DNA of 64,000 nucleotides from Chitinophagales bacterium (GTDB taxonomy: Bacteria; Bacteroidota; Bacteroidia; Chitinophagales; JADIYW01), in contig JAWKKV010000013.1 in the NCBI GenBank assembly GCA_041393015.1, forward strand, positions 3,255-67,254. The letters run 5' to 3'. The notes below the pieces were generated by a model, which was not told where the DNA came from, searched no databases, and was given only the letters and a program-made list of their open reading frames with translations. Both the position numbers and the translations under genes were made by a program. Below are positions 1 through 64,000 of the stretch, in pieces. How positions within the stretch are numbered: the first letter of the stretch is position 1; each line of letters begins with the position of its first letter.

Positions 1-561
1 TTCTAAGTTGTCTTTTGCATTCTCAAGTGATATACCTCCATCAACTTCAATTAAACAATAAGTGTTTTTTTCTTCTATCATTTGTTTTAAACGTCTTATT
101 TTATTGAGTGTGTTGGGAATGTATTTTTGACCTCCAAATCCTGGATTTACTGACATTAAACATACCATATCGATATCTTTAATAACGTTTTCCAATGAGC
201 TAATTGGCGTATGAGGATTTAAGGCAACGCCTGCTTTCATTCCTGCATTGTGAATCTCTTGTATCGTTCTATGTAAATGTGTGCAAGCTTCTAAATGCAC
301 CGTTAGTATATCTGCTCCGCAATCTTTAAAAGCTTGAATATATTTTTCAGGCTCAACAATCATTAAATGAACATCAAATGGTTTTTGAGTGAGCTTTCTA
401 ACTGCTTTAATTACTGGCATACCAAAGCTAATGTTTGGAACAAATCTTCCATCCATTACATCAATATGCGCCCAATCGGACTTACTATTATTGATTATGT
501 CAAAAGCTTTTGCTAAATGAGTAAAATCTGAGGCTAAAATAGAAGGGGCGACTAAATGCAT
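1..561 (-). CDS. rpe: ribulose-phosphate 3-epimerase, C-terminal end cut by the window edge
   Basis: My own reverse-strand translation from the ATG at 559-561 gives MHLVAPSILASDFTHLAKAFDII..DVMDGRFVPNISFG..DVHLMIVEPEKY..MSVNPGFGGQKYI..EVDGGI, which are typical Rpe motifs. It is absent from the ORF track because it runs off the window. Confidence 0.9.
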   Translation of the reverse strand, partial: MHLVAPSILASDFTHLAKAFDIINNSKSDWAHIDVMDGRFVPNISFGMPVIKAVRKLTQKPFDVHLMIVEPEKYIQAFKDCGADILTVHLEACTHLHRTIQEIHNAGMKAGVALNPHTPISSLENVIKDIDMVCLMSVNPGFGGQKYIPNTLNKIRRLKQMIEEKNTYCLIEVDGGISLENAKDNLE

Positions 562-690
562 GACTTATCATTTCTTTTGTCAAAGATTGGAAAATCAAAT
601 CAAGATGTAAAATTTAATTATATAGTTGTGGAAAGAATTACGCAGAAAAGTCCAATTTATGTAGTGTTTTTAATTTTTTTACTTTTAGAT

Positions 691-717
691 GTAACTTTTT
701 AAAGGAGTTAAACGTCT
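691..717 (+). promoter_or_regulatory. candidate ECF-type promoter (GTAAC-N17-CGTCT) upstream of the ECF sigma gene
   Basis: GTAAC at 691-695, a 17-nt spacer, then CGTCT at 713-717, 30 nt before the ATG at 747. It matches the general AAC..CGT architecture of ECF-dependent promoters. This is a motif match only. Confidence 0.35.
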
Positions 718-746
718 CACTTACAAATACCGGCCAAAAGCTAAAC

Positions 747-1238
747 ATGACCAGAAAGGAGTATAATATATGTGTTTCAGAATTGTCTGATAGAGTGTAT
801 GGCTTTGCGCTTAAAAACTCAGGCAATACAAGTGATGCAAAAGATATTGTACAAGAAAGTTTTGAGCGTCTATGGGTGAAACATGATAAAATAGCTTTCG
901 ACAAGGCGAAATCTTATCTTTTTTCAACGGCTTATCATTGTATGATTGATAATCATCGCAAAATTAAAAGAATGGAGTATTCTAATAATATGATGGAAGA
1001 GATTGATCCGAAACAAAATGAGTTAGATAATAAGCAATGGTTACAAGAAGCACTTAACAAGATGAATGAACAAGAGAAATCATTGATATTGATGCGTGAC
1101 TATGAAGGCTATTCCTATGAAGAATTAGGTGATTTAACGGGCTTAAGTCTTTCTCAAGTAAAAGTATATCTCTTTAGAGCCCGAAAGAAGTTTAGAAACT
1201 GGTTGATTGAATTGAATAAAATTAGCAATGTGATATGA
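747..1238 (+). CDS. RNA polymerase sigma-70 family ECF sigma factor
   Basis: 163 aa. Region 2-like DIVQESFERLW and a region 4 HTH YSYEELGDLTGLSLSQVKVYLFRARKKF. There is a 4-bp ATGA overlap with the next gene. Confidence 0.85.
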   Translation: MTRKEYNICVSELSDRVYGFALKNSGNTSDAKDIVQESFERLWVKHDKIAFDKAKSYLFSTAYHCMIDNHRKIKRMEYSNNMMEEIDPKQNELDNKQWLQEALNKMNEQEKSLILMRDYEGYSYEELGDLTGLSLSQVKVYLFRARKKFRNWLIELNKISNVI

Positions 1239-2098
1239 GTGATGTAAAAATAAATGAGTTGAACTATGAGTTATACGCTTTAGACTTTGCAGAAGGAAAC
1301 CTTCAAGGGGAAGAATTGAAAGCGATGGAGACATTTTTATCTTGTCACCCTCAATTAAAAGAAGAGATTTTAGCCATTAGTTTAGTTGAATTGCCACATG
1401 ACCATGTAGTTTATGATGACAAAGCAAATTTGTATAAAAATGATAAGGCAATCGTTGGCTTGCCTTTATTAACTTCTTTAGCTATAGCTGCTTCCTTAAT
1501 TTTGCTTTTCGGTTTTGTTTGGATGAAAAATCAAAGTATAAATAATGGAGAGTTGGCAGACATGTCAATGGTAACTCTCCAAAAGATGAGCGATGTGAAT
1601 CAGTGGGAGGAAACATCAGAAAACACAGCTGACTTAAACACTATTTCAAACGTAGTCTCTAAAACAAATGAACCTAAAACTGATCATGAATTTGAAAATG
1701 ATTATCAGAAGAATAAAACAGGAAATGACTTCAACAATGGTGTGAAAGCAGTCAACACCAAAGGAATTGAATTAATGAGTGAAAAATTCACTAAAAATGC
1801 TAGTCAAAGTAATGAAGAGATTTCTTATGATGTTGCTCAAATAACACCTATAGAGTCTGTTAAAATTAATGCTGATGTTCAGGAACAACAATTAGAGCAT
1901 GTTGCTATAGCATCTAACAATACTGCTATAATTGAAACCACTATTGAAATTGGTGCTTTACAAACTAATATGTCTGATAAAAGACTTGCGATGTCTGAAA
2001 AGAAAGAAGAACGTAAAAAAGTATTTAAAGAAAATGTAAGGTATGTTTTTCAAAATGCATTATTACCAGAAGGGGTCGCATTAGCTATTAATAATTAA
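1235..2098 (+). CDS. putative anti-sigma factor / single-pass membrane protein
   Basis: 287 aa. Short N-terminal segment, one TM helix (LPLLTSLAIAASLILLFGFVW) and a low-complexity polar remainder. It is translationally coupled to the ECF sigma gene. The role is inferred from position only. Confidence 0.5.
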   Translation: MSDVKINELNYELYALDFAEGNLQGEELKAMETFLSCHPQLKEEILAISLVELPHDHVVYDDKANLYKNDKAIVGLPLLTSLAIAASLILLFGFVWMKNQSINNGELADMSMVTLQKMSDVNQWEETSENTADLNTISNVVSKTNEPKTDHEFENDYQKNKTGNDFNNGVKAVNTKGIELMSEKFTKNASQSNEEISYDVAQITPIESVKINADVQEQQLEHVAIASNNTAIIETTIEIGALQTNMSDKRLAMSEKKEERKKVFKENVRYVFQNALLPEGVALAINN

Positions 2099-2167
2099 AT
2101 CAAATTTTTGAAATTAATCATTAAGATCATTCAAACAAAAAATCTAATTCACTTATAAATTAAAGAA

Positions 2168-3046
2168 ATGAGACGAGTATTATTATTAAGCTTGTTGGGG
2201 CTAACTATGTTATTAGGGAAAGCGCAAACGAATACCAAAGTTCGAATTATAGAGTGTATTGTTGAAAATAATACGGATACCACGGTAATCATAAATCAAG
2301 GAGATACGTTGATACGCATACGTGAACCTTTTGATACAGATTCAGTAGTGATAACGACTAAAAGGTTTAATGTTAATGTTGGAGCTTCTGGGTTGAGTAT
2401 CGTTAAAAATGATTCAACTGCTGCTAGAAGGGTAGTTACACGATTCTTACTCATGGATATTGGTTTTGCCGGATTTCTTCAAAACGGCAGTTTTAATCTC
2501 ACCCCTGAAAATGAATTTTTAGATACTAAAAGTGGTAAGTCAAGAAATGTGAACTTGCAGCTTTTTACTCAAAGAGTTCGTTTTGCCAATAATCATATGA
2601 ATTTCTCTTATGGATTAATGTTTGAGTTTAATAAATATAGACTTGCGAACGATATTAAATTAATTCCTGGAGAAAGTCCCTTAGCGTGGGAAGCTTCAGA
2701 TACTGATTATAGAAAGAATAAATTGAAAGCAACGTATTTATATATGCCTTTAATGATTGGTGTTGAAAGTAATCCAGATAAGATAGCGAGATCATTTAGA
2801 CTTAGGGCTGGTGTGTATGGTGGAATTTTAGTTAATTCAAAACAAAAGCTAATAGGTAAAATAACTGATAGAGAGAAAATTAAGGATGATTTTAATCTAA
2901 CCAAGTTCCGATACGGTATTAGGGGTGAAATTGGCTATGGATTTGTTAACTTCTATGTACACTATGGTTTAAATGGATTGTTCAAAGACAATCAAGGTCC
3001 CGATTTGTCCCCCATAAATTTCGGATTTATGTTGCTACCTTTTTAA
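2168..3046 (+). CDS. outer membrane beta-barrel protein (porin/PorT-like family)
   Basis: 292 aa. Signal peptide MRRVLLLSLLGLTMLLGKAQ, alternating amphipathic strands and a C-terminal aromatic residue (..FGFMLLPF). Confidence 0.6.
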   Translation: MRRVLLLSLLGLTMLLGKAQTNTKVRIIECIVENNTDTTVIINQGDTLIRIREPFDTDSVVITTKRFNVNVGASGLSIVKNDSTAARRVVTRFLLMDIGFAGFLQNGSFNLTPENEFLDTKSGKSRNVNLQLFTQRVRFANNHMNFSYGLMFEFNKYRLANDIKLIPGESPLAWEASDTDYRKNKLKATYLYMPLMIGVESNPDKIARSFRLRAGVYGGILVNSKQKLIGKITDREKIKDDFNLTKFRYGIRGEIGYGFVNFYVHYGLNGLFKDNQGPDLSPINFGFMLLPF

Positions 3047-3542
3047 ATATTTAAATTGATGAGGAATTAATTTTACTAAAAAGGGTAGTGTGATGCCGAA
3101 TTACAATATAATGCTACCTAAAATAAAGAACACTTTTGTGTCACAAAATGAGTGTAAATTATTTTATTATTCTTTAAATATTCCTTTATTTAGAGTAAAT
3201 AACAATATTGTTTGCTATTTAAGTATGTCACAATTGAAATAAAATAGATACATTACTATACGAATTGTGAACGATATTTGATTAAGTAAAAGAAAAAAAA
3301 TAAGCGAAATTCTTGTGGATTGCTTATTTTAAAAAATAAAATGTTTTTTAACAGCAACTATATTATCATCGAATCGACATTTGCTTCTGCCAATACGGGT
3401 GGATTTTCAAATCAGATGAGAATGTTTTCTAATAAAATAGTAGATGTTATAACTATGCTTTTTGAAAGCTCAGTTAAAGACATTAAAAAAATCAATGAGA
3501 AGTTAACTAGTAAAGCTCAAGATGTAGTTACAATAATAAGCG

Positions 3543-3570
3543 AAAAGTCCACTTTTAAAGGTGGACTTTT
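3543..3570 (-). terminator. hairpin downstream of the small repeat-peptide gene
   Basis: 10-bp perfect stem AAAAGTCCAC / GTGGACTTTT with an 8-nt loop, 55 nt past the minus-strand stop at 3625-3627. On the minus strand a short T run follows it. Confidence 0.5.
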
Positions 3571-3624
3571 CAAGAGTCTACTAGCTACAAGAAATGAGAA
3601 GAGAAAAAATTTAAATAAAATCGA

Positions 3625-3822
3625 TTATTCGTTAGGATCAATTATTGAAATTCTTTCGTTAGGGTCAATAATTGAAATTCGCTCATTGGGATCAATGATT
3701 GAGATTCTTTCATTGGGATCAATGATTGAAATTCGCTCATTTGGATCAATAATTGAGATTTTTTGTGCGTTAGTGCTTAAAGTAAGACCAACTAAAACAA
3801 GTAATGTTGCTAAAATTTTCAT
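3625..3822 (-). CDS. small secreted protein: signal peptide plus five tandem nonapeptide repeats (K/R)ISIIDPNE
   Basis: 65 aa with an ATG start and a Sec-type signal peptide MKILATLLVLVGLTLSTNAQ. Five 27-nt repeats are identical at the protein level, and every nucleotide difference is synonymous in this frame. A hairpin lies downstream. Confidence 0.65.
   Translation of the reverse strand: MKILATLLVLVGLTLSTNAQKISIIDPNERISIIDPNERISIIDPNERISIIDPNERISIIDPNE
3628..3762 (-). repeat. 5 x 27-bp head-to-tail coding tandem repeat
   Basis: Copies at 3628-3654, 3655-3681, 3682-3708, 3709-3735 and 3736-3762, with no spacers. Confidence 0.95.
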
Positions 3823-3988
3823 GGCTATATAATTTTGTGTGACATGAATTTATTACCATTATTGGCTTTGTCAATTACAGTCAACTCTCTATTCTGACTA
3901 GGAAGTGTTTTTTGTTACATTATTTATTTATCTTATAACTATTTGATTAATAATATTTTGTATATATTTACTTGTATTATTGGTTTAT

Positions 3989-3996
3989 TATCTTTG
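3989..3996 (+). promoter_or_regulatory. Bacteroidota-type -7 box TAtcTTTG upstream of the 527-aa gene
   Basis: TATCTTTG matches the TAnnTTTG consensus of Bacteroidota sigma-A promoters, 23 nt before the GTG start at 4019. This is a motif match only. Confidence 0.4.
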
Positions 3997-4018
3997 TGAC
4001 AAAAATAACTCCTAAATT

Positions 4019-5602
4019 GTGAATACTCTAAGACAAATAATTAGTGTTGTATCGCGTAAAAGAATAAGTAAAGTTGAAATTTTTGATAAAACTTTACTCA
4101 GTACCGAAGACAGCAAGTTTACAGAATTGTATAATGCTATTGAGTCTGATCAAGTCAAAACAGACAGTGAAGCTGCACAGTTAATCTACAACGATCCCAA
4201 TAGTGTAAATTATAGAAAACTAAAATCGAGGTTTTTAAAACGACTATTAAATACCTTGTTCTTTTTAGATATCAATGGCAGTAATAAAGGAGATGATTAT
4301 CGCTACAATCATTACTCTTGTACGAAAGCTTTGATGCATGCAAAGTTGTTGAGATTTTTTGGTGCCTTTGAGTCTGCTTCAAAAATTATCAAGTTAAAAT
4401 ATAATGATGCAAAGAAATTTGCTTTTTATGATATTTTAGCTGAATACTCCTGGTTTTTAATACAGTATTACAGTCTTACTGGGAATGTGAAAGCTTTACA
4501 AGAAGAGCGAAGCAATTATTATGAATATAAGAAAGTGGCAGATAGTGAAGCACAAAGCCAGTTAATCTATTATGTTTCTATTGTTGAATTTGTAAAATCA
4601 ACTACTGTTAATCAACATGCTATTGATCAATTGAAGCAAGGTATTATAGAAATTGAAAAAGAAGTTAATAGTCATCCAACCGCTATTAATATTTTCAATC
4701 AACAAATGCTTAAATTCAATTACTACGAAACAATTTTTGATTGGGAAAGTCTTCTAATAGAGTGTGACAAGGCCTATAAAGATTTAAGTCATCACAAGTA
4801 TTATAATAAGACAAAAAACCATTTAATAACTTTCAAAAAACTAGTAGCTTGTCTAAACTTAAAAAGATTTAATGAAGGGGTAAGATTGTTTGAGAAAAGC
4901 AAAAATGCCTACGCAGAAGGATCTAATAACTGGTTTATGATTCAAAAGTATGGTGCATTGTTAGCCATACATTCAGATGACCGTGAATTAGCCTATAAAA
5001 TATATATTGATGCTAACAGTCAGCGTGTTGCTAAATTTATGAATAAGCCTACACAAGAGTTTTGGACAATTATAAGAGCTTACTTGCACTTCTTAATTCA
5101 AATACACAACGAAGCGCATTTAGTAGAGCATGAGGCCACTTTTAAGAAATTTAGAATTTTTAAATTTTTGAACGAGGTGCCAATTTACTCTAAAGATAAA
5201 TCAGGGAATAACATTGCTGTTTTAGTAATGGAATACATGTTTTTATTGATAGAGGGTAATTACGAAGCTATTATTTCAAAAATGGATTCAATAAAAGTTT
5301 ATAGAAGTCGATACTTAAAAGATGATATGTATAAAAGAGCCTATACATTCATAGGTATGCTTATTAAAGTTGAAAAAGAATCTTTTGTATATAAAGGAGT
5401 AAAGAAGTCTTGTGCTAAAGAGTACAACCTGCTTCAACATAATGATTCTGATCAAGAAGGAACAAGATCTAATTGGCCCATTCATGAATCAGAAATTATT
5501 CCTTATGAAAAGCTTTGGTATTATATTCTAAAGATATTAGAATATAACGATCTGCCTGACGAAATTAAGAACCGTTGCAAGAGTATTGCAGCAGGTGTTT
5601 AA
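4019..5602 (+). CDS. hypothetical 527-aa soluble, predicted all-helical (TPR-like?) protein
   Basis: Long ORF with a GTG start, no signal peptide and no TM helix. It is rich in Y/K/L/E with helical-repeat-like periodicity. I recognise no catalytic motif. Confidence 0.6.
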   Translation: MNTLRQIISVVSRKRISKVEIFDKTLLSTEDSKFTELYNAIESDQVKTDSEAAQLIYNDPNSVNYRKLKSRFLKRLLNTLFFLDINGSNKGDDYRYNHYSCTKALMHAKLLRFFGAFESASKIIKLKYNDAKKFAFYDILAEYSWFLIQYYSLTGNVKALQEERSNYYEYKKVADSEAQSQLIYYVSIVEFVKSTTVNQHAIDQLKQGIIEIEKEVNSHPTAINIFNQQMLKFNYYETIFDWESLLIECDKAYKDLSHHKYYNKTKNHLITFKKLVACLNLKRFNEGVRLFEKSKNAYAEGSNNWFMIQKYGALLAIHSDDRELAYKIYIDANSQRVAKFMNKPTQEFWTIIRAYLHFLIQIHNEAHLVEHEATFKKFRIFKFLNEVPIYSKDKSGNNIAVLVMEYMFLLIEGNYEAIISKMDSIKVYRSRYLKDDMYKRAYTFIGMLIKVEKESFVYKGVKKSCAKEYNLLQHNDSDQEGTRSNWPIHESEIIPYEKLWYYILKILEYNDLPDEIKNRCKSIAAGV

Positions 5603-5700
5603 TTTTACCATGTCACAAATTACACAAAAACGTTATTGAAGTATAGGGGTAATGGATTACCTTTAAATTGTAGGAATCTTTTTATGTAGTTAAATAAAAA

Positions 5701-5726
5701 AAGGTTCTCCATTTCTGAAGAACCTT
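5701..5726 (-). terminator. intrinsic-terminator-like hairpin whose U-tract fits the minus strand
   Basis: Stem AAGGTTCT / AGAACCTT (8 bp) with a 10-nt loop. An A7 run immediately precedes it on the plus strand, which is T7 after the hairpin on the minus strand. No T run follows it on the plus strand. Confidence 0.45.
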
Positions 5727-6372
5727 GCTAGACCCATATGATCTAGAAACATAAAAACCCTGATCCAAATATACTACTTCCTTTATTATATGCAAAATTA
5801 AAAATGAGAAAATCAAAGAAATTTGTGATTTTAAGCACCAATTTATGTGGTATTATACCTTCTGGTATTTTAATTTATAAGCAGTAGATATAATTAATAG
5901 TTTTGTAAATCAATTAGTTAGGTAAGTATTTTGTAGCTGATTTATAAATAAAAAACCTCGATAAAAAAAATAAAAAAAATCTTCAAAAAAAACAGAAAAA
6001 ATGTTTTTTGAGCTCATTTATGGACAATAATTCATATTGTTCACCACTTTAAAAGACATATAACAGAGACTAGAATTTACATAAAAATGGATTTGACGAG
6101 GCTTGATTTGAAAATAAATGGTGCTAGGTCACTAATTTTTTCTTTTATAAAGATAAGTTCGGAGGCTTATTTTGACGCAAATTATTCAAATTAGTCTTCA
6201 TTAATATTTTGAGTAAATAATCTTTTTGTAAAAATATAATTGAGTAAAAGCACTTTTAATCACTCAATTTATAGGGTAAAAAAGTCGAATTTTAGTCACA
6301 AATAGAAAGTTTTAAGTAAGTAATGAGATAAGTACTTTAAAAAAATAGATACATTCAATCGATAAAAAAAAA

Positions 6373-6398
6373 GCGATAACAAAATAATTTGTTATCGC
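6373..6398 (-). terminator. intrinsic terminator of the PDZ gene (possibly bidirectional)
   Basis: Stem GCGATAAC / GTTATCGC (8 bp). On the plus strand it is flanked by A9 upstream and CTTTT downstream. It lies 33 nt past the minus-strand stop at 6431. Confidence 0.7.
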
Positions 6399-6430
6399 CT
6401 TTTGGGATAGTATCTATATAAAAGGAATAC

Positions 6431-7633
6431 TTAATCTTCTCCTTTCCAATTGAAATCTGTAATTGAATTATTGAATTCGAATAGTTTACCTTTTGTCGTT
6501 TTAAGTTTACCGTATCTATAATATGTAATTTGAATTTCGCTACCTAATTCTTGTTCTTCAAGCGCCTTATGTAGTGATTGTACATCTTCAATGTCTATAG
6601 TATTAAGTTTAACTATTACATCGTTTAATTTTAAGCCCATTTCTTTGGCAGTCGTTGCGTCTAAAACTTTAGTAATTAAAACACCTTTGCCACCTTTTAT
6701 TTTTAGGTCAGAAACCATTTCTGCATCTAAATCTTCAATATACACACCAAGCTTAGGTCTTGATCTTGTCATATATGCTGTATAAGATCTTTGATGATGT
6801 TTACACTCTTCTTTTGCATTTTCACAGCATGCCGGAGCATTAAGCTTAAACGACTGTCCAATATCGTATTGACTCTCAGCTTTACATTTTAAGGTTGCTT
6901 CTAAAACATTGATTTCACCAGCTCTATTTACTTTTATAGTGATTTTTTCATTAATATTTCTTGCATGTAATTCATCCACCAAATCATCTAATTGATTGAT
7001 CTCATTTCCGTTTATTTCAGTAATGATGTCTTCCTTTTCAATACCTGCAACAGCGGCTGCGCTATTTTCAATTACACTTATCACTCTAACACCTTTGGTG
7101 CTGGTACCATCTTCATCTAAAATTACGCCAAGAAATGGGCGTTTGTGATCTAACAATTGAATCTCATCTATTTCTTCTAAATCATTAATGTTGATCCAAT
7201 TTCCTTCATCATCTTCTTGATTGATCCAAATTAAATTGTCAGCATTAGAAGAGCCTTGTAACATAAGCATTTTGATAAGTGAATCACTGCTAAACTCTCC
7301 AATCGAATTCATTATTTCATTCACTAAACTATCTGAATTTAGCTTATGGCTTTTATCTAATTCCTTGATGGTTGTTTTTTCTTCAATATGATCACCATTT
7401 TTAATTTTAGTTGTAATTACAACTTTACCATCATCGGTATTGGTGCTAATTTTTTTCTGAATTACTTTAACATCATTTTGCCCGCTATCACTTATAGATT
7501 GAGTGATTTCTTCTTTTACAACAATAATTTGATGTTCATTGGTGACTTGTGCCATTGATAGGTTGGCAGCAGTGTACATAACTAGTGTCGAGAGTAAAAG
7601 TAATTTCATATCATTATAGATTGTGTCATCCAA
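6431..7633 (-). CDS. secreted protein with two PDZ domains
   Basis: 400 aa with an N-terminal hydrophobic signal. Two PDZ-like segments (GVRVISVIENSAAAVAGIEKEDIITEINGNEI and GVLITKVLDATTAKEMGLKLNDVIVKLNTIDI). Confidence 0.65.
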   Translation of the reverse strand: MDDTIYNDMKLLLLSTLVMYTAANLSMAQVTNEHQIIVVKEEITQSISDSGQNDVKVIQKKISTNTDDGKVVITTKIKNGDHIEEKTTIKELDKSHKLNSDSLVNEIMNSIGEFSSDSLIKMLMLQGSSNADNLIWINQEDDEGNWININDLEEIDEIQLLDHKRPFLGVILDEDGTSTKGVRVISVIENSAAAVAGIEKEDIITEINGNEINQLDDLVDELHARNINEKITIKVNRAGEINVLEATLKCKAESQYDIGQSFKLNAPACCENAKEECKHHQRSYTAYMTRSRPKLGVYIEDLDAEMVSDLKIKGGKGVLITKVLDATTAKEMGLKLNDVIVKLNTIDIEDVQSLHKALEEQELGSEIQITYYRYGKLKTTKGKLFEFNNSITDFNWKGED

Positions 7634-7730
7634 AGATATTGGAATTACTAGTGAGAAGGCAGTTAAATCATGTTAACCAGTGTTAACCAATTCAATTTTT
7701 TTGAAAAGCAAACAGAGTAGAAAAGTCTAT

Positions 7731-8585
7731 TTATTTAGTGACAGTTTTTTGTTTCTTAATGGCTTTTATCCAAATGACAAGTCCTATAATCACCACAGGA
7801 ATACTTAATACGTGTCCTGTATTTAAGCCCCAATAAGTTACATCTGCTGTTTTCCAGAATTCTAAGATAAATCTAGAACCAAATACGGTGACGAAGAAAG
7901 CGCCAAAAAGCATTCCCGGTGCAAACTTTCCTTTGGTTTTCCAGTAATATCTAAATATAAATCCGAAAATGATGAAATAACAAATCGCTTCAAACAGCTG
8001 AACAGGAACTACCGGCACTGGATTTGGAGTGCGTTCAAATACAACTCCCCATTTACCATTGGTTGGAATGCCATTAATTTCAGAATTGAAAAAATTTCCC
8101 AATCGTATAAATCCACCTGCTAAAGCAACAGGAATGACAATTCGATCTAAAATCCATAAATAAGTATACTTTGGATTTATAATTTTCTGAATAGGAAAGA
8201 GTTTTTTATAATCGGAATGTTTTTTAACAAAAATGAATAATGCGATCATGATACCAATTAAGGCGCCATGACTAGCTAATCCACCTTCCCAAACTTTTAA
8301 TATCGAGAGAGGATTCTCTATGAAATAATAGTGGAAATCATAAAATAGACAATGACCAATTCTTGCACCTAAAATAGTTCCGAGCAACATCGTCATAAAA
8401 AGATTGTCTAAATCATCTAGATTCTTTTTTTCATTTTCGAAAATGGCTTTTATAATATAGAAACCAGTTATAAAACTCAATGCCCATAGTAAACTATAAT
8501 ATCTTAAGCCAAATACAGAATTACCGAATTGAACAATTTCAGGTTTTACATTCCAGTGCCAAACAATTCCTAAAATATCTATCAT
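7731..8585 (-). CDS. lgt: prolipoprotein diacylglyceryl transferase
   Basis: 284 aa polytopic membrane protein. Lgt motifs GARIGHCLFY, GGLASHGALIG and RLGNFFNSEINGIPT. Confidence 0.85.
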   Translation of the reverse strand: MIDILGIVWHWNVKPEIVQFGNSVFGLRYYSLLWALSFITGFYIIKAIFENEKKNLDDLDNLFMTMLLGTILGARIGHCLFYDFHYYFIENPLSILKVWEGGLASHGALIGIMIALFIFVKKHSDYKKLFPIQKIINPKYTYLWILDRIVIPVALAGGFIRLGNFFNSEINGIPTNGKWGVVFERTPNPVPVVPVQLFEAICYFIIFGFIFRYYWKTKGKFAPGMLFGAFFVTVFGSRFILEFWKTADVTYWGLNTGHVLSIPVVIIGLVIWIKAIKKQKTVTK

Positions 8586-8617
8586 GATGTCAAATGTACA
8601 GTATTCAATAATAATGA

Positions 8618-9895
8618 TTAAAATAATTTGTGATAAAGAAAGAAAATACTAAATCCAATAAGAAAAATAATACCGAGATAACTTAATATTTTCATCCAAA
8701 GCGGTGGACATTTATCTTGCTCTATATATTTTGCACTGACTAATTTAAAGTTTACAATTGCAATAATAGGAGAGATTAAGAATGATAAAGTCGTTGCAAA
8801 ATCAACTAACAATGTGAGATTGCCCTTGAATCTCCATATGATAATAAACCCGCCAATAGCTATAAGTATTAAGGAAGCTTGATATGCATATTTTATTTCT
8901 GATACCTTAAATGTATGGTTGGTTTTATCAATTTCCTTACTATTGATTAATTCAACACATCTTTCTAAAGCTCTAGCATATCCATCAAACACAGCTATTG
9001 AAGTGCCAAACATTATTGAAAATCCGGCAGCAGCTATTATAAAATAACTCCATTGACCAATGGTTTGAGTATATAAGGTGACAACACTATTCGCAAACAA
9101 ATGGCCTGCAGTGGGCATTTCAATTCCAGTGCCATAAATCATAAATGCCCCTAGGGTTAAAAAACAAATGGAAAGTAAAGCCGATACTAAATAACCAAAA
9201 TTAAAGTCTACTAATGTTTCTTTCAAAGTAGGATGATAGCCGGTTTGTTTGATTCTTTCAATAGTCCAAAGGCTATTCCAACTAGATAGATCTAATGCAG
9301 TAGGCATCCATCCCATTAAGGCTATTAAAAATAAAATGCCTGCCTTATCCCAAACAACAGGTTTAACAAAATCCGGTAGCTTTTCCGCAGGACCGTTGAG
9401 GAGTGCTATCAAAAATGCCACTATTGTAGAAATCAATAAAACACTTCCAATAATCTTGATCAAACCATCTAATGCCTTGTAATTACCTAAAAGTAGAATG
9501 AATAGACATATTCCAAAAAGTAATATAGGCGTGAATAGCTTAAAAGAAATAACATTGCTAATGCCCAATAGGTTATCCATAAATCCTGCTGTTACAAATC
9601 CAACAGCGGCAGTCACAAAAAACATGGAGCCAATAGTAATGATAAAATAGAGCCATAGCATCCAATTGCCAATACGCTTGTAACCATCAATAATACTTTC
9701 TCCTTTAGCGTTGGCATATCTTGAAGCATATTCAAAAAAGGGATACTTCATTAGATTAGCCAAAAGGATAAAACCTAAGAGCATAAATCCGTAGTCGGCA
9801 CCCGCACGTGTAGATTGCACTAAATGCGATACACCAATTGCCGTAGAAGCAAATAAAATACCTGGTCCGAGAGTTTTCCAAAAGTTTTTATTCAT
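8618..9895 (-). CDS. NRAMP-family divalent metal cation transporter
   Basis: 425 aa polytopic protein. N-terminal GPGILFASTAIGVSHLVQSTRAGADYGF is typical of Nramp/MntH-like transporters. Confidence 0.75.
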   Translation of the reverse strand: MNKNFWKTLGPGILFASTAIGVSHLVQSTRAGADYGFMLLGFILLANLMKYPFFEYASRYANAKGESIIDGYKRIGNWMLWLYFIITIGSMFFVTAAVGFVTAGFMDNLLGISNVISFKLFTPILLFGICLFILLLGNYKALDGLIKIIGSVLLISTIVAFLIALLNGPAEKLPDFVKPVVWDKAGILFLIALMGWMPTALDLSSWNSLWTIERIKQTGYHPTLKETLVDFNFGYLVSALLSICFLTLGAFMIYGTGIEMPTAGHLFANSVVTLYTQTIGQWSYFIIAAAGFSIMFGTSIAVFDGYARALERCVELINSKEIDKTNHTFKVSEIKYAYQASLILIAIGGFIIIWRFKGNLTLLVDFATTLSFLISPIIAIVNFKLVSAKYIEQDKCPPLWMKILSYLGIIFLIGFSIFFLYHKLF

Positions 9896-9931
9896 ACTTG
9901 TTATCTTGGAGCTAAATTATAAAAATATACT

Positions 9932-10294
9932 ATGCATTTAGTCGCTAAAATTCTCATTGCCGTAGTAGCAGTACAACATATATTCTTTCTATGGTTAGAA
10001 ATGTTTGCATGGACAACCGCCGGACCAAAAGTTTTTGCGGGTTTTCCAAAAGATCTTTTTGGAAGAACTAAGCAAATGGCAGCCAATCAAGGATTGTATA
10101 ATGGTTTTTTAGCTGCAGGATTGATTTGGTCCTTTTTTATTAAAGATATAGTGTGGTCTCAAAATGTAGCTTTATTTTTTACTAGCTGTGTTATTGTTGC
10201 TGCTTTATATGGCGCCTATTCAGTAGATAAGAAGATATTTTTTGTTCAAGGGATTCCGGCTATACTAGCCACAATAGCTATGTTTGCGCTATAA
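9932..10294 (+). CDS. DUF1304-type small membrane protein
   Basis: 120 aa with four hydrophobic segments. The family assignment is from memory of sequence character. Confidence 0.5.
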   Translation: MHLVAKILIAVVAVQHIFFLWLEMFAWTTAGPKVFAGFPKDLFGRTKQMAANQGLYNGFLAAGLIWSFFIKDIVWSQNVALFFTSCVIVAALYGAYSVDKKIFFVQGIPAILATIAMFAL

Positions 10295-10506
10295 TTAATT
10301 AATATACTTACAATTACAAATATTTAATATTGCAACAATTAAAATAGTTTACTAAATACCTAGTTTTGCTATTGTGATCAAAATAACTATATATTCATTA
10401 TCAATCCTGAGGAATAGGCCTATGGCCTAAATAGTATTTTTTCCTTAATAGGCATTTGCCTCTTTATTTTCCTTTTTTTCTTCAATTTCGACTTAAATTT
10501 TTAAAA

Positions 10507-11085
10507 GTGAGTTCATCAACTTTCTCATTTACGGTAACCATAGCAACTTCAGATCATTATCAGTATGCTGAAGCTATTTGTGATATGATAGCAGATGCTG
10601 CTAAAAAAAGAGGTACAGGTATTGCCAAGAGAACACCTGAATACGTTCAAACCAAAATGGAAGAAGGCAAAGCGATAATTGCTTTGGAAAACCAAACTGG
10701 TGAATTAGCAGGTTTTTGCTATATAGAAGCCTGGGGCGCACTAGGCTATGTAGCCAACTCAGGACTGATTGTTAATGAGAATTTTAGAAACCAAGGGTTA
10801 GCGCTTCAAATTAAAAGTAAGGCATTTGAACTCACAAGAATGAAATATCCAAACGCTAAATTATTTGGTATTACAACCAGTTTAGCAGTAATGAAGATCA
10901 ATTCTCATTTAGGTTACAAACCGGTTACATTTTCAGAATTAACCGATGATGAGGCCTTTTGGAAAGGGTGTGGCGGTTGTGTCAACTACGATATCCTTCA
11001 ACGCACCAATAAAAGTATATGCCTATGTACGGGCATGTTATATGATCCGGAGAAAGAAAATAAAGATAAAAAGGACAATCTCTAA
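10507..11085 (+). CDS. GNAT-family N-acyltransferase of the arginine cluster
   Basis: Acetyl-CoA-binding-like RNQGLALQIKSKAFE, sited first in the arg cluster. The ORF track starts at a TTG at 10456, giving an implausible hydrophobic leader. The GTG at 10507 is in frame. The start is uncertain. Confidence 0.65.
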   Translation: MSSSTFSFTVTIATSDHYQYAEAICDMIADAAKKRGTGIAKRTPEYVQTKMEEGKAIIALENQTGELAGFCYIEAWGALGYVANSGLIVNENFRNQGLALQIKSKAFELTRMKYPNAKLFGITTSLAVMKINSHLGYKPVTFSELTDDEAFWKGCGGCVNYDILQRTNKSICLCTGMLYDPEKENKDKKDNL

Positions 11086-11102
11086 TAATTGAAATAATAA
11101 AG

Positions 11103-12305
11103 ATGAAGAAGAAAGTAGTGTTAGCATACAGTGGTGGTTTAGATACTTCCTATTGTGCAAAATATTTAAGTGCTGAAAGAGATCTTGAAGTATATGCTTT
11201 AACCGTAAACACTGGTGGATTTACGAAAGAAGAAATTGAAGCCATTGAAGAAAGAGCTAAGTATTTAGGGGTAGCGCACTATGAAGTTCAAGATGTACGA
11301 TATGATTATTACGAGCGTTGTATCAAATATCTAATCTTTGGAAATGTATTAAAAAACAATACCTATCCTTTATCTGTCAGTGCAGAAAGAGTTTTTCAGG
11401 CGATGGCAGTGGCTGAATATGCCAAGCAAATTGGAGCAGAATATGTGGCGCATGGCAGTACTGGTGCTGGAAATGATCAAGTACGTTTTGATATGATTTT
11501 CAATATCGTAGTGCCGGATGCTGAGATTATTACACCTATTAGAGACATGAAATTGTCTAGAGAAGAAGAAGTAGCCTATTTAAAAAAGCACGGAGTGGAA
11601 ATTGATGCTACTAAAGCTATCTATTCTATTAATCAAGGTATTTGGGGAACCTCTGTCGGAGGTAAGGAAACGTTGACTTCGCACAGCAGCTTACCCGAAA
11701 CGGCTTATCCAACACAAAAAACTACCGACGAACCATTAAACATTGAATTGGAGTTTTTTAAAGGAGAACCGGTTAAAGTAAATGGAGATTTCTTTGGTCA
11801 TCCAACAGAATTAATTGAATGGTTGAATCAATTAGCAGCACCTTATGCTATCGGTCGAGATATTCATGTTGGGGATACTATTATAGGGATTAAAGGAAGA
11901 GTAGGTTTTGAAGCTGCTGCGCCAATGATTATTATTAAAGCGCATCATCTATTGGAAAAACATGTATTGACCAAACAACAATTGATTTGGAAGGATCAAT
12001 TGTCAAATCCTTATGGTAATTTTTTACATGAAGGACAGTTTTATGAACCGGTGATGCGTGATTTTGAAGCATTTTTAGAAAGTACACAAGAGCATGTTAC
12101 CGGAAAAGTATTCATTAAACTGAAACCATATACTTTTGAGTTATTGGGAATCGAATCTGATTTTGACTTAATGAGCAGTAAGTTTGGAAGCTATGGCGAA
12201 GTAAATAATGCTTGGAGCGGTGAAGATGTTAAAGGATTTGCCAAGATATTCTCGAATCAAATTATGATTCACCGAAAAATTAAAGAAAGTAATGAACAAA
12301 CTTAG
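11103..12305 (+). CDS. argG: argininosuccinate synthase
   Basis: 400 aa. N-terminal VVLAYSGGLDTS ATP-binding motif and HGSTGAGNDQVRF. Confidence 0.9.
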   Translation: MKKKVVLAYSGGLDTSYCAKYLSAERDLEVYALTVNTGGFTKEEIEAIEERAKYLGVAHYEVQDVRYDYYERCIKYLIFGNVLKNNTYPLSVSAERVFQAMAVAEYAKQIGAEYVAHGSTGAGNDQVRFDMIFNIVVPDAEIITPIRDMKLSREEEVAYLKKHGVEIDATKAIYSINQGIWGTSVGGKETLTSHSSLPETAYPTQKTTDEPLNIELEFFKGEPVKVNGDFFGHPTELIEWLNQLAAPYAIGRDIHVGDTIIGIKGRVGFEAAAPMIIIKAHHLLEKHVLTKQQLIWKDQLSNPYGNFLHEGQFYEPVMRDFEAFLESTQEHVTGKVFIKLKPYTFELLGIESDFDLMSSKFGSYGEVNNAWSGEDVKGFAKIFSNQIMIHRKIKESNEQT

Positions 12306-13263
12306 AACAGGAATTGTAGGAGCTGCTGGTTATACAGGTGGAGAATTAATTAGAATTTTATTGAATCATCCCAATGTTGAATTGGTCTATGCATCTAGTC
12401 GTTCTCAAGCAGGTAAAAAAGTGTCTTCTGTACATGATGATTTAGTTGGACAAACCAACTTATCTTTCTCAGATGAATACATCACCAACCTTGATGTGGT
12501 TTTTATTTGTTTGCCACACGGTCATTCAAAAGACTTCTTTAAAAAAATATCATTCCCATCAGAAACCATTGTAATTGATTTAAGTAACGACTTTAGACTA
12601 AAAGCCGATGCCGGCGATTTTGTTTATGGTTTACCTGAATTGAATACAACTCAAATAACAAAAGCTAACAAAATAGCCAATCCAGGTTGTTTTGCTACGG
12701 CTATTCAATTAGCTTTGCTACCATTGGCCGCCAATAATTTGTTATCCAATGAAATTCATATTAGTGCCATCACTGGAAGTACAGGAGCAGGAGTGAAGCC
12801 GTTAGCTACCACACATTTTACATGGAGAAACAACAATATGTCGGTTTACAAGGCATTTCAACATCAACATTTAGAAGAAATTTCGCAAAGTATTAATCAA
12901 TTGCAGGCTACATTTAATAAGGCAATCAACTTTATTCCATACCGTGGGGATTTTACAAGAGGGATTATTGCTACTGTTTACACAGATTTTAGTGGAAGCG
13001 AAGAAGAAGCTTATCAACTATACGAAAAATATTATGTTGATGCACAATTTGTACATATCAGTAAAGAGAATATTCATTTAAAGCAAGTGGTGAATACTAA
13101 CAATAATTTGCTTCACTTAGAGGTGCATGATAATAAACTAATGATTATAAGTATCATAGATAATTTAATCAAAGGTGCTAGCGGACAAGCAGTTCAGAAT
13201 TTGAATATTAGAATGGGATGGTCAGAAGATTTAGGATTAAGGCTAAAAGCTGCTATGTTTTAA
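12292..13263 (+). CDS. argC: N-acetyl-gamma-glutamyl-phosphate reductase
   Basis: 323 aa. GAAGYTGGELIRIL Rossmann motif and active-site NPGCFAT. It overlaps argG by 14 bp. Confidence 0.9.
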   Translation: MNKLRTGIVGAAGYTGGELIRILLNHPNVELVYASSRSQAGKKVSSVHDDLVGQTNLSFSDEYITNLDVVFICLPHGHSKDFFKKISFPSETIVIDLSNDFRLKADAGDFVYGLPELNTTQITKANKIANPGCFATAIQLALLPLAANNLLSNEIHISAITGSTGAGVKPLATTHFTWRNNNMSVYKAFQHQHLEEISQSINQLQATFNKAINFIPYRGDFTRGIIATVYTDFSGSEEEAYQLYEKYYVDAQFVHISKENIHLKQVVNTNNNLLHLEVHDNKLMIISIIDNLIKGASGQAVQNLNIRMGWSEDLGLRLKAAMF

Positions 13264-13308
13264 GGGAAAAAGGTAAGTTAAGTAAGAAAGTAAGTAAAAA
13301 TATAGACT

Positions 13309-14448
13309 ATGAAATTATTTCCAGTATATCCACTTTTTGATATTGAATTAGTGAAGGGCAAAGGTGCGAATGTTTACGATTCAAATGGTCAAGAATATCT
13401 TGATTTGTACGGTGGACATGCCGTTATTTCGGTTGGACATGGACATAAAGCTTATAAAAAGGCGATAAAAAAACAATTGGGACAATTAGCTTATTATTCC
13501 AATTCTGTGAAACTACCTATTCAAGATAAATTGGCTAAGAAGTTAGGAAAAGTTAGTGGCTATAAAGATTACAGTTTATTCCTTTGTAACTCCGGAGCAG
13601 AGGCCATTGAGAATGCTTTAAAAATAGCCTCTTTTCAAACTAAGAAAAGAATTATAATTACTTTTGAAGGAGGTTTTCATGGCAGAACATCGGGCGCTGT
13701 AGCGGTAACGGATAACAAAAAAATTCAAGCTTTGGTGAATCCATCAGAACATGTAGTCACCATTCCATTCAATAACATCAATGTATTGCGTGGCGCTTTA
13801 AACGCTTATGAAAATGAGATTGCGGCAGTGATCATTGAACCCATACAAGGGGTAAATGGCATTCAAGTGGCCGACATTTCTTATTTAATTGAATTGGAAC
13901 AACTGTGCAAGGAAGCTGGAATCTTGCTAATTGCAGATGAAGTGCAAGCGGGTTACGCACGAACCGGGGAGTTTTTTAGTCACCAACACGCCGGTATTAA
14001 ACCGCATTTAATCACGGTTGCAAAAGGTATGGGAAATGGTTTCCCAATTGGTGGTGTTTTAATTCATCCTGAAATTGACGCTTGGGCAGGAATGCTTGGC
14101 ACTACTTTCGGAGGCAATCCTCTCGCTTGTGCAGCTGCTCTTTCTGTATTGAATATTATGGAGGATGAGGAATTACAAAAAAATGCTACAAAATTGGGTG
14201 ATTATCTAAAAAATGAATTACAACAATTACCTAAAGTAAAAGAAGTTAGAGGCAGAGGTTTAATGATAGGGATTGAGTTTGACTTTCCAATTAAGGAATT
14301 AAGAGAAAAATTACTGTATAAGCATCACATCTTAACTGGCAGCGCTAAACAACCTAATGTGTTGCGAATTTTACCGCCATTAAATATCAAAAAGAAACAA
14401 CTAGATCAATTTTTACAGGCATTAAGTAAAAGTTTAAAAAATCTATAA
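13309..14448 (+). CDS. argD: acetyl/succinyl-ornithine aminotransferase (class III PLP aminotransferase)
   Basis: 379 aa. LIADEVQAGYARTG and the PLP-lysine context TVAKGMGNGFP. Confidence 0.8.
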   Translation: MKLFPVYPLFDIELVKGKGANVYDSNGQEYLDLYGGHAVISVGHGHKAYKKAIKKQLGQLAYYSNSVKLPIQDKLAKKLGKVSGYKDYSLFLCNSGAEAIENALKIASFQTKKRIIITFEGGFHGRTSGAVAVTDNKKIQALVNPSEHVVTIPFNNINVLRGALNAYENEIAAVIIEPIQGVNGIQVADISYLIELEQLCKEAGILLIADEVQAGYARTGEFFSHQHAGIKPHLITVAKGMGNGFPIGGVLIHPEIDAWAGMLGTTFGGNPLACAAALSVLNIMEDEELQKNATKLGDYLKNELQQLPKVKEVRGRGLMIGIEFDFPIKELREKLLYKHHILTGSAKQPNVLRILPPLNIKKKQLDQFLQALSKSLKNL

Positions 14449-14449
14449 A

Positions 14450-15397
14450 ATGAAAAATTATCTATCTGTCAAAGATGTAGAAGATGTAACCGCATTGGCC
14501 AATAATGCGCTAATGTTAAAAAACGATCCTTATACACATAAATCAATTGGCGAAAATAAAACCATGGTTTTACTCTTCTTGAATCCAAGTTTAAGAACAA
14601 GATTGAGCACGCAAAAGGCAGCATTAAATTTAGGCATGCATTGTATTGTAATGAATGTCGGTCAAGATGGTTGGAATTTGGAGTTGGAAGATGGTATAGT
14701 AATGAACGGCAATAATGCTGAACATATTAAGGAAGCAGCAGCCGTTATTAGCCAATATGCAGATGTAATTGGCTTGCGAACTTTTGCTGGATTAACTGAC
14801 AGAGCAAAAGATTATAATGAATTTGTTTTAAGTCAATTTGTAAAGCATGCTACTGTGCCCGTTGTCAATATGGAATCGGCAACGGTACACCCGTTACAAT
14901 CTTTAGCAGATTTAGTAACCATTAAGGAGTTTCAAAAAGTAGATAGACCGAATGTAGTTTTAACTTGGGCGCCACATCCAAGAGCATTACCGCAAGCAGT
15001 AGGCAATAGTTTTGTGGAGTGGATGCAGCATGCCAATGTAAATTTTAGTATTACCAATCCTGTTGGTTACGATCTTGCCCCTGAGTTTGTAAAAAGTACG
15101 CCAATTATTCATAATCAAGAGGAAGCTTTTAAAAATGCTGATTTCATCTATGCTAAGAATTGGTCCTCTTATGACAACTATGGACAGATTTTGGATATTA
15201 AAGAAAATTGGACGGTAACAGAAGAAAAAATGGCATTGACCAATGATGCTTATTTTATGCATTGTCTTCCGGTAAGAAGAAATGTTGTGGTCAATGATGG
15301 TGTTATTGACAGCCCAAATTCATTGGTAATTCAACAAGCAGGCAATAGAGAATGGGCAGCACAATCGGTTATAAAGAAGATTCTGGAATCGCTATAG
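14450..15397 (+). CDS. N-acyl-L-ornithine carbamoyltransferase (argF'-type, acetyl- or succinyl-ornithine specific)
   Basis: 315 aa. The carbamoyl-phosphate motif variant PSLRTRLS and HCLP. It sits next to a GNAT gene, as in the Bacteroidota arg pathway. Confidence 0.75.
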   Translation: MKNYLSVKDVEDVTALANNALMLKNDPYTHKSIGENKTMVLLFLNPSLRTRLSTQKAALNLGMHCIVMNVGQDGWNLELEDGIVMNGNNAEHIKEAAAVISQYADVIGLRTFAGLTDRAKDYNEFVLSQFVKHATVPVVNMESATVHPLQSLADLVTIKEFQKVDRPNVVLTWAPHPRALPQAVGNSFVEWMQHANVNFSITNPVGYDLAPEFVKSTPIIHNQEEAFKNADFIYAKNWSSYDNYGQILDIKENWTVTEEKMALTNDAYFMHCLPVRRNVVVNDGVIDSPNSLVIQQAGNREWAAQSVIKKILESL

Positions 15398-16814
15398 GCG
15401 CCATTGTTAACTTTTTAAGCATATTGCTGAAAATTCCATTGTGAAATGGATAAACAGAATACCAATACAATCTTCCCCAAATACCTTTTGGTCTGAAAGT
15501 AGCCGTTTGTTGCAGTTGATCGCCAACTACTTTAAACTCTAACCAAGCTTCGCCCGGTAATTTCATTTCTGCAAATAACAATAATCTTCCTTCCTCTTTG
15601 TTGGCATATAAAACGCGCCAAAAGTCAACGGCATCTCCAGCTGAAATGCTATTTACGCTTGCTCTGCCTCGTCTCAAACCAACACCCCCAAAAAGTTGAT
15701 CGATAAAACCTCTCAGTTCCCAAAGCCAATCGGCGTGATACCAACCCGTTTCGCCACCAATTCGCCAAATTCTATCCATTGTGGTGGAACGATCCATCAT
15801 AGGTTGTATTCTTTGATCTACAAAACAACCATTGGTAGGAACCTTTAAAAAATCGGATAAATTTTTATTTAAAGTGCCACTCACTAACGAATCTTTCCAG
15901 CTAGAGATAATTTGATCATCCTGAATAACGGCAAAGGTTTTCTCCAATGCAAGTTCGTATGGAATAGGCTGAATATCTAAAATTTCATTGATGTTACTCG
16001 GTCGGCAAATCACTTCCACTTTCATACTGGCTACTAATGCAGAAGCCAATTGATATGAGGTTGAAGTAATAAAATACAACCAATAGGAGGAGAGTTTGGG
16101 CGTCATGACAGGAACGGTTAGAATAGCCAGTTTCAGCTTTCTAACTTTAGCATACACTTGTAACATTTCTTTGTAAGAAAGGATATCCGGACCTCCAATA
16201 TCAAAATTTTGATTATAAGTTTTTTCGTTGAATAAGGATTTGCTTAAGAACGCTATCACATCAATAATCCCAATAGGCTGACACTTTGTTTTTAACCATT
16301 TGGGAGCAATCATTACTGGCAACTTTTCTACCAAATCTCTAATGATCTCGAAAGAAGAACTTCCGGAACCAATAATAATTCCGGCGCGTAATGTGGTTAA
16401 ATTGTATGAACCTTTACCCAATTCATCTTCCACTGCTTTTCTACTAGACAAATGCTTGGATAGCGTATCTTCATTGACAATTCCGCTTAGATAGATAGTA
16501 TGTTTTAGATTGGTATTTTGAGTAGCTTGCCAAAAATTGGTCGCGCAAGTCATTTCTAATGCCTGATATTCAGCTGAACTCGACATAGAATGAATCAAAT
16601 AATAGGCTCCATCAATGTCTTTAGGAATATTTTCAAGCGTTTCTTTTTTTAAGAAGTCTGCCTCAATCACTTCAACATTAGCCTTTAAAACTTCTGGCAC
16701 CTTAAAGCGATTCACATCTCTAACGCAACAAACGACTTGATGTCCATTTTTAACCAAAACAGGTAACAATCTTTTACCAATATATCCATTTGCACCAGTG
16801 AGTAATATCTTCAT
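15369..16814 (-). CDS. NAD(P)-binding NmrA/SDR-like protein with a DUF2867-like C-terminal domain
   Basis: 481 aa. MKILLTGANGYIGKRLLP Rossmann start. Its 3' end overlaps argF' convergently by 29 bp. Confidence 0.6.
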   Translation of the reverse strand: MKILLTGANGYIGKRLLPVLVKNGHQVVCCVRDVNRFKVPEVLKANVEVIEADFLKKETLENIPKDIDGAYYLIHSMSSSAEYQALEMTCATNFWQATQNTNLKHTIYLSGIVNEDTLSKHLSSRKAVEDELGKGSYNLTTLRAGIIIGSGSSSFEIIRDLVEKLPVMIAPKWLKTKCQPIGIIDVIAFLSKSLFNEKTYNQNFDIGGPDILSYKEMLQVYAKVRKLKLAILTVPVMTPKLSSYWLYFITSTSYQLASALVASMKVEVICRPSNINEILDIQPIPYELALEKTFAVIQDDQIISSWKDSLVSGTLNKNLSDFLKVPTNGCFVDQRIQPMMDRSTTMDRIWRIGGETGWYHADWLWELRGFIDQLFGGVGLRRGRASVNSISAGDAVDFWRVLYANKEEGRLLLFAEMKLPGEAWLEFKVVGDQLQQTATFRPKGIWGRLYWYSVYPFHNGIFSNMLKKLTMAPIAIPESSL

Positions 16815-16882
16815 ATCTTATCTAACATTTGAAACAGCTAATTGTTTGATAGGCTCTTTCCTAAAGTTACCGAAAAAAAGTT

Positions 16883-17038
16883 CTAAGAGTTGCTATGAGT
16901 ATGAAGTTTATTTTTATTCCGTCTGCACTTTTCACTGCAATATTTCACTTCCTCCCAATTGCTTTTCCATTTTTTACGCCAAGTGAAAGGCCTTTTACAA
17001 TGCAGGCATATTTTTGAAGGTAGATTTTCCTTTTTCAT
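16883..17038 (-). CDS. DUF2256 zinc-ribbon protein
   Basis: [40 protein letters not shown] has a CxxC...CxxC pattern typical of DUF2256. The start is trimmed to the internal ATG at 17038, because the track start at 17080 would overlap the upstream gene. Confidence 0.65.
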
Positions 17039-17045
17039 GGTTGGA

Positions 17046-17678
17046 TTACTCAAAATTTGGCAATTCATGCTTTCGCGCATAAGGGAAACTATTCAGCTTT
17101 TCTAACTTATAATAAGTATTTAAACCTCCAATTCCTGCTGTGTTTAATGAACTTAAATCAATGTAACCTTCTTCAGAGATAGTTTCATCCGGCACCATTA
17201 AATGTTCTATTTGACCAATAATCAATACTGTGTCATTGATTTTAATCGGAATTTCGTCAAGAAATTTCATTCCCATTTTTAAACTACTTTCTTTTACAAA
17301 AGGCGCTTTGAAATCGGGAATGTATGCTTCAGTAAGTTTACAAAGTTCAAATTCAGATTCTGTTGATTCAAACTTGGCAGAGGTATAATGTGCTTTTTCA
17401 ATAAACGATTCGTGAATGTGATTGATGGTGTAACAACCATTATCCATAATATTATTATAGGTATCTCTAATTTCTTTATGATTGGGTCTCATGATAAAAC
17501 CAATCAACGCCGGATTACTGCCCAAATGCACAACGGAGCTAAAAATGGCAAGATTGGTATGGCCTTCCTTAGAAATGGATCCAATTAAATTGCCCGGTTT
17601 AATACCTGTAATAGAATTGATGATGTTCAGCCGTTTAATTTTTTCAGTGTTTTCTATATCTGTTTTCGTTAAATGCAT
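17046..17678 (-). CDS. flavin reductase-like (FMN-binding split-barrel) protein
   Basis: 210 aa. Its character fits the flavin reductase-like domain ([36 protein letters not shown]). Confidence 0.55.
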
Positions 17679-17697
17679 TTTTCTAGTTTAAGATGGA

Positions 17698-18780
17698 TTA
17701 AAATTCTTTGTTACACTTTTTCCAAAAAGCAAAAAAGGATGGATAATATCCTTTTACAGTAAATATCCAATCTCGTTCTTCTTGAATGCCTTTGTAATGA
17801 TGATTGGTCGGATGTTCTTTGTAAAAAATATCTGAAATAGAATGTTTGTCAAATAGCTCATCAAATTCACCAACATAAATTTGAATATCTTTAATGTTTT
17901 TACTCAAACCTACAATGAAATCAATAGTTTTTGGACTGATAGGATATTTTTCAAAATGGGAAGGTTCCAATAATAAAATTCGATTGGCATTGATATCATT
18001 CTTCCACAATGGATCTAAATTGTAGAAATTATAGATAAGCGTTGAGTTGGATGAATCAACATTGATATCCTTTATATCCGGCAATTCCGTTTTCAGTTCC
18101 GGCATTTCTGTCTCCTTCAATAGAGTAGGCGTTGCTAAATTTTCGAAAGCGGAATACGGAACATCTAAGAAAGTCCCTTGTTGATTGGTTTTACAGTACT
18201 TATTGATGTTCTCTTGGTTGGCATAGTAAAGTTTGTTGCTATTGGTACCGGCCACCCATTGCCAACTTAAAGCATTGCTCGCCCAATCGGCATCCAATAA
18301 ATGATAATACAACCATTTGGCAGGAATTGACCAATGACTTTTCCCAATATTACAAGCTATGGAAGCAATGTACATTCTAACGTGATTATGTAAATACCCT
18401 GTTTTATAAAAATCTTGAATAGCCGAATCGATAGCAACAATGCCGGTATTAGCATCGATGATGGCTTTAGGCATTTGATGGTGCTCAACATCCTTTTGTG
18501 GATGGCGAAAGTCACTATCAATTAGACTTCCTTTTTCAATCCATACCTGCTGCCAATAATCTCTCCAAGCTAATTCTTGTATGAATTTGTAGATTTTGGC
18601 CACTTCAAATCCTCTGTCCATTAAACGATCAAAAACCATTTTAGTGGAAATGACACCTCTAGAAATATAAGGAGATAGATAAGTTACATCTCCATCAATA
18701 AAATTTCTATTCCAGCTGTACTTAGTTGGATCAATAGAATTGACTTTGTCGATGATATTATTATAATCGGTGGTAAACAT
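17698..18780 (-). CDS. photolyase/cryptochrome FAD-binding-domain protein lacking the canonical N-terminal alpha/beta domain
   Basis: 360 aa. LSPYISRGVIS, WRDYWQQVW, TGYLHNHVRMYIASIA and WASNALSWQWVAGT align to the C-terminal FAD domain of photolyases, but here they occupy residues ~30-200. Confidence 0.7.
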   Translation of the reverse strand: MFTTDYNNIIDKVNSIDPTKYSWNRNFIDGDVTYLSPYISRGVISTKMVFDRLMDRGFEVAKIYKFIQELAWRDYWQQVWIEKGSLIDSDFRHPQKDVEHHQMPKAIIDANTGIVAIDSAIQDFYKTGYLHNHVRMYIASIACNIGKSHWSIPAKWLYYHLLDADWASNALSWQWVAGTNSNKLYYANQENINKYCKTNQQGTFLDVPYSAFENLATPTLLKETEMPELKTELPDIKDINVDSSNSTLIYNFYNLDPLWKNDINANRILLLEPSHFEKYPISPKTIDFIVGLSKNIKDIQIYVGEFDELFDKHSISDIFYKEHPTNHHYKGIQEERDWIFTVKGYYPSFFAFWKKCNKEF

Positions 18781-19059
18781 TTATCGTTTGGATATTTTAT
18801 TGAAGCTAATGGTTTTTTGTCTGGAACATTTGAATCTGTCGATTTCCGGATTTCTTTTCATTAAATGCTTTTGACTAACATCACTGTTTACCCGTTTTCT
18901 CCATCGTTTAAAACTTCCGGCTTTGAGATGAGTTCTCATCAGTTTGATGACTTCTTTCTCCGCTAATCCAAATTGATAGTCAATTGCTTCAAAGGGTGTT
19001 CTATCTTCCCATGCCATTTCAATGATTCTATCTATTTCGTATGTTTTTAAATCCGTCAT
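18781..19059 (-). CDS. TIGR03643/DUF2805-family protein
   Basis: 92 aa. IDRIIEMAWEDRTPFEAIDYQFGLAEKEVIKLMR matches my memory of this photolyase-associated family. Confidence 0.6.
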   Translation of the reverse strand: MTDLKTYEIDRIIEMAWEDRTPFEAIDYQFGLAEKEVIKLMRTHLKAGSFKRWRKRVNSDVSQKHLMKRNPEIDRFKCSRQKTISFNKISKR

Positions 19060-19535
19060 TACAAGATAATTTTGGCGTCTATTAAATCTTGGAACATTAA
19101 TATGTGTTGATCATTCAAAGTTTGGAAAGCATCCACTTTAAAATAAAATAAGTCGTGATCGCCTTTAACATCTATTTGATCCACTTTCGTCAGACTCAAA
19201 TAGGCACAAGCCTCTTTCAAAACTAAATTGTTTTTCCAGTGTGTCAAGAGATTTTTCTTAGATAGATATTGCTGTTTATTGTACTTCAAACCCGATTTCT
19301 TACCCAATATTCTAATCACTGAAGTGTGATTTTTATGCAGTAATTGAAGCACTGCAGACTTGGAATGAGCAAGAGTTTGATGTGTTTTAGTATTATGGTA
19401 TACTGCTATAGCATAAAGCTTTGGTGTCATACTAATAGCTGTCACATAAGTACAGATGTTCATATTCACTTGATCCTGATCATAGGTGGCTAAGCTGTAA
19501 ACAGGGGAGTTGATAATATTCCAAGGTCTTCTCAA
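19059..19535 (-). CDS. flavin reductase-like protein
   Basis: 158 aa with a TTG start. Its size and composition fit the flavin reductase-like domain. The assignment is weak. Confidence 0.45.
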   Translation of the reverse strand: MRRPWNIINSPVYSLATYDQDQVNMNICTYVTAISMTPKLYAIAVYHNTKTHQTLAHSKSAVLQLLHKNHTSVIRILGKKSGLKYNKQQYLSKKNLLTHWKNNLVLKEACAYLSLTKVDQIDVKGDHDLFYFKVDAFQTLNDQHILMFQDLIDAKIIL

Positions 19536-19703
19536 CTATTCCTTTATTTGCTCAATTTCTTTCATGATCGCTTCTGCTTCTGCATATTTATCATCCGCCA
19601 ATTTTCTATTGGTTTTAGAAATTTCAAACGATTCCTTCATCAATTTTTGATATTGCTCGTTGAGTTTTTCCTTCTTTGATTTTTTCTTAAATAATCCAAA
19701 CAT
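19536..19703 (-). CDS. small conserved-looking hypothetical protein (55 aa)
   Basis: Not in the ORF track because it is below the length cutoff. My own translation is MFGLFKKKSKKEKLNEQYQKLMKESFEISKTNRKLADDKYAEAEAIMKEIEQIKE. It fills the gap between two genes exactly, and it resembles small flavobacterial Lacal_2735-type proteins from memory. Confidence 0.45.
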   Translation of the reverse strand: MFGLFKKKSKKEKLNEQYQKLMKESFEISKTNRKLADDKYAEAEAIMKEIEQIKE

Positions 19704-19713
19704 AGTTTTCGAT

Positions 19714-20412
19714 TTATATTTTTAATGTTGACATACCGCCATCAATATGAATAATTTGTCCTGTAATCCATTGAGCCTTATCCGATAATAAGAAGGCTGC
19801 CATGTTGGCTATGTCTTCCGGCTCTCCAATTTTCTTTAATGGATGTCTATCCGCATTCGCTTTTTTCTTTTCGTCTGTATTCAATAGTTTTTCTGCCAAA
19901 GGTGTATTCGTTATGGATGGCGCGATAGCGTTGACTCTTATGGTAGGCGATAGTTCTGCCGCCAATGATTTCGTTAAACCTTCTAACGCTCCTTTTGATA
20001 CAGCTACTTTGGTATGGAAATTAAATCCGCTTTGTACAGCTATAGTTGAGAAAAACACAACAGAAGCATTTTTGGACGCCTTTAATTGAGTTAAGATATT
20101 TTGTAACACTCTTATGCCGCCTAACACTTGTAAATTAAAATCCTCTATAAAATCTTCCGATTTAATTCTTTTGAAGGGCACTAAGTGAATGCTTCCCGGA
20201 CAATAAGCGAAACCATCTAATGTCTCAGGAAGAAAACTAAGATCTTGTTCGTCTTTGGTGACATCTAAATAATGATATTCGAGATTCTCTAAATTACTTT
20301 CCGTTGGATGATTACAGTAAGTGCCATATACCTTATTACCTTCTTTGGCCAATGATTCTGCTAAAGATTTACCAATACCGGAAGAAGCGCCTACAATTAA
20401 ATAATTTTTCAT
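19714..20412 (-). CDS. SDR-family oxidoreductase
   Basis: 232 aa. IVGASSGIGKSLA cofactor motif and a short-chain dehydrogenase layout. Confidence 0.8.
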   Translation of the reverse strand: MKNYLIVGASSGIGKSLAESLAKEGNKVYGTYCNHPTESNLENLEYHYLDVTKDEQDLSFLPETLDGFAYCPGSIHLVPFKRIKSEDFIEDFNLQVLGGIRVLQNILTQLKASKNASVVFFSTIAVQSGFNFHTKVAVSKGALEGLTKSLAAELSPTIRVNAIAPSITNTPLAEKLLNTDEKKKANADRHPLKKIGEPEDIANMAAFLLSDKAQWITGQIIHIDGGMSTLKI

Positions 20413-20501
20413 AACGTCTATTTGTTAGCAATGATTTTAATCCATCAATAACAAAGGAACAGATGCTATCACAAAATGTTTAGAAATTTAGTTTATTTGA
20501 G

Positions 20502-21452
20502 TTATTGGCTATAGCCAATATTAAAAAGGGCACTGCCTTGATTGACAACAGGAGCGTGGTTGGAATTCAGTACATATCCTAATTTTGGATTTTTAACAAC
20601 ATGCTCAAATGTTCCGAAAGGGTCTGAAATACTGCCTAATTTTTCACCTTTTTCCACTTTATCTCCCACACTCACAAATGATCTAAACATTCCGGAATGT
20701 CTGGCTCTCACCCAACTTGAGTTTTGAATGATAATGGGTGTTTTGGCCAGTTCCATATTAGAAATTTCTAAAGAAAAATCTCTCATACCAAGAAAATCAA
20801 TGACTCGGATTGCGCCTTCTACGCCCACTTTAGTTACATATTTATCTAAATACATTGATTTTCCACCCTCAAATAAAATTACTTTTTTACCCAATTTTAC
20901 CATTGAATCTCGAAACGACTTTTCTCGGTTCTTAGCATGCATGATGAAAGGTGGTGCAAATGCTTGAGCCAATTCCATGCTTTTTTCATCTTCGCTATTT
21001 AATCTTAAATGAGTATAGTTAAAACGTTGCCCGCCGCCGGTATGGTAATCAATACAATAATCTACATGAGGAATAATTTCAGTCATGATATGATAAGCAA
21101 AGCGGCTGGCTAACGAACCTTTTTTGGCGCCTGGGAAAACACGATTTAAATCTCTTCCATCGGGAAATTCTCTTGTTTGATGAATAAATCCAAAGACATT
21201 TAAAATGGGAATACAGATTATTGTACCACTTTCCGGTTGATTATATTTAGAAGCAACTATTTGTCGAACGATTTCTATACCATTGACTTCATCGCCATGA
21301 ATACCGGCCATCAGCAGAAGACAAGGTCCTGGTTTTTTACCTCTTGAAACAATAATTGGAACTTCAATTTTGGATCGCGTGGGTAGTTTAGCGATATCCA
21401 TTTTTAAAGTAACTGTTTTACCTAATTCAATTTGATGGTCAAGAATTTTCAC
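20502..21452 (-). CDS. succinylglutamate desuccinylase/aspartoacylase-family zinc hydrolase
   Basis: 316 aa. GIHGDEVNG zinc motif. Adjacent to rimK. Confidence 0.7.
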   Translation of the reverse strand: MKILDHQIELGKTVTLKMDIAKLPTRSKIEVPIIVSRGKKPGPCLLLMAGIHGDEVNGIEIVRQIVASKYNQPESGTIICIPILNVFGFIHQTREFPDGRDLNRVFPGAKKGSLASRFAYHIMTEIIPHVDYCIDYHTGGGQRFNYTHLRLNSEDEKSMELAQAFAPPFIMHAKNREKSFRDSMVKLGKKVILFEGGKSMYLDKYVTKVGVEGAIRVIDFLGMRDFSLEISNMELAKTPIIIQNSSWVRARHSGMFRSFVSVGDKVEKGEKLGSISDPFGTFEHVVKNPKLGYVLNSNHAPVVNQGSALFNIGYSQ

Positions 21453-21466
21453 AATAGAATAATTAA

Positions 21467-22339
21467 TTAAGCATGTCTTTCAACATACTTTATAATCGTT
21501 TTGGCAATATCCTTACCTGTGGCATTTTCCATACCTTCTAACCCCGGAGAAGAATTCACTTCTAAAATTAATGGTCCTCTTGCAGATTGCAGCATATCTA
21601 CACCTGCAACACCTAATCCCATGATTCTGGCAGCTTTTAAGGCTGCATTTTCTTCTTCATCAGATAATGTAACAATTTCTGCAGAGCCACCACGATGCAA
21701 ATTGGATCTAAATTCTCCTTCCTTTCCTTGTCTTTTCATTGCCCCAACGACAACACCATCAACCACAAATGCCCTGATATCAGCACCTTTTGCTTCTTTA
21801 ATAAATTCTTGCACGATCACTCTTGCTTTTAATCCATTAAATGCTTCTAGAACAGATTCCGCAGCATTATCATTATCTGCTAACACTACGCCTAAACCTT
21901 GTGTGCCTTCTAATAATTTAATGACCAATGGCGCACCACCTACGGCAGAAATGACATCTTTTACGTTTTTGGAGTAATTGGTGAAAACCGTTTTCGGCAA
22001 ACCTAAACCTGCTCTTGACAATACTTGTAAGCTTCTCAATTTATCTCTTGAACGCATTAAAGCTTGAGACTCAACAGCGGTAAAAACTTTCATCATTTCA
22101 AATTGTCTTACTACAGCTGTACCATAAAAAGTAACAGAAGCTCCAATTCTTGGAATAACCGCGTCAATGTCGGTTAAAAGCTCGTGTTTGTAACTAATCG
22201 CCGGTTTTTTCTTTTCAATAATGATATCGCATTTGGTATGATCTACGATGATCATTTCATGTTTTTTACTTTTGCCCGCTTCTATCAGTCTTTTAGTAGA
22301 ATATAAATTTGGATTTCTTGATAAGACAACAATTTTCAT
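21467..22339 (-). CDS. rimK: RimK-family alpha-L-glutamate ligase (ATP-grasp)
   Basis: 290 aa. [37 protein letters not shown] and [10 protein letters not shown] are ATP-grasp motifs. Confidence 0.85.
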
Positions 22340-22349
22340 TTAGTCAGTT

Positions 22350-22772
22350 TTATTGATTTTTATTTTTAATAGACAAATTTCTTTTAGAGGTATCGACAAT
22401 AAATTTATCGGTAAGAAACTTTCTGCCGATCAATACCGGGTATTTCATTGATCCTCTTTCCGTTAAAGAAAGCTTTATGGGATAGGTTTCATTAAAGATA
22501 ACTACTTCTGTTTTAATGAAATAGCGTAACTCTTGCATTCCATTAGAGCTTTTAACCATTTTTTCTCTAAACTCTTTAAATTTGAAAACTTTCTCATGGT
22601 ATTTTTCGTGATCAGGATCAAGAAATTGACACATCAATACCCCATCTTTCACTTCAATATTATGGCAGTGGAAGCTTGATGTATAAGCTCCAGTATCAAT
22701 CTTAATATCTATACCAAACAAATTAAGTTTGGGGAAATCAACAATATCGCTTCTTCCAATGACTGTTTTCAA
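22350..22772 (-). CDS. RimK-associated retropepsin-like / putative ATP-dependent zinc protease (DUF785)
   Basis: 140 aa. DFPKLNL..IKIDTGAYTSSFH and PVLIGRKFL are typical of the family encoded next to rimK. Confidence 0.65.
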   Translation of the reverse strand: MKTVIGRSDIVDFPKLNLFGIDIKIDTGAYTSSFHCHNIEVKDGVLMCQFLDPDHEKYHEKVFKFKEFREKMVKSSNGMQELRYFIKTEVVIFNETYPIKLSLTERGSMKYPVLIGRKFLTDKFIVDTSKRNLSIKNKNQ

Positions 22773-22952
22773 GAATTATGTTTATGATGGAAAAGATTAT
22801 AATGATATGGTAGTAAAATACTTGATCGCTTTAGTAATGTAAAGCTATTACAATTTATTCAAAGTAAAGACTTATTTGAGCGGAGTTAATTGATTTCTAA
22901 ATTAAATATCACTTAGAAGAGGTTTTATTAATGAGACTTTATACAATCCTTT

Positions 22953-23642
22953 CTAATTATTTTTTTCTTTCGCCATGTATTTTTGAACTTGGAGTTCTAT
23001 ACTTGTGGCTGTGGTATAACCATTTGAAATTAGAATTAGTTTGTCGCCCATTTGAAGCACAACGGTAGGGAAACCACTCACACCCATATTGGCGGATTTT
23101 TCAAAATCGTCTCTAGTCGCTTGTTTCATTTCTTCAGACTCAAATGCAACTTTAAATTTTTCACCATCAATGCCATAGGATGCTACAATAGGTAAATAAG
23201 TATCGACATGATTAGTATTTAAATTATCAGCATAAAATGTTTTTTGTATTGCTTTGAAAAACTCAAATGCTTTGTCGGGTTGAATGGATTCCATTGTTTT
23301 TACAGCTCTTGAAGGCGGTTCCGTATCGTAAACAAATGAATGGTCATTTAAAATGTCATAATTGAAAGGTTGTCCGCTTCGTTCTTGTACATGCTCCCAA
23401 TGTTCCTTTAAAAAATCACCCAAACTTTTCATTGTTTCGGTATTATAAGGTCTTAATCCACCCATAATCAATTCAAAATCCACTTTTTCTTTAAGACTTT
23501 CTTTCGCTTTTGAAATTTCTTCTGCAAAGCCATAGCACCAAGAGCAAAGTGGATCTCCGATATATATTAAAGTAGGTTTATTTTGTGCCATAGTTGACTG
23601 ATGTATGAGTAAGGTTAAGAGTAATACAAATAAAATCCTCAT
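22953..23642 (-). CDS. DsbA-family thioredoxin-fold protein
   Basis: 229 aa. Signal peptide and the CSWC active-site motif (GDPLCSWCYGF). Confidence 0.7.
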   Translation of the reverse strand: MRILFVLLLTLLIHQSTMAQNKPTLIYIGDPLCSWCYGFAEEISKAKESLKEKVDFELIMGGLRPYNTETMKSLGDFLKEHWEHVQERSGQPFNYDILNDHSFVYDTEPPSRAVKTMESIQPDKAFEFFKAIQKTFYADNLNTNHVDTYLPIVASYGIDGEKFKVAFESEEMKQATRDDFEKSANMGVSGFPTVVLQMGDKLILISNGYTTATSIELQVQKYMAKEKNN

Positions 23643-23829
23643 GATTGTAGGGCTTCAACGGTTGTAAGTGAATAATAATTCCAAGTAAAAGTAATATTTT
23701 ACTTTTTAGGTGTCCAACTTATCGATTTTACTGAATGAAAACTTTCATCGCCTTGTTCTGCTGGGATGCTTCAATCGATTCCTTTTTTTAAATATTTTTT
23801 TTGAATTGTTCCGCTGAGATTCTTCGCTC

Positions 23830-23848
23830 GTTAATGCGTAGCATTAAC
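23830..23848 (-). terminator. palindrome GTTAATGC-GTA-GCATTAAC just past the TamA-like stop
   Basis: 8-bp perfect arms around a GTA triloop (GCGTAGC core), 5 nt downstream of the minus-strand stop at 23853. Confidence 0.45.
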
Positions 23849-23852
23849 TCAC

Positions 23853-26234
23853 TCAGAACGGATACCCAATAGCGAAGTTCCACACCCAGTTATTGTTTTG
23901 CCTCCATTCTTTAAAATCTGCTGATTGAGTTTGATGAAACCATCGTTCTCCATCACTTTCATATGGTTTATAAAGTGGTATACCTAAATCCAACCGAATA
24001 GCGATAAAACTAAAATCTAACCTTAAACCTAAGCCCGTTGCTAAACCAATCTGCTTATAAAAATCACTGCTTATCTGGCCTCCAGGTCGTTCGGGGTCAT
24101 TTCTTAATAACCATATATTTCCTGCATCAACAAATGTGGCTGCTCTAATAAATTTATATATGGTCCATCGGTATTCAAGGTTAAACAGTAATTTGATGTC
24201 ACCTGCCTGCTCAACTGAATTGTTATTATCTTCCAAATTATCTGAAGCATAAGATCCCGGTCCAATATCTCTAATTTTAAATCCACGAATAGTGTTTGGA
24301 CCACCTACAAAATATTGACGGGAATAAGGCAAACTTTGTGTGTTGCCATAGCTCAATCCAATACCGGTATTTACTCTGCTGATAAAAATTGATTTTGAGT
24401 TGATTTCCCAGTAGTTTCGATAGTCTATTTCAAATTGTGCAAATTGAGAAAATGGTATGCCTAAGATTTTATATTGGTCATTTTGTTTAGATTTTGCAGC
24501 TTTGGCAATCGCATAAGTTAAGTTACCTGAAGATTCAAAACTATGTTGCAATAGGAAGTAATTTGTTTGATCCGCATCTTTCTTTGTGTTAACCGTTAAT
24601 TTGTACTTACTTCCGATTACAAAATTATTTTCAAAACTCGATCGAAGTTGAGCATTAGTAGATAATAAATCATCGAATGTTTTAGTGGTGTTTATTAAAT
24701 ACAACCAACTGAAATTTACAGGCGAAAGATCATGCGTTAGCGATGGTTTATTGAGAATTTTTCTTCTTTGCCAACTATACGTATAATCTAAGTTTAAATC
24801 GTTGATGGTGTAAAACTGAATCCACTTTTGAAAATTCTCAGAGATACTAAAAGTGGTGGTTGGTGGCGAAGGAGATTTCAATTTCTCTTCTATAAATCTT
24901 AATCGCCTCGGAACAGAAAAGGAGAGGCCCATATTAACATCTAAAACATTTAATTCTGCAGTTCTATTACTAAATTGAAACTCTGTACCGGCTCCGGCTT
25001 TAAAAGTAAGATCAATGGCTTTTTTACTTGTATTTTTATTATTGTACATGATTGAAAAAGTAGATCCAAGAAAGCCTAATGTTGAAGAACTAAGATCGAT
25101 ACTTGTTTTAAAATGTTGGTGATTTGTTGGCGTTAATTTTATTGTTACATCTAAACTGTCGTTGCCTACTTTATCGTAATCAATATTTACAAATTTATAA
25201 AGCCCCAAGTTTACAAGACGCCCCGAGGTTAGCTGATAATCATAAATGGAAAATTGATCGTTAGGCTCAATAAAAACATTCTCTGCTATTACTTTTCTTA
25301 CGATAAATGGACGATGTTCAAACAAACTAAAATATTTGCCATCAGGGTTGTTGGAAATTCTTGATTCCAAATTTTTTGTTTTTCGAATACCTTCTACCGG
25401 ATACTTAGGTGTTTTTCGCCAATAAGTAGAAACATTGTCATTGTAGCTCGGATAAATTAAAACATCTCTGATGTAAAATTTCTGGTGGCTAAGAGAATCT
25501 TGAGGTTTTTTAGCGATTAATCGCATATCAAATTGCTTATCGGCAGAAGTATCGACGATATAGATGAGATCGTTTTTGTTAAAATCGTAATAACCATGAC
25601 TTCTAATATAATAAGACAACCCATCTCTATCTTTTTGAATGTGGGAGATGTTGTAAATATCCTTAGACTTTACTTCATAATCCGGATAGGCTTTGAATAA
25701 TGAATCGAGTGGATTATTTAAGGCAGGAATAATGAATGTGTCAATATAGGTTGCGCCGTCATTAAAAATGGTGTAATGTACTTTTACAGCTTTTTCGTTT
25801 CTCTTTTTTGCCTTGACCTCTGCTGTTACTTTAGCATCAAAAAAACCATTGTCTTGCATCGCTTTAGCCAATATTTTTTCTTTTTGATTTACTTCTACGT
25901 CAGTTAAAAGCACTGGCGGTTTTCCTATTTTACTTTGTAACCAATGTTTGAAACCTTTATCTTTTTTAGGTTCTAACTTTAAATGTGCCCAAACTCTCAA
26001 TTGAAATAAACCAAGAAATTTTTTATTGGGTTTGGGTTGAAGTTTTTTGTTTAAACTTCCTTCTAATTTGGCAGCATTCACCTCTTTTATGGCGGGTTCA
26101 AACTTTATTTCTGATCCTAAATAAAGTTGTTGGCCTTCCTTTAAATATTTAGTTCCACTGCAAGAAGGCATCAATATACTTAAGAGCAAAATTACTGCTA
26201 AGTATAAAATAGGATATGATCTTTTTTCAATCAT
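23853..26234 (-). CDS. BamA/TamA-family outer membrane protein
   Basis: 793 aa. Signal/lipobox-like N-terminus and a C-terminal Omp85 barrel ending ..FAIGYPF. There is an ATGA overlap with the upstream TamB-like gene. Confidence 0.75.
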   Translation of the reverse strand: MIEKRSYPILYLAVILLLSILMPSCSGTKYLKEGQQLYLGSEIKFEPAIKEVNAAKLEGSLNKKLQPKPNKKFLGLFQLRVWAHLKLEPKKDKGFKHWLQSKIGKPPVLLTDVEVNQKEKILAKAMQDNGFFDAKVTAEVKAKKRNEKAVKVHYTIFNDGATYIDTFIIPALNNPLDSLFKAYPDYEVKSKDIYNISHIQKDRDGLSYYIRSHGYYDFNKNDLIYIVDTSADKQFDMRLIAKKPQDSLSHQKFYIRDVLIYPSYNDNVSTYWRKTPKYPVEGIRKTKNLESRISNNPDGKYFSLFEHRPFIVRKVIAENVFIEPNDQFSIYDYQLTSGRLVNLGLYKFVNIDYDKVGNDSLDVTIKLTPTNHQHFKTSIDLSSSTLGFLGSTFSIMYNNKNTSKKAIDLTFKAGAGTEFQFSNRTAELNVLDVNMGLSFSVPRRLRFIEEKLKSPSPPTTTFSISENFQKWIQFYTINDLNLDYTYSWQRRKILNKPSLTHDLSPVNFSWLYLINTTKTFDDLLSTNAQLRSSFENNFVIGSKYKLTVNTKKDADQTNYFLLQHSFESSGNLTYAIAKAAKSKQNDQYKILGIPFSQFAQFEIDYRNYWEINSKSIFISRVNTGIGLSYGNTQSLPYSRQYFVGGPNTIRGFKIRDIGPGSYASDNLEDNNNSVEQAGDIKLLFNLEYRWTIYKFIRAATFVDAGNIWLLRNDPERPGGQISSDFYKQIGLATGLGLRLDFSFIAIRLDLGIPLYKPYESDGERWFHQTQSADFKEWRQNNNWVWNFAIGYPF

Positions 26235-29200
26235 TTAGAAATAGGTTTAGGCGCTTCTTTGTTTTCAATTGAATCACTAGGAACTTCAATAGGGAGTGTA
26301 TCATTATTCTCTGTTGGGGTTTCTTTATTAACTTCTTCGGCACCTTTGTAAGATCCTTTTTTAATTAACTTACCAAAGGTTTTTTGATAACTCAATCCAA
26401 TACCTGTTTTCCAAACATTATTATCGTTTAGCAAACTGTAATCTGATTTTTGAAATACATTCAATCTTAAATTACCTTCTTTTGTCAATTTGTATTCTAA
26501 TATAAAATCACCCGCCACATTCGTTAATCCACCTTCTGAATTTCCTGAATTCAAATCTAAGTTAGTGCCTAATTCAAGAATTAATCTGTCATTTAATAAA
26601 CTTTGTTTTATAAAGACATCAATATTAGTAGATTGTGCGAATGTATTTTCGGTATCTGAGCCAGCATCACCTGATAACGCATCATTAGAGGTAGAAGCGA
26701 TACCGACACCAACTTCTAATCCTTTTGCTTTATTGGTTAACTTTTTAAGTTGATTATTAATGAAACTAGAAACGCTACTAAAGGCTATTTGAGAACTAGC
26801 GTTATAGGCTATATCGCTAGAAGTACTATTAATAGTTGTGAAGCCCTGTAAAAGCAAGAGACTAAAAACTTGTGTGTTTAATTCTGTTTTGTTTGATCTT
26901 AACTTTTCTAATGCTCTCGTAACACTACTGGATACGGCATTGCCGGTATTTTGAGGGATTTTAATGTCGAAATCAATTTGTGGTTGATTCAGTTCTCCAG
27001 TGATAGAAAGCACCACGTTAACTTCCGTATTTGGTTTTTTCGCTGCTATTTTCTCATCTTCCGATAAGGTAGTGAATTCATTTTCAATTAAACTGTAAGT
27101 GCTTGTTTTTAATTTGTAAGCAGCCGCTAAGTCTAATTTGGAACTCATAATGTCGCCCACAAAGGTGATTTGCCCGCCGGGAACAATTTCGAAAAATCGT
27201 TTTAAGAAAAAGTCTTCAAAAGTAAATCGATATTGACCAGAAGAAACCTCATAATTTCCATTAATCAATAATTGTCCAGATTCATTTACATCAACCACCA
27301 TATTGCCATTGCCGATAACATCTAAATAATCGCCACTGATGGGGTCAATTACTACTTTAAGTTTGGCTTTGTCATTTATATTGGCATACACCGTTAAATC
27401 AAATATGGTACTGATCTTGTATCTGAGGTTGATGATACTATCAATCTCATTTAAGGTATAATCTCCATTATCTACAAAAATGATATAAGGTTCATTAGAA
27501 ACAGAACTGTTATTGGTAATGGCTTCAATGGTAATGTCCGTGCTATCGTCTGTGGCAAATACGGCGAAGATTTTTGGTTTATTGACTGTGCCGGTAATAT
27601 CGGCATCAAGCTCGGCATTTAACATGCCATAAAAAGGTAAGTTTTTCTGTTTTTTGGAATCCAAAAACGTGAATGATTTGGCACTGAAATTTAAGTTAAA
27701 ACCAATATTACTGAAGTAATTATGAGTAATGTTGCCGGTAAGATTCGCAATTCTTTGTTTGCTATCCACAAAAACTGCCTTCACGTCAATATTATCCTTA
27801 CTGATATCAAAGTCGCCTTTTTTTACTGTGTAATAAGAACCTAAACTAATTACTTCTGTTCCTGCATCATTTAAACTTAGCGTTCCGTCTACATCAGGAG
27901 CAGAAAGGCTGCCACCAATTACTAGCTTACCTGCCAAGTCACCCTTTACATTCTTTACATACTTTCTTAAAAAAGGTTCAATGGCTTTTAATTGAAACTG
28001 CTTAATGTCAACTTCTCCATCAATTTTATTCCCTTCACTTAGAATCGCATCGATGTGAACATCAGTAAATAAATCGGACAAATCTATGCTTGCGGTGGTG
28101 TAACTTCCGCCAATATTCTGAAACTCCATTCCTAAGTTTCCAATCTCAATTCCGTTATATTGAATGGCACCAATGTATAAATCACCTTCAATGGTCATAG
28201 GATCTTCTATGGTGGCTACTTTTAAAGAACCGTTGATGGAGCCTTCTAATGAAGTAGAGTCATTTAAAATAAAGTTGGTAATGTTAGTAGCTTCAAATGC
28301 TTCAAAATAAAGGTCGATTTCTTTATTCTCACCTTTGGTTAGAAATATACCTTGGTCACCTCTAATTAGGTCAAAAGCTGGATATTCAAATTCACCTTTT
28401 CCAATAACAAATGGCTCTGTCATATTCAATCGCCAATTTTTAGCATCCAATACCACAGACTTGTCAGCTATTAATTCAAACAGTTTTTCAGAGGATGTTA
28501 TTTTACCCGTTAAAGCAAATTGATCAATGGCTTCTTCATCTTTAATCTTTATGCCATAGGTACCAATGTTTTCTTTAAATGTTGTAGTCAATTCTAAGGC
28601 TGGAATTTGAACGCTATTGCCAATTATAATTGAATCAGAAGCAATAGCAAAACTCAATTTATTGTCAATGGTTTTACTAATAACCGCAATGTTTTTTAAT
28701 GTTGTTGTTCCAAAAGCAAATTCAGGAACTTGTAAGTCAATATCCACTAAATCTTTTCTAGAGTCAAAGTCTAAGACAATGATGGCGGTATCTAATTTAA
28801 AATTTGATTCGGAGAAGAAATTGGTGAGTTTCCTTGGATTAGAGACATAAAATGCGCCTTTGAAAGATTGCTCAGGGATAGAATCTAATCCTTTTTTAGC
28901 GTTGATTAACTCACTAAATGGAAAATACTCATCTAGGCTTTGCATAATAGCGGGTACAACATTAACAAAGCTAAAATCTCCAACAACGGATCCATTTATT
29001 ATTTCAGAGGCCAATAAAACTTCATTGTCTCCATTATTTTTATTCGAAGCTATAATAGCAATAGAATCCGTTTCCCAAACTTTTCCTTCTTTGGAAAGTC
29101 TTATATCTCTAATTTTTAGCTCGCCATTCATATTGTTTAAAGTAGCTTCTGAGAGATCTGAGGTAATAACCATGCTCGCAGATAATGGCATTTTTGTTAA

Positions 29201-31291
29201 ATTCAGTTCACCCAAATTGAGGGTGTCTAGTTGCATCGTAAAATTAAGATTTGGGACTTCATTATTGAGTCCTATTTTTCCATTGAAAACGAAGGCTAAA
29301 TTTTCATCATTAATATTAATGTCTCCTTCAAACTCTTTTTTGTAAAAACACCCTTCAATGTTTAAATCATGATAGTTGTAACTGTTGTAAACAAAAGAGT
29401 TAATATTTACATCTAATTGCGTGTCTATCGTATCTAATGATAAACCTCTTCCGTCTACTTTAGCCGTCATGGTTACATTGCCAATAGAGTCATTACCTAA
29501 CAGCTGTCCTAGTTGAAAGTCATCAATTTTTAATTGCCCTAAATAAACAGCGTTGGTATATTTTTCGTTAAAATCAATTTTTAAATCAGGAATGATATTT
29601 CCTAGATTGGTCGTTATTTCACCGTCTAAATCAAAGCTGGTTAAACTTCCTTTAATCTTACCTGAATAAGTAAGGAATTCTATGTTTTTAGCAATAGCTG
29701 GAATAGAATCTAGAATTTTGGCAACATCATTAGATGCTGTCTCTATTTTATTGATGTTTAATTGGTATTGAAGTTGATCAATTTGATTCAAATTTTGGAT
29801 TGTTCCAGCAAAATCAACATGTGTAGTTAAAGCCGTTTTAAGCGTAAATTTTTCTAATTGAAGCTCTTTTAAATTTCCTGAAAGCTTAGAAGCCAAATCT
29901 ATTCTTCCAAAAGGTTTAATATCAATTGGTAGCTTTGATCGACCGATTATTTTTTCAATTTCTTTAGTACTAGCATTAGCAGTAATAGCAACATTGCTAA
30001 ACTGCATTTGATTGGTTTGGGTAGGATGTTTTACAATGCCTGATATACTTGCTTTTGTTTCACCAATACTAGCATCTAGATTCTTGATATTCAAATTGGC
30101 TAAGTCTCCAGAGATAGAAGTATTGATTCTTATATTTTTGGAAGGAAGTTGATTGAAATCGATAGATTTTGTAAGTGTTGGAATAAAATAACTTAACTCA
30201 TCGGCATGTAGGTTGATTGGTTTGCCTTTAACATCCACTTGTAAGTCATCTTCAAATAGAATAAATGTTTTGAAAATATCGTATGATAAACTTGCATCTA
30301 AATTAGCTTCTGATTTTCCGGTTTTTAACTCGAGATTGGTGGCGCCGGTTTCTTTATCTGAAAAGATAAGATTACCCGATAAATGTTGAATATCAATTTG
30401 CTCACCAAACTCGGTGGAAATGTTCTTAGCGGTTAAACTTGCTCGAGTGCTATCAAAATAAACATTCTTAAAATCGATGTTTAAGTCTTTGGCTTGAATA
30501 TGTTGCGGATTGAAAGTTGTGCCTAAAGAGTTATTTTCTCCTGTTACAATATCAACATAACTGTTACTGATGGTTAGTTTTTGAGAGGTAACTTTTATTG
30601 GAACCGTTGAAAGCGGGAAAATAGTTGGATCATATATTTTTTTGCGTTTGCCCAAAGTAAAACTCGCTACATAATTAACTGATTCAATATCAATTGAGTT
30701 GAGTGCAATATCCATTGTCGCAAGATCTAGAGATTTTAAATTGACATGTAAGCTTTTTAAGACGATATCTTGTCTGCCGGAACTTAAGTCTAATAATGCA
30801 TGGGTATTATTGAGTTCTAACTTTTTCAGTGAAATCGTCCAAGGCGAAGCAGATTTTTCCTTCTTTGGTTTTGGATTTTTAGGGGCAAAGGCATCAACGA
30901 TATACTGAAAATTAAAAATGGAGTCTTGCTGACGCATAGTGGCGGTTAGATCATTAATGATAATCTTATCTACCTCAACCGTTTTCTTTATTAATTTTTT
31001 TAGATTGATGTCAATAATTAAATCAGAAGTAGCCAATAAGGTATCGGCTTTTTGATCTTCAAAGTAAACGCCGTGTAAAGCCACTCTGTCGAATAGATGA
31101 ATCGCTACTTTGTCAATATTTACGGGTGTTTCTATTTTATTTTCTAAAAATTTAGCCGCAGATTTAGCAATTCTTTTTTGTACAAAAGGCATGTTTAAGC
31201 CTACAAAAAGGAATAGTAATATAAACAGGATTAACCCCAACAGCGTTAAACTGGTGTATTTTAAAATACGCCGAAGAGGTTTTAAATTCAT
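26231..31291 (-). CDS. tamB: translocation and assembly module TamB-like protein
   Basis: 1686 aa. N-terminal TM anchor, a long beta-rich body and a DUF490-like C-terminus. It is coupled to the Omp85 gene. Confidence 0.75.
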   Translation of the reverse strand: MNLKPLRRILKYTSLTLLGLILFILLFLFVGLNMPFVQKRIAKSAAKFLENKIETPVNIDKVAIHLFDRVALHGVYFEDQKADTLLATSDLIIDINLKKLIKKTVEVDKIIINDLTATMRQQDSIFNFQYIVDAFAPKNPKPKKEKSASPWTISLKKLELNNTHALLDLSSGRQDIVLKSLHVNLKSLDLATMDIALNSIDIESVNYVASFTLGKRKKIYDPTIFPLSTVPIKVTSQKLTISNSYVDIVTGENNSLGTTFNPQHIQAKDLNIDFKNVYFDSTRASLTAKNISTEFGEQIDIQHLSGNLIFSDKETGATNLELKTGKSEANLDASLSYDIFKTFILFEDDLQVDVKGKPINLHADELSYFIPTLTKSIDFNQLPSKNIRINTSISGDLANLNIKNLDASIGETKASISGIVKHPTQTNQMQFSNVAITANASTKEIEKIIGRSKLPIDIKPFGRIDLASKLSGNLKELQLEKFTLKTALTTHVDFAGTIQNLNQIDQLQYQLNINKIETASNDVAKILDSIPAIAKNIEFLTYSGKIKGSLTSFDLDGEITTNLGNIIPDLKIDFNEKYTNAVYLGQLKIDDFQLGQLLGNDSIGNVTMTAKVDGRGLSLDTIDTQLDVNINSFVYNSYNYHDLNIEGCFYKKEFEGDININDENLAFVFNGKIGLNNEVPNLNFTMQLDTLNLGELNLTKMPLSASMVITSDLSEATLNNMNGELKIRDIRLSKEGKVWETDSIAIIASNKNNGDNEVLLASEIINGSVVGDFSFVNVVPAIMQSLDEYFPFSELINAKKGLDSIPEQSFKGAFYVSNPRKLTNFFSESNFKLDTAIIVLDFDSRKDLVDIDLQVPEFAFGTTTLKNIAVISKTIDNKLSFAIASDSIIIGNSVQIPALELTTTFKENIGTYGIKIKDEEAIDQFALTGKITSSEKLFELIADKSVVLDAKNWRLNMTEPFVIGKGEFEYPAFDLIRGDQGIFLTKGENKEIDLYFEAFEATNITNFILNDSTSLEGSINGSLKVATIEDPMTIEGDLYIGAIQYNGIEIGNLGMEFQNIGGSYTTASIDLSDLFTDVHIDAILSEGNKIDGEVDIKQFQLKAIEPFLRKYVKNVKGDLAGKLVIGGSLSAPDVDGTLSLNDAGTEVISLGSYYTVKKGDFDISKDNIDVKAVFVDSKQRIANLTGNITHNYFSNIGFNLNFSAKSFTFLDSKKQKNLPFYGMLNAELDADITGTVNKPKIFAVFATDDSTDITIEAITNNSSVSNEPYIIFVDNGDYTLNEIDSIINLRYKISTIFDLTVYANINDKAKLKVVIDPISGDYLDVIGNGNMVVDVNESGQLLINGNYEVSSGQYRFTFEDFFLKRFFEIVPGGQITFVGDIMSSKLDLAAAYKLKTSTYSLIENEFTTLSEDEKIAAKKPNTEVNVVLSITGELNQPQIDFDIKIPQNTGNAVSSSVTRALEKLRSNKTELNTQVFSLLLLQGFTTINSTSSDIAYNASSQIAFSSVSSFINNQLKKLTNKAKGLEVGVGIASTSNDALSGDAGSDTENTFAQSTNIDVFIKQSLLNDRLILELGTNLDLNSGNSEGGLTNVAGDFILEYKLTKEGNLRLNVFQKSDYSLLNDNNVWKTGIGLSYQKTFGKLIKKGSYKGAEEVNKETPTENNDTLPIEVPSDSIENKEAPKPISK

Positions 31292-31367
31292 AGGAACTAA
31301 TATTAATTATATTTTTGTTGCAAAATTAGCCTTAAAAGAATTTAATTTTTAAAATCTACGATTAATA

Positions 31368-32231
31368 ATGGATCAAGTTAATACTGTTAAAATAATTGAA
31401 TGCCCAAGAGATGCTATGCAGGGTATTGCAACTTTTATACCAACGAATAAGAAAATAGAATATTTGAACACTTTATTAAAAGTGGGCTTTAATACTTTAG
31501 ATTGTGGAAGTTTTGTTTCTGCGAAATCCATTCCGCAGATGAGAGATACTTTTAGAGTACTTCCCCAATTGGACTTATCTGAAACCGATACAAAACTATC
31601 GGTAATTGTAGCGAATGTAAGAGGAGCGGAGGAAGCTTGCGAGTTTGATGAGATCAATTATGTTGGTTTTCCTTTTTCTGTGTCAGAAACGTTTCAACAA
31701 CGAAATACCAATTCTAGCATAGAACAATCCTTGGAAAGGGTAGAGCAAATACTCAACATTTGCGAGTGTAATGGTAAAGAGTTGGTCGTTTATATATCAA
31801 TGGCATTTGGTAATCCATATAATGATCCTTATCACCCGGCGATTGTTGAACATTGGGTAGATCGTTTGCACGATTTAGGTATTTATGATATGTCTATTTC
31901 TGATACGGTTGGTGTGGCTACGCCTAAATTAATTGAAGATTTATACGCTGTATTATATGAAGATTTTCCAAAAATTGAGTTTGGTAGTCATTTTCATACC
32001 ACACCAGATACTTGGAAAGAGAAAATTGAAGTGGCTTATGCCAACGGTTGTAAGCGTTTTGACGGCGCAATTTATGGTTTTGGTGGCTGTCCAATGGCAA
32101 AAGACGATTTAATTGGCAATATGCCAACCGAAAATTTAATTGCCTTTTTTGAGGAGAAAGGCATTCCTCATGGATTGAATTTAGAAGCGTTTGAAAAAGC
32201 CAAAGCGATGGCGAAATCGATTTTCTTGTAA
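31368..32231 (+). CDS. hydroxymethylglutaryl-CoA lyase
   Basis: 287 aa. ECPRDAMQG and HFHTT motifs of the HMGL-like TIM barrel. Confidence 0.8.
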   Translation: MDQVNTVKIIECPRDAMQGIATFIPTNKKIEYLNTLLKVGFNTLDCGSFVSAKSIPQMRDTFRVLPQLDLSETDTKLSVIVANVRGAEEACEFDEINYVGFPFSVSETFQQRNTNSSIEQSLERVEQILNICECNGKELVVYISMAFGNPYNDPYHPAIVEHWVDRLHDLGIYDMSISDTVGVATPKLIEDLYAVLYEDFPKIEFGSHFHTTPDTWKEKIEVAYANGCKRFDGAIYGFGGCPMAKDDLIGNMPTENLIAFFEEKGIPHGLNLEAFEKAKAMAKSIFL

Positions 32232-32382
32232 TCTAAAAAAGTTAGCCTTGGCTATCAGTTTTGTTTTTTTGACCTGCCAGCCGAGCAGGCGGGCACAGAT
32301 GGCACAAATATTTTAGATTTACTTTCTAGGTTAATTTTGAGTATGAATTAGTGAAATCTGTGAAATCTGTGTCTTCTTTTAA

Positions 32383-32940
32383 CTAAAATAATCCTACGAA
32401 GTATTTATAGCCAATCGATAAAACACTAATAGGAATCAACAAACCAATGGCGCTGCCATAAATGTACTTTTGAGTAGTGATTTTTGAAAAAGCCAAAGCA
32501 TAATTTAGCGGCGGTGCCACCCACATTAATAATCGAAGAAGGATAATCGTTTTAATGGGTTTGGTCTCTACTCTAAGCAGTATTCTTTGAATTCGCTCAC
32601 TTTTTATATGCGCCATCGCATTGCCACCCATGGAGCGAGCAAAGTAGAAGCTCGCAATCACTGCAGCTAAACTTCCTAAATAAGCTACTATTGGTCCTAA
32701 TACACTTCCAAACAGTGGAATAGATGCGCCAATAAATATTACGCCGGGCAACTGAAAAATTATAGCCAAACAAAATGCTACAATAAACAAGGCAATACCC
32801 CAAATTCCTAATGGTTCAATAAATAGTTGTAAGTTTTCAATAGTCATTTGCTTGCCTAATGGAGTAAACAATTTTATAGCAAAAGCTATTATGATAAAGG
32901 CGGCAAAAAGAAAAAGTTTAATGACTTGTTTTCTTGGCAT
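32383..32940 (-). CDS. TVP38/TMEM64 (DedA-related, VTT domain) membrane protein
   Basis: 185 aa polytopic membrane protein. The family call is from its overall character. Confidence 0.5.
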   Translation of the reverse strand: MPRKQVIKLFLFAAFIIIAFAIKLFTPLGKQMTIENLQLFIEPLGIWGIALFIVAFCLAIIFQLPGVIFIGASIPLFGSVLGPIVAYLGSLAAVIASFYFARSMGGNAMAHIKSERIQRILLRVETKPIKTIILLRLLMWVAPPLNYALAFSKITTQKYIYGSAIGLLIPISVLSIGYKYFVGLF

Positions 32941-33035
32941 GATTAAAAATAAGATAAAATTTCAAAAATTATTGAATAGGTTAAATATCGTTCGGATATT
33001 TACACGCAAGATTAAAACAAATAAAACATATCATC

Positions 33036-34196
33036 ATGATTGAAGGCTTTTTTCCAAGAACAATTTTTAATGAAGAACACGAATTATTTAGAGCATCAGT
33101 AAAAGATCTTTTGCAAAAAGAACTAATGCCTCATGTAGACGAATGGGAGAAAAACCAAATGGTGTCTAGAGCATCTTGGAGAACCTTAGGCGAAAATGGT
33201 TTTCTAAGTATGCAAGTAGCGGAAGAATATGGTGGAATGGGGATTGAAGATTATCGCTACAATGCCATTTTTAATGAAGAATTAGGCTATACCGGTTGTG
33301 CGAGTATTGCGATTGGTTATTCTTTGCATTCTGATATTGTAACGCCATACATAGAGCATTATGGGAGCGAAGCGACCAAGCAAAAGTATTTACCTAAAAT
33401 GGTGAGTGGCGAATACATAGGCTCGATAGCCATGACAGAACCGGGCGCAGGTAGTGACTTGCAAAATATCAAAACTTCTGCGGTAGATATGGGCGATCAT
33501 TATTTGGTGAATGGCTCCAAAACATTTATTACTAATGGCTACTTGAGTAATGTTTGTGTGGTAGCCGTAAAAACGGATCCATCTCAAGGCGCGAAAGGAA
33601 CTAGTTTGTTGGTGATTGATGACACCATGGAAGGTTTTACCAAAGGAAAGCCATTCCATAAAGTGGGTTTGCATGCACAAGATACTTGCGAATTGTTTTT
33701 CGAAGATGTAAAAGTGCCAAAGGAAAATTTGTTGGGGGAAACCGGAAGAGGTTTTGCTTATATGATGACGGAATTAGCTCAAGAGCGTTTGTTAGTCGGT
33801 TGGGCCGGATTAGCCTTAGCAGAAAGAAATTTAGCCGACACCATTACCTATATTAAAGAAAGAAAAGCGTTTGGTAAACCGATAGCCGCTTTTCAAAATA
33901 CGAAGTTTAAGATAGCAGAATTAGTATCTGAAGTTCAAATAGCAAGAGTATATGCTGATAGATGCTTGGAATTACATTGCACCAAAGAATTAGATGGCGC
34001 GATGGCTTCTATGATGAAGTATAAACTAACCGATCTTCAATTTAAAGTAGCAGACGAATGCTTACAGCTGCACGGCGGTTATGGTTATATCTGGGAATAT
34101 CAAGCCGCTAGAGCTTTTGCGGACTCTAGAGTGCAAAAGATTTATGCCGGCACCAATGAGATCATGAAAGAAGTGGTGAGTAGGAAGTTTTTGTAG
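33036..34196 (+). CDS. acyl-CoA dehydrogenase
   Basis: 386 aa. MTEPGAGSDL, GSKTFITNG and YAGTNEIMKEVVSR motifs. Confidence 0.9.
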   Translation: MIEGFFPRTIFNEEHELFRASVKDLLQKELMPHVDEWEKNQMVSRASWRTLGENGFLSMQVAEEYGGMGIEDYRYNAIFNEELGYTGCASIAIGYSLHSDIVTPYIEHYGSEATKQKYLPKMVSGEYIGSIAMTEPGAGSDLQNIKTSAVDMGDHYLVNGSKTFITNGYLSNVCVVAVKTDPSQGAKGTSLLVIDDTMEGFTKGKPFHKVGLHAQDTCELFFEDVKVPKENLLGETGRGFAYMMTELAQERLLVGWAGLALAERNLADTITYIKERKAFGKPIAAFQNTKFKIAELVSEVQIARVYADRCLELHCTKELDGAMASMMKYKLTDLQFKVADECLQLHGGYGYIWEYQAARAFADSRVQKIYAGTNEIMKEVVSRKFL

Positions 34197-35471
34197 GTTG
34201 CGGAATTTTGGATGTTCCACCTACGCTAAAGCTTCGGCGGATGATGTCGGAAATTCGGTGGTTTGGATTCCTCGCTCGCATCTTGCGAGTGTGTTGAGTT
34301 TTGCATCTTGCGAAGATATTTCTAGTGCAAATTAATGCTAAAATAGGAGTTGGCTAAAACTCTATTTACGGTATTAAAGTGATGGCGATAAATATAGTTG
34401 CTCATTCGCGGGACGTGAGCGATTAGCAGTCGATTTTAACAAGTGTAATTGTCTAATTATTAGTTATTTCAATTAACTCATAGCGAAAATCTTAAGATGC
34501 ACCAATTTCGTTTGTTAAAATTCTTTGACTCGTTCAAGGTCCATCTCAAACTTCACTTTTCGATATAGTTGATACAAATCTTGAATCATGATTCTATAGA
34601 TCAGATATTAGCCTTCAAAATCTTTCAGAGCTGTTTATTCCGAAGACTACTTATTGTACAAGTTTTTTTATATTTTCTCTAAGTATTTGTCTCTCGTTTT
34701 AAAATCCTTCATTTTAAGCGGAAGGACGTAACTGTTATCTCATTAATGTCAGTTTTTGCAGAAAAAATGCCTTGAAAATGATACATAATGTGTACAATAT
34801 CTCGTTTTATTTGTTCATTTCATTGTCTTCCTTCCATTCTCACCTTCAAGAAATCAGTTTGAATAACTTTTCTAGTTTATAAAGGTCTCACATATAATTT
34901 CTTGAATTCGTCTTCTGCTCCTTGTAGTCATGTGTTGCATGAAGCATTTCAGGTACAGTTGCAAAATTTGAAATTTCATGTTCGAGGAATTTTGAGTAAT
35001 TCAATGTTTGGTTTTAGGATTTTACTAAAGCAGGCATCGAATCCCTTATTTATTATGTTGCTATTGTCAAAATCATTATGAGATTCTTCATAGTATAGTT
35101 CTGATTCGTTGAATTGCTATTCAATTTTTGATTCAATCGATGCTTTAATTTGTATAATTGAAGTATATAATTGTAGAGCCTAATAAGTTTTAAATTATGA
35201 TAATAAGTACATATTGAACAAGTCTTATATCTTTATTTACACAAAGTTTCAAGGCTAAAATAATGAAACTATTGGATGGTTAATCTATTAAATGTTATAA
35301 GTTGTCAACTTATGGACACAAAACATTCTAAAATCGTTAATCAAGTGGGAGTCAAAAAAAGTATAAATAATCTAATTAACGAATGTCGATTAACGAACGC
35401 AGATTTTAGAATTTAATTTATAGAATGTAAACCTCTTACATTACTTACTATACTTACGTCTCTTACTCAAC

Positions 35472-36536
35472 TTAATCGACAAACTTCAGCCATCCATATC
35501 TATCTGCAATGGCATTAGATTTAATACCTTCTAATTCTTGCTTGATATGCTTTGAAATCACTGCTTTATCTAGATCTAATGTATAATCTTCGCCTCTAAA
35601 TCCTAATCTATTGATATGCGTTACGGTTGCTGCTGTGCCGGTTCCGAACATTTCTTCTAACAGTCCATTCTTGTGCGCTTCAACAATTTCCTCAATCGCA
35701 ATTTTTCTTTGCTCCACTTCGTAGCCTAAATCTTGTGCAATTTTTATCACACTTTCTCTGGTAATACCTTCCAAGAAAGTTCCATCAATAGAAGGTGTAA
35801 CTAATTTACCATCTACTACAAAAAAGACATTCATCGTTCCAATTTCTTCTACATACTTTTTCTCGCTGCCATCTAACCACAAAATATCTTTGTAGCCTTG
35901 CTTTCTTGCCAATTCAACAGGATATAATGTTCTACCGTAATTGCCGGCAGTTTTGGCATAACCAACGCCACCTTTTACCGCTCTAGCATATTCTTCAGAA
36001 ACCATAACAGAAACGGGCTCAGAGTAATAAGGTCCAACAGGTCCAACCATCAACAAAAACATATATCTATCTGAAGTTTTAACCCCAATGTACGGTTCGT
36101 TCGCAAACATTAATGGTCGGATGTATAAAGAAGAATCTGGCTTATTAGGAATCCAAGCAATATCCAATTTGATCAATTCCAATAATCCATCCATAAACAA
36201 ATCAACTGGCACTTCCGGCATCGACATTCTAAGGGCCGATTTATTGAAACGAGCAATGTTTTTATCGGGTCTAAATAAGGCAATTCTACCATCGGCAGTT
36301 CTATGCGCTTTCATGCCTTCAAAAATAGCTTGTCCATAGTGCAAAGCAGAGGTTGCCGGACTTAATGGTATCGGTCCATAAGGCATAATTTTAGCGGTTT
36401 GCCATTGTCCATCAAAGTATTCTGCTACCAACATGTGATCAGAAAATGTTCTTCCAAAAGGTATATTATCAAAGTCTACCGCATCAATTTTTGATTGCTT
36501 ACACTTTTCTATTTCTAAAAGCTTTGTTGCTAACAT
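35472..36536 (-). CDS. ilvE: branched-chain amino acid aminotransferase
   Basis: 354 aa. Class IV aminotransferase motifs HYGQAIFEGMKAHR and GTGTAA. Confidence 0.85.
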   Translation of the reverse strand: MLATKLLEIEKCKQSKIDAVDFDNIPFGRTFSDHMLVAEYFDGQWQTAKIMPYGPIPLSPATSALHYGQAIFEGMKAHRTADGRIALFRPDKNIARFNKSALRMSMPEVPVDLFMDGLLELIKLDIAWIPNKPDSSLYIRPLMFANEPYIGVKTSDRYMFLLMVGPVGPYYSEPVSVMVSEEYARAVKGGVGYAKTAGNYGRTLYPVELARKQGYKDILWLDGSEKKYVEEIGTMNVFFVVDGKLVTPSIDGTFLEGITRESVIKIAQDLGYEVEQRKIAIEEIVEAHKNGLLEEMFGTGTAATVTHINRLGFRGEDYTLDLDKAVISKHIKQELEGIKSNAIADRYGWLKFVD

Positions 36537-36619
36537 TTGAAGTTGTTTTTAAGTGATTATATTTGGGCTATATATCCGTCGGCAAAGATACGTATTAAAA
36601 AAAAGAAAAAGGAAGGAGC

Positions 36620-37072
36620 ATGTTCATTAATCAAAAAAAAGTATATCAATTAGATGTGTCTAAAAAGGAGGATGAGTTGGTGTCGAGCTCAAAAAGTAAA
36701 GCTACTACATTAACTACTTTGGTTTTTTTAGATGAATTGGTATCGGGCAGCGAACAAGAAAAATTGTTATTAAAAATATTGGGAGCCGTTAATTTGAAGG
36801 AGGAGAATTATGTTTTTATTAGCAGAGCGGAATATGCTCACTTGAGTTTAATGCATTTTGATGCCCATTCATTTCCAAGCTTAAAGAATGTAATTGTATT
36901 TGGGTTAAAGTCGGATGATATTAGCCTAAACACCATTAGCAAGAAATATTTTAACATGACGACCGGAGCTTACCATCTTTTATTTGCAGATGATCTAAGC
37001 ACACTACAAAACCAAGCGGCATTAAAAGGTCAATTATGGAATAATTTGAAGGTGATGTTTGAGGTGAAGTAA
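36620..37072 (+). CDS. hypothetical protein (150 aa)
   Basis: ORF with an ATG start preceded by AGGAAGGAG. I recognise no motif. Confidence 0.45.
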   Translation: MFINQKKVYQLDVSKKEDELVSSSKSKATTLTTLVFLDELVSGSEQEKLLLKILGAVNLKEENYVFISRAEYAHLSLMHFDAHSFPSLKNVIVFGLKSDDISLNTISKKYFNMTTGAYHLLFADDLSTLQNQAALKGQLWNNLKVMFEVK

Positions 37073-37182
37073 GTTTGGTGAGTAGAAAGTTTAGTAAGTA
37101 ATGTAAGTGAATTAAGTATTCTAGGAAATGTGGAATAGTCTAAAGATTCAAGACTCAAGACTCAAACGCAAGATTCAAGTGA

Positions 37183-37203
37183 AAAATTTGCGAAGCAAAT
37201 TTT
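37183..37203 (+). terminator. palindrome AAAATTTGC-GAA-GCAAATTTT
   Basis: 9-bp perfect arms around a GAA triloop (GCGAAGC core). The right arm ends in TTTT. It lies 110 nt past the stop at 37072. Confidence 0.45.
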
Positions 37204-37226
37204 GTAATAAGTAAAATAATTTGTCC

Positions 37227-37300
37227 CCAACCAAACAACCAAACAACCAAACAACCAAACAACCAAATAACCAAACAACCAGACAACCAAACAACCAAAA
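37227..37300 (+). repeat. about 8.5 copies of the octamer CCAAACAA
   Basis: Head-to-tail units at 37231, 37239, 37247, 37255, 37263 (CCAAATAA), 37271, 37279 (CCAGACAA) and 37287, plus partial ends. It lies 45 nt upstream of the rdgB ATG. Confidence 0.95.
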
Positions 37301-37344
37301 ATTCATCAGCACATTTGCACATCAAAAAATCAGCACATCAAACC

Positions 37345-37932
37345 ATGGAACTAATATTTGCTACCAGTAATCAAAATAAAGTAAAGGAATTCAGGAATGC
37401 ATTAGCCGGAAAGTACGAGGTAAAAACCTTGGCGGAAATTGGATTCAATGATGAATTACCGGAAGAGCAAGATACCATTGAAGGCAACTCGTTGCAAAAG
37501 ACGCAAACTTTGTATAATTTATTGCAAAAAGATTGTTTCGGAGAAGATACAGGATTGGAAGTGGCGGCTCTAAATGGCGAGCCGGGTGTGTTGAGTGCCA
37601 GATATGCCGGAGAAGCAAAGGATAATGAAGCGAATATGGATTTGCTATTAAAAAATTTGTTGGATAAAAAAGATAGAAGTGCACAATTTAAAACGGTTAT
37701 TACGTTAATATTAAGTGGAAAGATATTTCAGTTTGAAGGCATTTTAAAAGGAAGTATTGGATTGGAGAAAAAGGGCAGTGGTGGTTTCGGTTATGATCCC
37801 ATATTTGTGTTGGGAAATGGCAGCACTTTGGCAGAGCTGAGTTTAGAAGAAAAATCAGCCATTAGTCATAGAGGAAAGGCGGTTAGGAAATTGATGGATT
37901 TCCTTCAGAATGATTATATTTATAAAAATTAA
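37345..37932 (+). CDS. rdgB: non-canonical purine NTP pyrophosphatase (RdgB/HAM1 family)
   Basis: MELIFATSNQNKVKEF.. and GFGYDPIF motifs. The start is trimmed from the TTG at 37315 to the in-frame ATG at 37345. Confidence 0.85.
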   Translation: MELIFATSNQNKVKEFRNALAGKYEVKTLAEIGFNDELPEEQDTIEGNSLQKTQTLYNLLQKDCFGEDTGLEVAALNGEPGVLSARYAGEAKDNEANMDLLLKNLLDKKDRSAQFKTVITLILSGKIFQFEGILKGSIGLEKKGSGGFGYDPIFVLGNGSTLAELSLEEKSAISHRGKAVRKLMDFLQNDYIYKN

Positions 37933-37953
37933 GAACAAGAGAATAAAACATTC

Positions 37954-38532
37954 ATGCAACGAATGAGTGAAAGAGATACTCTATATAAAGAATTGATAGC
38001 AGGTTGTTTAAAAAACAAACGAGATGCACAGAAAGGGCTTTATGACTTAATGTCGCCCAAAATGTTCTCTATTTGTTTACGATATGCAGATGGCTATCAG
38101 ACCGCAGAAGATTTGCTGCAAGAAGGATTTATTAAAGTATATAAATACATTAATAAGTATAGAGGAGATGGATCTTTTGAAGGTTGGATGAAAAGAATTT
38201 TTGTCAACACAGCTATTGAACATTATAGGAAGAAAGCCAGAATGTATCCTATAGTAAATTTAGATTATGTTGATTATGATTTAAAAGTGGAACAAATTGC
38301 AGATACGCTTGAGTTACAGGATTTACAAAATTTAATTGGGAAGTTGTCCCCGGGGTATAGGACGGTTTTCAATTTGTATGTCGTGGAAGGATATTCTCAC
38401 AGAGAAATAGGCGAAATGCTTTCAATTTCTGAAGGAACATCAAAATCACAATTAGCAAGAGCAAGATATCTGTTACAAAAAATGATAATAGAGGCCGATC
38501 AGGTCGGAAAGCATGAAACATTGGCGAAATAA
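37954..38532 (+). CDS. RNA polymerase ECF sigma factor
   Basis: 192 aa. Region 2 (EDLLQEGFIKVYKYI) and region 4 HTH (YSHREIGEMLSISEGTSKSQLARARYLL). Confidence 0.85.
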   Translation: MQRMSERDTLYKELIAGCLKNKRDAQKGLYDLMSPKMFSICLRYADGYQTAEDLLQEGFIKVYKYINKYRGDGSFEGWMKRIFVNTAIEHYRKKARMYPIVNLDYVDYDLKVEQIADTLELQDLQNLIGKLSPGYRTVFNLYVVEGYSHREIGEMLSISEGTSKSQLARARYLLQKMIIEADQVGKHETLAK

Positions 38533-40192
38533 TTGGGAAAAATTCGTAGGTAGAAAATTGCAGGATGCAGAGACCTCGCCAGAGGGTCACGTGTGGGAGT
38601 TAATTGAACAACAGTTAAATGCCCAAGATGCAAACTCAACCAGTAACACTTATAAAATAGCAGCAGCTTTAGCTTTATTGCTATTGATGGCTACTACCTC
38701 AATGTTTTTATTCAACTCGCCTAATGGTGAAATGGCCCAATTCAATCCTCATTTAACTTTAACATCTCTTGAAACGCCAACTAATATTGTTTCTGTAGCG
38801 GTTCAACCGGAGAAAGCAGATATAAAAGAGGCTATCGCAACAGATTTACAAAAGAAAAGAAATACACCAACCATTACTGCCAGTCTTAATCCTATTGAAG
38901 CAATTCCGTCCAATGAAATAGACTATACTAATGGAAGATTAAATAATCCCACTTTTAGTCCGATTTATAATCCTCAAGCTATTAAAGAATCTATTCAACC
39001 GGCTACGGAATATATTGCAGCGCATATTGAGAGTCAAAATAATTACATTTTAGGCAATCAAAATATCTCTATAGAAAATCATAGTTTGAATACTGTAAAA
39101 CAAGAGATTTTTGGTTTGAATACAACCAATTTGATTAATATTTCGAATGACTTCGTTCTTGAAAATGAAATTTTAATCAGCAATGCAAATTCACCTTCTA
39201 TTTTGTTTACTCAGGAAATGGCTCATATCAATTCATTAAAAGGTTCAGTAGTTCCAATGGACAATTTTATGGACCTCAATAATGAGTTAGCTTATCATCC
39301 AATGGCTTTGATGTCAAAAGAGAATGTTGCAGAGGTTAACTTAACTAATGAGGAAATGATGCTAGAAGTAGTTGATCAAGAATCAAATTGGTTAGCCGAA
39401 GCCACACAAGAGTTTAATGAGTGGAAGGCATCGGTTGAGTCTACAAAAGCAGAAGAACAATTGAAAAGGGAAATGGATAAACAAATTGAAGAAGAGTTGA
39501 TAGAAGAGGCTATTCTTGATGAAGACGATCCATTAACCAAACTTCAAAAGAAGCAAAAGGATTTGTACTATGCCAATAATATCAATAAAGGCTTTCATAT
39601 TGGTTTAGTGACCGGCGTTCAAAATACTTGGGTAATTAAATCAAGTAGAAATTCAGAAGTGAATAGAGATGATGTTCAATACAAGTTTTCTCCGGGTTAT
39701 CAAGTTGGGTTAAATTTTGGCTATGACATTACGAATCACTTTGGATTAATGGCGGAAGTTAAATTCTCAGATGAAGGCACCAAATATTACAATCCAGCAA
39801 AAGATAGAACAGAGCATTTAGATTTGAAATACATTGAAATTCCAGTTTACGTTAAATTCAAGCATAGTAAGCCAACGGCGAAAATGAAGCCTATGGTTTT
39901 CAATTATTTAGCCGGTGTGAGTTTTAGCGATTTAAGAAGTGTTTCAACAACCATCGATAATGAATTAGATCAACGATTTGCACAAGACTATAACACCAGT
40001 GAATGGGGATTGACTGCCGGTTTCGACTTTGATATTTACACCAATAGGAATCTATTTTGGACAGTAGGAACCAGAGCAAGCGTTAGTGGCTTATCAAAAA
40101 GCTTCCCTAAATTTAAAGGCGAAGAGGCCGGAACATTGAACTACAGCGTTGGTTTGTTTACTCGAATTAGCTTTAGAAAGCCAGGGAAGTAG
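38513..40192 (+). CDS. membrane-anchored protein with a C-terminal outer-membrane beta-barrel (porin-family) domain
   Basis: 559 aa. It overlaps the sigma gene by 20 bp. It has an N-terminal cytoplasmic segment, one TM helix (IAAALALLLLMATTSMFLF), a long polar linker and a C-terminal ~190 aa with alternating beta-strand character (GFHIGLVTGVQNTW..GLTAGFDFDIY). Confidence 0.6.
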   Translation: MKHWRNNWEKFVGRKLQDAETSPEGHVWELIEQQLNAQDANSTSNTYKIAAALALLLLMATTSMFLFNSPNGEMAQFNPHLTLTSLETPTNIVSVAVQPEKADIKEAIATDLQKKRNTPTITASLNPIEAIPSNEIDYTNGRLNNPTFSPIYNPQAIKESIQPATEYIAAHIESQNNYILGNQNISIENHSLNTVKQEIFGLNTTNLINISNDFVLENEILISNANSPSILFTQEMAHINSLKGSVVPMDNFMDLNNELAYHPMALMSKENVAEVNLTNEEMMLEVVDQESNWLAEATQEFNEWKASVESTKAEEQLKREMDKQIEEELIEEAILDEDDPLTKLQKKQKDLYYANNINKGFHIGLVTGVQNTWVIKSSRNSEVNRDDVQYKFSPGYQVGLNFGYDITNHFGLMAEVKFSDEGTKYYNPAKDRTEHLDLKYIEIPVYVKFKHSKPTAKMKPMVFNYLAGVSFSDLRSVSTTIDNELDQRFAQDYNTSEWGLTAGFDFDIYTNRNLFWTVGTRASVSGLSKSFPKFKGEEAGTLNYSVGLFTRISFRKPGK

Positions 40193-40427
40193 AAAGTTTA
40201 AGATTCAAGATTCAAACTCAAGCTCAAACACAAGATCAAATTCAAATTCAAGATATAATCTTGCGAGTGCAGGACCAGTATCAAGACTAGAATTCAATAT
40301 ATAAAAATTTTATTCTCCCTTTCTAATTCTAAACTCTCTATCAAATTAATTACTTTGTGTCCTTTGTGAAACAATCTTAGTGTCCCTTGTGCTTGCCTGC
40401 AGCAGGCAGGGTTTAAATAATCAACTA

Positions 40428-41240
40428 ATGTCAAACAACAAAAGAGTATTTATTACCGGTGGAGCTTCGGGCTTAGGAAAAGCTTTGGCCTTAAAATATG
40501 CCAAGGAAGGCTATCGAGTTTGTATTGGCGATATCAATGAATCGGATGGAAAGACCGTCGCCAGCGAGTTAGCTAAAACCTATTCAAGTGAAGTTATTTT
40601 TAAACATTGCGACGTTACTTCTGAAGCATCGATACAAAAAGTTGCCGATGATTTGATGAGCGAATGGAATGGAGTAGATGTGGTGATTAATAATGCCGGA
40701 GTGGCTACTTCAGCACCTATTGATAAAGGATCAATGGAAGATTGGGAATGGGTGATTAATATCAATCTTTTAGGCGTGGTTCGAGGTTGTAAAATTTTTA
40801 CACCAATGTTTAAACAACAAGGTAATGGCTATTTTATCAATATTGCTTCTATGGCTGGCATTATTCATTTGCCATTTATGAGCAGTTATAACGCTACAAA
40901 ATCAGCTGTGGTGGCCTTATCTGAAACCTTGAAAATGGAATTGGTGGATGATAATATAGGAGTTACTGTGGTCTGTCCATCTTTTTTTAAAACTAATTTA
41001 GACGCTTCTATGCGGTCTAGTGAACAAATGAAAAAGACGGTTAGAAAGTTGTTTGAAAAGTCGCCTATAAGTGCAGAAGATGTAGCAAAGATGATTTATG
41101 ATGGTCATCAGAAAGGAGATTTCTATGTCATCACCCATAAAAAAGGAAGAACAGCATTTTGGATGAAGAAGCTGTTACCCACTAAAATATTTCATCAAAA
41201 TCTATATAAAGAAACTAAACCGTTTAGGAAAAAGAAATAG
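40428..41240 (+). CDS. SDR-family oxidoreductase
   Basis: VFITGGASGLGKALA and YNATKSAV motifs. The start is trimmed to the ATG at 40428, because the upstream track extension lies in repeat DNA. Confidence 0.8.
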   Translation: MSNNKRVFITGGASGLGKALALKYAKEGYRVCIGDINESDGKTVASELAKTYSSEVIFKHCDVTSEASIQKVADDLMSEWNGVDVVINNAGVATSAPIDKGSMEDWEWVININLLGVVRGCKIFTPMFKQQGNGYFINIASMAGIIHLPFMSSYNATKSAVVALSETLKMELVDDNIGVTVVCPSFFKTNLDASMRSSEQMKKTVRKLFEKSPISAEDVAKMIYDGHQKGDFYVITHKKGRTAFWMKKLLPTKIFHQNLYKETKPFRKKK

Positions 41241-41458
41241 GACACAGATTTCACGAATTATTCAGATAGTGTAATAGATTTAGGTATTCTTTTTAATTTA
41301 GTTTTGGATTTCTTTGATTTTGGTGGTGCTTATGCGTCCAATTTTGTGTGATAATTATATAAAAGTGGGAAACTAAAAAGAAATTAATTTCATGCATTCT
41401 TTTACTGATAATTGGTGATAAATCTAAAGTAATTTATAAAATCAGTGAAATCTGTGTC
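41241..41458. repeat. intergenic segment bounded by a perfect 14-bp inverted repeat GACACAGATTTCAC / GTGAAATCTGTGTC
   Basis: Arms at 41241-41254 and 41445-41458 are exact reverse complements. Confidence 0.9.
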
Positions 41459-41477
41459 AAAAAATCAAGAGAAAATA

Positions 41478-42551
41478 ATGTCAAATTCAAATATTCTAGA
41501 TAAAGCCAAATCAGTTCGCGAAGGAGAAGAACTAGATATTCACGCGGTACAAAATTGGTTGTCGAGTCAAATTGATATCTCAGATGAAGTGCCTACGGTT
41601 ACTCAGTATTCTGGCGGCGCTTCCAATTGGACGTACTGTTTAACTTATTCAGATCAAGAATTGATTTTACGTAGACCGCCTGCCGGAACGAAAGCGAAAT
41701 CTGCTCATGATATGAATCGAGAGTACAAAGTACAAAGTGGCTTAATCAGTGTATTTCCTTATGTGCCCAAAATGTTAGCCTTTTGCGACGATGAAGCCGT
41801 AATGGGTTGTGATTTCTATGTAATGGAAAAGTTGAATGGCATTATTCCAAGAGCTAATTTGCCCAAAGGTTTAAATTTATCTAAACAAGAAGTGAATCAA
41901 CTTTGTACTAATGTTTTGGATCGATTGGTGGAGTTGCATCAAGTGGATTATAAAGCGGCTGGATTGGATACTTTGGGCAAAGGAGAGGGTTATACCAAAC
42001 GTCAAATTGAAGGTTGGATCAAACGATACGGAAAGGCGAAAACGTGGAATGTGCCTTCTTATAAAAAGGTGATGGTATGGTTGCAAGAACGTATCCCTGG
42101 AGATGTGGCCACTTGTGTCATTCATAATGATTACCGTTTTGATAATGTTGTTTTACATCCGGAAGAAGTTACCAGAGTGATTGGTATTTTGGACTGGGAA
42201 TTATCTACGTTAGGCGATCCGCTAATGGAACTGGGCAGCAGTTTAGCTTATTGGATTCAGGACGATGACAACTTTGCCTTCAAGGCCTCTAGAAGACAGC
42301 CTACCAATTTGCCCGGCATGTTGAATAGGGAAGAAGTAGTAGAATACTATTTGGATAAGATGAATCTTAAAATCGATAATTGGGAATTCTATGAAGTATA
42401 TGGCTTGTTTCGATTAGCGGGCATCTTACAACAAATCTATTATAGATATCATCATAAGCAAACCAGAAATCCAGCTTTTAAAAACTTCTGGATTTTAAAC
42501 CATGCGTTGAATAGAAGATGTTTGCAAGTGATGAAATATGCGAAGAAATAA
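41478..42551 (+). CDS. phosphotransferase (APH/ACAD10-like kinase fold) family protein
   Basis: IHNDYRFDNVVL catalytic loop and DWELSTLGDP. The start is trimmed to the ATG at 41478. Confidence 0.7.
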   Translation: MSNSNILDKAKSVREGEELDIHAVQNWLSSQIDISDEVPTVTQYSGGASNWTYCLTYSDQELILRRPPAGTKAKSAHDMNREYKVQSGLISVFPYVPKMLAFCDDEAVMGCDFYVMEKLNGIIPRANLPKGLNLSKQEVNQLCTNVLDRLVELHQVDYKAAGLDTLGKGEGYTKRQIEGWIKRYGKAKTWNVPSYKKVMVWLQERIPGDVATCVIHNDYRFDNVVLHPEEVTRVIGILDWELSTLGDPLMELGSSLAYWIQDDDNFAFKASRRQPTNLPGMLNREEVVEYYLDKMNLKIDNWEFYEVYGLFRLAGILQQIYYRYHHKQTRNPAFKNFWILNHALNRRCLQVMKYAKK

Positions 42552-42572
42552 GCTTACTAAAAATAGAATCTA

Positions 42573-42959
42573 ATGTCAGGATATATACAACCAAGTCCAC
42601 AACAAATGGCTGAGATAATGAAATTGCCTAAGGATAAACCGGTGGTAATGATCAACCTTTTGAAGTTTAAAGCATTAACCGAAGATGGTAAAACTAGTGG
42701 ATTTGAAAGGTATATTGAGTATTCTAAAGCGGTTATGCCCTTTTTGATGGCAGCAGGAGCTGAAATTGTATATATGGGCGAAGCACATCCAACGATTATA
42801 GGTTCAGAAGAAGAACATTGGCATCATGTTGCCTTGGTCAAATATCCTAATATTGATAAATTTCTAAACATGATACAAGCACACGAATATCCTCATGAGT
42901 TAAGAAGTAGTGCATTAGAAGATTCAAGGTTGATACCAAGTATGAATGATAGAGTATAG
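42573..42959 (+). CDS. DUF1330 domain protein
   Basis: 128 aa. Its size and character fit DUF1330. The assignment is from memory. Confidence 0.5.
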   Translation: MSGYIQPSPQQMAEIMKLPKDKPVVMINLLKFKALTEDGKTSGFERYIEYSKAVMPFLMAAGAEIVYMGEAHPTIIGSEEEHWHHVALVKYPNIDKFLNMIQAHEYPHELRSSALEDSRLIPSMNDRV

Positions 42960-43019
42960 ACACTAGATTAAAAGTCTAACTAAGAAAAATTACAATATTC
43001 ATCTTAGAATTATATAGTC

Positions 43020-43038
43020 AAATTTGCGTAGCAAATTT
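43020..43038. terminator. palindrome AAATTTGC-GTA-GCAAATTT between convergent genes
   Basis: 8-bp perfect arms around a GTA triloop. Nearly the same sequence occurs at 37183-37203. Confidence 0.45.
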
Positions 43039-43075
43039 CACTCGAAACTCTACATTTGAAACTTGAAACTCAGAA

Positions 43076-43849
43076 TTACTTAATCTCCCAAGCATCACCC
43101 CACAATCGCTGTCCACCATCCACATAAACGGTTTCTCCTGTGATAAAAGAAGCCATAGGACTAGCTAAGAAAACGGCCATCCAACCCACTTCTTCCATGG
43201 TGCCCATTCGTTTCATGGGAATTCTTTCGTAAATGGCTTTTAAAAACTGTTCTGGATATTGCTCTAATCCTGATGACTTGATAATACCCGGGGCAATAGC
43301 ATTCACACGAATACCGTATGTAATCCATTCAATAGATAAAGACTTGGTAAGGTTATCGACGCCGGCTCTGGCAGCACCAGTATGCGCCATGCCTGGAAAT
43401 CCTCTGTAAATTTCAGCGATTATATTAATGATGTTGCCTGATTTCTGAGGAATGAAAAATTTATTTGCCATCGTTTGCGTTACTAAAAATGTACCATTCA
43501 AGTTGTTGTTGATGACGGCTCGCCAACCGTTTGGTGTAATATCTTTTGCCGCAGAAGGAAACTGTCCTCCGGCATTGTTGATCAAGATGTCTAATGTCCC
43601 AAATTCTTTTTTAATTTCATCTGCCACTCTAGCACTTTCATCTTCTTCTCTTATATCTAAAGTAGTGCCATAGCAATTGCCAAATTCGCGTAATTCTGCG
43701 GAGGCTTTATCAATTCTTTCTTGCTTCCTAGAGGCAATCGCCACATTGGCGCCTAAATTCAAAAATTGCTTGGCCATTACATAGCCAATTCCACTTCCAC
43801 CACCGGTAATAAATATATTTTTATCCTTAAATAAGTTAGGTTGAAACAT
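43076..43849 (-). CDS. SDR-family oxidoreductase (enoyl/dienoyl-CoA reductase-like)
   Basis: 257 aa. ITGGGSGIGY cofactor motif and an SDR layout. Confidence 0.75.
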   Translation of the reverse strand: MFQPNLFKDKNIFITGGGSGIGYVMAKQFLNLGANVAIASRKQERIDKASAELREFGNCYGTTLDIREEDESARVADEIKKEFGTLDILINNAGGQFPSAAKDITPNGWRAVINNNLNGTFLVTQTMANKFFIPQKSGNIINIIAEIYRGFPGMAHTGAARAGVDNLTKSLSIEWITYGIRVNAIAPGIIKSSGLEQYPEQFLKAIYERIPMKRMGTMEEVGWMAVFLASPMASFITGETVYVDGGQRLWGDAWEIK

Positions 43850-43914
43850 GTTAATCTGATTTTGGCGGAAGATAGCGAAACTTTCTACTAAGAGAAAAAA
43901 AATGACTTAAAAAT

Positions 43915-44886
43915 CTACCAATCTAAAAAGGCTGCAGAATAAATTCTACTCAAACCATTTTCATATTGATGTACATCAGATAGATATTCGTCAAAAGTTA
44001 AAGGGATGTTGTATGAATTAGCAGTTCTTCTTTCACTTGTAAAATAAAGCGTAGAAGTTTGTAAATCTACGAAAGGACAGTAATCTAAAGCTGTTGAATT
44101 GATGTTAGCGCCAAGGTTAATTGCTTTCGACCAATTTTTATTGGCATCTTGATAGCTGATATATAAATCAGCACTACCAAACCCATCAGGTCTATTGTAG
44201 CCGGAGAATAATATAAAACTTTCATCAGGAGCAACAAAGGCATTGAATTCATAGCCATCAGTGTTGATAGAATCGCTTAGAGAAATGGGTGTAGTATATT
44301 GTCCATCAATTAGTTGGCTCACATAAATATCTTCTTTCCCTTTTGAATCTTCTCTTTCAGCAGTAAAATATAAATTGCCGTTTAAAGCAATAGAAGGGTA
44401 AAATTCTTGTCCTTCTGTATTGATAGATTCGCCCATGTTTTTAGGTTCAGACCAAGCTGAAGCTAAATCCATTCTTTCTACCATCCAAATATCCATGTCT
44501 TTGGTTTTGGAAGAATCCGGATGAATCGGTCGATTGGAGGCAAAATAGAGCTTTAATCCATCTGCAGAAAGCGACGGTTCTAAATCATTATACAGACCTG
44601 AAAAACTGGCCATTTCTTTATTAACTTGTCCATCTGTATCAAAAATTCTGACAATAGCGGAAGTTTCCTTTTTGTAAGATTCAACTGTTATATAGACCTC
44701 GCTTTTATCATTGGTCATGGTTATATCTCTTACATTCGGTATCGTACCAAAAACTTCATAAAGTAATGCTTGTATTGAATAGTCTTTTATTGATTTTTCT
44801 TGAACTACTTCCTCAGTCTTAGTTTGGCAACTGATGAAAATTACAATTAAAACAAAAGTTAGTGTTGAGTTGATGATTTTTGACAT
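43915..44886 (-). CDS. PD40/TolB-like beta-propeller lipoprotein
   Basis: 323 aa. Signal peptide with Cys (FISCQ) and a repeated LYFASNR / LYFTAER / LYFTSER PD40 signature. Confidence 0.65.
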   Translation of the reverse strand: MSKIINSTLTFVLIVIFISCQTKTEEVVQEKSIKDYSIQALLYEVFGTIPNVRDITMTNDKSEVYITVESYKKETSAIVRIFDTDGQVNKEMASFSGLYNDLEPSLSADGLKLYFASNRPIHPDSSKTKDMDIWMVERMDLASAWSEPKNMGESINTEGQEFYPSIALNGNLYFTAEREDSKGKEDIYVSQLIDGQYTTPISLSDSINTDGYEFNAFVAPDESFILFSGYNRPDGFGSADLYISYQDANKNWSKAINLGANINSTALDYCPFVDLQTSTLYFTSERRTANSYNIPLTFDEYLSDVHQYENGLSRIYSAAFLDW

Positions 44887-44995
44887 GACACAGTTTCTTA
44901 TCAGGATTAAGACGCATATTAGATATAATTACATAAAAGAAATAGAATACAGCAGAAAATCTATGGTAGGATGTCTAGCATCTTAGATCTATAAC

Positions 44996-45730
44996 CTAAT
45001 TCTCAAACACCTGCGGAGGCAATTCGTCAGGATCTTTATAGGTGCCACCAATTCTATCCCAAAAGGTAAAAAATTGTCCAAAATTATAATTGTTATACCA
45101 ATGGTGTGCCGTATGATGATCGGTGTAATTAATCACCTTCCAATTGATGAAACTTACTCTATCATGGATCATCACTGCCCAAACCGTTACAAATGTTAGA
45201 AATCCCAAATAAACATATATATGTACAGGAAACAAAAACATGCATAAATGATGAGGCAAAGCTTGGGCAAAACTATCTACCGGATGAAAAGCTACAGAGG
45301 CCCATGGGGTTGGCAATCTGAATTGATGATGATAGTAATGCAAATGCTTATAAGGCTTTTTCCAATGCAACCATCTGTGCGTCCAATAGATAGAAGTTTC
45401 TGTAACAAATAGGTAAAGAAAAATACTGATAATTAACCAACCGATACCATAATCACCAACATTATAGTAAATCTTAGTTTTATCTTTCAACATTAGTAAA
45501 TGCAATGGGGCCACTACAATAGCATTACCTACTAAAGATATGATTGCCCATTTAATGGATGCCTTAATCTTTTCTGGTTTTTTCTTGTATTTAGGATGGT
45601 ATTTGTCTTTCTTTTTAACGAAGAAAAAGTAATAGCTTAAACCTGATAAAATAAAATAAAGCAAAAGTCCATTAACAATAATGAACAAGAACATCATGGG
45701 TAAATTATGAAAAGCTTCCGGTAAAAACAT
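44996..45730 (-). CDS. sterol desaturase / fatty acid hydroxylase family membrane protein
   Basis: 244 aa. Histidine boxes HRWLHW, HYYHH and HTAHH. Confidence 0.75.
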   Translation of the reverse strand: MFLPEAFHNLPMMFLFIIVNGLLLYFILSGLSYYFFFVKKKDKYHPKYKKKPEKIKASIKWAIISLVGNAIVVAPLHLLMLKDKTKIYYNVGDYGIGWLIISIFLYLFVTETSIYWTHRWLHWKKPYKHLHYYHHQFRLPTPWASVAFHPVDSFAQALPHHLCMFLFPVHIYVYLGFLTFVTVWAVMIHDRVSFINWKVINYTDHHTAHHWYNNYNFGQFFTFWDRIGGTYKDPDELPPQVFEN

Positions 45731-45962
45731 TAAAGAAATGGTTTAAGATTACACTTCGAATGCTTGAAAATAAGTAAATATTTTTAATTACTTGTAAACG
45801 GTGAGATGAATTGAATTTCAATACCTTAGACAAAGATGAAGGTTAAACCTTTTGTAAAAGGTGAATAGAAAAAAAATGGACACAAATTCCACAAATTCTC
45901 ACTTATATTAATGTTGATTTACTCTGCTTACTTTTTTTGAGTTTAGAATTTTACCGATTAAA

Positions 45963-45981
45963 TTGCCGCTTTTGGCGGCAA
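45963..45981 (-). terminator. GC-rich hairpin downstream of the helicase gene
   Basis: Stem TTGCCGC / GCGGCAA with a 5-nt loop, about 150 nt past the minus-strand stop at 46130. TTTAAT follows it on the minus strand. Confidence 0.4.
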
Positions 45982-46129
45982 AATCCATGTAATTATTTTT
46001 AAACCAATATAAACACTGAAACAAAAGGAATTAACAATTTTAGATTGTAAATAAATGCGGAGGAATAACGTGATTTATAATACAAATTTGCGAAATCCGT
46101 GTCAAAAAAAATATTAACACACCTAATTG

Positions 46130-47869
46130 TTACTCTAAAAATGCAACCCCTAATCTGATGTCGTCCCAACTTAATTTTCCTTTAAAGTGATCAAAAAGTG
46201 GTTTGATTTTTATATCGCCTTTTTCGGAAAAATAAAATTCTTTCATGTCAACCGATAGCTTTTCGTGAGCTTTGAGTAGTTTCTTCATTATAGAAGCATC
46301 GGGTCTAAATCGCTCTATATCAGTATTGGGAAAGTCCTTGTTAATACGGGCAAGATGTCCAGCAATAGTGCCTATGGTTAATCCTCTCGCTTCTGCAATA
46401 GCTTCCAAATCTAAGCCTTGCTCAATCAAAATTTTGGTTTGCTCATAAGTACTTACTTTCTTTTCCTTTGCAGTCTTGCCTTTACTTTTTTTTTGAAGTT
46501 TGGCTTCATTTAATTTGATAGCGGCTTGATTAATTGTACCGCCTGCTCTTAAAATGAATTTACTGTATTCATCCTCTAACTCTGCGATACTATATTTTAA
46601 ATCAGCTTCATTACTCAATTCTTGAAATCGAAGATCTGCTTTTAAGGCAAGCGGGTCAACTTCTAAGGCAATATCATTGAAGTCTGTAAGTTTTAAACCA
46701 TCCATGTCTTTTAGCCTCGATAAGGCCACATATCCTTGTCCTCTTTCAAAAGTTTTGCCTAAATCAATTTCTGCTGCATCTAAGGTCATTCCTTGACTTT
46801 TATGCACCGTTATCGCCCAGCCCAAACGCAATGGTAATTGGGTTAAACTAACCAATGAAGTGCCTTTCTCATTATCAATCGACCACTTTTCGGCATATAC
46901 GTGTATAATATCACCTTGAATCGTTTTTACAACGGGCACAATCTTATTTTCACCATCAATATCTTCTTCCTTAAAATCGATTACTTTACCAATCGTTCCA
47001 TTCATAAATCCGGCTTCGTAATTGTTTTTAACAAACATCACTTTGGCCCCTAATTTCAATGTAAGTACTTCTGGTGCTAAGACAGACTTCACCAACATAT
47101 CAGCCATTTTTTCATTGCCTTTTGTTTCGGCTTTAAATTCAAACGGATCACCTTCTAAAGAGGCTAGAAATTCTTCATTCACTTGATCAACATCAAAATT
47201 ATGACTGAATAATCGGGTAGGAGCGTTATCGTTTAAAATGGTATGTTTTGCTTCATATAATATAGACAAACTGTTTTTACTTACGCTGCCGGATCTTATC
47301 TCATTTAAAATTTGATTGAGATCATTTTCTGTTTGCCTAAATTGTTCAGTTAAATAACAAACGGTAAAGTTGGCTTGCACCCAAGCCGGCGCCATAAAAG
47401 CAAACTTATCTCTATTACTTTCTTCAGTTTTTGAAACAGGAGGAAGTTGGAAAAAATCTCCTGATAAAATCACCTGTATACCGCCAAATGGTTCGTAATT
47501 GCCTTTAAAATGCTGTAAAACTTTATTGACCATTTCTAACTGACGCTTATGCAGCATAGAAATTTCATCTAAAATCAATACTTCAACAGTTGTCAACTTT
47601 TTAAAAAGATATTGCTTGTCCATCAATTTTTTAAGATCAGAAGAAGATAAGCTATCTTTTATGCCGATACCAGCCCATGAGTGGATGGTTTGACCATTCA
47701 TGTGCGTAGCGGCAATACCTGTAGAAGCAGTAATGGCAACCGGTACTTTTCTCGCTTTTAAATAATCGATATATTGGTTTAAAACATAGGTTTTTCCAGC
47801 GCCGGCAGAACCGGTTAGAAATACATTTTTACCAGATTTTAGTATTGAAAGTGCTTTTTCTTGCTTCAT
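46130..47869 (-). CDS. PIF1/RecD-like P-loop helicase with a C-terminal helix-turn-helix region
   Basis: 579 aa. Walker A GSAGAGKTY, TASTGIAATHMNGQTIHSW, LILDEISM and TVHKSQG. Confidence 0.8.
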   Translation of the reverse strand: MKQEKALSILKSGKNVFLTGSAGAGKTYVLNQYIDYLKARKVPVAITASTGIAATHMNGQTIHSWAGIGIKDSLSSSDLKKLMDKQYLFKKLTTVEVLILDEISMLHKRQLEMVNKVLQHFKGNYEPFGGIQVILSGDFFQLPPVSKTEESNRDKFAFMAPAWVQANFTVCYLTEQFRQTENDLNQILNEIRSGSVSKNSLSILYEAKHTILNDNAPTRLFSHNFDVDQVNEEFLASLEGDPFEFKAETKGNEKMADMLVKSVLAPEVLTLKLGAKVMFVKNNYEAGFMNGTIGKVIDFKEEDIDGENKIVPVVKTIQGDIIHVYAEKWSIDNEKGTSLVSLTQLPLRLGWAITVHKSQGMTLDAAEIDLGKTFERGQGYVALSRLKDMDGLKLTDFNDIALEVDPLALKADLRFQELSNEADLKYSIAELEDEYSKFILRAGGTINQAAIKLNEAKLQKKSKGKTAKEKKVSTYEQTKILIEQGLDLEAIAEARGLTIGTIAGHLARINKDFPNTDIERFRPDASIMKKLLKAHEKLSVDMKEFYFSEKGDIKIKPLFDHFKGKLSWDDIRLGVAFLE

Positions 47870-48177
47870 TTATCAAACTCAAAATTAGTAGAATAACTTA
47901 TTTATAGAGTATTAAAAACATCAAATTCCATAATAACTCGAAAAAAATAAAAATTCTAATGTGCATTTAAGATGTAATTTTTTTTTAATTAGGAAAAGTG
48001 ATACGGACGCTATAGCTATGTTTTAGAATAGTAAAATTATTAGTGATAGAAGCTTTACTTTGTTGCATAACAATCAGCATTTATAACATATATTAAAACT
48101 GTAAAATATGTTAATGAAATAACCACTTTGAAGCCTTATTTTCGTGGTGTTCAATTTTTAACCACACTGAATTTGTT

Positions 48178-51100
48178 ATGAAAAAACTTATATTATTATC
48201 AACGATGGTGTTGATTCAAATGACCATCTATGCTCAAAAAACTTACGTTTATTTTCAAAATAGCACCTCTTTAGATTTTAGTGTTTCTAGCACACAAACC
48301 GGCACACATACTATGGAATCAAGCGAGTGGTGGTCAAGCACTACTACCATTAATGCTTGGCAAAATGAAACCAATGTTCTTTGGACCAACAGAGATGCAG
48401 GTATTCATTGGGGAGATGATTTTTATTTAACAACCACATTAACCAGTGGATCAACCTCTATCGATCTAAAATTAAAATTACAGGGTGATTTTATTGGTAG
48501 TACCATTTGGTGTGCTGCTGCAGGGCCGGGTTTTAGTCATGGATGGTCGAGTGATAATAATTTTCATTCTCAAATATTTTCTATTAGTGGAAAGCAATAT
48601 GAGATCAAATATACATTCTATTTTACCGGTGGATATGATGATATTTTATATACAATTCATGAATTTGATGCCTTTTCAGCTAATGCAGCAGAATTAAATG
48701 ATCCAAATATTATGAATGTTTTAGCGTATAATACGTATATGTTATCCGTTCCCATTGCTTTGTCAGATCAAGGTACAAGAGCGCAACACATTGATGAGGC
48801 GGTACATGATTTGGATGCCATTTTAATTCAAGAAGTATTTGATAATAGTGCAAGAGCAACTTTGTTAGCTCAATTGGCTCCTGAATATCCTTATCAAACA
48901 GATGTGGTTGATTTACCAAATATATATGAGGATGGAGGTGTAATGATTGTAAGTCGCTGGCCAATTGAATATACAGCACAAATGGTGTTTAATAATTGTT
49001 TAGATGCTGATTGTCTTTCTAACAAAGGGGTGATGTATGCTCGAATTAATAAATTGGGAAAGAAATACCATTTATTCAGTACACACCAGAATGCTCAACA
49101 AGTCGCTGGTGATGCCGCTTTTGTAAATGTGCGGAATCTACAAATGCAGCAATTCAATGCTTTTATTGATGCTCAAAATATTCCTGTTGATGAAGCAGTG
49201 ATATTTGGAGGGGATATGAACGTTGATAAACATGCAAATTTTCTGAATGAGTACAATAATATGTTTACCATTTTTAATGCTACAGAACCCACTTACATTG
49301 GTCACCCTAATACTTGGGATAAGTATGCCAATCATTATGTAGATTTAGGAAGTGTTGCACCTGAATATTTAGATTATGTATTAGCGGATAATGATTATTT
49401 AGTCCCTGATGAACAAAGCAATAGTGTTTGGGTTTTAAGATCTAATCATGACGATATGTGGAATATACATGATCTTTCTGATCATTTTGGCGTATTGGGT
49501 AGATTTGTTTATACCTATCCAGTGAATGCTTGTGATACCACTACTATTAGTATAGCTTCAAATGTTTCAGACGAAACGGCACCAAATGCAAATGATGGCA
49601 GTATTGATATAACAGTTAGTGGCGGAACTGCAGCATATTCCTATAGTTGGTCAAATGGTAGCACAACGGAAGATATTAGTGGATTAGCCCCCGGGAATTA
49701 TAGTGTTACCGTAACGGATGCGAATGGTTGTATTGAAAACACTTCAGTAAATGTAGCTGCCGGAGTTGATCCATGTGCGACAACAACTATTTCGATTTCT
49801 AGTACGACTATTGATGAAAGTGGTGTTGGGGCAAATGATGGAAGTATTGATATTACTGTAAGTGGTGGAGCGGCGGCTTATTCATATAATTGGTCGAATG
49901 GAAGCACCACAGAAGATATTTCGGGATTAACTGCTGGTGTATATGATGTAACCGTTACTGATGCGAATGGCTGCCTTGAAACAGCTTCGGTAACCATCTC
50001 TACAGTTCCAAGTTGTAATCCTGCTACAACTAATTTTTCTTCAAGCACTTTAACACATAGTGGAAATGGTTCATCATCCGTTACTGCAAGTTTCGATGCA
50101 GGAAGTCAAGATGTTTCTTTTAATATCTTGGAAATAGATCAAAAATTAGGTGGAAAAACCAATAGGAGATATATTGAATTAGTAACCGTTACCTATGTTG
50201 ATGGAGCTGGTAACACACAAACTTATGGCAGTTTTAGCGGAGCAAACATGGCAACTGCTAATGTTTCAATAGCTGGAGTTGTTCAATCTATATCAATTCA
50301 ATTGGAAGATGTTTATAGTGGTAATACCAATTCTACAATGACAATTTCTTTATCAAGTATAGATTATTGTGGTGCACCAGCTTGTGCTGATGCAGATAAC
50401 GATGGAGTTTGTGATATAGATGATGTTTGTCCCGGATTTGATGATACACTTATAGGAACAGCTTGTAATGATGGTGATGATTGCACAGAAAATGATGTGT
50501 ACACTTCAAATTGTAATTGTGTAGGAACTTATACAGACTCAGATAGTGATGGTGTTTGTGATGCCAATGATGTTTGCCCTGGCGGAGATGATCTTGTTGA
50601 TGCAAATAACAACGGTATTCCTGATTTTTGTGATAGTGGAAACTGTACAACTGTAACCAATCCTTTCAACAATAATCCATTAACACACTCTGGTAATGGA
50701 TCAAATTCAACTACACTTAATCTCCCTAATGGTAGTATCGATGTGGAATTTATAGTTAGCAATATTGGCGCAGTATTAAGTGGAAAAGGGAATAAGCGTT
50801 ACATTGAAAGTGTTACAATAACGTATGTTGATGGAGGCGGTAATACACAACCTTACGGAACATTTGAGAATGCCGGAACAGTTAATGTGACTATTGCTGG
50901 AGCAGTTCAATCTGTTACGGTTTCATTATCAGATGCTTATGATGGAAATTCATCACAATTGATGAGTGTTAATTTGAGCGATGTAACTTCTTGTAGCACG
51001 CCTTCAAGCAGAGTAGCTAAAGTTGATGCTTTAGAGAAAGAAATCTCTATATACCCTAATCCGGCATCAAGTACACTATTTATTAAATATAGCCATGTAG

Positions 51101-51279
51101 AAGAAGGTATTGCTATAGTAAATATTTACGCTTTAAATGGACAACAGGTTTATAGTAAGTCAATTGATCTTCAAGAAAATATGCAAATCGATGTTTCAGA
51201 TTTAGAAGGAGGCATTTATGTTATTCAGATTACAAATGAAAATGGAGATATGCAGGCGCTTAAGTTTGTCAAACAATAA
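48178..51279 (+). CDS. T9SS-secreted multidomain protein with a sphingomyelinase C-like EEP domain
   Basis: 1033 aa with a signal peptide. EEP motifs: VLAYNTYML, ILIQEVFD, GGDMNVD, LSDHFGV. Two SprB-type repeats (NANDGSIDITVSGG..YSWSNGSTTEDISGL..Y.VTVTDANGC). Asp-rich DxDxDGVCDxxDVCPG repeats. C-terminal sorting-domain signature (IYPNPASSTLFI..GIYVIQI). Confidence 0.8.
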   Translation: MKKLILLSTMVLIQMTIYAQKTYVYFQNSTSLDFSVSSTQTGTHTMESSEWWSSTTTINAWQNETNVLWTNRDAGIHWGDDFYLTTTLTSGSTSIDLKLKLQGDFIGSTIWCAAAGPGFSHGWSSDNNFHSQIFSISGKQYEIKYTFYFTGGYDDILYTIHEFDAFSANAAELNDPNIMNVLAYNTYMLSVPIALSDQGTRAQHIDEAVHDLDAILIQEVFDNSARATLLAQLAPEYPYQTDVVDLPNIYEDGGVMIVSRWPIEYTAQMVFNNCLDADCLSNKGVMYARINKLGKKYHLFSTHQNAQQVAGDAAFVNVRNLQMQQFNAFIDAQNIPVDEAVIFGGDMNVDKHANFLNEYNNMFTIFNATEPTYIGHPNTWDKYANHYVDLGSVAPEYLDYVLADNDYLVPDEQSNSVWVLRSNHDDMWNIHDLSDHFGVLGRFVYTYPVNACDTTTISIASNVSDETAPNANDGSIDITVSGGTAAYSYSWSNGSTTEDISGLAPGNYSVTVTDANGCIENTSVNVAAGVDPCATTTISISSTTIDESGVGANDGSIDITVSGGAAAYSYNWSNGSTTEDISGLTAGVYDVTVTDANGCLETASVTISTVPSCNPATTNFSSSTLTHSGNGSSSVTASFDAGSQDVSFNILEIDQKLGGKTNRRYIELVTVTYVDGAGNTQTYGSFSGANMATANVSIAGVVQSISIQLEDVYSGNTNSTMTISLSSIDYCGAPACADADNDGVCDIDDVCPGFDDTLIGTACNDGDDCTENDVYTSNCNCVGTYTDSDSDGVCDANDVCPGGDDLVDANNNGIPDFCDSGNCTTVTNPFNNNPLTHSGNGSNSTTLNLPNGSIDVEFIVSNIGAVLSGKGNKRYIESVTITYVDGGGNTQPYGTFENAGTVNVTIAGAVQSVTVSLSDAYDGNSSQLMSVNLSDVTSCSTPSSRVAKVDALEKEISIYPNPASSTLFIKYSHVEEGIAIVNIYALNGQQVYSKSIDLQENMQIDVSDLEGGIYVIQITNENGDMQALKFVKQ

Positions 51280-51314
51280 CAGTAAGGAGCTTAAACGAAG
51301 CAGCACTTAAATTT

Positions 51315-51351
51315 AAAATCCCATTCTAGACTAAATCTAGAATGGGATTTT
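51315..51351. terminator. strong bidirectional intrinsic terminator
   Basis: 16-bp perfect stem AAAATCCCATTCTAGA / TCTAGAATGGGATTTT with a 5-nt loop, between convergent genes. Confidence 0.85.
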
Positions 51352-51374
51352 TCTTTATAATATGAGTTGTCACT

Positions 51375-52007
51375 TTATAACTGCCCAGTCCATAATCCCA
51401 ATAAAACTTGTAAACAGCCAATAAAAAATCCTAAAACGGCTCCAATCAATTCTATAAATTTGAACTCTCTTGATGTAATAGTTAAAATCAATTGTTCTAA
51501 TTTATCATCAGAAAAATTATTAATCTTCTTTTCAACCATATCCAAGATGTCAATTTTTTCCTCTAATTTATCGACGTATTTATCAATTAGTTTTGGTAGG
51601 GTAGACTCAACATCATTGGTAACCGATTTATGAATCCGTTGAATAAAACCTTCAGGGATAACTACTTGTTGGAATTTTGTTTTGTGAAGTCGTTCCCTGA
51701 TCATGGTTTCAACATGAATAGAAACTTGTTCTGCCATTTGATGCATAGATTCCGGATCTTCCAATTTCTTTTTAATATCATCAAAAGAAAGAAGATCGCG
51801 TTGCACCACATTACCTAAATTTTTGGCCAACTTATGCTTGTTTTTAGGAAATATACCATGCAAGGTAAAAAGTCCAAAATTAATGGGTTTTTTAGGTCTG
51901 AATAATAACTTTATAGCAAGGTAATTGGTTACCCAACCGATTATTAATCCTACTACAGGAGGAAGAACCCATTGCAACCATGAAAGTGATACTGATGCTA
52001 AAATCAA
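51375..52007 (-). CDS. DUF445-family membrane protein
   Basis: 210 aa. N-terminal GWVTNYLAIKLLFRP motif typical of DUF445. Confidence 0.6.
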   Translation of the reverse strand: MILASVSLSWLQWVLPPVVGLIIGWVTNYLAIKLLFRPKKPINFGLFTLHGIFPKNKHKLAKNLGNVVQRDLLSFDDIKKKLEDPESMHQMAEQVSIHVETMIRERLHKTKFQQVVIPEGFIQRIHKSVTNDVESTLPKLIDKYVDKLEEKIDILDMVEKKINNFSDDKLEQLILTITSREFKFIELIGAVLGFFIGCLQVLLGLWTGQL

Positions 52008-52071
52008 ACTGTTATTTTTAATTAATCAATACATATCTAACTAAGAAGCAGATACAATTAGTTCACCTTAA

Positions 52072-52710
52072 TTAGGTGCGGCCCCAATTTGCAGGGTCTT
52101 GACGCCACAAATTTAATACATCTTCATGTTCCGGTAAGATATATCCGTTTTTTATCGCAACGCTAATAAGCGTTTTATAATTTGATAAAGTGAAAAATGG
52201 CACTTTACTTTTTTCAAAGTTATCATTAGCGGTTTGAAAACCATACGTAAAAAGTGCAATTAGGCCCACTACTTCGGTATTGGTTTCTCTTCTAATGGCA
52301 TCTACCGCTTGCAAACTGCTTTTCCCTGAAGAAATAAGATCTTCTATCATTACCACTCTTTGTCCATCTTCTACATGTCCTTCCACACTTTTTTGCATAC
52401 CATGTCCTTTCGGAGCACTTCTTACATATATAAATGGTTTTTGAAGTTGATCAGCTACTAATGCACCAACAGCAATACCTCCGGTCGCTACACCGGCAAT
52501 TACGTCAACCTCTTTAAACTTTTCTTCTAACGTGCTTGTTAAACTATCTCGAACAAAATTTCGTATATCAGGATAGGATAAAATTTGCCTATTATCACAG
52601 TAAACAGGCGATAACCAGCCGGAAGCCCATGTAAAAGGTTTTTGTACGCTAAGTTGAATTGCTTTTATTTGTAGTAAATATTTCGCTAGTTGTTCTGATA
52701 TTGCATCCAT
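52072..52710 (-). CDS. pyrE: orotate phosphoribosyltransferase
   Basis: PRPP-binding VVMIEDLISSGKSS. The start is trimmed to the ATG at 52710 (MDAISEQLAKYLL). The 60-codon track extension overlaps the divergent NUDIX gene. Confidence 0.85.
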   Translation of the reverse strand: MDAISEQLAKYLLQIKAIQLSVQKPFTWASGWLSPVYCDNRQILSYPDIRNFVRDSLTSTLEEKFKEVDVIAGVATGGIAVGALVADQLQKPFIYVRSAPKGHGMQKSVEGHVEDGQRVVMIEDLISSGKSSLQAVDAIRRETNTEVVGLIALFTYGFQTANDNFEKSKVPFFTLSNYKTLISVAIKNGYILPEHEDVLNLWRQDPANWGRT

Positions 52711-52723
52711 AAGTTTAAAAACT

Positions 52724-53377
52724 ATGATCCAAAAGTATAAAATTTTCATCAATGATAAATTGCTCTTTTTAGTTGATAATCCGGCTAAAGTGGAAGAAAT
52801 CCTTACATCAAAGGATCCATATATTATTAAGACGTACAAAAAGATGAAAGATTTGAAGGACTTAGTAGATGTCTTAATGAGTGATATCAACCAAAGTAGT
52901 ATGGTTATCTATCATGCTGATGTAGAAAAGTTGAAAACTGATCTTTTTTCACTGTTTGAATACATAGAGGCAGCCGGTGGAGTAGTTCAAAATGATGAAG
53001 GTAAAATACTCTTAATTTTTAGAAAAGACTTTTGGGATTTACCCAAAGGTAAAATAGAAAAAGGAGAGTCGATAGAGCAAGCGGCGGTTCGAGAAGTGAA
53101 GGAAGAAACGGGCGTTAAAAGGTTACAATTAAAAGAACCGGTACGGTTTGAAGGACTTTCTAATACCTGTACTTATCATACTTATATTCATAAAGGAAAG
53201 TCAGTAATGAAAGCATCTTATTGGTTTAAAATGTCAACCGATTATGCCGGCAGATTGGTGCCTCAACAAGAAGAAGATATTGAAGAGGTAAAATGGGTGC
53301 ATCCATCAGAAATAAAGGAATATACCAGTAACATGTATGCATCCATTAGAGATGTTATTATTAACACGAATAGTTAA
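52724..53377 (+). CDS. NUDIX hydrolase
   Basis: 217 aa. Nudix box GKIEKGESIEQAAVREVKEETGV. Confidence 0.8.
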   Translation: MIQKYKIFINDKLLFLVDNPAKVEEILTSKDPYIIKTYKKMKDLKDLVDVLMSDINQSSMVIYHADVEKLKTDLFSLFEYIEAAGGVVQNDEGKILLIFRKDFWDLPKGKIEKGESIEQAAVREVKEETGVKRLQLKEPVRFEGLSNTCTYHTYIHKGKSVMKASYWFKMSTDYAGRLVPQQEEDIEEVKWVHPSEIKEYTSNMYASIRDVIINTNS

Positions 53378-53664
53378 ATATTAACATATTTTAATAATTG
53401 TAATTCTTGCCTTTTATTCACCGAAGTTAAGAGTGAAATTCCCCAAGTTTTTTAAATATTAGTGAGTACCTAGATTTATTGTTTAGTTTTTAGATGATTG
53501 TTTAGTCTGTTTTGATGATTATAATAGATTCAAATTAGTAGTTGAATTATTTGTAATATCACCCATTAGTATGATAATCAAAATTATCTCTTAACATATT
53601 TTTACACTTCCGAATAGTTGGATGATAAAAACCCTCAAATTTTATTATCGACCAAAGTGAAAGT

Positions 53665-56600
53665 TTGAAGGAGAGAATTAATTTTTATGCATTTGCTTTT
53701 AAAAGTTTGAAACGGGGGATTTTCATTCTTTTATCAGTGCTTTTAGTTTTGGGATTAAACACCGTTAAAGCTCAAAGCTGCCAAGAGATTTATGTATCAC
53801 CATCTGGTTTTGGTCCAGGAACATCAAGTTCTCCAGCTTCCTTAACACTCGCATTAGCTACTGCCAATCCTGGTGATGTCATCAAACTCGCTATAGGAAC
53901 TTATAACATCAACGCTACTTTACCTTTAATAAGTGACGTTACATTAGAGGGTGGATTTATACCAGCAGCAGGATGGAGAAAAACAAGTTTAGCAGGAGCC
54001 ACCACCATTAATAGAACCACTGCAAGTCCCGACGGTGCTGCAAATGCGCAGCGTTTAATAGCCTTGAATGCTATTGGATTATCAGGTTTTAGATTACAAG
54101 ATTTAACCATTACTACCGCAAATGCTAATCAACCGGGTATGTCTACTTACGGCATATATCTTTCCAACTGTTCTAATTATTCAATTGTAAGATGCCAAAT
54201 TTTCCCGGGTAATCCTGCCAATGGTCTTGATGGAACAGATGGCTCTGTTGGAGGCAATGGAAGCAATGGAGGCAACGGGGTTAATGGCGTAGATAACTCT
54301 GATTTAGCAACAGTTAGAGGTGGAGTTGGAGGTTTCGGCTGTGGAGGTGCCTCTGGTGCATCACAATGTGTTAATACTCCTCAAAGTGTTGGATGTAACG
54401 GTTTTACGGGTTCAACAGCTACCTTATTTTCTAGAGGTGGCGGAGGCGGAAATGGTGGCGGTGGCGGACATGAAGATAGAAATGGTGGAAGAGGTGGTTA
54501 TGGTGGTGGAGTAGTTGCCGGTGGCGGATTTAGTGCAATAGGATTTAATACTACTCAGGGCACTGGCTTCGGTTGTCGTCCATCAGGTAATTGGTTCGGA
54601 AATGAAAGCGGTTGTAATAGTGGTAACGTAAATTCAAACTCAAGTGAATCTGGCATGTGTGGCAGAAATGGAAATAACGGAGCACCCGGAGCTACTGGGG
54701 CATTAGGACCATTAGGCACACATGTAGGCGGATACTTTCTTCCTGGTGGACCGGGCGCTACAGGTTCAACCGGTCAAGGTGGCCAAGGAGGTTCCGGTGG
54801 TGGTGGTGGAGCCGGAGAAGGTGGCTTTACTTGTACTGATGGTACGGGTGCTGGCGGCGGCGGTGGTGGCGGCGGCGGCTGCGGTGGCACTGGCGGTACT
54901 GGCGGTCGTGGCGGAGGAGGTTCTTTCGGGTTGTATGGTGTAAATAGTAGTTCAGGTACAATAATTCAATGTAATATAGTTGCTGGACCACCAGCTTTTG
55001 GTGGTACTGGTGGTACTGGTGGTTCTGGTGGTATGGGTGGAAATGGTGGAAATGGTGGCAGTAGTGGTGGTGATGTTGGTTTTGGCGGTGATGGTGGTGA
55101 TGGCGGTAACGGGGGCAATGGGGGCAATGGTGGCAATGGAAGAATTGGAACTTCTTTAAGTGTCTATGGAAGTCTACCTGCTTATTCTTCTTTTAACTTA
55201 GCAGGACAGCCAACCATTCAAGTAGATTTAAATTGTGCAAATGCTAATGTTACATATACATCAGCCGCAAGTGGTTTTTGGGATTTTGATGTTTTTAGTA
55301 ATAATGCAACGCCTGCTACAGCATCCGGGACTTCAATTACAACGGTATATGCCGATACCGGTAGATATAGTGTTTCACTTGGGGGCAATACTTATGAGGG
55401 CTTCACCAACATTTGCTGCCGACTTACTTATATTGTATATCCACAGGCTATTGAAGCTTGCGATTCCACACTCATAAATGGACAATGGTACTCAGAAACA
55501 CAAATAGTAAGAGATACATTCACAGCTAGTCAAGATTCTATTGTAATTACCGATTTAACCATTACAGAAGATTGTTCTGTCAATTCTTATTGTGAATTTC
55601 AAAAAGTAGTCGCTTCAGATGCTGCAGCTAGTGATCAATATGGCGAAGCGCTAGCTGTTTTTGGAAATAGAGCGGTCGTAAGTGCTCGCTATAACGACGT
55701 TGGAGCTTCCAATGCAGGCGTTGTTTATGTGTTAGAATACAACGGCACCAGTTGGGTAGAAACAGCTATTTTAGGGCCGTCAAGCCCCGAAGTCAATAAC
55801 TATTTTGGAATTAGTGTAGATATTACAGAAGACAGAATAATTGTAGGTGCATTGTGGGAAGATGATACACCCGGTCAAGATGAAGGAGGCGCATATATTT
55901 TTGATTATGATGGCAGTAATTGGAATGAAACAACCATTTTAAGAGCCAATACACCTGGTAATCTTGATCTTTTTGGAATTAGTGTTGCTTTATCCGGTGA
56001 TGCAGCTATTGTAGGGGCTCATTATGACGATGATCTTGGTAGTAATAGCGGAAGTGCACAAATTTTTGAATATGATGGAAACACTTGGCAATCTACGCCA
56101 ACTATTTTGGCACCAGATGGAGGCGCTTTTAATGAATTTGGAACGTCAGTTGATATTTCAGGATCTTTTGCCATAATTGGTGCCGCCAAACACAATCATA
56201 CAGGGAATCCTGGTGGAGCAGCCTATATCTATGAAAGATCTGGTGGCAGTTGGAGTTTAATTCAGGAGATAAGACCACCTGATTTAGCGGGATCTGATTA
56301 TTTTGGAAAAAGTGTTAGCATCTCTAGTGATAGAGCTATTATTGGCGCTCCATTAGTGGATGATAATGGAACCAATAGTGGAGCAGCTTATATTTATTTT
56401 TATAATGGATCTTCTTGGATAGCAGGTCAAAAAATAACAGCTTCTGATCCTGCATTAAGTGATGAGTTTGGCGATGATGTTAGTATTTCAGGAAATTATG
56501 CAGTGGTAGGGGCATATAAAAAGGCTGATCTCGGATTTCAAACAGGCGCTGCCTATATGTTTCGTTGGAATGGAAGTGTCTGGCAAGAAATAAATAAATT

Positions 56601-57051
56601 ACTTTCTTCAGATATTGCTGCTGGAGATCAATTTGGATTTGCAGTTGCTATTTCAGGAAACAATATGTTAATTGGTAGCAAAGCAAATGATGATGATGGC
56701 TCGGCTTCTGGTTCAGTATATTTCTTTGAAGCTTCTCCCGATGATATCTACTCACCACAAGCCATCGACGCTTGTGACTCTATTCAAATTAATGGGAATT
56801 GGTATTCAGAAACGCAAATTGTTAGTGATACAATATCAATTGGGACTTGCCAAGATTCTATTATCATTACAGATTTAACCATTGGCGACTGTGGAATATC
56901 AGATTTTTGTGAATACCAAAAGGTAAATGCTTCTGATCCTGTGGCCAATCAAAATTTTGGAATTGTTTCTGATATTAATGGTGATGTAGCAATTATTGGA
57001 GCAAAAGGTGATAATAATAGTGGCTCTTCAAGTGGGTCTGCTTATATATAG
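53665..57051 (+). CDS. giant surface protein, segment 1: signal peptide, beta-helix-like N-domain, Gly-rich region, FG-GAP-like propeller 1 and the start of propeller 2
   Basis: 1128-aa ORF in frame 1 with a TTG start and signal peptide ..ILLSVLLVLGLNTVKAQ. Seven blades per propeller carry the x[FY]G..V.I.G....VGA..DD..G..SG.AY.F.Y.G..W motif. It ends at a TAG inside a (TA)4 run. Confidence 0.75.
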   Translation: MKERINFYAFAFKSLKRGIFILLSVLLVLGLNTVKAQSCQEIYVSPSGFGPGTSSSPASLTLALATANPGDVIKLAIGTYNINATLPLISDVTLEGGFIPAAGWRKTSLAGATTINRTTASPDGAANAQRLIALNAIGLSGFRLQDLTITTANANQPGMSTYGIYLSNCSNYSIVRCQIFPGNPANGLDGTDGSVGGNGSNGGNGVNGVDNSDLATVRGGVGGFGCGGASGASQCVNTPQSVGCNGFTGSTATLFSRGGGGGNGGGGGHEDRNGGRGGYGGGVVAGGGFSAIGFNTTQGTGFGCRPSGNWFGNESGCNSGNVNSNSSESGMCGRNGNNGAPGATGALGPLGTHVGGYFLPGGPGATGSTGQGGQGGSGGGGGAGEGGFTCTDGTGAGGGGGGGGGCGGTGGTGGRGGGGSFGLYGVNSSSGTIIQCNIVAGPPAFGGTGGTGGSGGMGGNGGNGGSSGGDVGFGGDGGDGGNGGNGGNGGNGRIGTSLSVYGSLPAYSSFNLAGQPTIQVDLNCANANVTYTSAASGFWDFDVFSNNATPATASGTSITTVYADTGRYSVSLGGNTYEGFTNICCRLTYIVYPQAIEACDSTLINGQWYSETQIVRDTFTASQDSIVITDLTITEDCSVNSYCEFQKVVASDAAASDQYGEALAVFGNRAVVSARYNDVGASNAGVVYVLEYNGTSWVETAILGPSSPEVNNYFGISVDITEDRIIVGALWEDDTPGQDEGGAYIFDYDGSNWNETTILRANTPGNLDLFGISVALSGDAAIVGAHYDDDLGSNSGSAQIFEYDGNTWQSTPTILAPDGGAFNEFGTSVDISGSFAIIGAAKHNHTGNPGGAAYIYERSGGSWSLIQEIRPPDLAGSDYFGKSVSISSDRAIIGAPLVDDNGTNSGAAYIYFYNGSSWIAGQKITASDPALSDEFGDDVSISGNYAVVGAYKKADLGFQTGAAYMFRWNGSVWQEINKLLSSDIAAGDQFGFAVAISGNNMLIGSKANDDDGSASGSVYFFEASPDDIYSPQAIDACDSIQINGNWYSETQIVSDTISIGTCQDSIIITDLTIGDCGISDFCEYQKVNASDPVANQNFGIVSDINGDVAIIGAKGDNNSGSSSGSAYI
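54220..55140 (+). other. glycine-rich low-complexity coding region forming a local GC island
   Basis: GGNGSNGGNG.., GGGGGNGGGGG and GGTGGTGGSGGMGGNGGNGG runs. The DNA is dominated by GGN codons (for example 54840-54925). Confidence 0.9.
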
Positions 57052-59914
57052 ATACAATGGTGTCAATTGGGTGGCTGAACAAAAATTGATTGCTTCAGAT
57101 GGAGCATCAGGAGATGCATTCGGCAGTGCTGTGGCTATTTCCGGCAATTGGGCCATTGTTGGTGCAATCTTCGATGACGATATTGTAAATTCGAGTGGTT
57201 CCGCTTATCTATATTTTTATAATGGTAGCACTTGGACCGAATTTCAAAAGATTACCGCCTCTAATCCGGGCTTCAATAACAAATTTGGATTTTCTGTTTC
57301 AATTTCTGGAAATTTTGCAGTGGTAGGAGCTAATACTGCCGGTGGACCATTCTTATCTACTGGTGGGGCGGCATATGTATTTCAGTATAATGGTAGCATT
57401 TGGGAGCAGATTCAAATTGTACAACCTGCAGATATTCAAACATTAGATAATTTTGGATTTAGCGTTGATATAGTTGGCGATAAATTTGTTGTTGGCTCAA
57501 ATGTTGACGACGATAATGGAAATGCGAGTGGATCAGCATACGTTTATAAATATAATGGTTCAATTTTTATTCAAGAACAAAAACTAACTGCAATAGATGG
57601 AGCTGCAAACGATCAATATGGTGTAAGTGTGGCCATAGGTAAAGATATTATTGTTGTTGGCGCAAATTTAGATGATAGTCCTGCTACAGATGCGGGATCT
57701 ATTTATATATATGATTTTAATGGATCTAGTTGGGTTCATAATTTAAAAATTGCTGCAACCGATCAAAATTCATCCGATAATTTGGGCACCACAGTATCCA
57801 TTTCAAATAAACGTATTATTGCTGGAAGTGGTTATGATGATGCTCCTCTGCCAAATAGTGGTTCAATTTATATTTACAATTTTGATGGTTCTACTTGGGA
57901 AGAAGGTATCAAAGTAACTGCTTCTGATGCTAATTCAAATGACTTTTATGGAAATTCTGCATCGATATCTGGAGAATGGATTGTGACAGGTGCAGCTTTT
58001 AATGATGACTTTGCTTCCAGCACTGGTTCTGCATATTTCATTAAAGCTGCTCCAGCAGATATCTACAGCCCTCAGGCAATTGATGCCTGCGATTCTGTTC
58101 AAATCAATGGAATCTGGTATTCAGAATCGCAAATCGTTAGAGATACTTTTGCTATTGATGCTTGTCAGGATTCAATTGTGGTCACAGAACTCAACCTCTC
58201 AAGTAATTGTGAGGTAACAGAACTATGTGAAATACAAAGAATATTTGCTTCTGATCCGGGGGTAAATGATGATTATGGAGATGCTATTTCAATCTATGGT
58301 GATTTAGCTATCGTTGGGGTACAATTAAACGATGATGGTGGAACGAGTAGCGGTTCTGCTTATATTTTAAGAAAAAGTGGCGGTGTTTGGACACAAGAAA
58401 CAAAGTTAGTGGCATTTGATGATGCCGCTGATGATAGATTCGGCATAGATGTAGCCATAGCTGAAAATATAGCCATTGTAGGCGCTCCCTTAGATGATGA
58501 TGATGGGGCAAATAGCGGTTCCGTATATATTTATAAATACAATGGAAGCACTTGGAATTTAGATATAAAATTGGTGGCATTTGATGCAACTGCTGGAGAT
58601 CAATTTGGTATAAGTGTTGATTTATCAGGGAATACTTTAGTAGTGGGGGCGAGTAGTGATGATGATGGCGCTTCTAATAATGGATCTGTTTATATCTATA
58701 ATTACGACGGTACCAATTGGAATTTTACTCAAAAAGTAGATCCTACCATTAACATTGTAAATGGATATTTTGGAAGTTCCATTGATTTGTCAGGCGATAG
58801 AATGATTGTTGGTGCCACATGGCCATTGTCTATAGGAGCAGCGCATATCTTCGATTTTAATGGCACGTCATGGGTGGAAACGCAAAGACTATTGGCGTCC
58901 GATGGTGGAACGGCTGACAATTTTGGTGGTACGGTATCTCTTTCGGGTAATTTTGCTGTAATTGGAGCTAGTTCAGATGATGATTTAGGAACTAATTCAG
59001 GTTCCGCATATGTTTTTGAATTCAATGGCAGTAGCTGGTCTCAAATCAATAAATTTCTTCCTACCGACCCTCCAAATAGCATTGATCTTTTTGGCAGCTC
59101 TGTCACCATTGAAGCTAATAAAATGTTGATTGGATGCCCCGGGGAGGATGGTCCAAATTCAGGTGCTGTTTATTTTTATCAATATGATGGTTCTACATGG
59201 AGTTTTACTGAAAAAATATTGGCTGTCGCAACATCTGGAAATTTAGGCTCAGCTGTAGACATATCGGGCGATAACTTTATGTTAGGTGCTTCTGAGACAC
59301 CAACTGGTGGAGCAGTGTTTTTCTATGAAGCTTGCTTACCTGATGTTGTTATATATGAAGATCGTGCAGCTTGCGACTCTGTTCAAATTGGTGGAACATG
59401 GTATGCTGAAAATGCACTTGTCTATGATACAATTAGTGGAAGCTTAACGGATTCTATTTATATCATCAACTTAGAAATTGAAGATTGCAACGCTTCTGTT
59501 TTTTGCACATTTAATCAAGTACTCTCAAACGATGATGATGCAGTGGATTATTTTGGTGTTTCTTTTGCCGTTTTTGAGAATACCGCCGTTGTTGGTGCAA
59601 GATTAGACGATGAGAATGGAGCAAATGCCGGTGCCGCTTATGTCTTCAATTATGATGGAACCAATTGGGTTCAAGCGCAAAAAATATTGCCGGGTGATGT
59701 TATTGCCGGAGATTTATTTGGATCTGATGTGGCTATTTACAATGATGTTATGGCCATTAGCCAAATTGGTAGTTTAAATGATGTAGCTGATTTTAGATCG
59801 GTATATATCTATCGATACAATGGTTCATCTTGGGTACAAGAACAAAAGATTGCACCCTATGGAAACAGTGCAGACTATTTTGGAAGGAATTGGAAGTTTA
59901 TGGAGATTATCTGA
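56996..59914 (+). CDS. giant surface protein, segment 2 (frame 2): rest of propeller 2, propeller 3 and the start of propeller 4
   Basis: 972-aa ORF. Repeat homology resumes at about 57044 (IYRYNGVNWVAEQKL), continuing the blade broken at 57051. It has no signal peptide of its own. Confidence 0.6.
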   Translation: MEQKVIIIVALQVGLLIYRYNGVNWVAEQKLIASDGASGDAFGSAVAISGNWAIVGAIFDDDIVNSSGSAYLYFYNGSTWTEFQKITASNPGFNNKFGFSVSISGNFAVVGANTAGGPFLSTGGAAYVFQYNGSIWEQIQIVQPADIQTLDNFGFSVDIVGDKFVVGSNVDDDNGNASGSAYVYKYNGSIFIQEQKLTAIDGAANDQYGVSVAIGKDIIVVGANLDDSPATDAGSIYIYDFNGSSWVHNLKIAATDQNSSDNLGTTVSISNKRIIAGSGYDDAPLPNSGSIYIYNFDGSTWEEGIKVTASDANSNDFYGNSASISGEWIVTGAAFNDDFASSTGSAYFIKAAPADIYSPQAIDACDSVQINGIWYSESQIVRDTFAIDACQDSIVVTELNLSSNCEVTELCEIQRIFASDPGVNDDYGDAISIYGDLAIVGVQLNDDGGTSSGSAYILRKSGGVWTQETKLVAFDDAADDRFGIDVAIAENIAIVGAPLDDDDGANSGSVYIYKYNGSTWNLDIKLVAFDATAGDQFGISVDLSGNTLVVGASSDDDGASNNGSVYIYNYDGTNWNFTQKVDPTINIVNGYFGSSIDLSGDRMIVGATWPLSIGAAHIFDFNGTSWVETQRLLASDGGTADNFGGTVSLSGNFAVIGASSDDDLGTNSGSAYVFEFNGSSWSQINKFLPTDPPNSIDLFGSSVTIEANKMLIGCPGEDGPNSGAVYFYQYDGSTWSFTEKILAVATSGNLGSAVDISGDNFMLGASETPTGGAVFFYEACLPDVVIYEDRAACDSVQIGGTWYAENALVYDTISGSLTDSIYIINLEIEDCNASVFCTFNQVLSNDDDAVDYFGVSFAVFENTAVVGARLDDENGANAGAAYVFNYDGTNWVQAQKILPGDVIAGDLFGSDVAIYNDVMAISQIGSLNDVADFRSVYIYRYNGSSWVQEQKIAPYGNSADYFGRNWKFMEII

Positions 59915-60436
59915 TGGTATCATTATAAGGATGAATTTGGCGCTGGCATTGATGAACATTATGTCAATGTATATCATTTTGATGGCAGTACTTGGTCATT
60001 ATTCAAACCTTACAACCCACTGATGTTAGGACCCGGCGATCCATTTGGATTTGCCATATCTATGTCGGAAACCACTGCCTTTATTGGCTGTTATACCTGT
60101 GATGGAAATGTAGGTGCTGCTTATGTGTATGACTTTAATGGCACTACTTGGAGCCTATCTCAAAAATTAACCGATGGGGCGGCAGTTTCAGGTGACTGGT
60201 TCGGGAATTCCGTTGATATATTTGGCGATCGAGCGATTATAGGATCATTACAATGATGAAATAGGAGGGAAAGTGGCGCAGGTTCAGCTTATATATATAC
60301 CTATAATGGATCATCATGGGTGGCACAACAGAAATTAACAGCACCTAATCCTACAGCTGGATACAGGTTTGGAAGTGCTGTGGATATATCCGGTGATTAT
60401 GCAGTGATGGGGAAAGCAACGAAAGTTCCATTATAG
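59915..60436 (+). pseudogene. degenerate stretch of propeller 4 with three in-frame stops and local frame slips
   Basis: Frame 2 has TGA at 59912-59914 and TGA TGA at 60254-60259. The blade consensus is recovered only by reading 59884-59922 in frame 1 (KELEVYGDYLMVS) and 60243-60270 in frame 0 (DHYNDEIGG). Frame 2 ends at the TAG at 60434-60436. Confidence 0.55.
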
Positions 60437-63400
60437 CCAACAATGGAGCGGCGTATGTTTTTAAATACAATGGCAGTGCTTTCGTAGAGTTGGATAAATT
60501 AATGGCATTTGATGCGGAAACTTTTGACTTTTTTGGCTATGATGTGGATATAGCAGGAGAACATATTTTGGTAAGTGCCATCAATGGTGGACCAAATGGA
60601 TCAGGAGCGCTGTATCATACTATTGCTCAAGCTACTAACTATACTTATGACACTACTTTTGTAGCCTCATGCGATTCAGCTTTTATTAGAGGGCAGTGGT
60701 ATGATTCAGCACAAACCATTATTGATACTTTATATGGAGGTGATATTAATTGTGAGGATTCTATTTACGTAATCAATTTCAGTATCCTTGAAAATATTAT
60801 TAATTCACAAGCAATCGACGCTTGCGATTCTGCTTTAGTGAATGGTAATTGGTATTTCGAAACTCAGATCGTAATTGACACTTTTGAAGCTGCCAATGGT
60901 TGCAGTGATTCAATTGTAACAAGAGATATTACAATTGCTAATTGCACTATTGATGACTATTGTATTAAAGAAAAAATCTTAGCTAGTGATGCTGCTTTGG
61001 GAGATGAGTTTGGGGAGTTTGTTGATATTTTTGGAGATTGGGCAATTGCGGGAGCTTATAAGAATGATGATGCAGGTACCAGTAGTGGAGCTGCATATCT
61101 GCTTAGAAGATCTGGAGGAAACTGGGTTGAAACTCAAAAAATAACAGCATCGGATGCCGCTGCCAATGACTGGTTTGGAAATGATGTTGCTATTAATGGG
61201 AATTATGCTGTAGTAGGAGCACCAGGTGATGATGATTTGGGAAGTAGTTCTGGCTCCATTTATATATTTGAATACAATGGGGTATCATGGGTGCAATCAC
61301 AAAAAATTACGCAGCCTAGCGGTTCAAACAAGTTCTTTGGTATTGCTGTTGATATTTCAGGAACACATTTAGCAGTTGGTGCTTGGGGAGTTGATGATAA
61401 TGGCACTGACAACGGTGCTGCCTATATCTATGCATTTGATGGTACTTCATGGGTATTGAAACAAGAATTATCGGTTACGGTATTGCCAGGACAAACCTCA
61501 CAGGCTTTTGGTAACCATATAGCCATTGAAGGAAATAAAGTGCTTGTAGGTGCCTTTGGTGATATTCAGAATGGAACTTATTCAGGAGCCGCGTATGTTT
61601 TTAAATATGATGGATTGACGTGGATAGAGGAACAAAAGCTTGTCGCATCTGATGGAGCTGCCTTTTACGGCTTTGGCAGAGGTTTGGATTTGACTGAGGA
61701 TTATGCTGTTATTTCCAGTAGGTCTGATGCAACAGCGGGGAATTCAGCCGGTTCAGCATATGTTTTTTATTTTAATGGAACAGCCTGGGTGCAACAGCAA
61801 AAATTGTTACCTACAGAATTAGAAACCTTTGATGTTTTTGGTTCAGGGGTAGCCATTTCAAATGACTATATAACCGTAAATGCGCCTGGAGATGATGATG
61901 CAGGATCTAATGTCGGAGCCAATTATATTTATAAAAGAAGTGGAAGTACTTGGAGCAAAATAAACAAAATTCTTCCAATTCCAGTTACTGGAACTAGTTT
62001 TGGAACTGCTGTGGCGATGTCTGGTAACTCAATCATACTTGGAACGGTTAATGATAATGAGTTATTCAATTCTAATGGAGCTGTATATTTTTTAGAACCT
62101 TCATTGGATCCAATTGTTGATTCTGTAGTGGTAATCGCTTGTGATTCAGCTATAATAAATGGAAATACCTATTCTAGTTCACAAATTATAGTGGATACAA
62201 TTGCTTTTGAATTATGTCAAGATTCTATTATTGTAACTGACCTTATCATTTATAACTCTTATACTATTTTAGATACTGTTGTGGCCTGTGATTCGGCATT
62301 AGTGAATGGTAATTACTATTCTTCCACGCAAATGGTTTATGACACTTTTTCCACTGCAAGTCTTTGTGATTCAGTTATCATCACTGATGTAACCATCAAT
62401 AATGCCTTTGAAGTGTATGATACCATAGTTTCTTGTGATTCAGTGTTGATTAATGGCACTTATTATAATAGTAGCCAAACCGTTTATGATACTTTATTAT
62501 CTGCTACCAATTGCGATTCAATTGTCATAACCACTTTAACCATCCTACAAAATATTATCACTCCACAAGCCATTGATGCGTGTGATTCTACTTTGATCAA
62601 TGGTAATTGGTACTTTACAACTCAAATTATCTATGATACATTTTCATTGGTTGGATGTAACGATTCTATTGTTATAACAGACCTTGATGTAGCTGATTGT
62701 GAGATTCAAGACTATTGTGAAACGGATTACCTAACAGCATCAGGAGGTCCAAATGGTGATAGATATGGAAAATCAATAGCCATTTCTGGTGAATGGGCTA
62801 TTTCGGGAACATTATTAGACGATGATCAAGGAACGGATGCAGGTGCAGCTTATATTCTGCGTAAAGTGGGGAATGTTTGGACAGAGTTTCAAAAACTGAC
62901 CGCTTCAGATGGGCTGGCCAATGATCAATTTGGAGAACAGGTTTCACTATCCGGAAACGTGGCAATAATTTCAGCAGACGGGCGCGATGATAATGGAAGT
63001 TTTAGCGGTGCAGCATATGTTTTCCGTTTTAATGGAGTTAATTGGGTACAAGAGCAAAAACTATTAGCTTTTGACGGTATTGCTAACGACGGTTTTGGTA
63101 GTGATGTTTCTGTTTCTGGCGAATTTCTAGCAGTAGGGTCTTTTGGAGATGATGATCTTGGTAGCGGAAGTGGATCGGTCTATATTTATCAATACAATGG
63201 AAGTTTATGGAGTTTAAATCAGAAAGTCACTTCTTCTGACGGTGCCGCATTTGATCAGTTTGGATTTCGACTTGACATTTCGGGCGATAGATTAATTGTT
63301 GCTGCTAATGGTGATGACGACAATGGATCTAGTTCTGGATCTGCTTATATATTTGATTATAACGGTATCACTTGGAGTCAAACAGCTAAACTTATAGCAT

Positions 63401-64000
63401 CCGATGGTGAGGCAAATGATTTCTTTGGAGATGATGTGGCTTTATCTAATGATCGTGCAGTTGTCGGAGCTCGTCGAGAGGATGGGGCTGGAACAAACAA
63501 CGGAAGTGCTTACGTTTATATGTATAATGGAACAAATTGGAGTGAAGAACAAAAGATCATAGCATCTGATGCAGCTGCAAATGACGAATTTGGAACTTCA
63601 GTTGCTATAGCGGGACAGTATATCGTAGCCTCAAGTCCTAATGATAATTCTAATGGAGCTACAAGTGGTTCTGCCTACATTTATAAATTCGATGGATCTT
63701 CTTGGATCGAACTACAAAAATTAATTTCCTCGAATACTACAGTTAATGACCAATTTGGAAATGCAGTAGCGATTAGTGATAATGATATTGCCATAGGCGC
63801 AGAACTAGATGATCCAAATGGTACTGGCAGTGGTTCCGTTACTTTCTTTGAGCCATCTGATTTAGATATAATTGTAAATGTCAATCAACAAGCTTGTGAT
63901 TCTGCATTAATAAGTGGTGTTTGGTATGTTACTTCTCAAATAGTAAATGATACAGTAGTGGATGCCGGTGCGAATTGTGCAGATTCTATTTATGTAATCG
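60397..64000 (+). CDS. giant surface protein, segment 3 (frame 1), open to the window end: end of propeller 4, linkers, propellers 5 and 6
   Basis: My own translation shows no stop from 60397 to 64000. The first ATG is at 60502. It is not in the ORF track because it runs off the window. It carries the same blade and linker motifs. Confidence 0.7.
62105..62725 (+). repeat. four tandem copies of the ~45-aa two-Cys linker module (coding)
   Basis: The copies start VIACDSAIINGNTY.., VVACDSALVNGNYY.., IVSCDSVLINGTYY.. and AIDACDSTLINGNWY... Each is followed by Q.....DT......C.DSI..T.L.I. Confidence 0.85.

Follow-up and report, generated by a model that had tools for sequence, protein, structure and literature searches.

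The window, i.e. the whole stretch of 64,000 nucleotides analysed here, contains a small repeat-peptide gene (3625-3822, minus strand) and the gene of a large protein (4019-5602, plus strand) that face away from each other, and this arrangement raises the question of whether a diderm bacterium might encode a secreted peptide signal next to its intracellular receptor. Intracellular-receptor peptide quorum sensing is regarded as a trait of Firmicutes, that is, of monoderm bacteria, and we know of no such system that has been established in Bacteroidota. The two open reading frames described in a first-pass annotation, including the GTG start of the 527-aa product and the divergent spacer of 196 bp, could be confirmed at these positions, and the same annotation had drawn the parallel to the RRNPP systems which is examined below.

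With respect to the small gene, its assignment as a pro-peptide gene of 65 aa is based on the list of open reading frames, on repeat finding, on copy differences that are exclusively synonymous and on orthologues in related genomes. The product starts with a Sec-type signal peptide (MKILATLLVLVGLTLSTNAQ; aa 1-20, nt 3763-3822, minus strand) for which cleavage is predicted between TNA and QK, and the remainder consists of Lys21, four copies of ISIIDPNER and a final ISIIDPNE. These five tandem nine-residue units, of which the last lacks the Arg, occupy nt 3628-3759 on the minus strand, and the stop codon lies at 3625-3627. Tandem Repeats Finder reports a repeat of period 27 with 5.1 copies (3628-3764), the copies being 81% identical as DNA as against 100% as peptide. 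None of the seven nucleotide sites that vary between the five copies alters an amino acid, and the repeat is therefore translated and a chance open reading frame excluded; selection acts on the product as a peptide. When homologues of the 65-aa sequence were sought, there was no match at E ≤ 10, the query being too short and too repetitive for a database of that size.

The large protein starts at the same residue as its homologues, has no signal peptide and no transmembrane segment (maximum Kyte-Doolittle value of 1.3 in a 19-residue window), and is predicted by AlphaFold2 to be all-helical (pLDDT 87.6, pTM 0.82), in line with its earlier description as a cytoplasmic protein of helical-repeat-like composition. 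The model contains a superhelix from about aa 93 to 520, and among its best PDB matches in Foldseek are LGN, AimR and NprR (E = 6e-3 to 6e-2), with PEX5 also among the fold matches. A sequence profile of 62 family members was run against every chain sequence in the PDB (E ≤ 10) and matched nothing but designed or consensus TPRs, a consensus TPR at E = 8e-4, and not a single RRNPP protein. Among the conserved residues of the large protein are W349, R431, R440, K453 and W500. By these models the fold is TPR-like, i.e. a repeat fold of the peptide-binding type that the first-pass annotation had proposed to look for. No family, and in particular no enzyme family, was matched in Pfam and NCBIfam scans of the protein and 62 relatives. 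All-helical TPR-like proteins of about 500 aa are also known from Bacteroidota as SusD/RagB, but this identity was rejected as there is no signal peptide, no SusD/RagB match in Pfam and no SusC neighbour.

The most conserved part of the protein is a small, basic, helical N-terminal domain (aa 1-95; conserved sequence RKRISK.EIFDK ... YRKLKSRFLKRLLNTLFFLD), which is modelled with a pLDDT of 68. Among known folds it comes closest to sigma region 4 (TM 0.6, rmsd 2.5-2.9), but at E values of 3.6-5.5, which gives no more than a hint of a helix-turn-helix, and hhalign revealed no similarity to the ECF sigma factor encoded in the window. Neither Pfam nor NCBIfam gave a helix-turn-helix match in any of the 62 family members. 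Relatives of the protein form about 3,800 clusters, and a scan of species genomes with a 16-sequence alignment found the family in 357 of them; the gene occurs as a single copy in conserved synteny and appears to be inherited vertically.

Comparison of the loci encoding these relatives shows that the large gene does not stand next to the peptide gene by chance. In the clade of the window, a divergent gene with a signal peptide and repeat units lies beside the large gene in all eight loci (the orthologues being L001, L002, L003, L088, L089, L090 and L091), and the units vary by lineage, namely ISIIDPNER, ISIVDPNE[RK], VGVVDPQGDR, LGTVDPDER, VGIIDPDER, GIGIIDPFESPxR, ITIGDIEGGK and IGIPDIEGGR. 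Other forms of the peptide, likewise divergent from the large gene, are found in about 35 more distant loci. In sister clade A (about 30 loci, with a large protein that is 30-36% identical) a divergent open reading frame of 20-30 aa is present at every locus and ends exactly in IV[IV][IV]DxDEL-stop, a sequence without a second occurrence in any of the six frames of these 8-13-kb loci. This terminal 9-mer aligns with ISIIDPNER, and a Sec-type signal peptide is missing from the peptides of clade A. Apart from the alternation of I and V, the codons of IVIIDxDEL show no change at their first two positions in 20 distinct clade-A loci, while third positions vary freely, Leu being encoded by TTR as well as CTN and the stop being TAA, TAG or TGA; judged by this codon pattern, the 9-mer is under clear purifying selection at the codon level. 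A third clade, in which the large protein has 497 aa, carries three to seven IIDPTG-type repeats with spacers of variable length between the units.

The reciprocal search from the peptide side led to the same result. A clade-A element from the 3'UTR of the peptide transcript (see below) had 14 matches in metagenome contigs, all of them accompanied by the peptide open reading frame, and a TPR homologue is encoded on each of the ten contigs that are long enough to test; the corresponding element of the window clade gave no match in the metagenomes. Moreover, the peptide variants follow the sub-clades of the large protein, as is expected of cognate pairs. On the evidence of these sequences the pairing is real, old and conserved and runs parallel to the phylogeny of the large protein, so that the neighbourhood conservation proposed as a check by the first-pass annotation is borne out in the eight close loci, in some 35 distant ones and in the ten reciprocal cases. 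In the Saprospiraceae clade, which makes up about half of the family (about 50 loci), no adjacent peptide gene was detected, be it by shared C-terminal k-mers, by listing of open reading frames or by alignment of upstream DNA. These searches brought up nothing more than a DUF2795 gene, boxes resembling promoters (TTTGTGAC) and a short divergent stretch that is terminated by a hairpin and holds no conserved open reading frame.

The gaps around the pair measure 578 bp (3047-3624) and 828 bp (5603-6430), and the view that the two genes sit alone in non-coding DNA has to be corrected, since the flanks hold strongly conserved RNA or DNA elements. Besides the two genes, the locus comprises conserved non-coding elements, namely a block in the 3'UTR, the TTGTGAC boxes and, possibly, a gene resembling an sRNA. 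Within the divergent control region of 196 bp (3823-4018), a TTGTGAC box on the plus strand (3994-4000) precedes the GTG codon by 25 nt and overlaps a Bacteroidetes-type -7 box (TATCTTTG), a variant (TTTTGTGTGACA) lies at 3833-3844, and conserved blocks containing TTGAC and ACAG are found at about 3866-3897. In 67 of 92 loci a plus-strand box precedes the large gene, at a distance that is fixed within each clade, the background frequency of TTGTGAC being 0.083 per kb. The 3'UTR block of the peptide transcript (TTTTTTCTCTTCTCATTTCTTGTAGCTAGTAGACTCTTGAAAAG...; 3535-3616, minus strand) ends in a terminator-like hairpin (3541-3572), is single-copy within the window and is almost invariant between the window and loci L001, L002 and L003, while the neighbouring protein is only 55-86% identical. 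Other clades have an invariant block of their own; these clade-specific blocks are 33-75 nt long and stand directly before a covarying terminator, and this clade-wise invariance points to an additional, or alternative, function at the RNA level.

Convergent with the large gene there is a possibly associated sRNA-like gene (5696-5797, minus strand) with a Bacteroidetes-type promoter (-33 TTTG at 5793-5796, -7 TATATTTG at 5766-5773) and an invariant transcribed part of about 65 nt (from about 5762 down to 5696) that ends in a terminator hairpin (5701-5726) with one compensatory pair. The gene is present and invariant in seven of the eight loci of the window clade, the spacer of its promoter being variable. 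Neither the whole window nor the intergenic regions nor the sRNA-like gene matched Rfam. Pairing of the sRNA-like gene with the 3'UTR of the peptide transcript was rejected as the duplex (-24.3 kcal/mol) is no better than shuffled sequences (mean -24.4 kcal/mol).

Apart from the TPR gene, the neighbours differ from locus to locus and include YceG, ribulose-phosphate epimerase, an OMP barrel, DUF1501 and cytidylate kinase. The genes beyond the peptide terminator vary in identity and strand, the next gene in the window being convergent, and no modifying enzyme, protease, transporter or Opp-type gene is conserved beside the pair in the compared loci. A PDZ-domain gene (6431-7633) was considered as a processing partner, but it lacks a protease domain and is missing in two of the eight close loci, and its presence is therefore read as mere synteny. 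Also dismissed were the three upstream genes (747-3046) that encode an ECF sigma factor, an anti-sigma factor and an OMP barrel, as they are not conserved beside the pair in relatives.

Amongst known systems, the locus is most readily compared with the RRNPP systems of Firmicutes and their phages (Rap/Phr, NprR/NprX, PlcR/PapR, PrgX, AimR/AimP), in which some Phr precursors carry several copies of the peptide. A large survey of RRNPP systems was confined to Firmicutes (PMC10075063). As in RRNPP systems, the gene of a cytoplasmic TPR-type protein adjoins that of a small pro-peptide which is predicted to be exported, the putative active portion is a short oligopeptide, at the C-terminus or within the precursor, with variants that track the lineages of the candidate receptor, and the structures that match the large protein best include AimR and NprR. 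In contrast to these systems, sequence homology could not be detected, and the N-terminal domain appears to be of another kind, small, basic and helical, no XRE-type helix-turn-helix having been found in the family. Further differences are the diderm host from the Bacteroidota, the larger size of the protein (about 500-540 aa) and, in comparison with many RRNPP systems, a single-copy gene with conserved synteny and apparently vertical inheritance. The RRNPP-like interpretation of the first-pass annotation is supported in part, namely as regards the conserved pairing and the TPR-like fold.

In the exported SHP pheromones (e.g. MKK...DIIIIVGG) the N-terminus is basic and a hydrophobic stretch comes next, and the clade-A peptides of 20-25 aa resemble those of the streptococcal Rgg/SHP and ComR/XIP systems in these features, in a conserved C-terminal 8-9-mer, in the lack of a Sec signal and in the divergent orientation to the candidate receptor gene. 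The large protein, however, has no match to the Rgg family (HTH_XRE plus Rgg C-terminal repeat domain), and the precursor of the window differs from SHP precursors by its Sec signal and five copies. In the latter respect it is more like yeast alpha-factor (Kex2/Kex1) and fungal dikaritin, poly-peptide precursors that are cut at basic residues, in which a signal peptide likewise precedes identical units in tandem, with Arg or Lys at the end of each; the absence of the basic residue from the last unit would fit the release of identical peptides by an endopeptidase specific for basic residues and, after it, a carboxypeptidase. Those precursors are eukaryotic, though, no cognate protease was identified here, and the likeness is one of architecture only. 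Finally, the carboxylate clamps of TPR proteins (Hop/CHIP binding EEVD, PEX5 binding PTS1) serve intracellular protein-protein contacts in eukaryotes, and at about 30 loci the motif beside the TPR protein likewise ends at the very C-terminus (...DxDEL-COOH).

The best explanation, to which we would give an even chance, is that the pair is a co-inherited module of a peptide ligand and a TPR receptor or regulator, analogous to RRNPP or Rgg/SHP. Its conservation in many Chitinophagales makes the pair a strong candidate for cell signalling by peptides in a phylum from which no such signalling is known. The small gene would encode the precursor of a short peptide with the core hydrophobic-x-hydrophobic-hydrophobic-Asp-x-x-Glu, i.e. 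ISIIDPNE(R) in the window and IVIIDxDEL in the sister clade. In the lineage of the window the precursor would be exported by Sec and probably cut after the final Arg or Lys of each unit, yielding five peptide copies per translation, and the peptide would then be exported across the outer membrane and taken up again. The 527-aa protein would probably bind it in the TPR superhelix, perhaps via the acidic residues of the peptide and the carboxylate of its free C-terminus, and probably alter transcription through its basic N-terminal domain at promoters with a TTGTGAC box, its own included. Against this reading count the N-terminal domain, which gives no more than a hint of a helix-turn-helix, the sequence search in which no homology to RRNPP receptors was found, the single-copy, apparently vertical inheritance of the gene, the diderm host, in which the signal would have to cross the outer membrane twice, the about 50 Saprospiraceae-clade loci without adjacent peptide gene, and the 3'UTR that is invariant within each clade.

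Alternatively, the TPR protein or the TTGTGAC-box system might control the peptide gene without sensing its product, the exported peptide having another, e.g. antimicrobial, adhesive, metal-binding or protease-decoy, function outside the cell or in the periplasm. Divergent promoters with shared boxes, a Sec signal that directs the peptide to the periplasm, the host being a diderm, and a conserved neighbourhood without transporter or Opp-type gene would fit such a scenario, but it appears rather unlikely given that a peptide of 20 aa is conserved only in its C-terminal 9-mer, like a cognate ligand, that this 9-mer is kept beside TPR proteins down to 30% identity and co-varies with their sub-clades, and that the variable spacers in the 497-aa clade suit a processed precursor and not a structural repeat protein. 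Quite improbable is a micropeptide that never leaves the cell and binds the TPR protein as regulatory subunit or anti-activator, without any cell-cell signalling, at least in the clade lacking Sec signals. While the missing signal peptide of clade A and the motif at the extreme C-terminus, as recognised by TPR carboxylate clamps, are in its favour, the basic N-terminus and hydrophobic stretch of the same peptides recall exported SHP pheromones, and the clear Sec signals in all eight window-clade loci together with multi-copy units ending in Arg or Lys make sense only for an exported and processed product.

Slightly less probable again is that the small transcript acts mainly as RNA, be it a dual-function sRNA or an Ile/Val-rich translational sensor with terminator, so that the peptide would matter only in cis. 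The invariant 3'UTR blocks directly before covarying terminators and the four consecutive Ile/Val codons, reminiscent of branched-chain amino-acid leader peptides, suggest as much. However, no same-strand gene follows the terminator and the neighbours vary, conservation is no less strict at Asp, Asp/Asn, Glu and Leu than in the run of Ile/Val, a five-copy Sec-exported product cannot be a leader peptide, and neither an Rfam family nor pairing between the 3'UTR and the sRNA-like gene beyond that of shuffled sequences was found. Highly improbable, finally, is a multi-core RiPP precursor with the large protein as processing or scaffold factor: the signal peptide and repeated cores split by basic residues formally resemble dikaritin and cyanobactin-type precursors, but neither modifying enzyme nor protease nor transporter is encoded in a conserved position next to the pair, the downstream PDZ-domain gene is not constant even among the close loci, and the large protein has no enzyme-family match and is cytoplasmic whereas the precursor is predicted to be exported.

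Returning to the module of ligand and receptor, its widest formulation is somewhat more doubtful than not and is put forward tentatively: that it might be the first system of peptide pheromone and cytoplasmic receptor in a diderm phylum, with an origin independent of the Firmicutes RRNPP systems, comprising at least 2,000 Chitinophagales clusters (at 50% identity) of TPR regulators with a cognate acidic-hydrophobic peptide of 8-9 residues encoded next door, some of the precursors being Sec-exported poly-pheromones with five to seven copies. The putative module is widespread in Chitinophagales and their relatives (357 scanned species genomes, about 3,800 protein clusters), and the lineage-specific 9-mers provide a ready list of predicted ligands that renders the question of signalling directly testable. 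If the module reading is true, the locus would offer a bacterial example of a poly-peptide precursor built of tandem identical units ending in basic residues, and a function would be assigned to a large unnamed protein family.

Both genes of the divergent pair are real. The peptide gene (3625..3822, minus strand) encodes 65 aa, namely MKILATLLVLVGLTLSTNAQ, a lysine, four copies of ISIIDPNER and a final ISIIDPNE, and the large gene (4019..5602, plus strand), separated from it by 196 bp, codes for 527 aa, beginning with a GTG that corresponds to residue 1 in all homologues; ORF coordinates, repeat and divergent layout match exactly what the first-pass annotation had described from the sequence. 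Gaps of 578 and 828 bp separate the pair from its neighbours. With its n-, h- and c-regions, the N-terminus of the peptide is of the signal-peptidase-I substrate type, the predicted cut falling after TNA and before a Gln, a residue commonly following such cuts in Bacteroidota. Tandem Repeats Finder reports 5.1 copies of period 27 at 3628-3764 with a DNA identity of only 81%, and codon-by-codon comparison of the five copies reveals seven differing nucleotide sites, all seven of which are synonymous. Therefore, the repeat is maintained as a peptide.

An antisense ORF extends across the peptide gene in the window (3320-3832, plus strand, 170 aa) and in the related locus L090 (109-654, plus strand, 181 aa), where the gene caller chose it in place of the peptide gene. 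This long ORF arises artefactually from the repeat and the conserved 3′UTR, and it illustrates the route by which such peptide genes become mis-annotated.

With respect to close relatives, contigs were fetched for eight proteins 55-86% identical to the window protein, and every one carries, about 190-220 bp upstream, a divergent minus-strand gene whose product has tandem units behind a signal peptide; one of these peptide genes runs off its contig end. In seven of the loci the units are ISIVDPNE[RK] (five copies; L001, 86% identity to the window protein), VGVVDPQGDR (one copy; L088, 67%), LGTVDPDER (five; L002, 59%), VGIIDPDER (at least two, the contig end cutting the gene; L089, 59%), IGIPDIEGGR (five; L091, 58%), GIGIIDPFESPxR (five; L090, 57%) and ITIGDIEGGK (five; L003, 55%). 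Beyond the peptide gene the neighbours change from locus to locus (an OMP barrel in the window, ribulose-phosphate epimerase or YceG elsewhere), and the downstream PDZ-domain gene is absent from two close loci, so that only the peptide/large-gene pair is constant.

The PDZ-domain gene of the window (6431-7633, minus strand), syntenic in six of the eight close loci, encodes a 400-aa protein with an N-terminal hydrophobic segment and two PDZ domains; it has no protease domain and resembles the C-terminal half of HtrA only. Just upstream of the pair (747-3046, plus strand), genes for an ECF sigma factor (163 aa), a putative anti-sigma protein (287 aa, one TM segment, overlapping the sigma factor gene) and an OMP_b-brl_2 barrel (292 aa) likely form an operon, and this trio is not conserved beside the pair in relatives. 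The region of the module (3047-6430) is richer in A + T than the whole window, with a G + C content of 27.7% (30.3% in the large gene) against 34.9%.

The pairing is conserved far beyond close relatives. Among 79 loci at 29-36% identity to the window protein, about 30 form a monophyletic group (clade A), in every locus of which a divergent ORF of 20-30 aa lies about 390-410 nt upstream of the large gene and ends exactly in I-V-[IV]-[IV]-D-x-D-E-L-stop (e.g., MKKRIHSKIPVGVIVIIDNDEL); translated in all six frames, these loci show IV[IV][IV]DxDEL at no other place. In 20 distinct DNA versions of this 9-mer, codon positions 1 and 2 are invariant save for I/V and x, every possible base appears at third positions, Leu is TTR or CTN and the stop TAA, TAG or TGA, a textbook case of purifying selection on a peptide. 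IVIIDPDEL (L009, a clade-A locus) and the window's ISIIDPNER share six of their nine residues; the window unit is therefore homologous to the C-terminal 9-mer of the clade-A peptides. In the 497-aa clade the peptide has a short hydrophobic N-terminus followed by three to seven units (such as IIIDPTGN or VIDPTAGKG) with spacers of variable length, and L046, another homologue-bearing locus, has two small ORFs both ending in IITDDGAGRNDSE. In a reciprocal test, metagenome contigs were searched with the invariant 30-nt element following the clade-A stop codon: all 14 hits contain the peptide ORF, and a divergent TPR homologue is present in all ten contigs with enough room, the remaining four ending too early. 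When the large proteins are placed on a neighbour-joining tree, peptide type tracks clade, and the variable residue x tracks sub-clades. The neighbourhood conservation proposed as a check in the first-pass annotation was thus borne out in the window clade, clade A and the 497-aa clade.

No adjacent peptide gene was found in about 50 Saprospiraceae-clade loci and a few others, their neighbours being housekeeping genes, DUF2795 and cytidylate kinase; either the peptide gene resides elsewhere in these genomes or the protein functions without one. One locus of a peptide-less clade (L007; 7659-7805, minus strand) has a divergent called ORF of 48 aa with a hydrophobic N-terminus and an acidic tail (MQLIVLILLYLGIVSSPDQVDNSIIQDNQEQIESVMNDGIVINTIVSE), which contains no repeats.

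The large protein and 62 relatives matched no Pfam or NCBIfam family, and all relatives are named 'hypothetical protein' in their sources. The family is large and uniform: at E<=1e-3 a profile search yielded 3,836 clusters (50% identity), 1,966 of them reaching E<=1e-30, and the best 150 of the 3,836 are all about 500 aa long with full-length matches. A one-genome-per-species scan gave 357 relatives; 79 loci were retained, and almost all of these carry the labels Chitinophagales, Saprospiraceae, Lewinellaceae or unclassified Bacteroidota MAGs. The 527-aa sequence contains no hydrophobic segment (KD19 at most 1.3), and its pI is 8.9. AlphaFold2, using the 62-sequence alignment, confidently predicts an all-helical protein (pLDDT 87.6, pTM 0.82), whose top PDB matches are LGN/Pins, the arbitrium receptor AimR (5zw6, 6jg8, 6hp3), NprR (5dbk, 4gpk) and PEX5, all peptide-binding TPR superhelices, at modest E-values (6e-3 to 6e-2) and with TM-scores of 0.3-0.5. 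The sequence profile matched consensus TPR proteins (E=8e-4, profile positions 250-335) and no RRNPP protein. Of the fold suggested for checking, a TPR superhelix with an N-terminal HTH, the model shows the TPR-like part. Conservation peaks at residues 1-90, where a very basic helix lies (YRKLKSRFLKRLLNTLFF, pI 11), and the top fold match of the N-terminal domain is sigma-factor region 4 (3vep, 3vfz; TM 0.6, rmsd 2.5-2.9 Å over 57-64 columns). However, as this domain modelled alone reaches a pLDDT of only 68, the fold matches have E-values of 3.6-5.5, and hhalign detected no similarity to the ECF sigma factor, a DNA-binding HTH is a hint rather than a result.

The non-coding parts of the locus are likewise conserved. 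The 3′UTR of the peptide transcript is near-invariant within each clade (33-75 nt), exceeding the conservation of the surrounding coding regions. In the window the block (3535-3616, minus strand) comprises 75 nt after the peptide stop, nearly invariant in four aligned loci, and ends in a terminator-like hairpin; frame translations of L088 and L090 show its core again. In clade A, a distinct invariant block of 33 nt (CAGTTGGTTTGTTTCATAAATTAGGTTCACGA) precedes a covarying terminator (e.g., L014, about 5470-5545), and the 497-aa clade has its own; none matched Rfam. In addition, a TTGTGAC box (background 0.083 per kb) precedes the large gene on the plus strand at a fixed distance characteristic of the clade. 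Most window-clade loci have it at -20 to -30, clade A at -79 to -104 and the 497-aa clade at about -97, and it falls between -66 and -140 in 28 of the 51 other loci; peptide-bearing clades have extra copies at about -211 to -225 and -300 to -320. Enrichment of the TTGTGAC/TTTGTGACA box at fixed sites ahead of the TPR-family gene is about 100-fold in most clades (L001-L106 regions), with two to four repeats in peptide-bearing loci, and five of the eight TTGTGAC sites in the 64 kb fall within 3140-6301 (3140, 3227, 3994, 5612, 6295). They may serve as operators or mark a special type of promoter. The box also occurs directly 3′ of the TPR-gene stop in five of eight window-clade loci (window, L001, L003, L088, L091) and, in 13 Saprospiraceae loci, as an inverted copy about 300-360 nt upstream. 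An sRNA-like gene (5696-5797, minus strand) lies convergent to the large gene and is present in seven of eight window-clade loci, with a canonical Bacteroidetes promoter (-33 TTTG, -7 TATATTTG) of variable spacer, an invariant transcribed stretch of about 65 nt (CAGGGTTTTTATGTTTCTAGATCATATGGGTCTAGCAAGGTTCTTC...) and a terminator end with one compensatory pair. It had no Rfam match, and its predicted duplex with the peptide 3′UTR was no better than chance.

The best fit to this evidence, at about even chances, is a cognate module of peptide and TPR protein. Cleavage of the exported precursor behind the signal peptide and behind each Arg or Lys would release five copies of an acidic-hydrophobic 8-9-mer (about 0.9-1.06 kDa), which would pass the outer membrane, be taken up and bind the TPR groove of the cytoplasmic large protein; the peptide-bound protein would then bind DNA and act on transcription. 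Considerably less probable is that the peptide is itself under regulation and has another extracellular role. That the peptide is an intracellular partner of the TPR protein, a micropeptide in other words, seems unlikely, a function at the level of the RNA or of a leader peptide slightly more so, and a RiPP precursor very improbable.

Functionally, the systems closest to the pair are RRNPP and Rgg/SHP of the Firmicutes; the clade-A layout is strikingly SHP-like, and the last unit of the window precursor has no basic residue at its end, a feature shared with eukaryotic poly-pheromone precursors. The formal RRNPP likeness pointed out earlier holds for the layout, a peptide gene beside a cytoplasmic TPR-like protein. 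Since neither sequence homology nor an XRE-type HTH was found, and phylum and cell envelope differ, membership in RRNPP or Rgg/SHP is not supported. Full-text literature searches combining RRNPP with Bacteroidota or Bacteroidetes turned up no such system, in agreement with the first-pass annotation, and a large RRNPP survey covered Firmicutes only (PMC10075063). Therefore, the arrangement of a peptide gene beside a cytoplasmic TPR receptor has probably evolved independently of the known systems. With the predicted ligands, the possible use of peptide signals and intracellular receptors by diderm Bacteroidota becomes directly testable.

Follow-up and report, generated by a model that had tools for sequence, protein, structure and literature searches.

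Layout of the locus

The end of the window (by which we mean the whole 64,000-nucleotide stretch analysed) holds the first 10.3 kb, that is the 5' part, of a gene for a predicted giant secreted protein from a low-GC member of the Bacteroidota found in wastewater and activated sludge. As listed below, a signal peptide is followed by a conserved head, a Gly-rich region and six propellers with linker modules. No tRNA or Rfam element was found in the window.

53707..53772, + strand: TTG start and Sec-type signal peptide, with the cleavage site between MKRGIFILLSVLLVLGLNTVKA and QS (by sequence reading)
53779..54291, + strand: conserved head domain at the N-terminus, perhaps a beta-helix (aa 25-195)
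54305..55386, + strand: Gly-rich region, 36% Gly (aa 200-560), with GGN repeats and several Cys
55432..55578, + strand: linker module 1 (49 aa), then a C-x5-C junction
55579..56745, + strand: propeller 1 (seven FG-GAP_2 blades)
56746..56892, + strand: linker module 2
56893..58060, + strand: propeller 2, broken after 57042 by the loss of one TA unit
58061..58207, + strand: linker module 3
58208..59344, + strand: propeller 3 (seven blades)
59345..59491, + strand: linker module 4, second Cys replaced
59492..60642, + strand: propeller 4, the most divergent unit, with seven single-base indels creating stops
60643..60942, + strand: two tandem linker modules, the array-first subtype and then the propeller-proximal subtype
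60943..62112, + strand: propeller 5 (seven blades)
62113..62700, + strand: four tandem linker modules; the sister MAG contig ends within them
62701..63867, + strand: propeller 6 (seven blades), the unit used for the structure model
63868..64000, + strand: first part of a further linker array, of the array-first subtype, interrupted by the window end

The signal peptide was called from the sequence by eye, and on that reading it is of the Sec type, in agreement with the signal peptide claimed in the original prediction. An alternative TTG lies at 53665, and the gene call of the sister MAG begins at its equivalent. The original prediction also placed a beta-helix-like domain of about 180 aa at the N-terminus. 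A conserved domain is indeed present there: it shares 50-58% identity with the N-terminal parts of 74 among the best 120 matches, mostly proteins with sorting domains of the type IX secretion system (T9SS), while the beta-helix part of the claim is matched by a weak, sub-threshold similarity to the DUF1565 beta-helix (E 1.2e-3). No sequence relative of the N-terminal region was found in the PDB. The Gly-rich region, likewise foreseen, lifts the local GC to 0.45 and is the only part to which DNA tandem repeats are confined; it is collinear with three T9SS proteins of about 900 aa (P0001-P0003) at ~50-55% identity. Three genes (2.4 kb) upstream, the gene at 48178-51276 encodes a T9SS cargo, with SprB repeats (PF13573) and a Por_Secre_tail; its presence would imply that the host has a T9SS.

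Propellers and linker modules

The propeller repeats match FG-GAP_2 (PF14312) in Pfam with E-values of 1e-105 to 1e-204, and the three open pieces that carry them all score far above the cutoff of 23 bits, at 346 bits (8 stretches), 596 bits (14 stretches) and 663 bits (15 stretches). Each intact unit contains seven FG blades at a spacing of ~55 aa. When HMMs built for this analysis were run on the repaired protein (described below), 42 blades and 11 linker modules were counted, so that the anticipated six propellers of seven blades were recovered together with the consensus strings proposed for blade and linker. The unit period had been put at about 375 aa and was measured as 428-439 aa, of which the propeller alone takes ~385 aa.

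Structure prediction supports closed, seven-bladed, integrin-alpha-like propellers. The AlphaFold2 (AF2) model of the propeller 6 unit, which had been suggested as a check, reached a pLDDT of 90.9 and a pTM of 0.87; over the propeller itself (residues 51-435) the pLDDT was ~98, and the predicted chain forms a closed ring of 28 strands (7 x 4), in which the N-terminal strand completes blade 7 by giving its last strand. The best Foldseek matches of this model in the PDB were integrin alpha propellers (E 1.5e-17, TM 0.62-0.64). All 50 matches listed were integrin headpieces or ectodomains (probability 1.00, TM 0.59-0.65, 12-16% identity). The sequence profile gave 12 matches, all of them integrin alpha chains, with integrin alpha-M at E 1.9e-6. 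The integrin calcium loop D.[DN].[DN]G..D was matched 0 times across 3432 aa, and the loop between strands 1 and 2 is just 2-3 residues long.

The linker module is an all-beta stretch of 49 aa with the consensus A-C-D-S..ING.WY...Q...DT.....C.DSI..TDL.I. In front of every propeller stand 1-4 copies and a C-x5-C junction, and the copy number runs 1, 1, 1, 1, 2, 4 and then at least 1 along the chain. The equal spacing of linkers in the original prediction was thus not borne out, as two tandem copies stand before propeller 5 and four before propeller 6. Its two-Cys linker was correct as to a Cys-containing module but not as to the number, since the six propeller-proximal copies hold 3-4 Cys each including the extra C-x5-C (four Cys in 4/6); the second module Cys is missing from linkers 1 and 4. 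In the longer relative L003 the array-first subtype is followed by more linkers every time. Two AF2 attempts on the linker gave low-confidence models (pLDDT 52-67), and Foldseek returned no match to its fold at E<=1e-3. Because of this, linker stiffness and disulfides are guesses. Weak Rib and Ig array matches to the linker fold were not counted as evidence.

No Pfam or NCBIfam model matches the linker module. A word-indexed search with the linker alignment gave 0 matches; in an exhaustive search, a profile built from the 11 window copies matched 5806 cluster representatives when the limit was set at E<=1e-3 and 2300 when it was set at E<=1e-10, and as many as 71 stretches occurred in one protein. 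Seven of eight sampled members carry a T9SS sorting domain, either PF18962 (type A, TIGR04183) or PF13585 (type B, TIGR04131). Judged by sequence, the linker is therefore a widespread, uncurated, stand-alone repeat family, found mostly in T9SS cargo, and the description of it as dedicated to this architecture had to be given up in view of the 5806 representatives in other proteins. As a module in thousands of clusters that still lacks a Pfam or NCBIfam model, it would improve the annotation of Bacteroidota secretomes once such a model was made.

Reading frame and proposed export

The original prediction spoke of a single gene longer than 10 kb. The window itself holds no single ORF of that length: it is open over 53629-57048, 56990-59911, 59915-60253 and 60397-63999, segments which lie in two frames and are separated by eight breaks at 57042, 59886, 59922, 60003, 60026, 60250, 60267 and 60407. 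At all eight sites an in-frame version is present in contigs of independent metagenomes from wastewater; at 57042, for example, the tract 57035-57044 is (TA)4 in the window and (TA)5 in most metagenomes. When these in-frame indel versions were applied, the gene became one 3432-aa ORF with 0 stops. The frame is still open at the last position of the window (64000), as had been stated. Among the population substitutions in the repaired frame, 44/67 fall at codon position 3 and 42 are synonymous, so that purifying selection is seen to act on the single long frame in the natural population. In the 16.5 kb of flank, the only indel differences from the contigs are 4, all intergenic, and no indel difference was seen in 60900-64000.

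Hence, the eight breaks are most likely assembly consensus errors in a strain-variable stretch rather than biology. With moderate confidence, we regard the locus as the 5' part of one gene, broken by such errors, whose predicted product is exported by the T9SS and binds multivalently at the cell surface. The protein would be exported by Sec and then cross the outer membrane through the T9SS, by way of a C-terminal sorting domain beyond the window that is expected by analogy with relatives, and would be retained on the cell surface. There the linker arrays would serve as spacers that hold the propellers apart, probably stiffened by disulfides, and the propellers would be putative ligand-binding units; if so, binding would be multivalent, as in adhesion and floc formation or polymer capture. 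By analogy with relatives its identity as T9SS cargo, already proposed from the sequence, is plausible: head homologues carry PF18962 or PF13585, and proteins sharing the head, the linker or the whole design end in one of the two.

Decay of the gene in the sequenced strain, with the indels real and the protein lost there but kept by sister strains, is an unlikely alternative that nevertheless deserves weight. Run X2 carries the (TA)4 frameshift allele, so the 57042 break, at least, may be real; the gene is also in pieces in the sister MAG (L004), and the indel sites lack long homopolymers. However, the L004 breaks lie at other places than those of the window, and seven of the eight indels fall within 520 nt of the 10.3-kb gene. 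In that stretch propeller 4 shows 0 substitutions and 7 single-base indels against its closest contigs (X1-X3), while in real decay substitutions far outnumber indels, and the window's version at these seven sites was found in none of the compared metagenome contigs. The reading frames of long repetitive genes in MAGs need checking against independent reads.

Certain beta-propellers are enzymes, and the L003 relative combines its propellers with Laminin_G_3 and P_proprotein domains. The propellers might accordingly be catalytic, for example polysaccharide-degrading, and the protein a surface-tethered multi-enzyme. We hold this to be improbable, because the propeller sequence matched no enzyme family in the Pfam and NCBIfam searches, the closest folds are ligand-binding propellers of integrin alpha, and no conserved active-site candidates stand out in the blades apart from their structural consensus.

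The TA tract at 57035-57044 could also act as a slipped-strand switch (phase variation), silencing all that lies beyond propeller 1. Both (TA)4 and (TA)5 occur naturally on otherwise identical sequence (X2 vs X6 and X8). However, 4-5 units is short for the repeat of a contingency locus, and the off allele was seen in only 1/5 runs, at depths of 2-5x, where within-sample mixtures are invisible. A switch is therefore very improbable.

The locus might instead comprise several paralogous propeller genes lying side by side, or a chimera mis-assembled from such genes, as the ORF listing, with ORFs of 1128 aa and 972 aa given separately, would suggest. This reading is refuted as far as the data allow, given that the later pieces begin mid-blade and that their translations showed no start context or signal peptide of their own, nor any internal start with a signal peptide, that the repaired frame runs unbroken, that the units are too divergent (only 48-57% DNA identity) for collapse or mis-joining, and that the independent L004 contig is collinear over 11.5 kb with the same unit order up to its end at 62538. 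The beads-on-a-string order first described was thus reproduced by L004 and by metagenome contigs that span the unit junctions and stop at ~63925, with no paralogue mis-join. Propeller 5 is 99.8% identical to P0358 (NCBI MAG GCA_041393055.1), and no mention of the sister assembly was found in the literature.

Strain variation, relatives and known systems

In this gene the strains differ as a mosaic, chiefly in the Gly-rich region and in propellers 1 and 4. These three parts may have been swapped between otherwise near-identical strains. If true, such a pattern would suggest that diversifying selection, for instance by phages or grazers, acts on a multivalent surface receptor. The 49-aa module may be a new domain family, missing from the catalogues, that forms the stalk in thousands of T9SS surface proteins, and the protein may belong to a small, undescribed poly-propeller class with six to >13 integrin-like propellers per chain. 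That all three hold together, a new stalk family, a poly-propeller class and swapped propellers under diversifying selection, is put forward only tentatively.

The architecture had been presented as unusual, but at least three other metagenomic proteins (P0241, P0342 and P0360) share the propeller-plus-linker design. P0241 (L003, ENA ERZ26222911) shows the same alternation with a variable linker copy number, and over a collinear stretch of 2900 aa it shares ~38% identity. It is much longer than the window protein: its propeller positions number at least 13, with Laminin_G_3 occupying one, and after them come short repeats of 37 aa, which extend over more than 3000 aa, and a P_proprotein domain. 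P0342 has the same alternation with a different N-terminus, whereas P0360 has 25 blades, 12 linkers and a C-terminal Por_Secre_tail (T9SS type A). P0334 ends in CHU_C. The best homologues of one unit in a word-indexed search, which listed only proteins <800 aa, are 400-780 aa long and 34-51% identical; as this search missed P0241, it is unusable as an argument for the rarity of the design.

The bacterial integrin-type propellers of Chouhan et al. 2011 (PMC3192720) are single, "sometimes two tandem copies". The window protein resembles these FG-GAP_2 proteins in the closing of seven blades and in an integrin alpha homology detectable by profile and fold, and differs in having at least six propellers per chain and in missing the integrin DxDxDG calcium loops. 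No paper joining FG-GAP with T9SS was found in the literature.

SprB-type surface proteins belong to the giant adhesins and T9SS cargo, rich in repeats, of the Bacteroidota. Like them, the window protein is very long, built from repeats and provided with a signal peptide, and its head and linker are common to proteins with Por_Secre_tail or CHU_C. SprB repeats themselves occur only in the neighbouring gene, and the repeat unit here is a 385-aa propeller instead of a small Ig-like repeat. Six or more propellers per chain would mean that whole propellers, not just Ig-like repeats, can build giant bacterial surface proteins. Given the activated-sludge habitat, floc adhesion is a candidate role for the window protein, of modest practical weight until its ligand is known.

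In eukaryotes, the LDL-receptor YWTD propeller-EGF arrays and the sema-PSI pairs of semaphorins and plexins join propellers and small Cys modules in one chain. The likeness to the window protein, in which propellers are also strung with small Cys-containing modules, is one of analogy and not of homology: the YWTD propellers of the LDL-receptor family are six-bladed and unrelated in sequence, and the EGF and PSI folds are unrelated to the 49-aa module.

Anatomy and predicted structure of the multi-propeller protein

The N-terminus of the giant surface protein is a signal peptide (MKRGIFILLSVLLVLGLNTVKA/QS), as read from the sequence. It is followed by a head domain (aa 25-195), for which 74 of the 120 best matches show a counterpart with 50-58% identity; most of these head-sharing proteins bear T9SS sorting domains. 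The beta-helix character originally predicted for this head received only a DUF1565 beta-helix signal, its sole Pfam signal and below threshold, while the domain itself proved conserved. The Gly-rich region, also foreseen together with the signal peptide, contains 36% Gly and is collinear with P0001-P0003, which are T9SS proteins of about 900 aa. This region is separated from linker 1 by ~75 aa (window 55200-55430, aa about 500-575) containing VTYTSAASGFWDFDVFSNNATP..TTVYADTGRYSVSL, which resemble a degenerate PKD/Ig-like domain but had no Pfam match.

Six units then follow, each a 49-aa Cys-containing linker module and then a seven-bladed FG-GAP_2 propeller. Purpose-built HMMs counted 42 blades (spacing about 55 aa, seven per unit) and 11 linker modules in the repaired protein, reproducing the predicted six propellers of seven blades. 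The units are not equally spaced at ~375 aa as had been thought; they measure 428-439 aa, with 1, 1, 1, 1, 2 and 4 linker copies, then at least one at the cut end. The propeller-adjacent copy leads through a conserved C-x5-C into the propeller-closing strand. Because DNA identity among units is only 48-57%, the duplications are old and unable to cause assembly collapse.

An AF2 model of the linker plus propeller 6 (47 aligned sequences) gave a pLDDT of 90.9 and a pTM of 0.87. The propeller part reached about 98 and was predicted as a closed seven-bladed propeller, as proposed. Its first strand and 27 more make 7 x 4 strands, and the model closes the ring in the classic way, with the N-terminal strand supplied to complete the final blade. 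The integrin-alpha-like reading was borne out as well: the top Foldseek entries in the PDB were integrin headpieces or ectodomains only (E 1.5e-17, TM 0.62-0.64, 13-16% identity), and a profile from the alignment matched integrin alpha-M (E 1.9e-6). A simple sequence search of PDB chains with the propeller gave zero matches, and the integrin calcium loops are absent from the protein sequence. The linker was predicted as a small all-beta module with a pLDDT of only 52-67, and this model had no fold match.

Origin of the frame breaks

The gene had been described as a single frame of more than 10 kb. The ORF listing and a three-frame scan split 53665-64000 into several ORFs, with open segments in two frames.

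Open segments of the gene in the window
53629-57048 (+), frame 0
56990-59911 (+), frame 1
59915-60253 (+), frame 1
60397-63999 (+), frame 0, open at the window end

Translations placed every break mid-blade. The sequence lacks one TA unit at 57042 (SGSAYI-stop vs IYRYNG), short out-of-frame stretches lie near 59886-59922, 60003-60026 and 60250-60267, and another shift occurs at 60407. Outside this gene the window is closely packed with ORFs that are long and intact, reaching 1686 aa. Near-identical sequence was present in wastewater and activated-sludge metagenomes of several studies, and these contigs were aligned to the window to compare bases at the break sites.

Metagenome version relative to the window
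After 57042: TA added (contig sets X1, X4, X6, X8)
After 59886: A added
59922: lost (taken from a loose contig end)
After 60003: C added
60026: one base lost
60250: one base lost
After 60267: T added
After 60407/60408: T or A added

With the eight corrections, one stop-free frame of 3432 aa begins at 53707 and extends to the end of the window. As controls, 40000-56500 showed four indel differences, all intergenic, and 60900-64000 showed zero. Within propeller 4, every difference between the window and its closest contigs is an indel, and substitutions number zero; this is the mark of consensus error and not of divergence. Among 67 population substitutions in the repaired frame, 44 fall at codon position 3 and 42 are synonymous, which indicates that the long frame is under purifying selection. 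X2 was the only contig set agreeing with the window at 57042, where the (TA)4 allele could be a genuine polymorphism. A true pseudogene in the sequenced strain is a less likely reading. From these sequence comparisons we take the gene to be intact in nature, and the window's breaks to be most likely assembly errors within a strain-variable stretch.

The sister MAG contig L004 (GCA_041393055.1, JAWKKX010000031.1) is collinear with window 51034-62538, and its differences are strongly clustered.

Mismatches of the sister contig with the window
Further upstream of 52500: up to 7 per 500 nt
52500-54000: at most 3 per 500 nt
54000-56000 (Gly-rich region, propeller 1): about 5-10%, many indels
56500-57000: about 3%
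57000-59500 (most of propeller 2, propeller 3): at most 3 per 500 nt
59500-61000 (propeller 4): about 13%, many indels
Propeller 5: at most 3 per 500 nt

Metagenome contigs contained additional haplotypes in the strain-divergent stretches. The sister copy is likewise split into many ORFs at sites other than the window's; hence both MAGs are problematic precisely where strains differ. Such clustering between two genomes that are otherwise near-identical suggests recombination or diversifying selection inside the gene.

Two local observations were also made. One contig of X1 passes directly from 60467 to 60826 and so omits 358 nt, its shorter side measuring only 23 nt; either a variant or slippage in assembly between similar linker copies may account for this. 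At 54326-54876, contig depth climbs to 24-45x and loose ends are numerous; the Gly codon repeats there, being rich in GGC, draw unrelated metagenome contigs, so read-based checks are unreliable.

The linker family and its propeller-bearing relatives

A profile of 11 window linkers, scored against 1.84 billion representatives, matched 5806 proteins at E<=1e-3 (2300 at E<=1e-10). Hence the linker, called dedicated in the original prediction, is not exclusive to this protein. No model for it exists in Pfam or NCBIfam. Family proteins carry up to 71 copies and reach 6676 aa; since seven of the eight members sampled end in Por_Secre_tail or CHU_C, the linker appears to be a general T9SS-cargo spacer or stalk repeat. 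FG-GAP_2 blades also occur in 6 of the 150 best linker proteins.

Linker proteins with FG-GAP_2 blades
P0241: 4460 aa (partial); 48 blades and 28 linkers; collinear with the present protein at about 38% identity
P0342: 2211 aa; four propellers, one linker before each
P0360: 3442 aa; 25 blades and 12 linkers, ending in Por_Secre_tail
P0334: a single propeller with 16 linkers; CHU_C
P0358 and P0299: the remaining two

P0358 matches window residues 2450-2945 at 99.8% identity and is encoded on the sister contig. The P0241 locus (ENA ERZ26222911 ctg1007717, 1-29229) represents a much larger relative. It comprises 13 or more propeller positions, with a Laminin_G_3 domain in place of the propeller at one of them; beyond these come over 3000 aa of the repeat in a shortened 37-aa version, plus a P_proprotein domain. 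This low-coverage contig is frameshift-fragmented, and it includes a 5665-aa ORF of about 37-aa short CDS..GCDS repeats with P_proprotein.

Neighbouring genes and proposed role

Other genes of the window
23853-31291 (-): Omp85/POTRA (793 aa) adjoining TamB (1686 aa), a TAM-like outer-membrane assembly pair
48178-51279 (+): 1033-aa T9SS cargo three genes upstream with Exo_endo_phos, SprB repeats and Por_Secre_tail, a probable secreted nuclease or phosphatase
52072-52890 (-): 272-aa TTG-started phosphoribosyltransferase ORF
52724-53377 (+): NUDIX ORF overlapped by the former

As the sister MAG calls the phosphoribosyltransferase at 212 aa, the additional 5' length of the window's ORF is probably spurious.

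The multi-propeller protein would be exported by Sec, then transported by T9SS via a putative sorting domain beyond the window, and then attached to the surface. There, linker arrays may serve as spacers and propellers as multiple putative binding sites. Its constituent parts, the FG-GAP_2 propeller and the giant repetitive T9SS cargo, are of known kinds. Neither the poly-propeller arrangement nor the spacer family is described as yet, and the literature gave no paper connecting FG-GAP with T9SS. While Chouhan et al. 2011 (PMC3192720) noted two tandem copies at most for the bacterial integrin-type propellers they described, the present protein has at least six.
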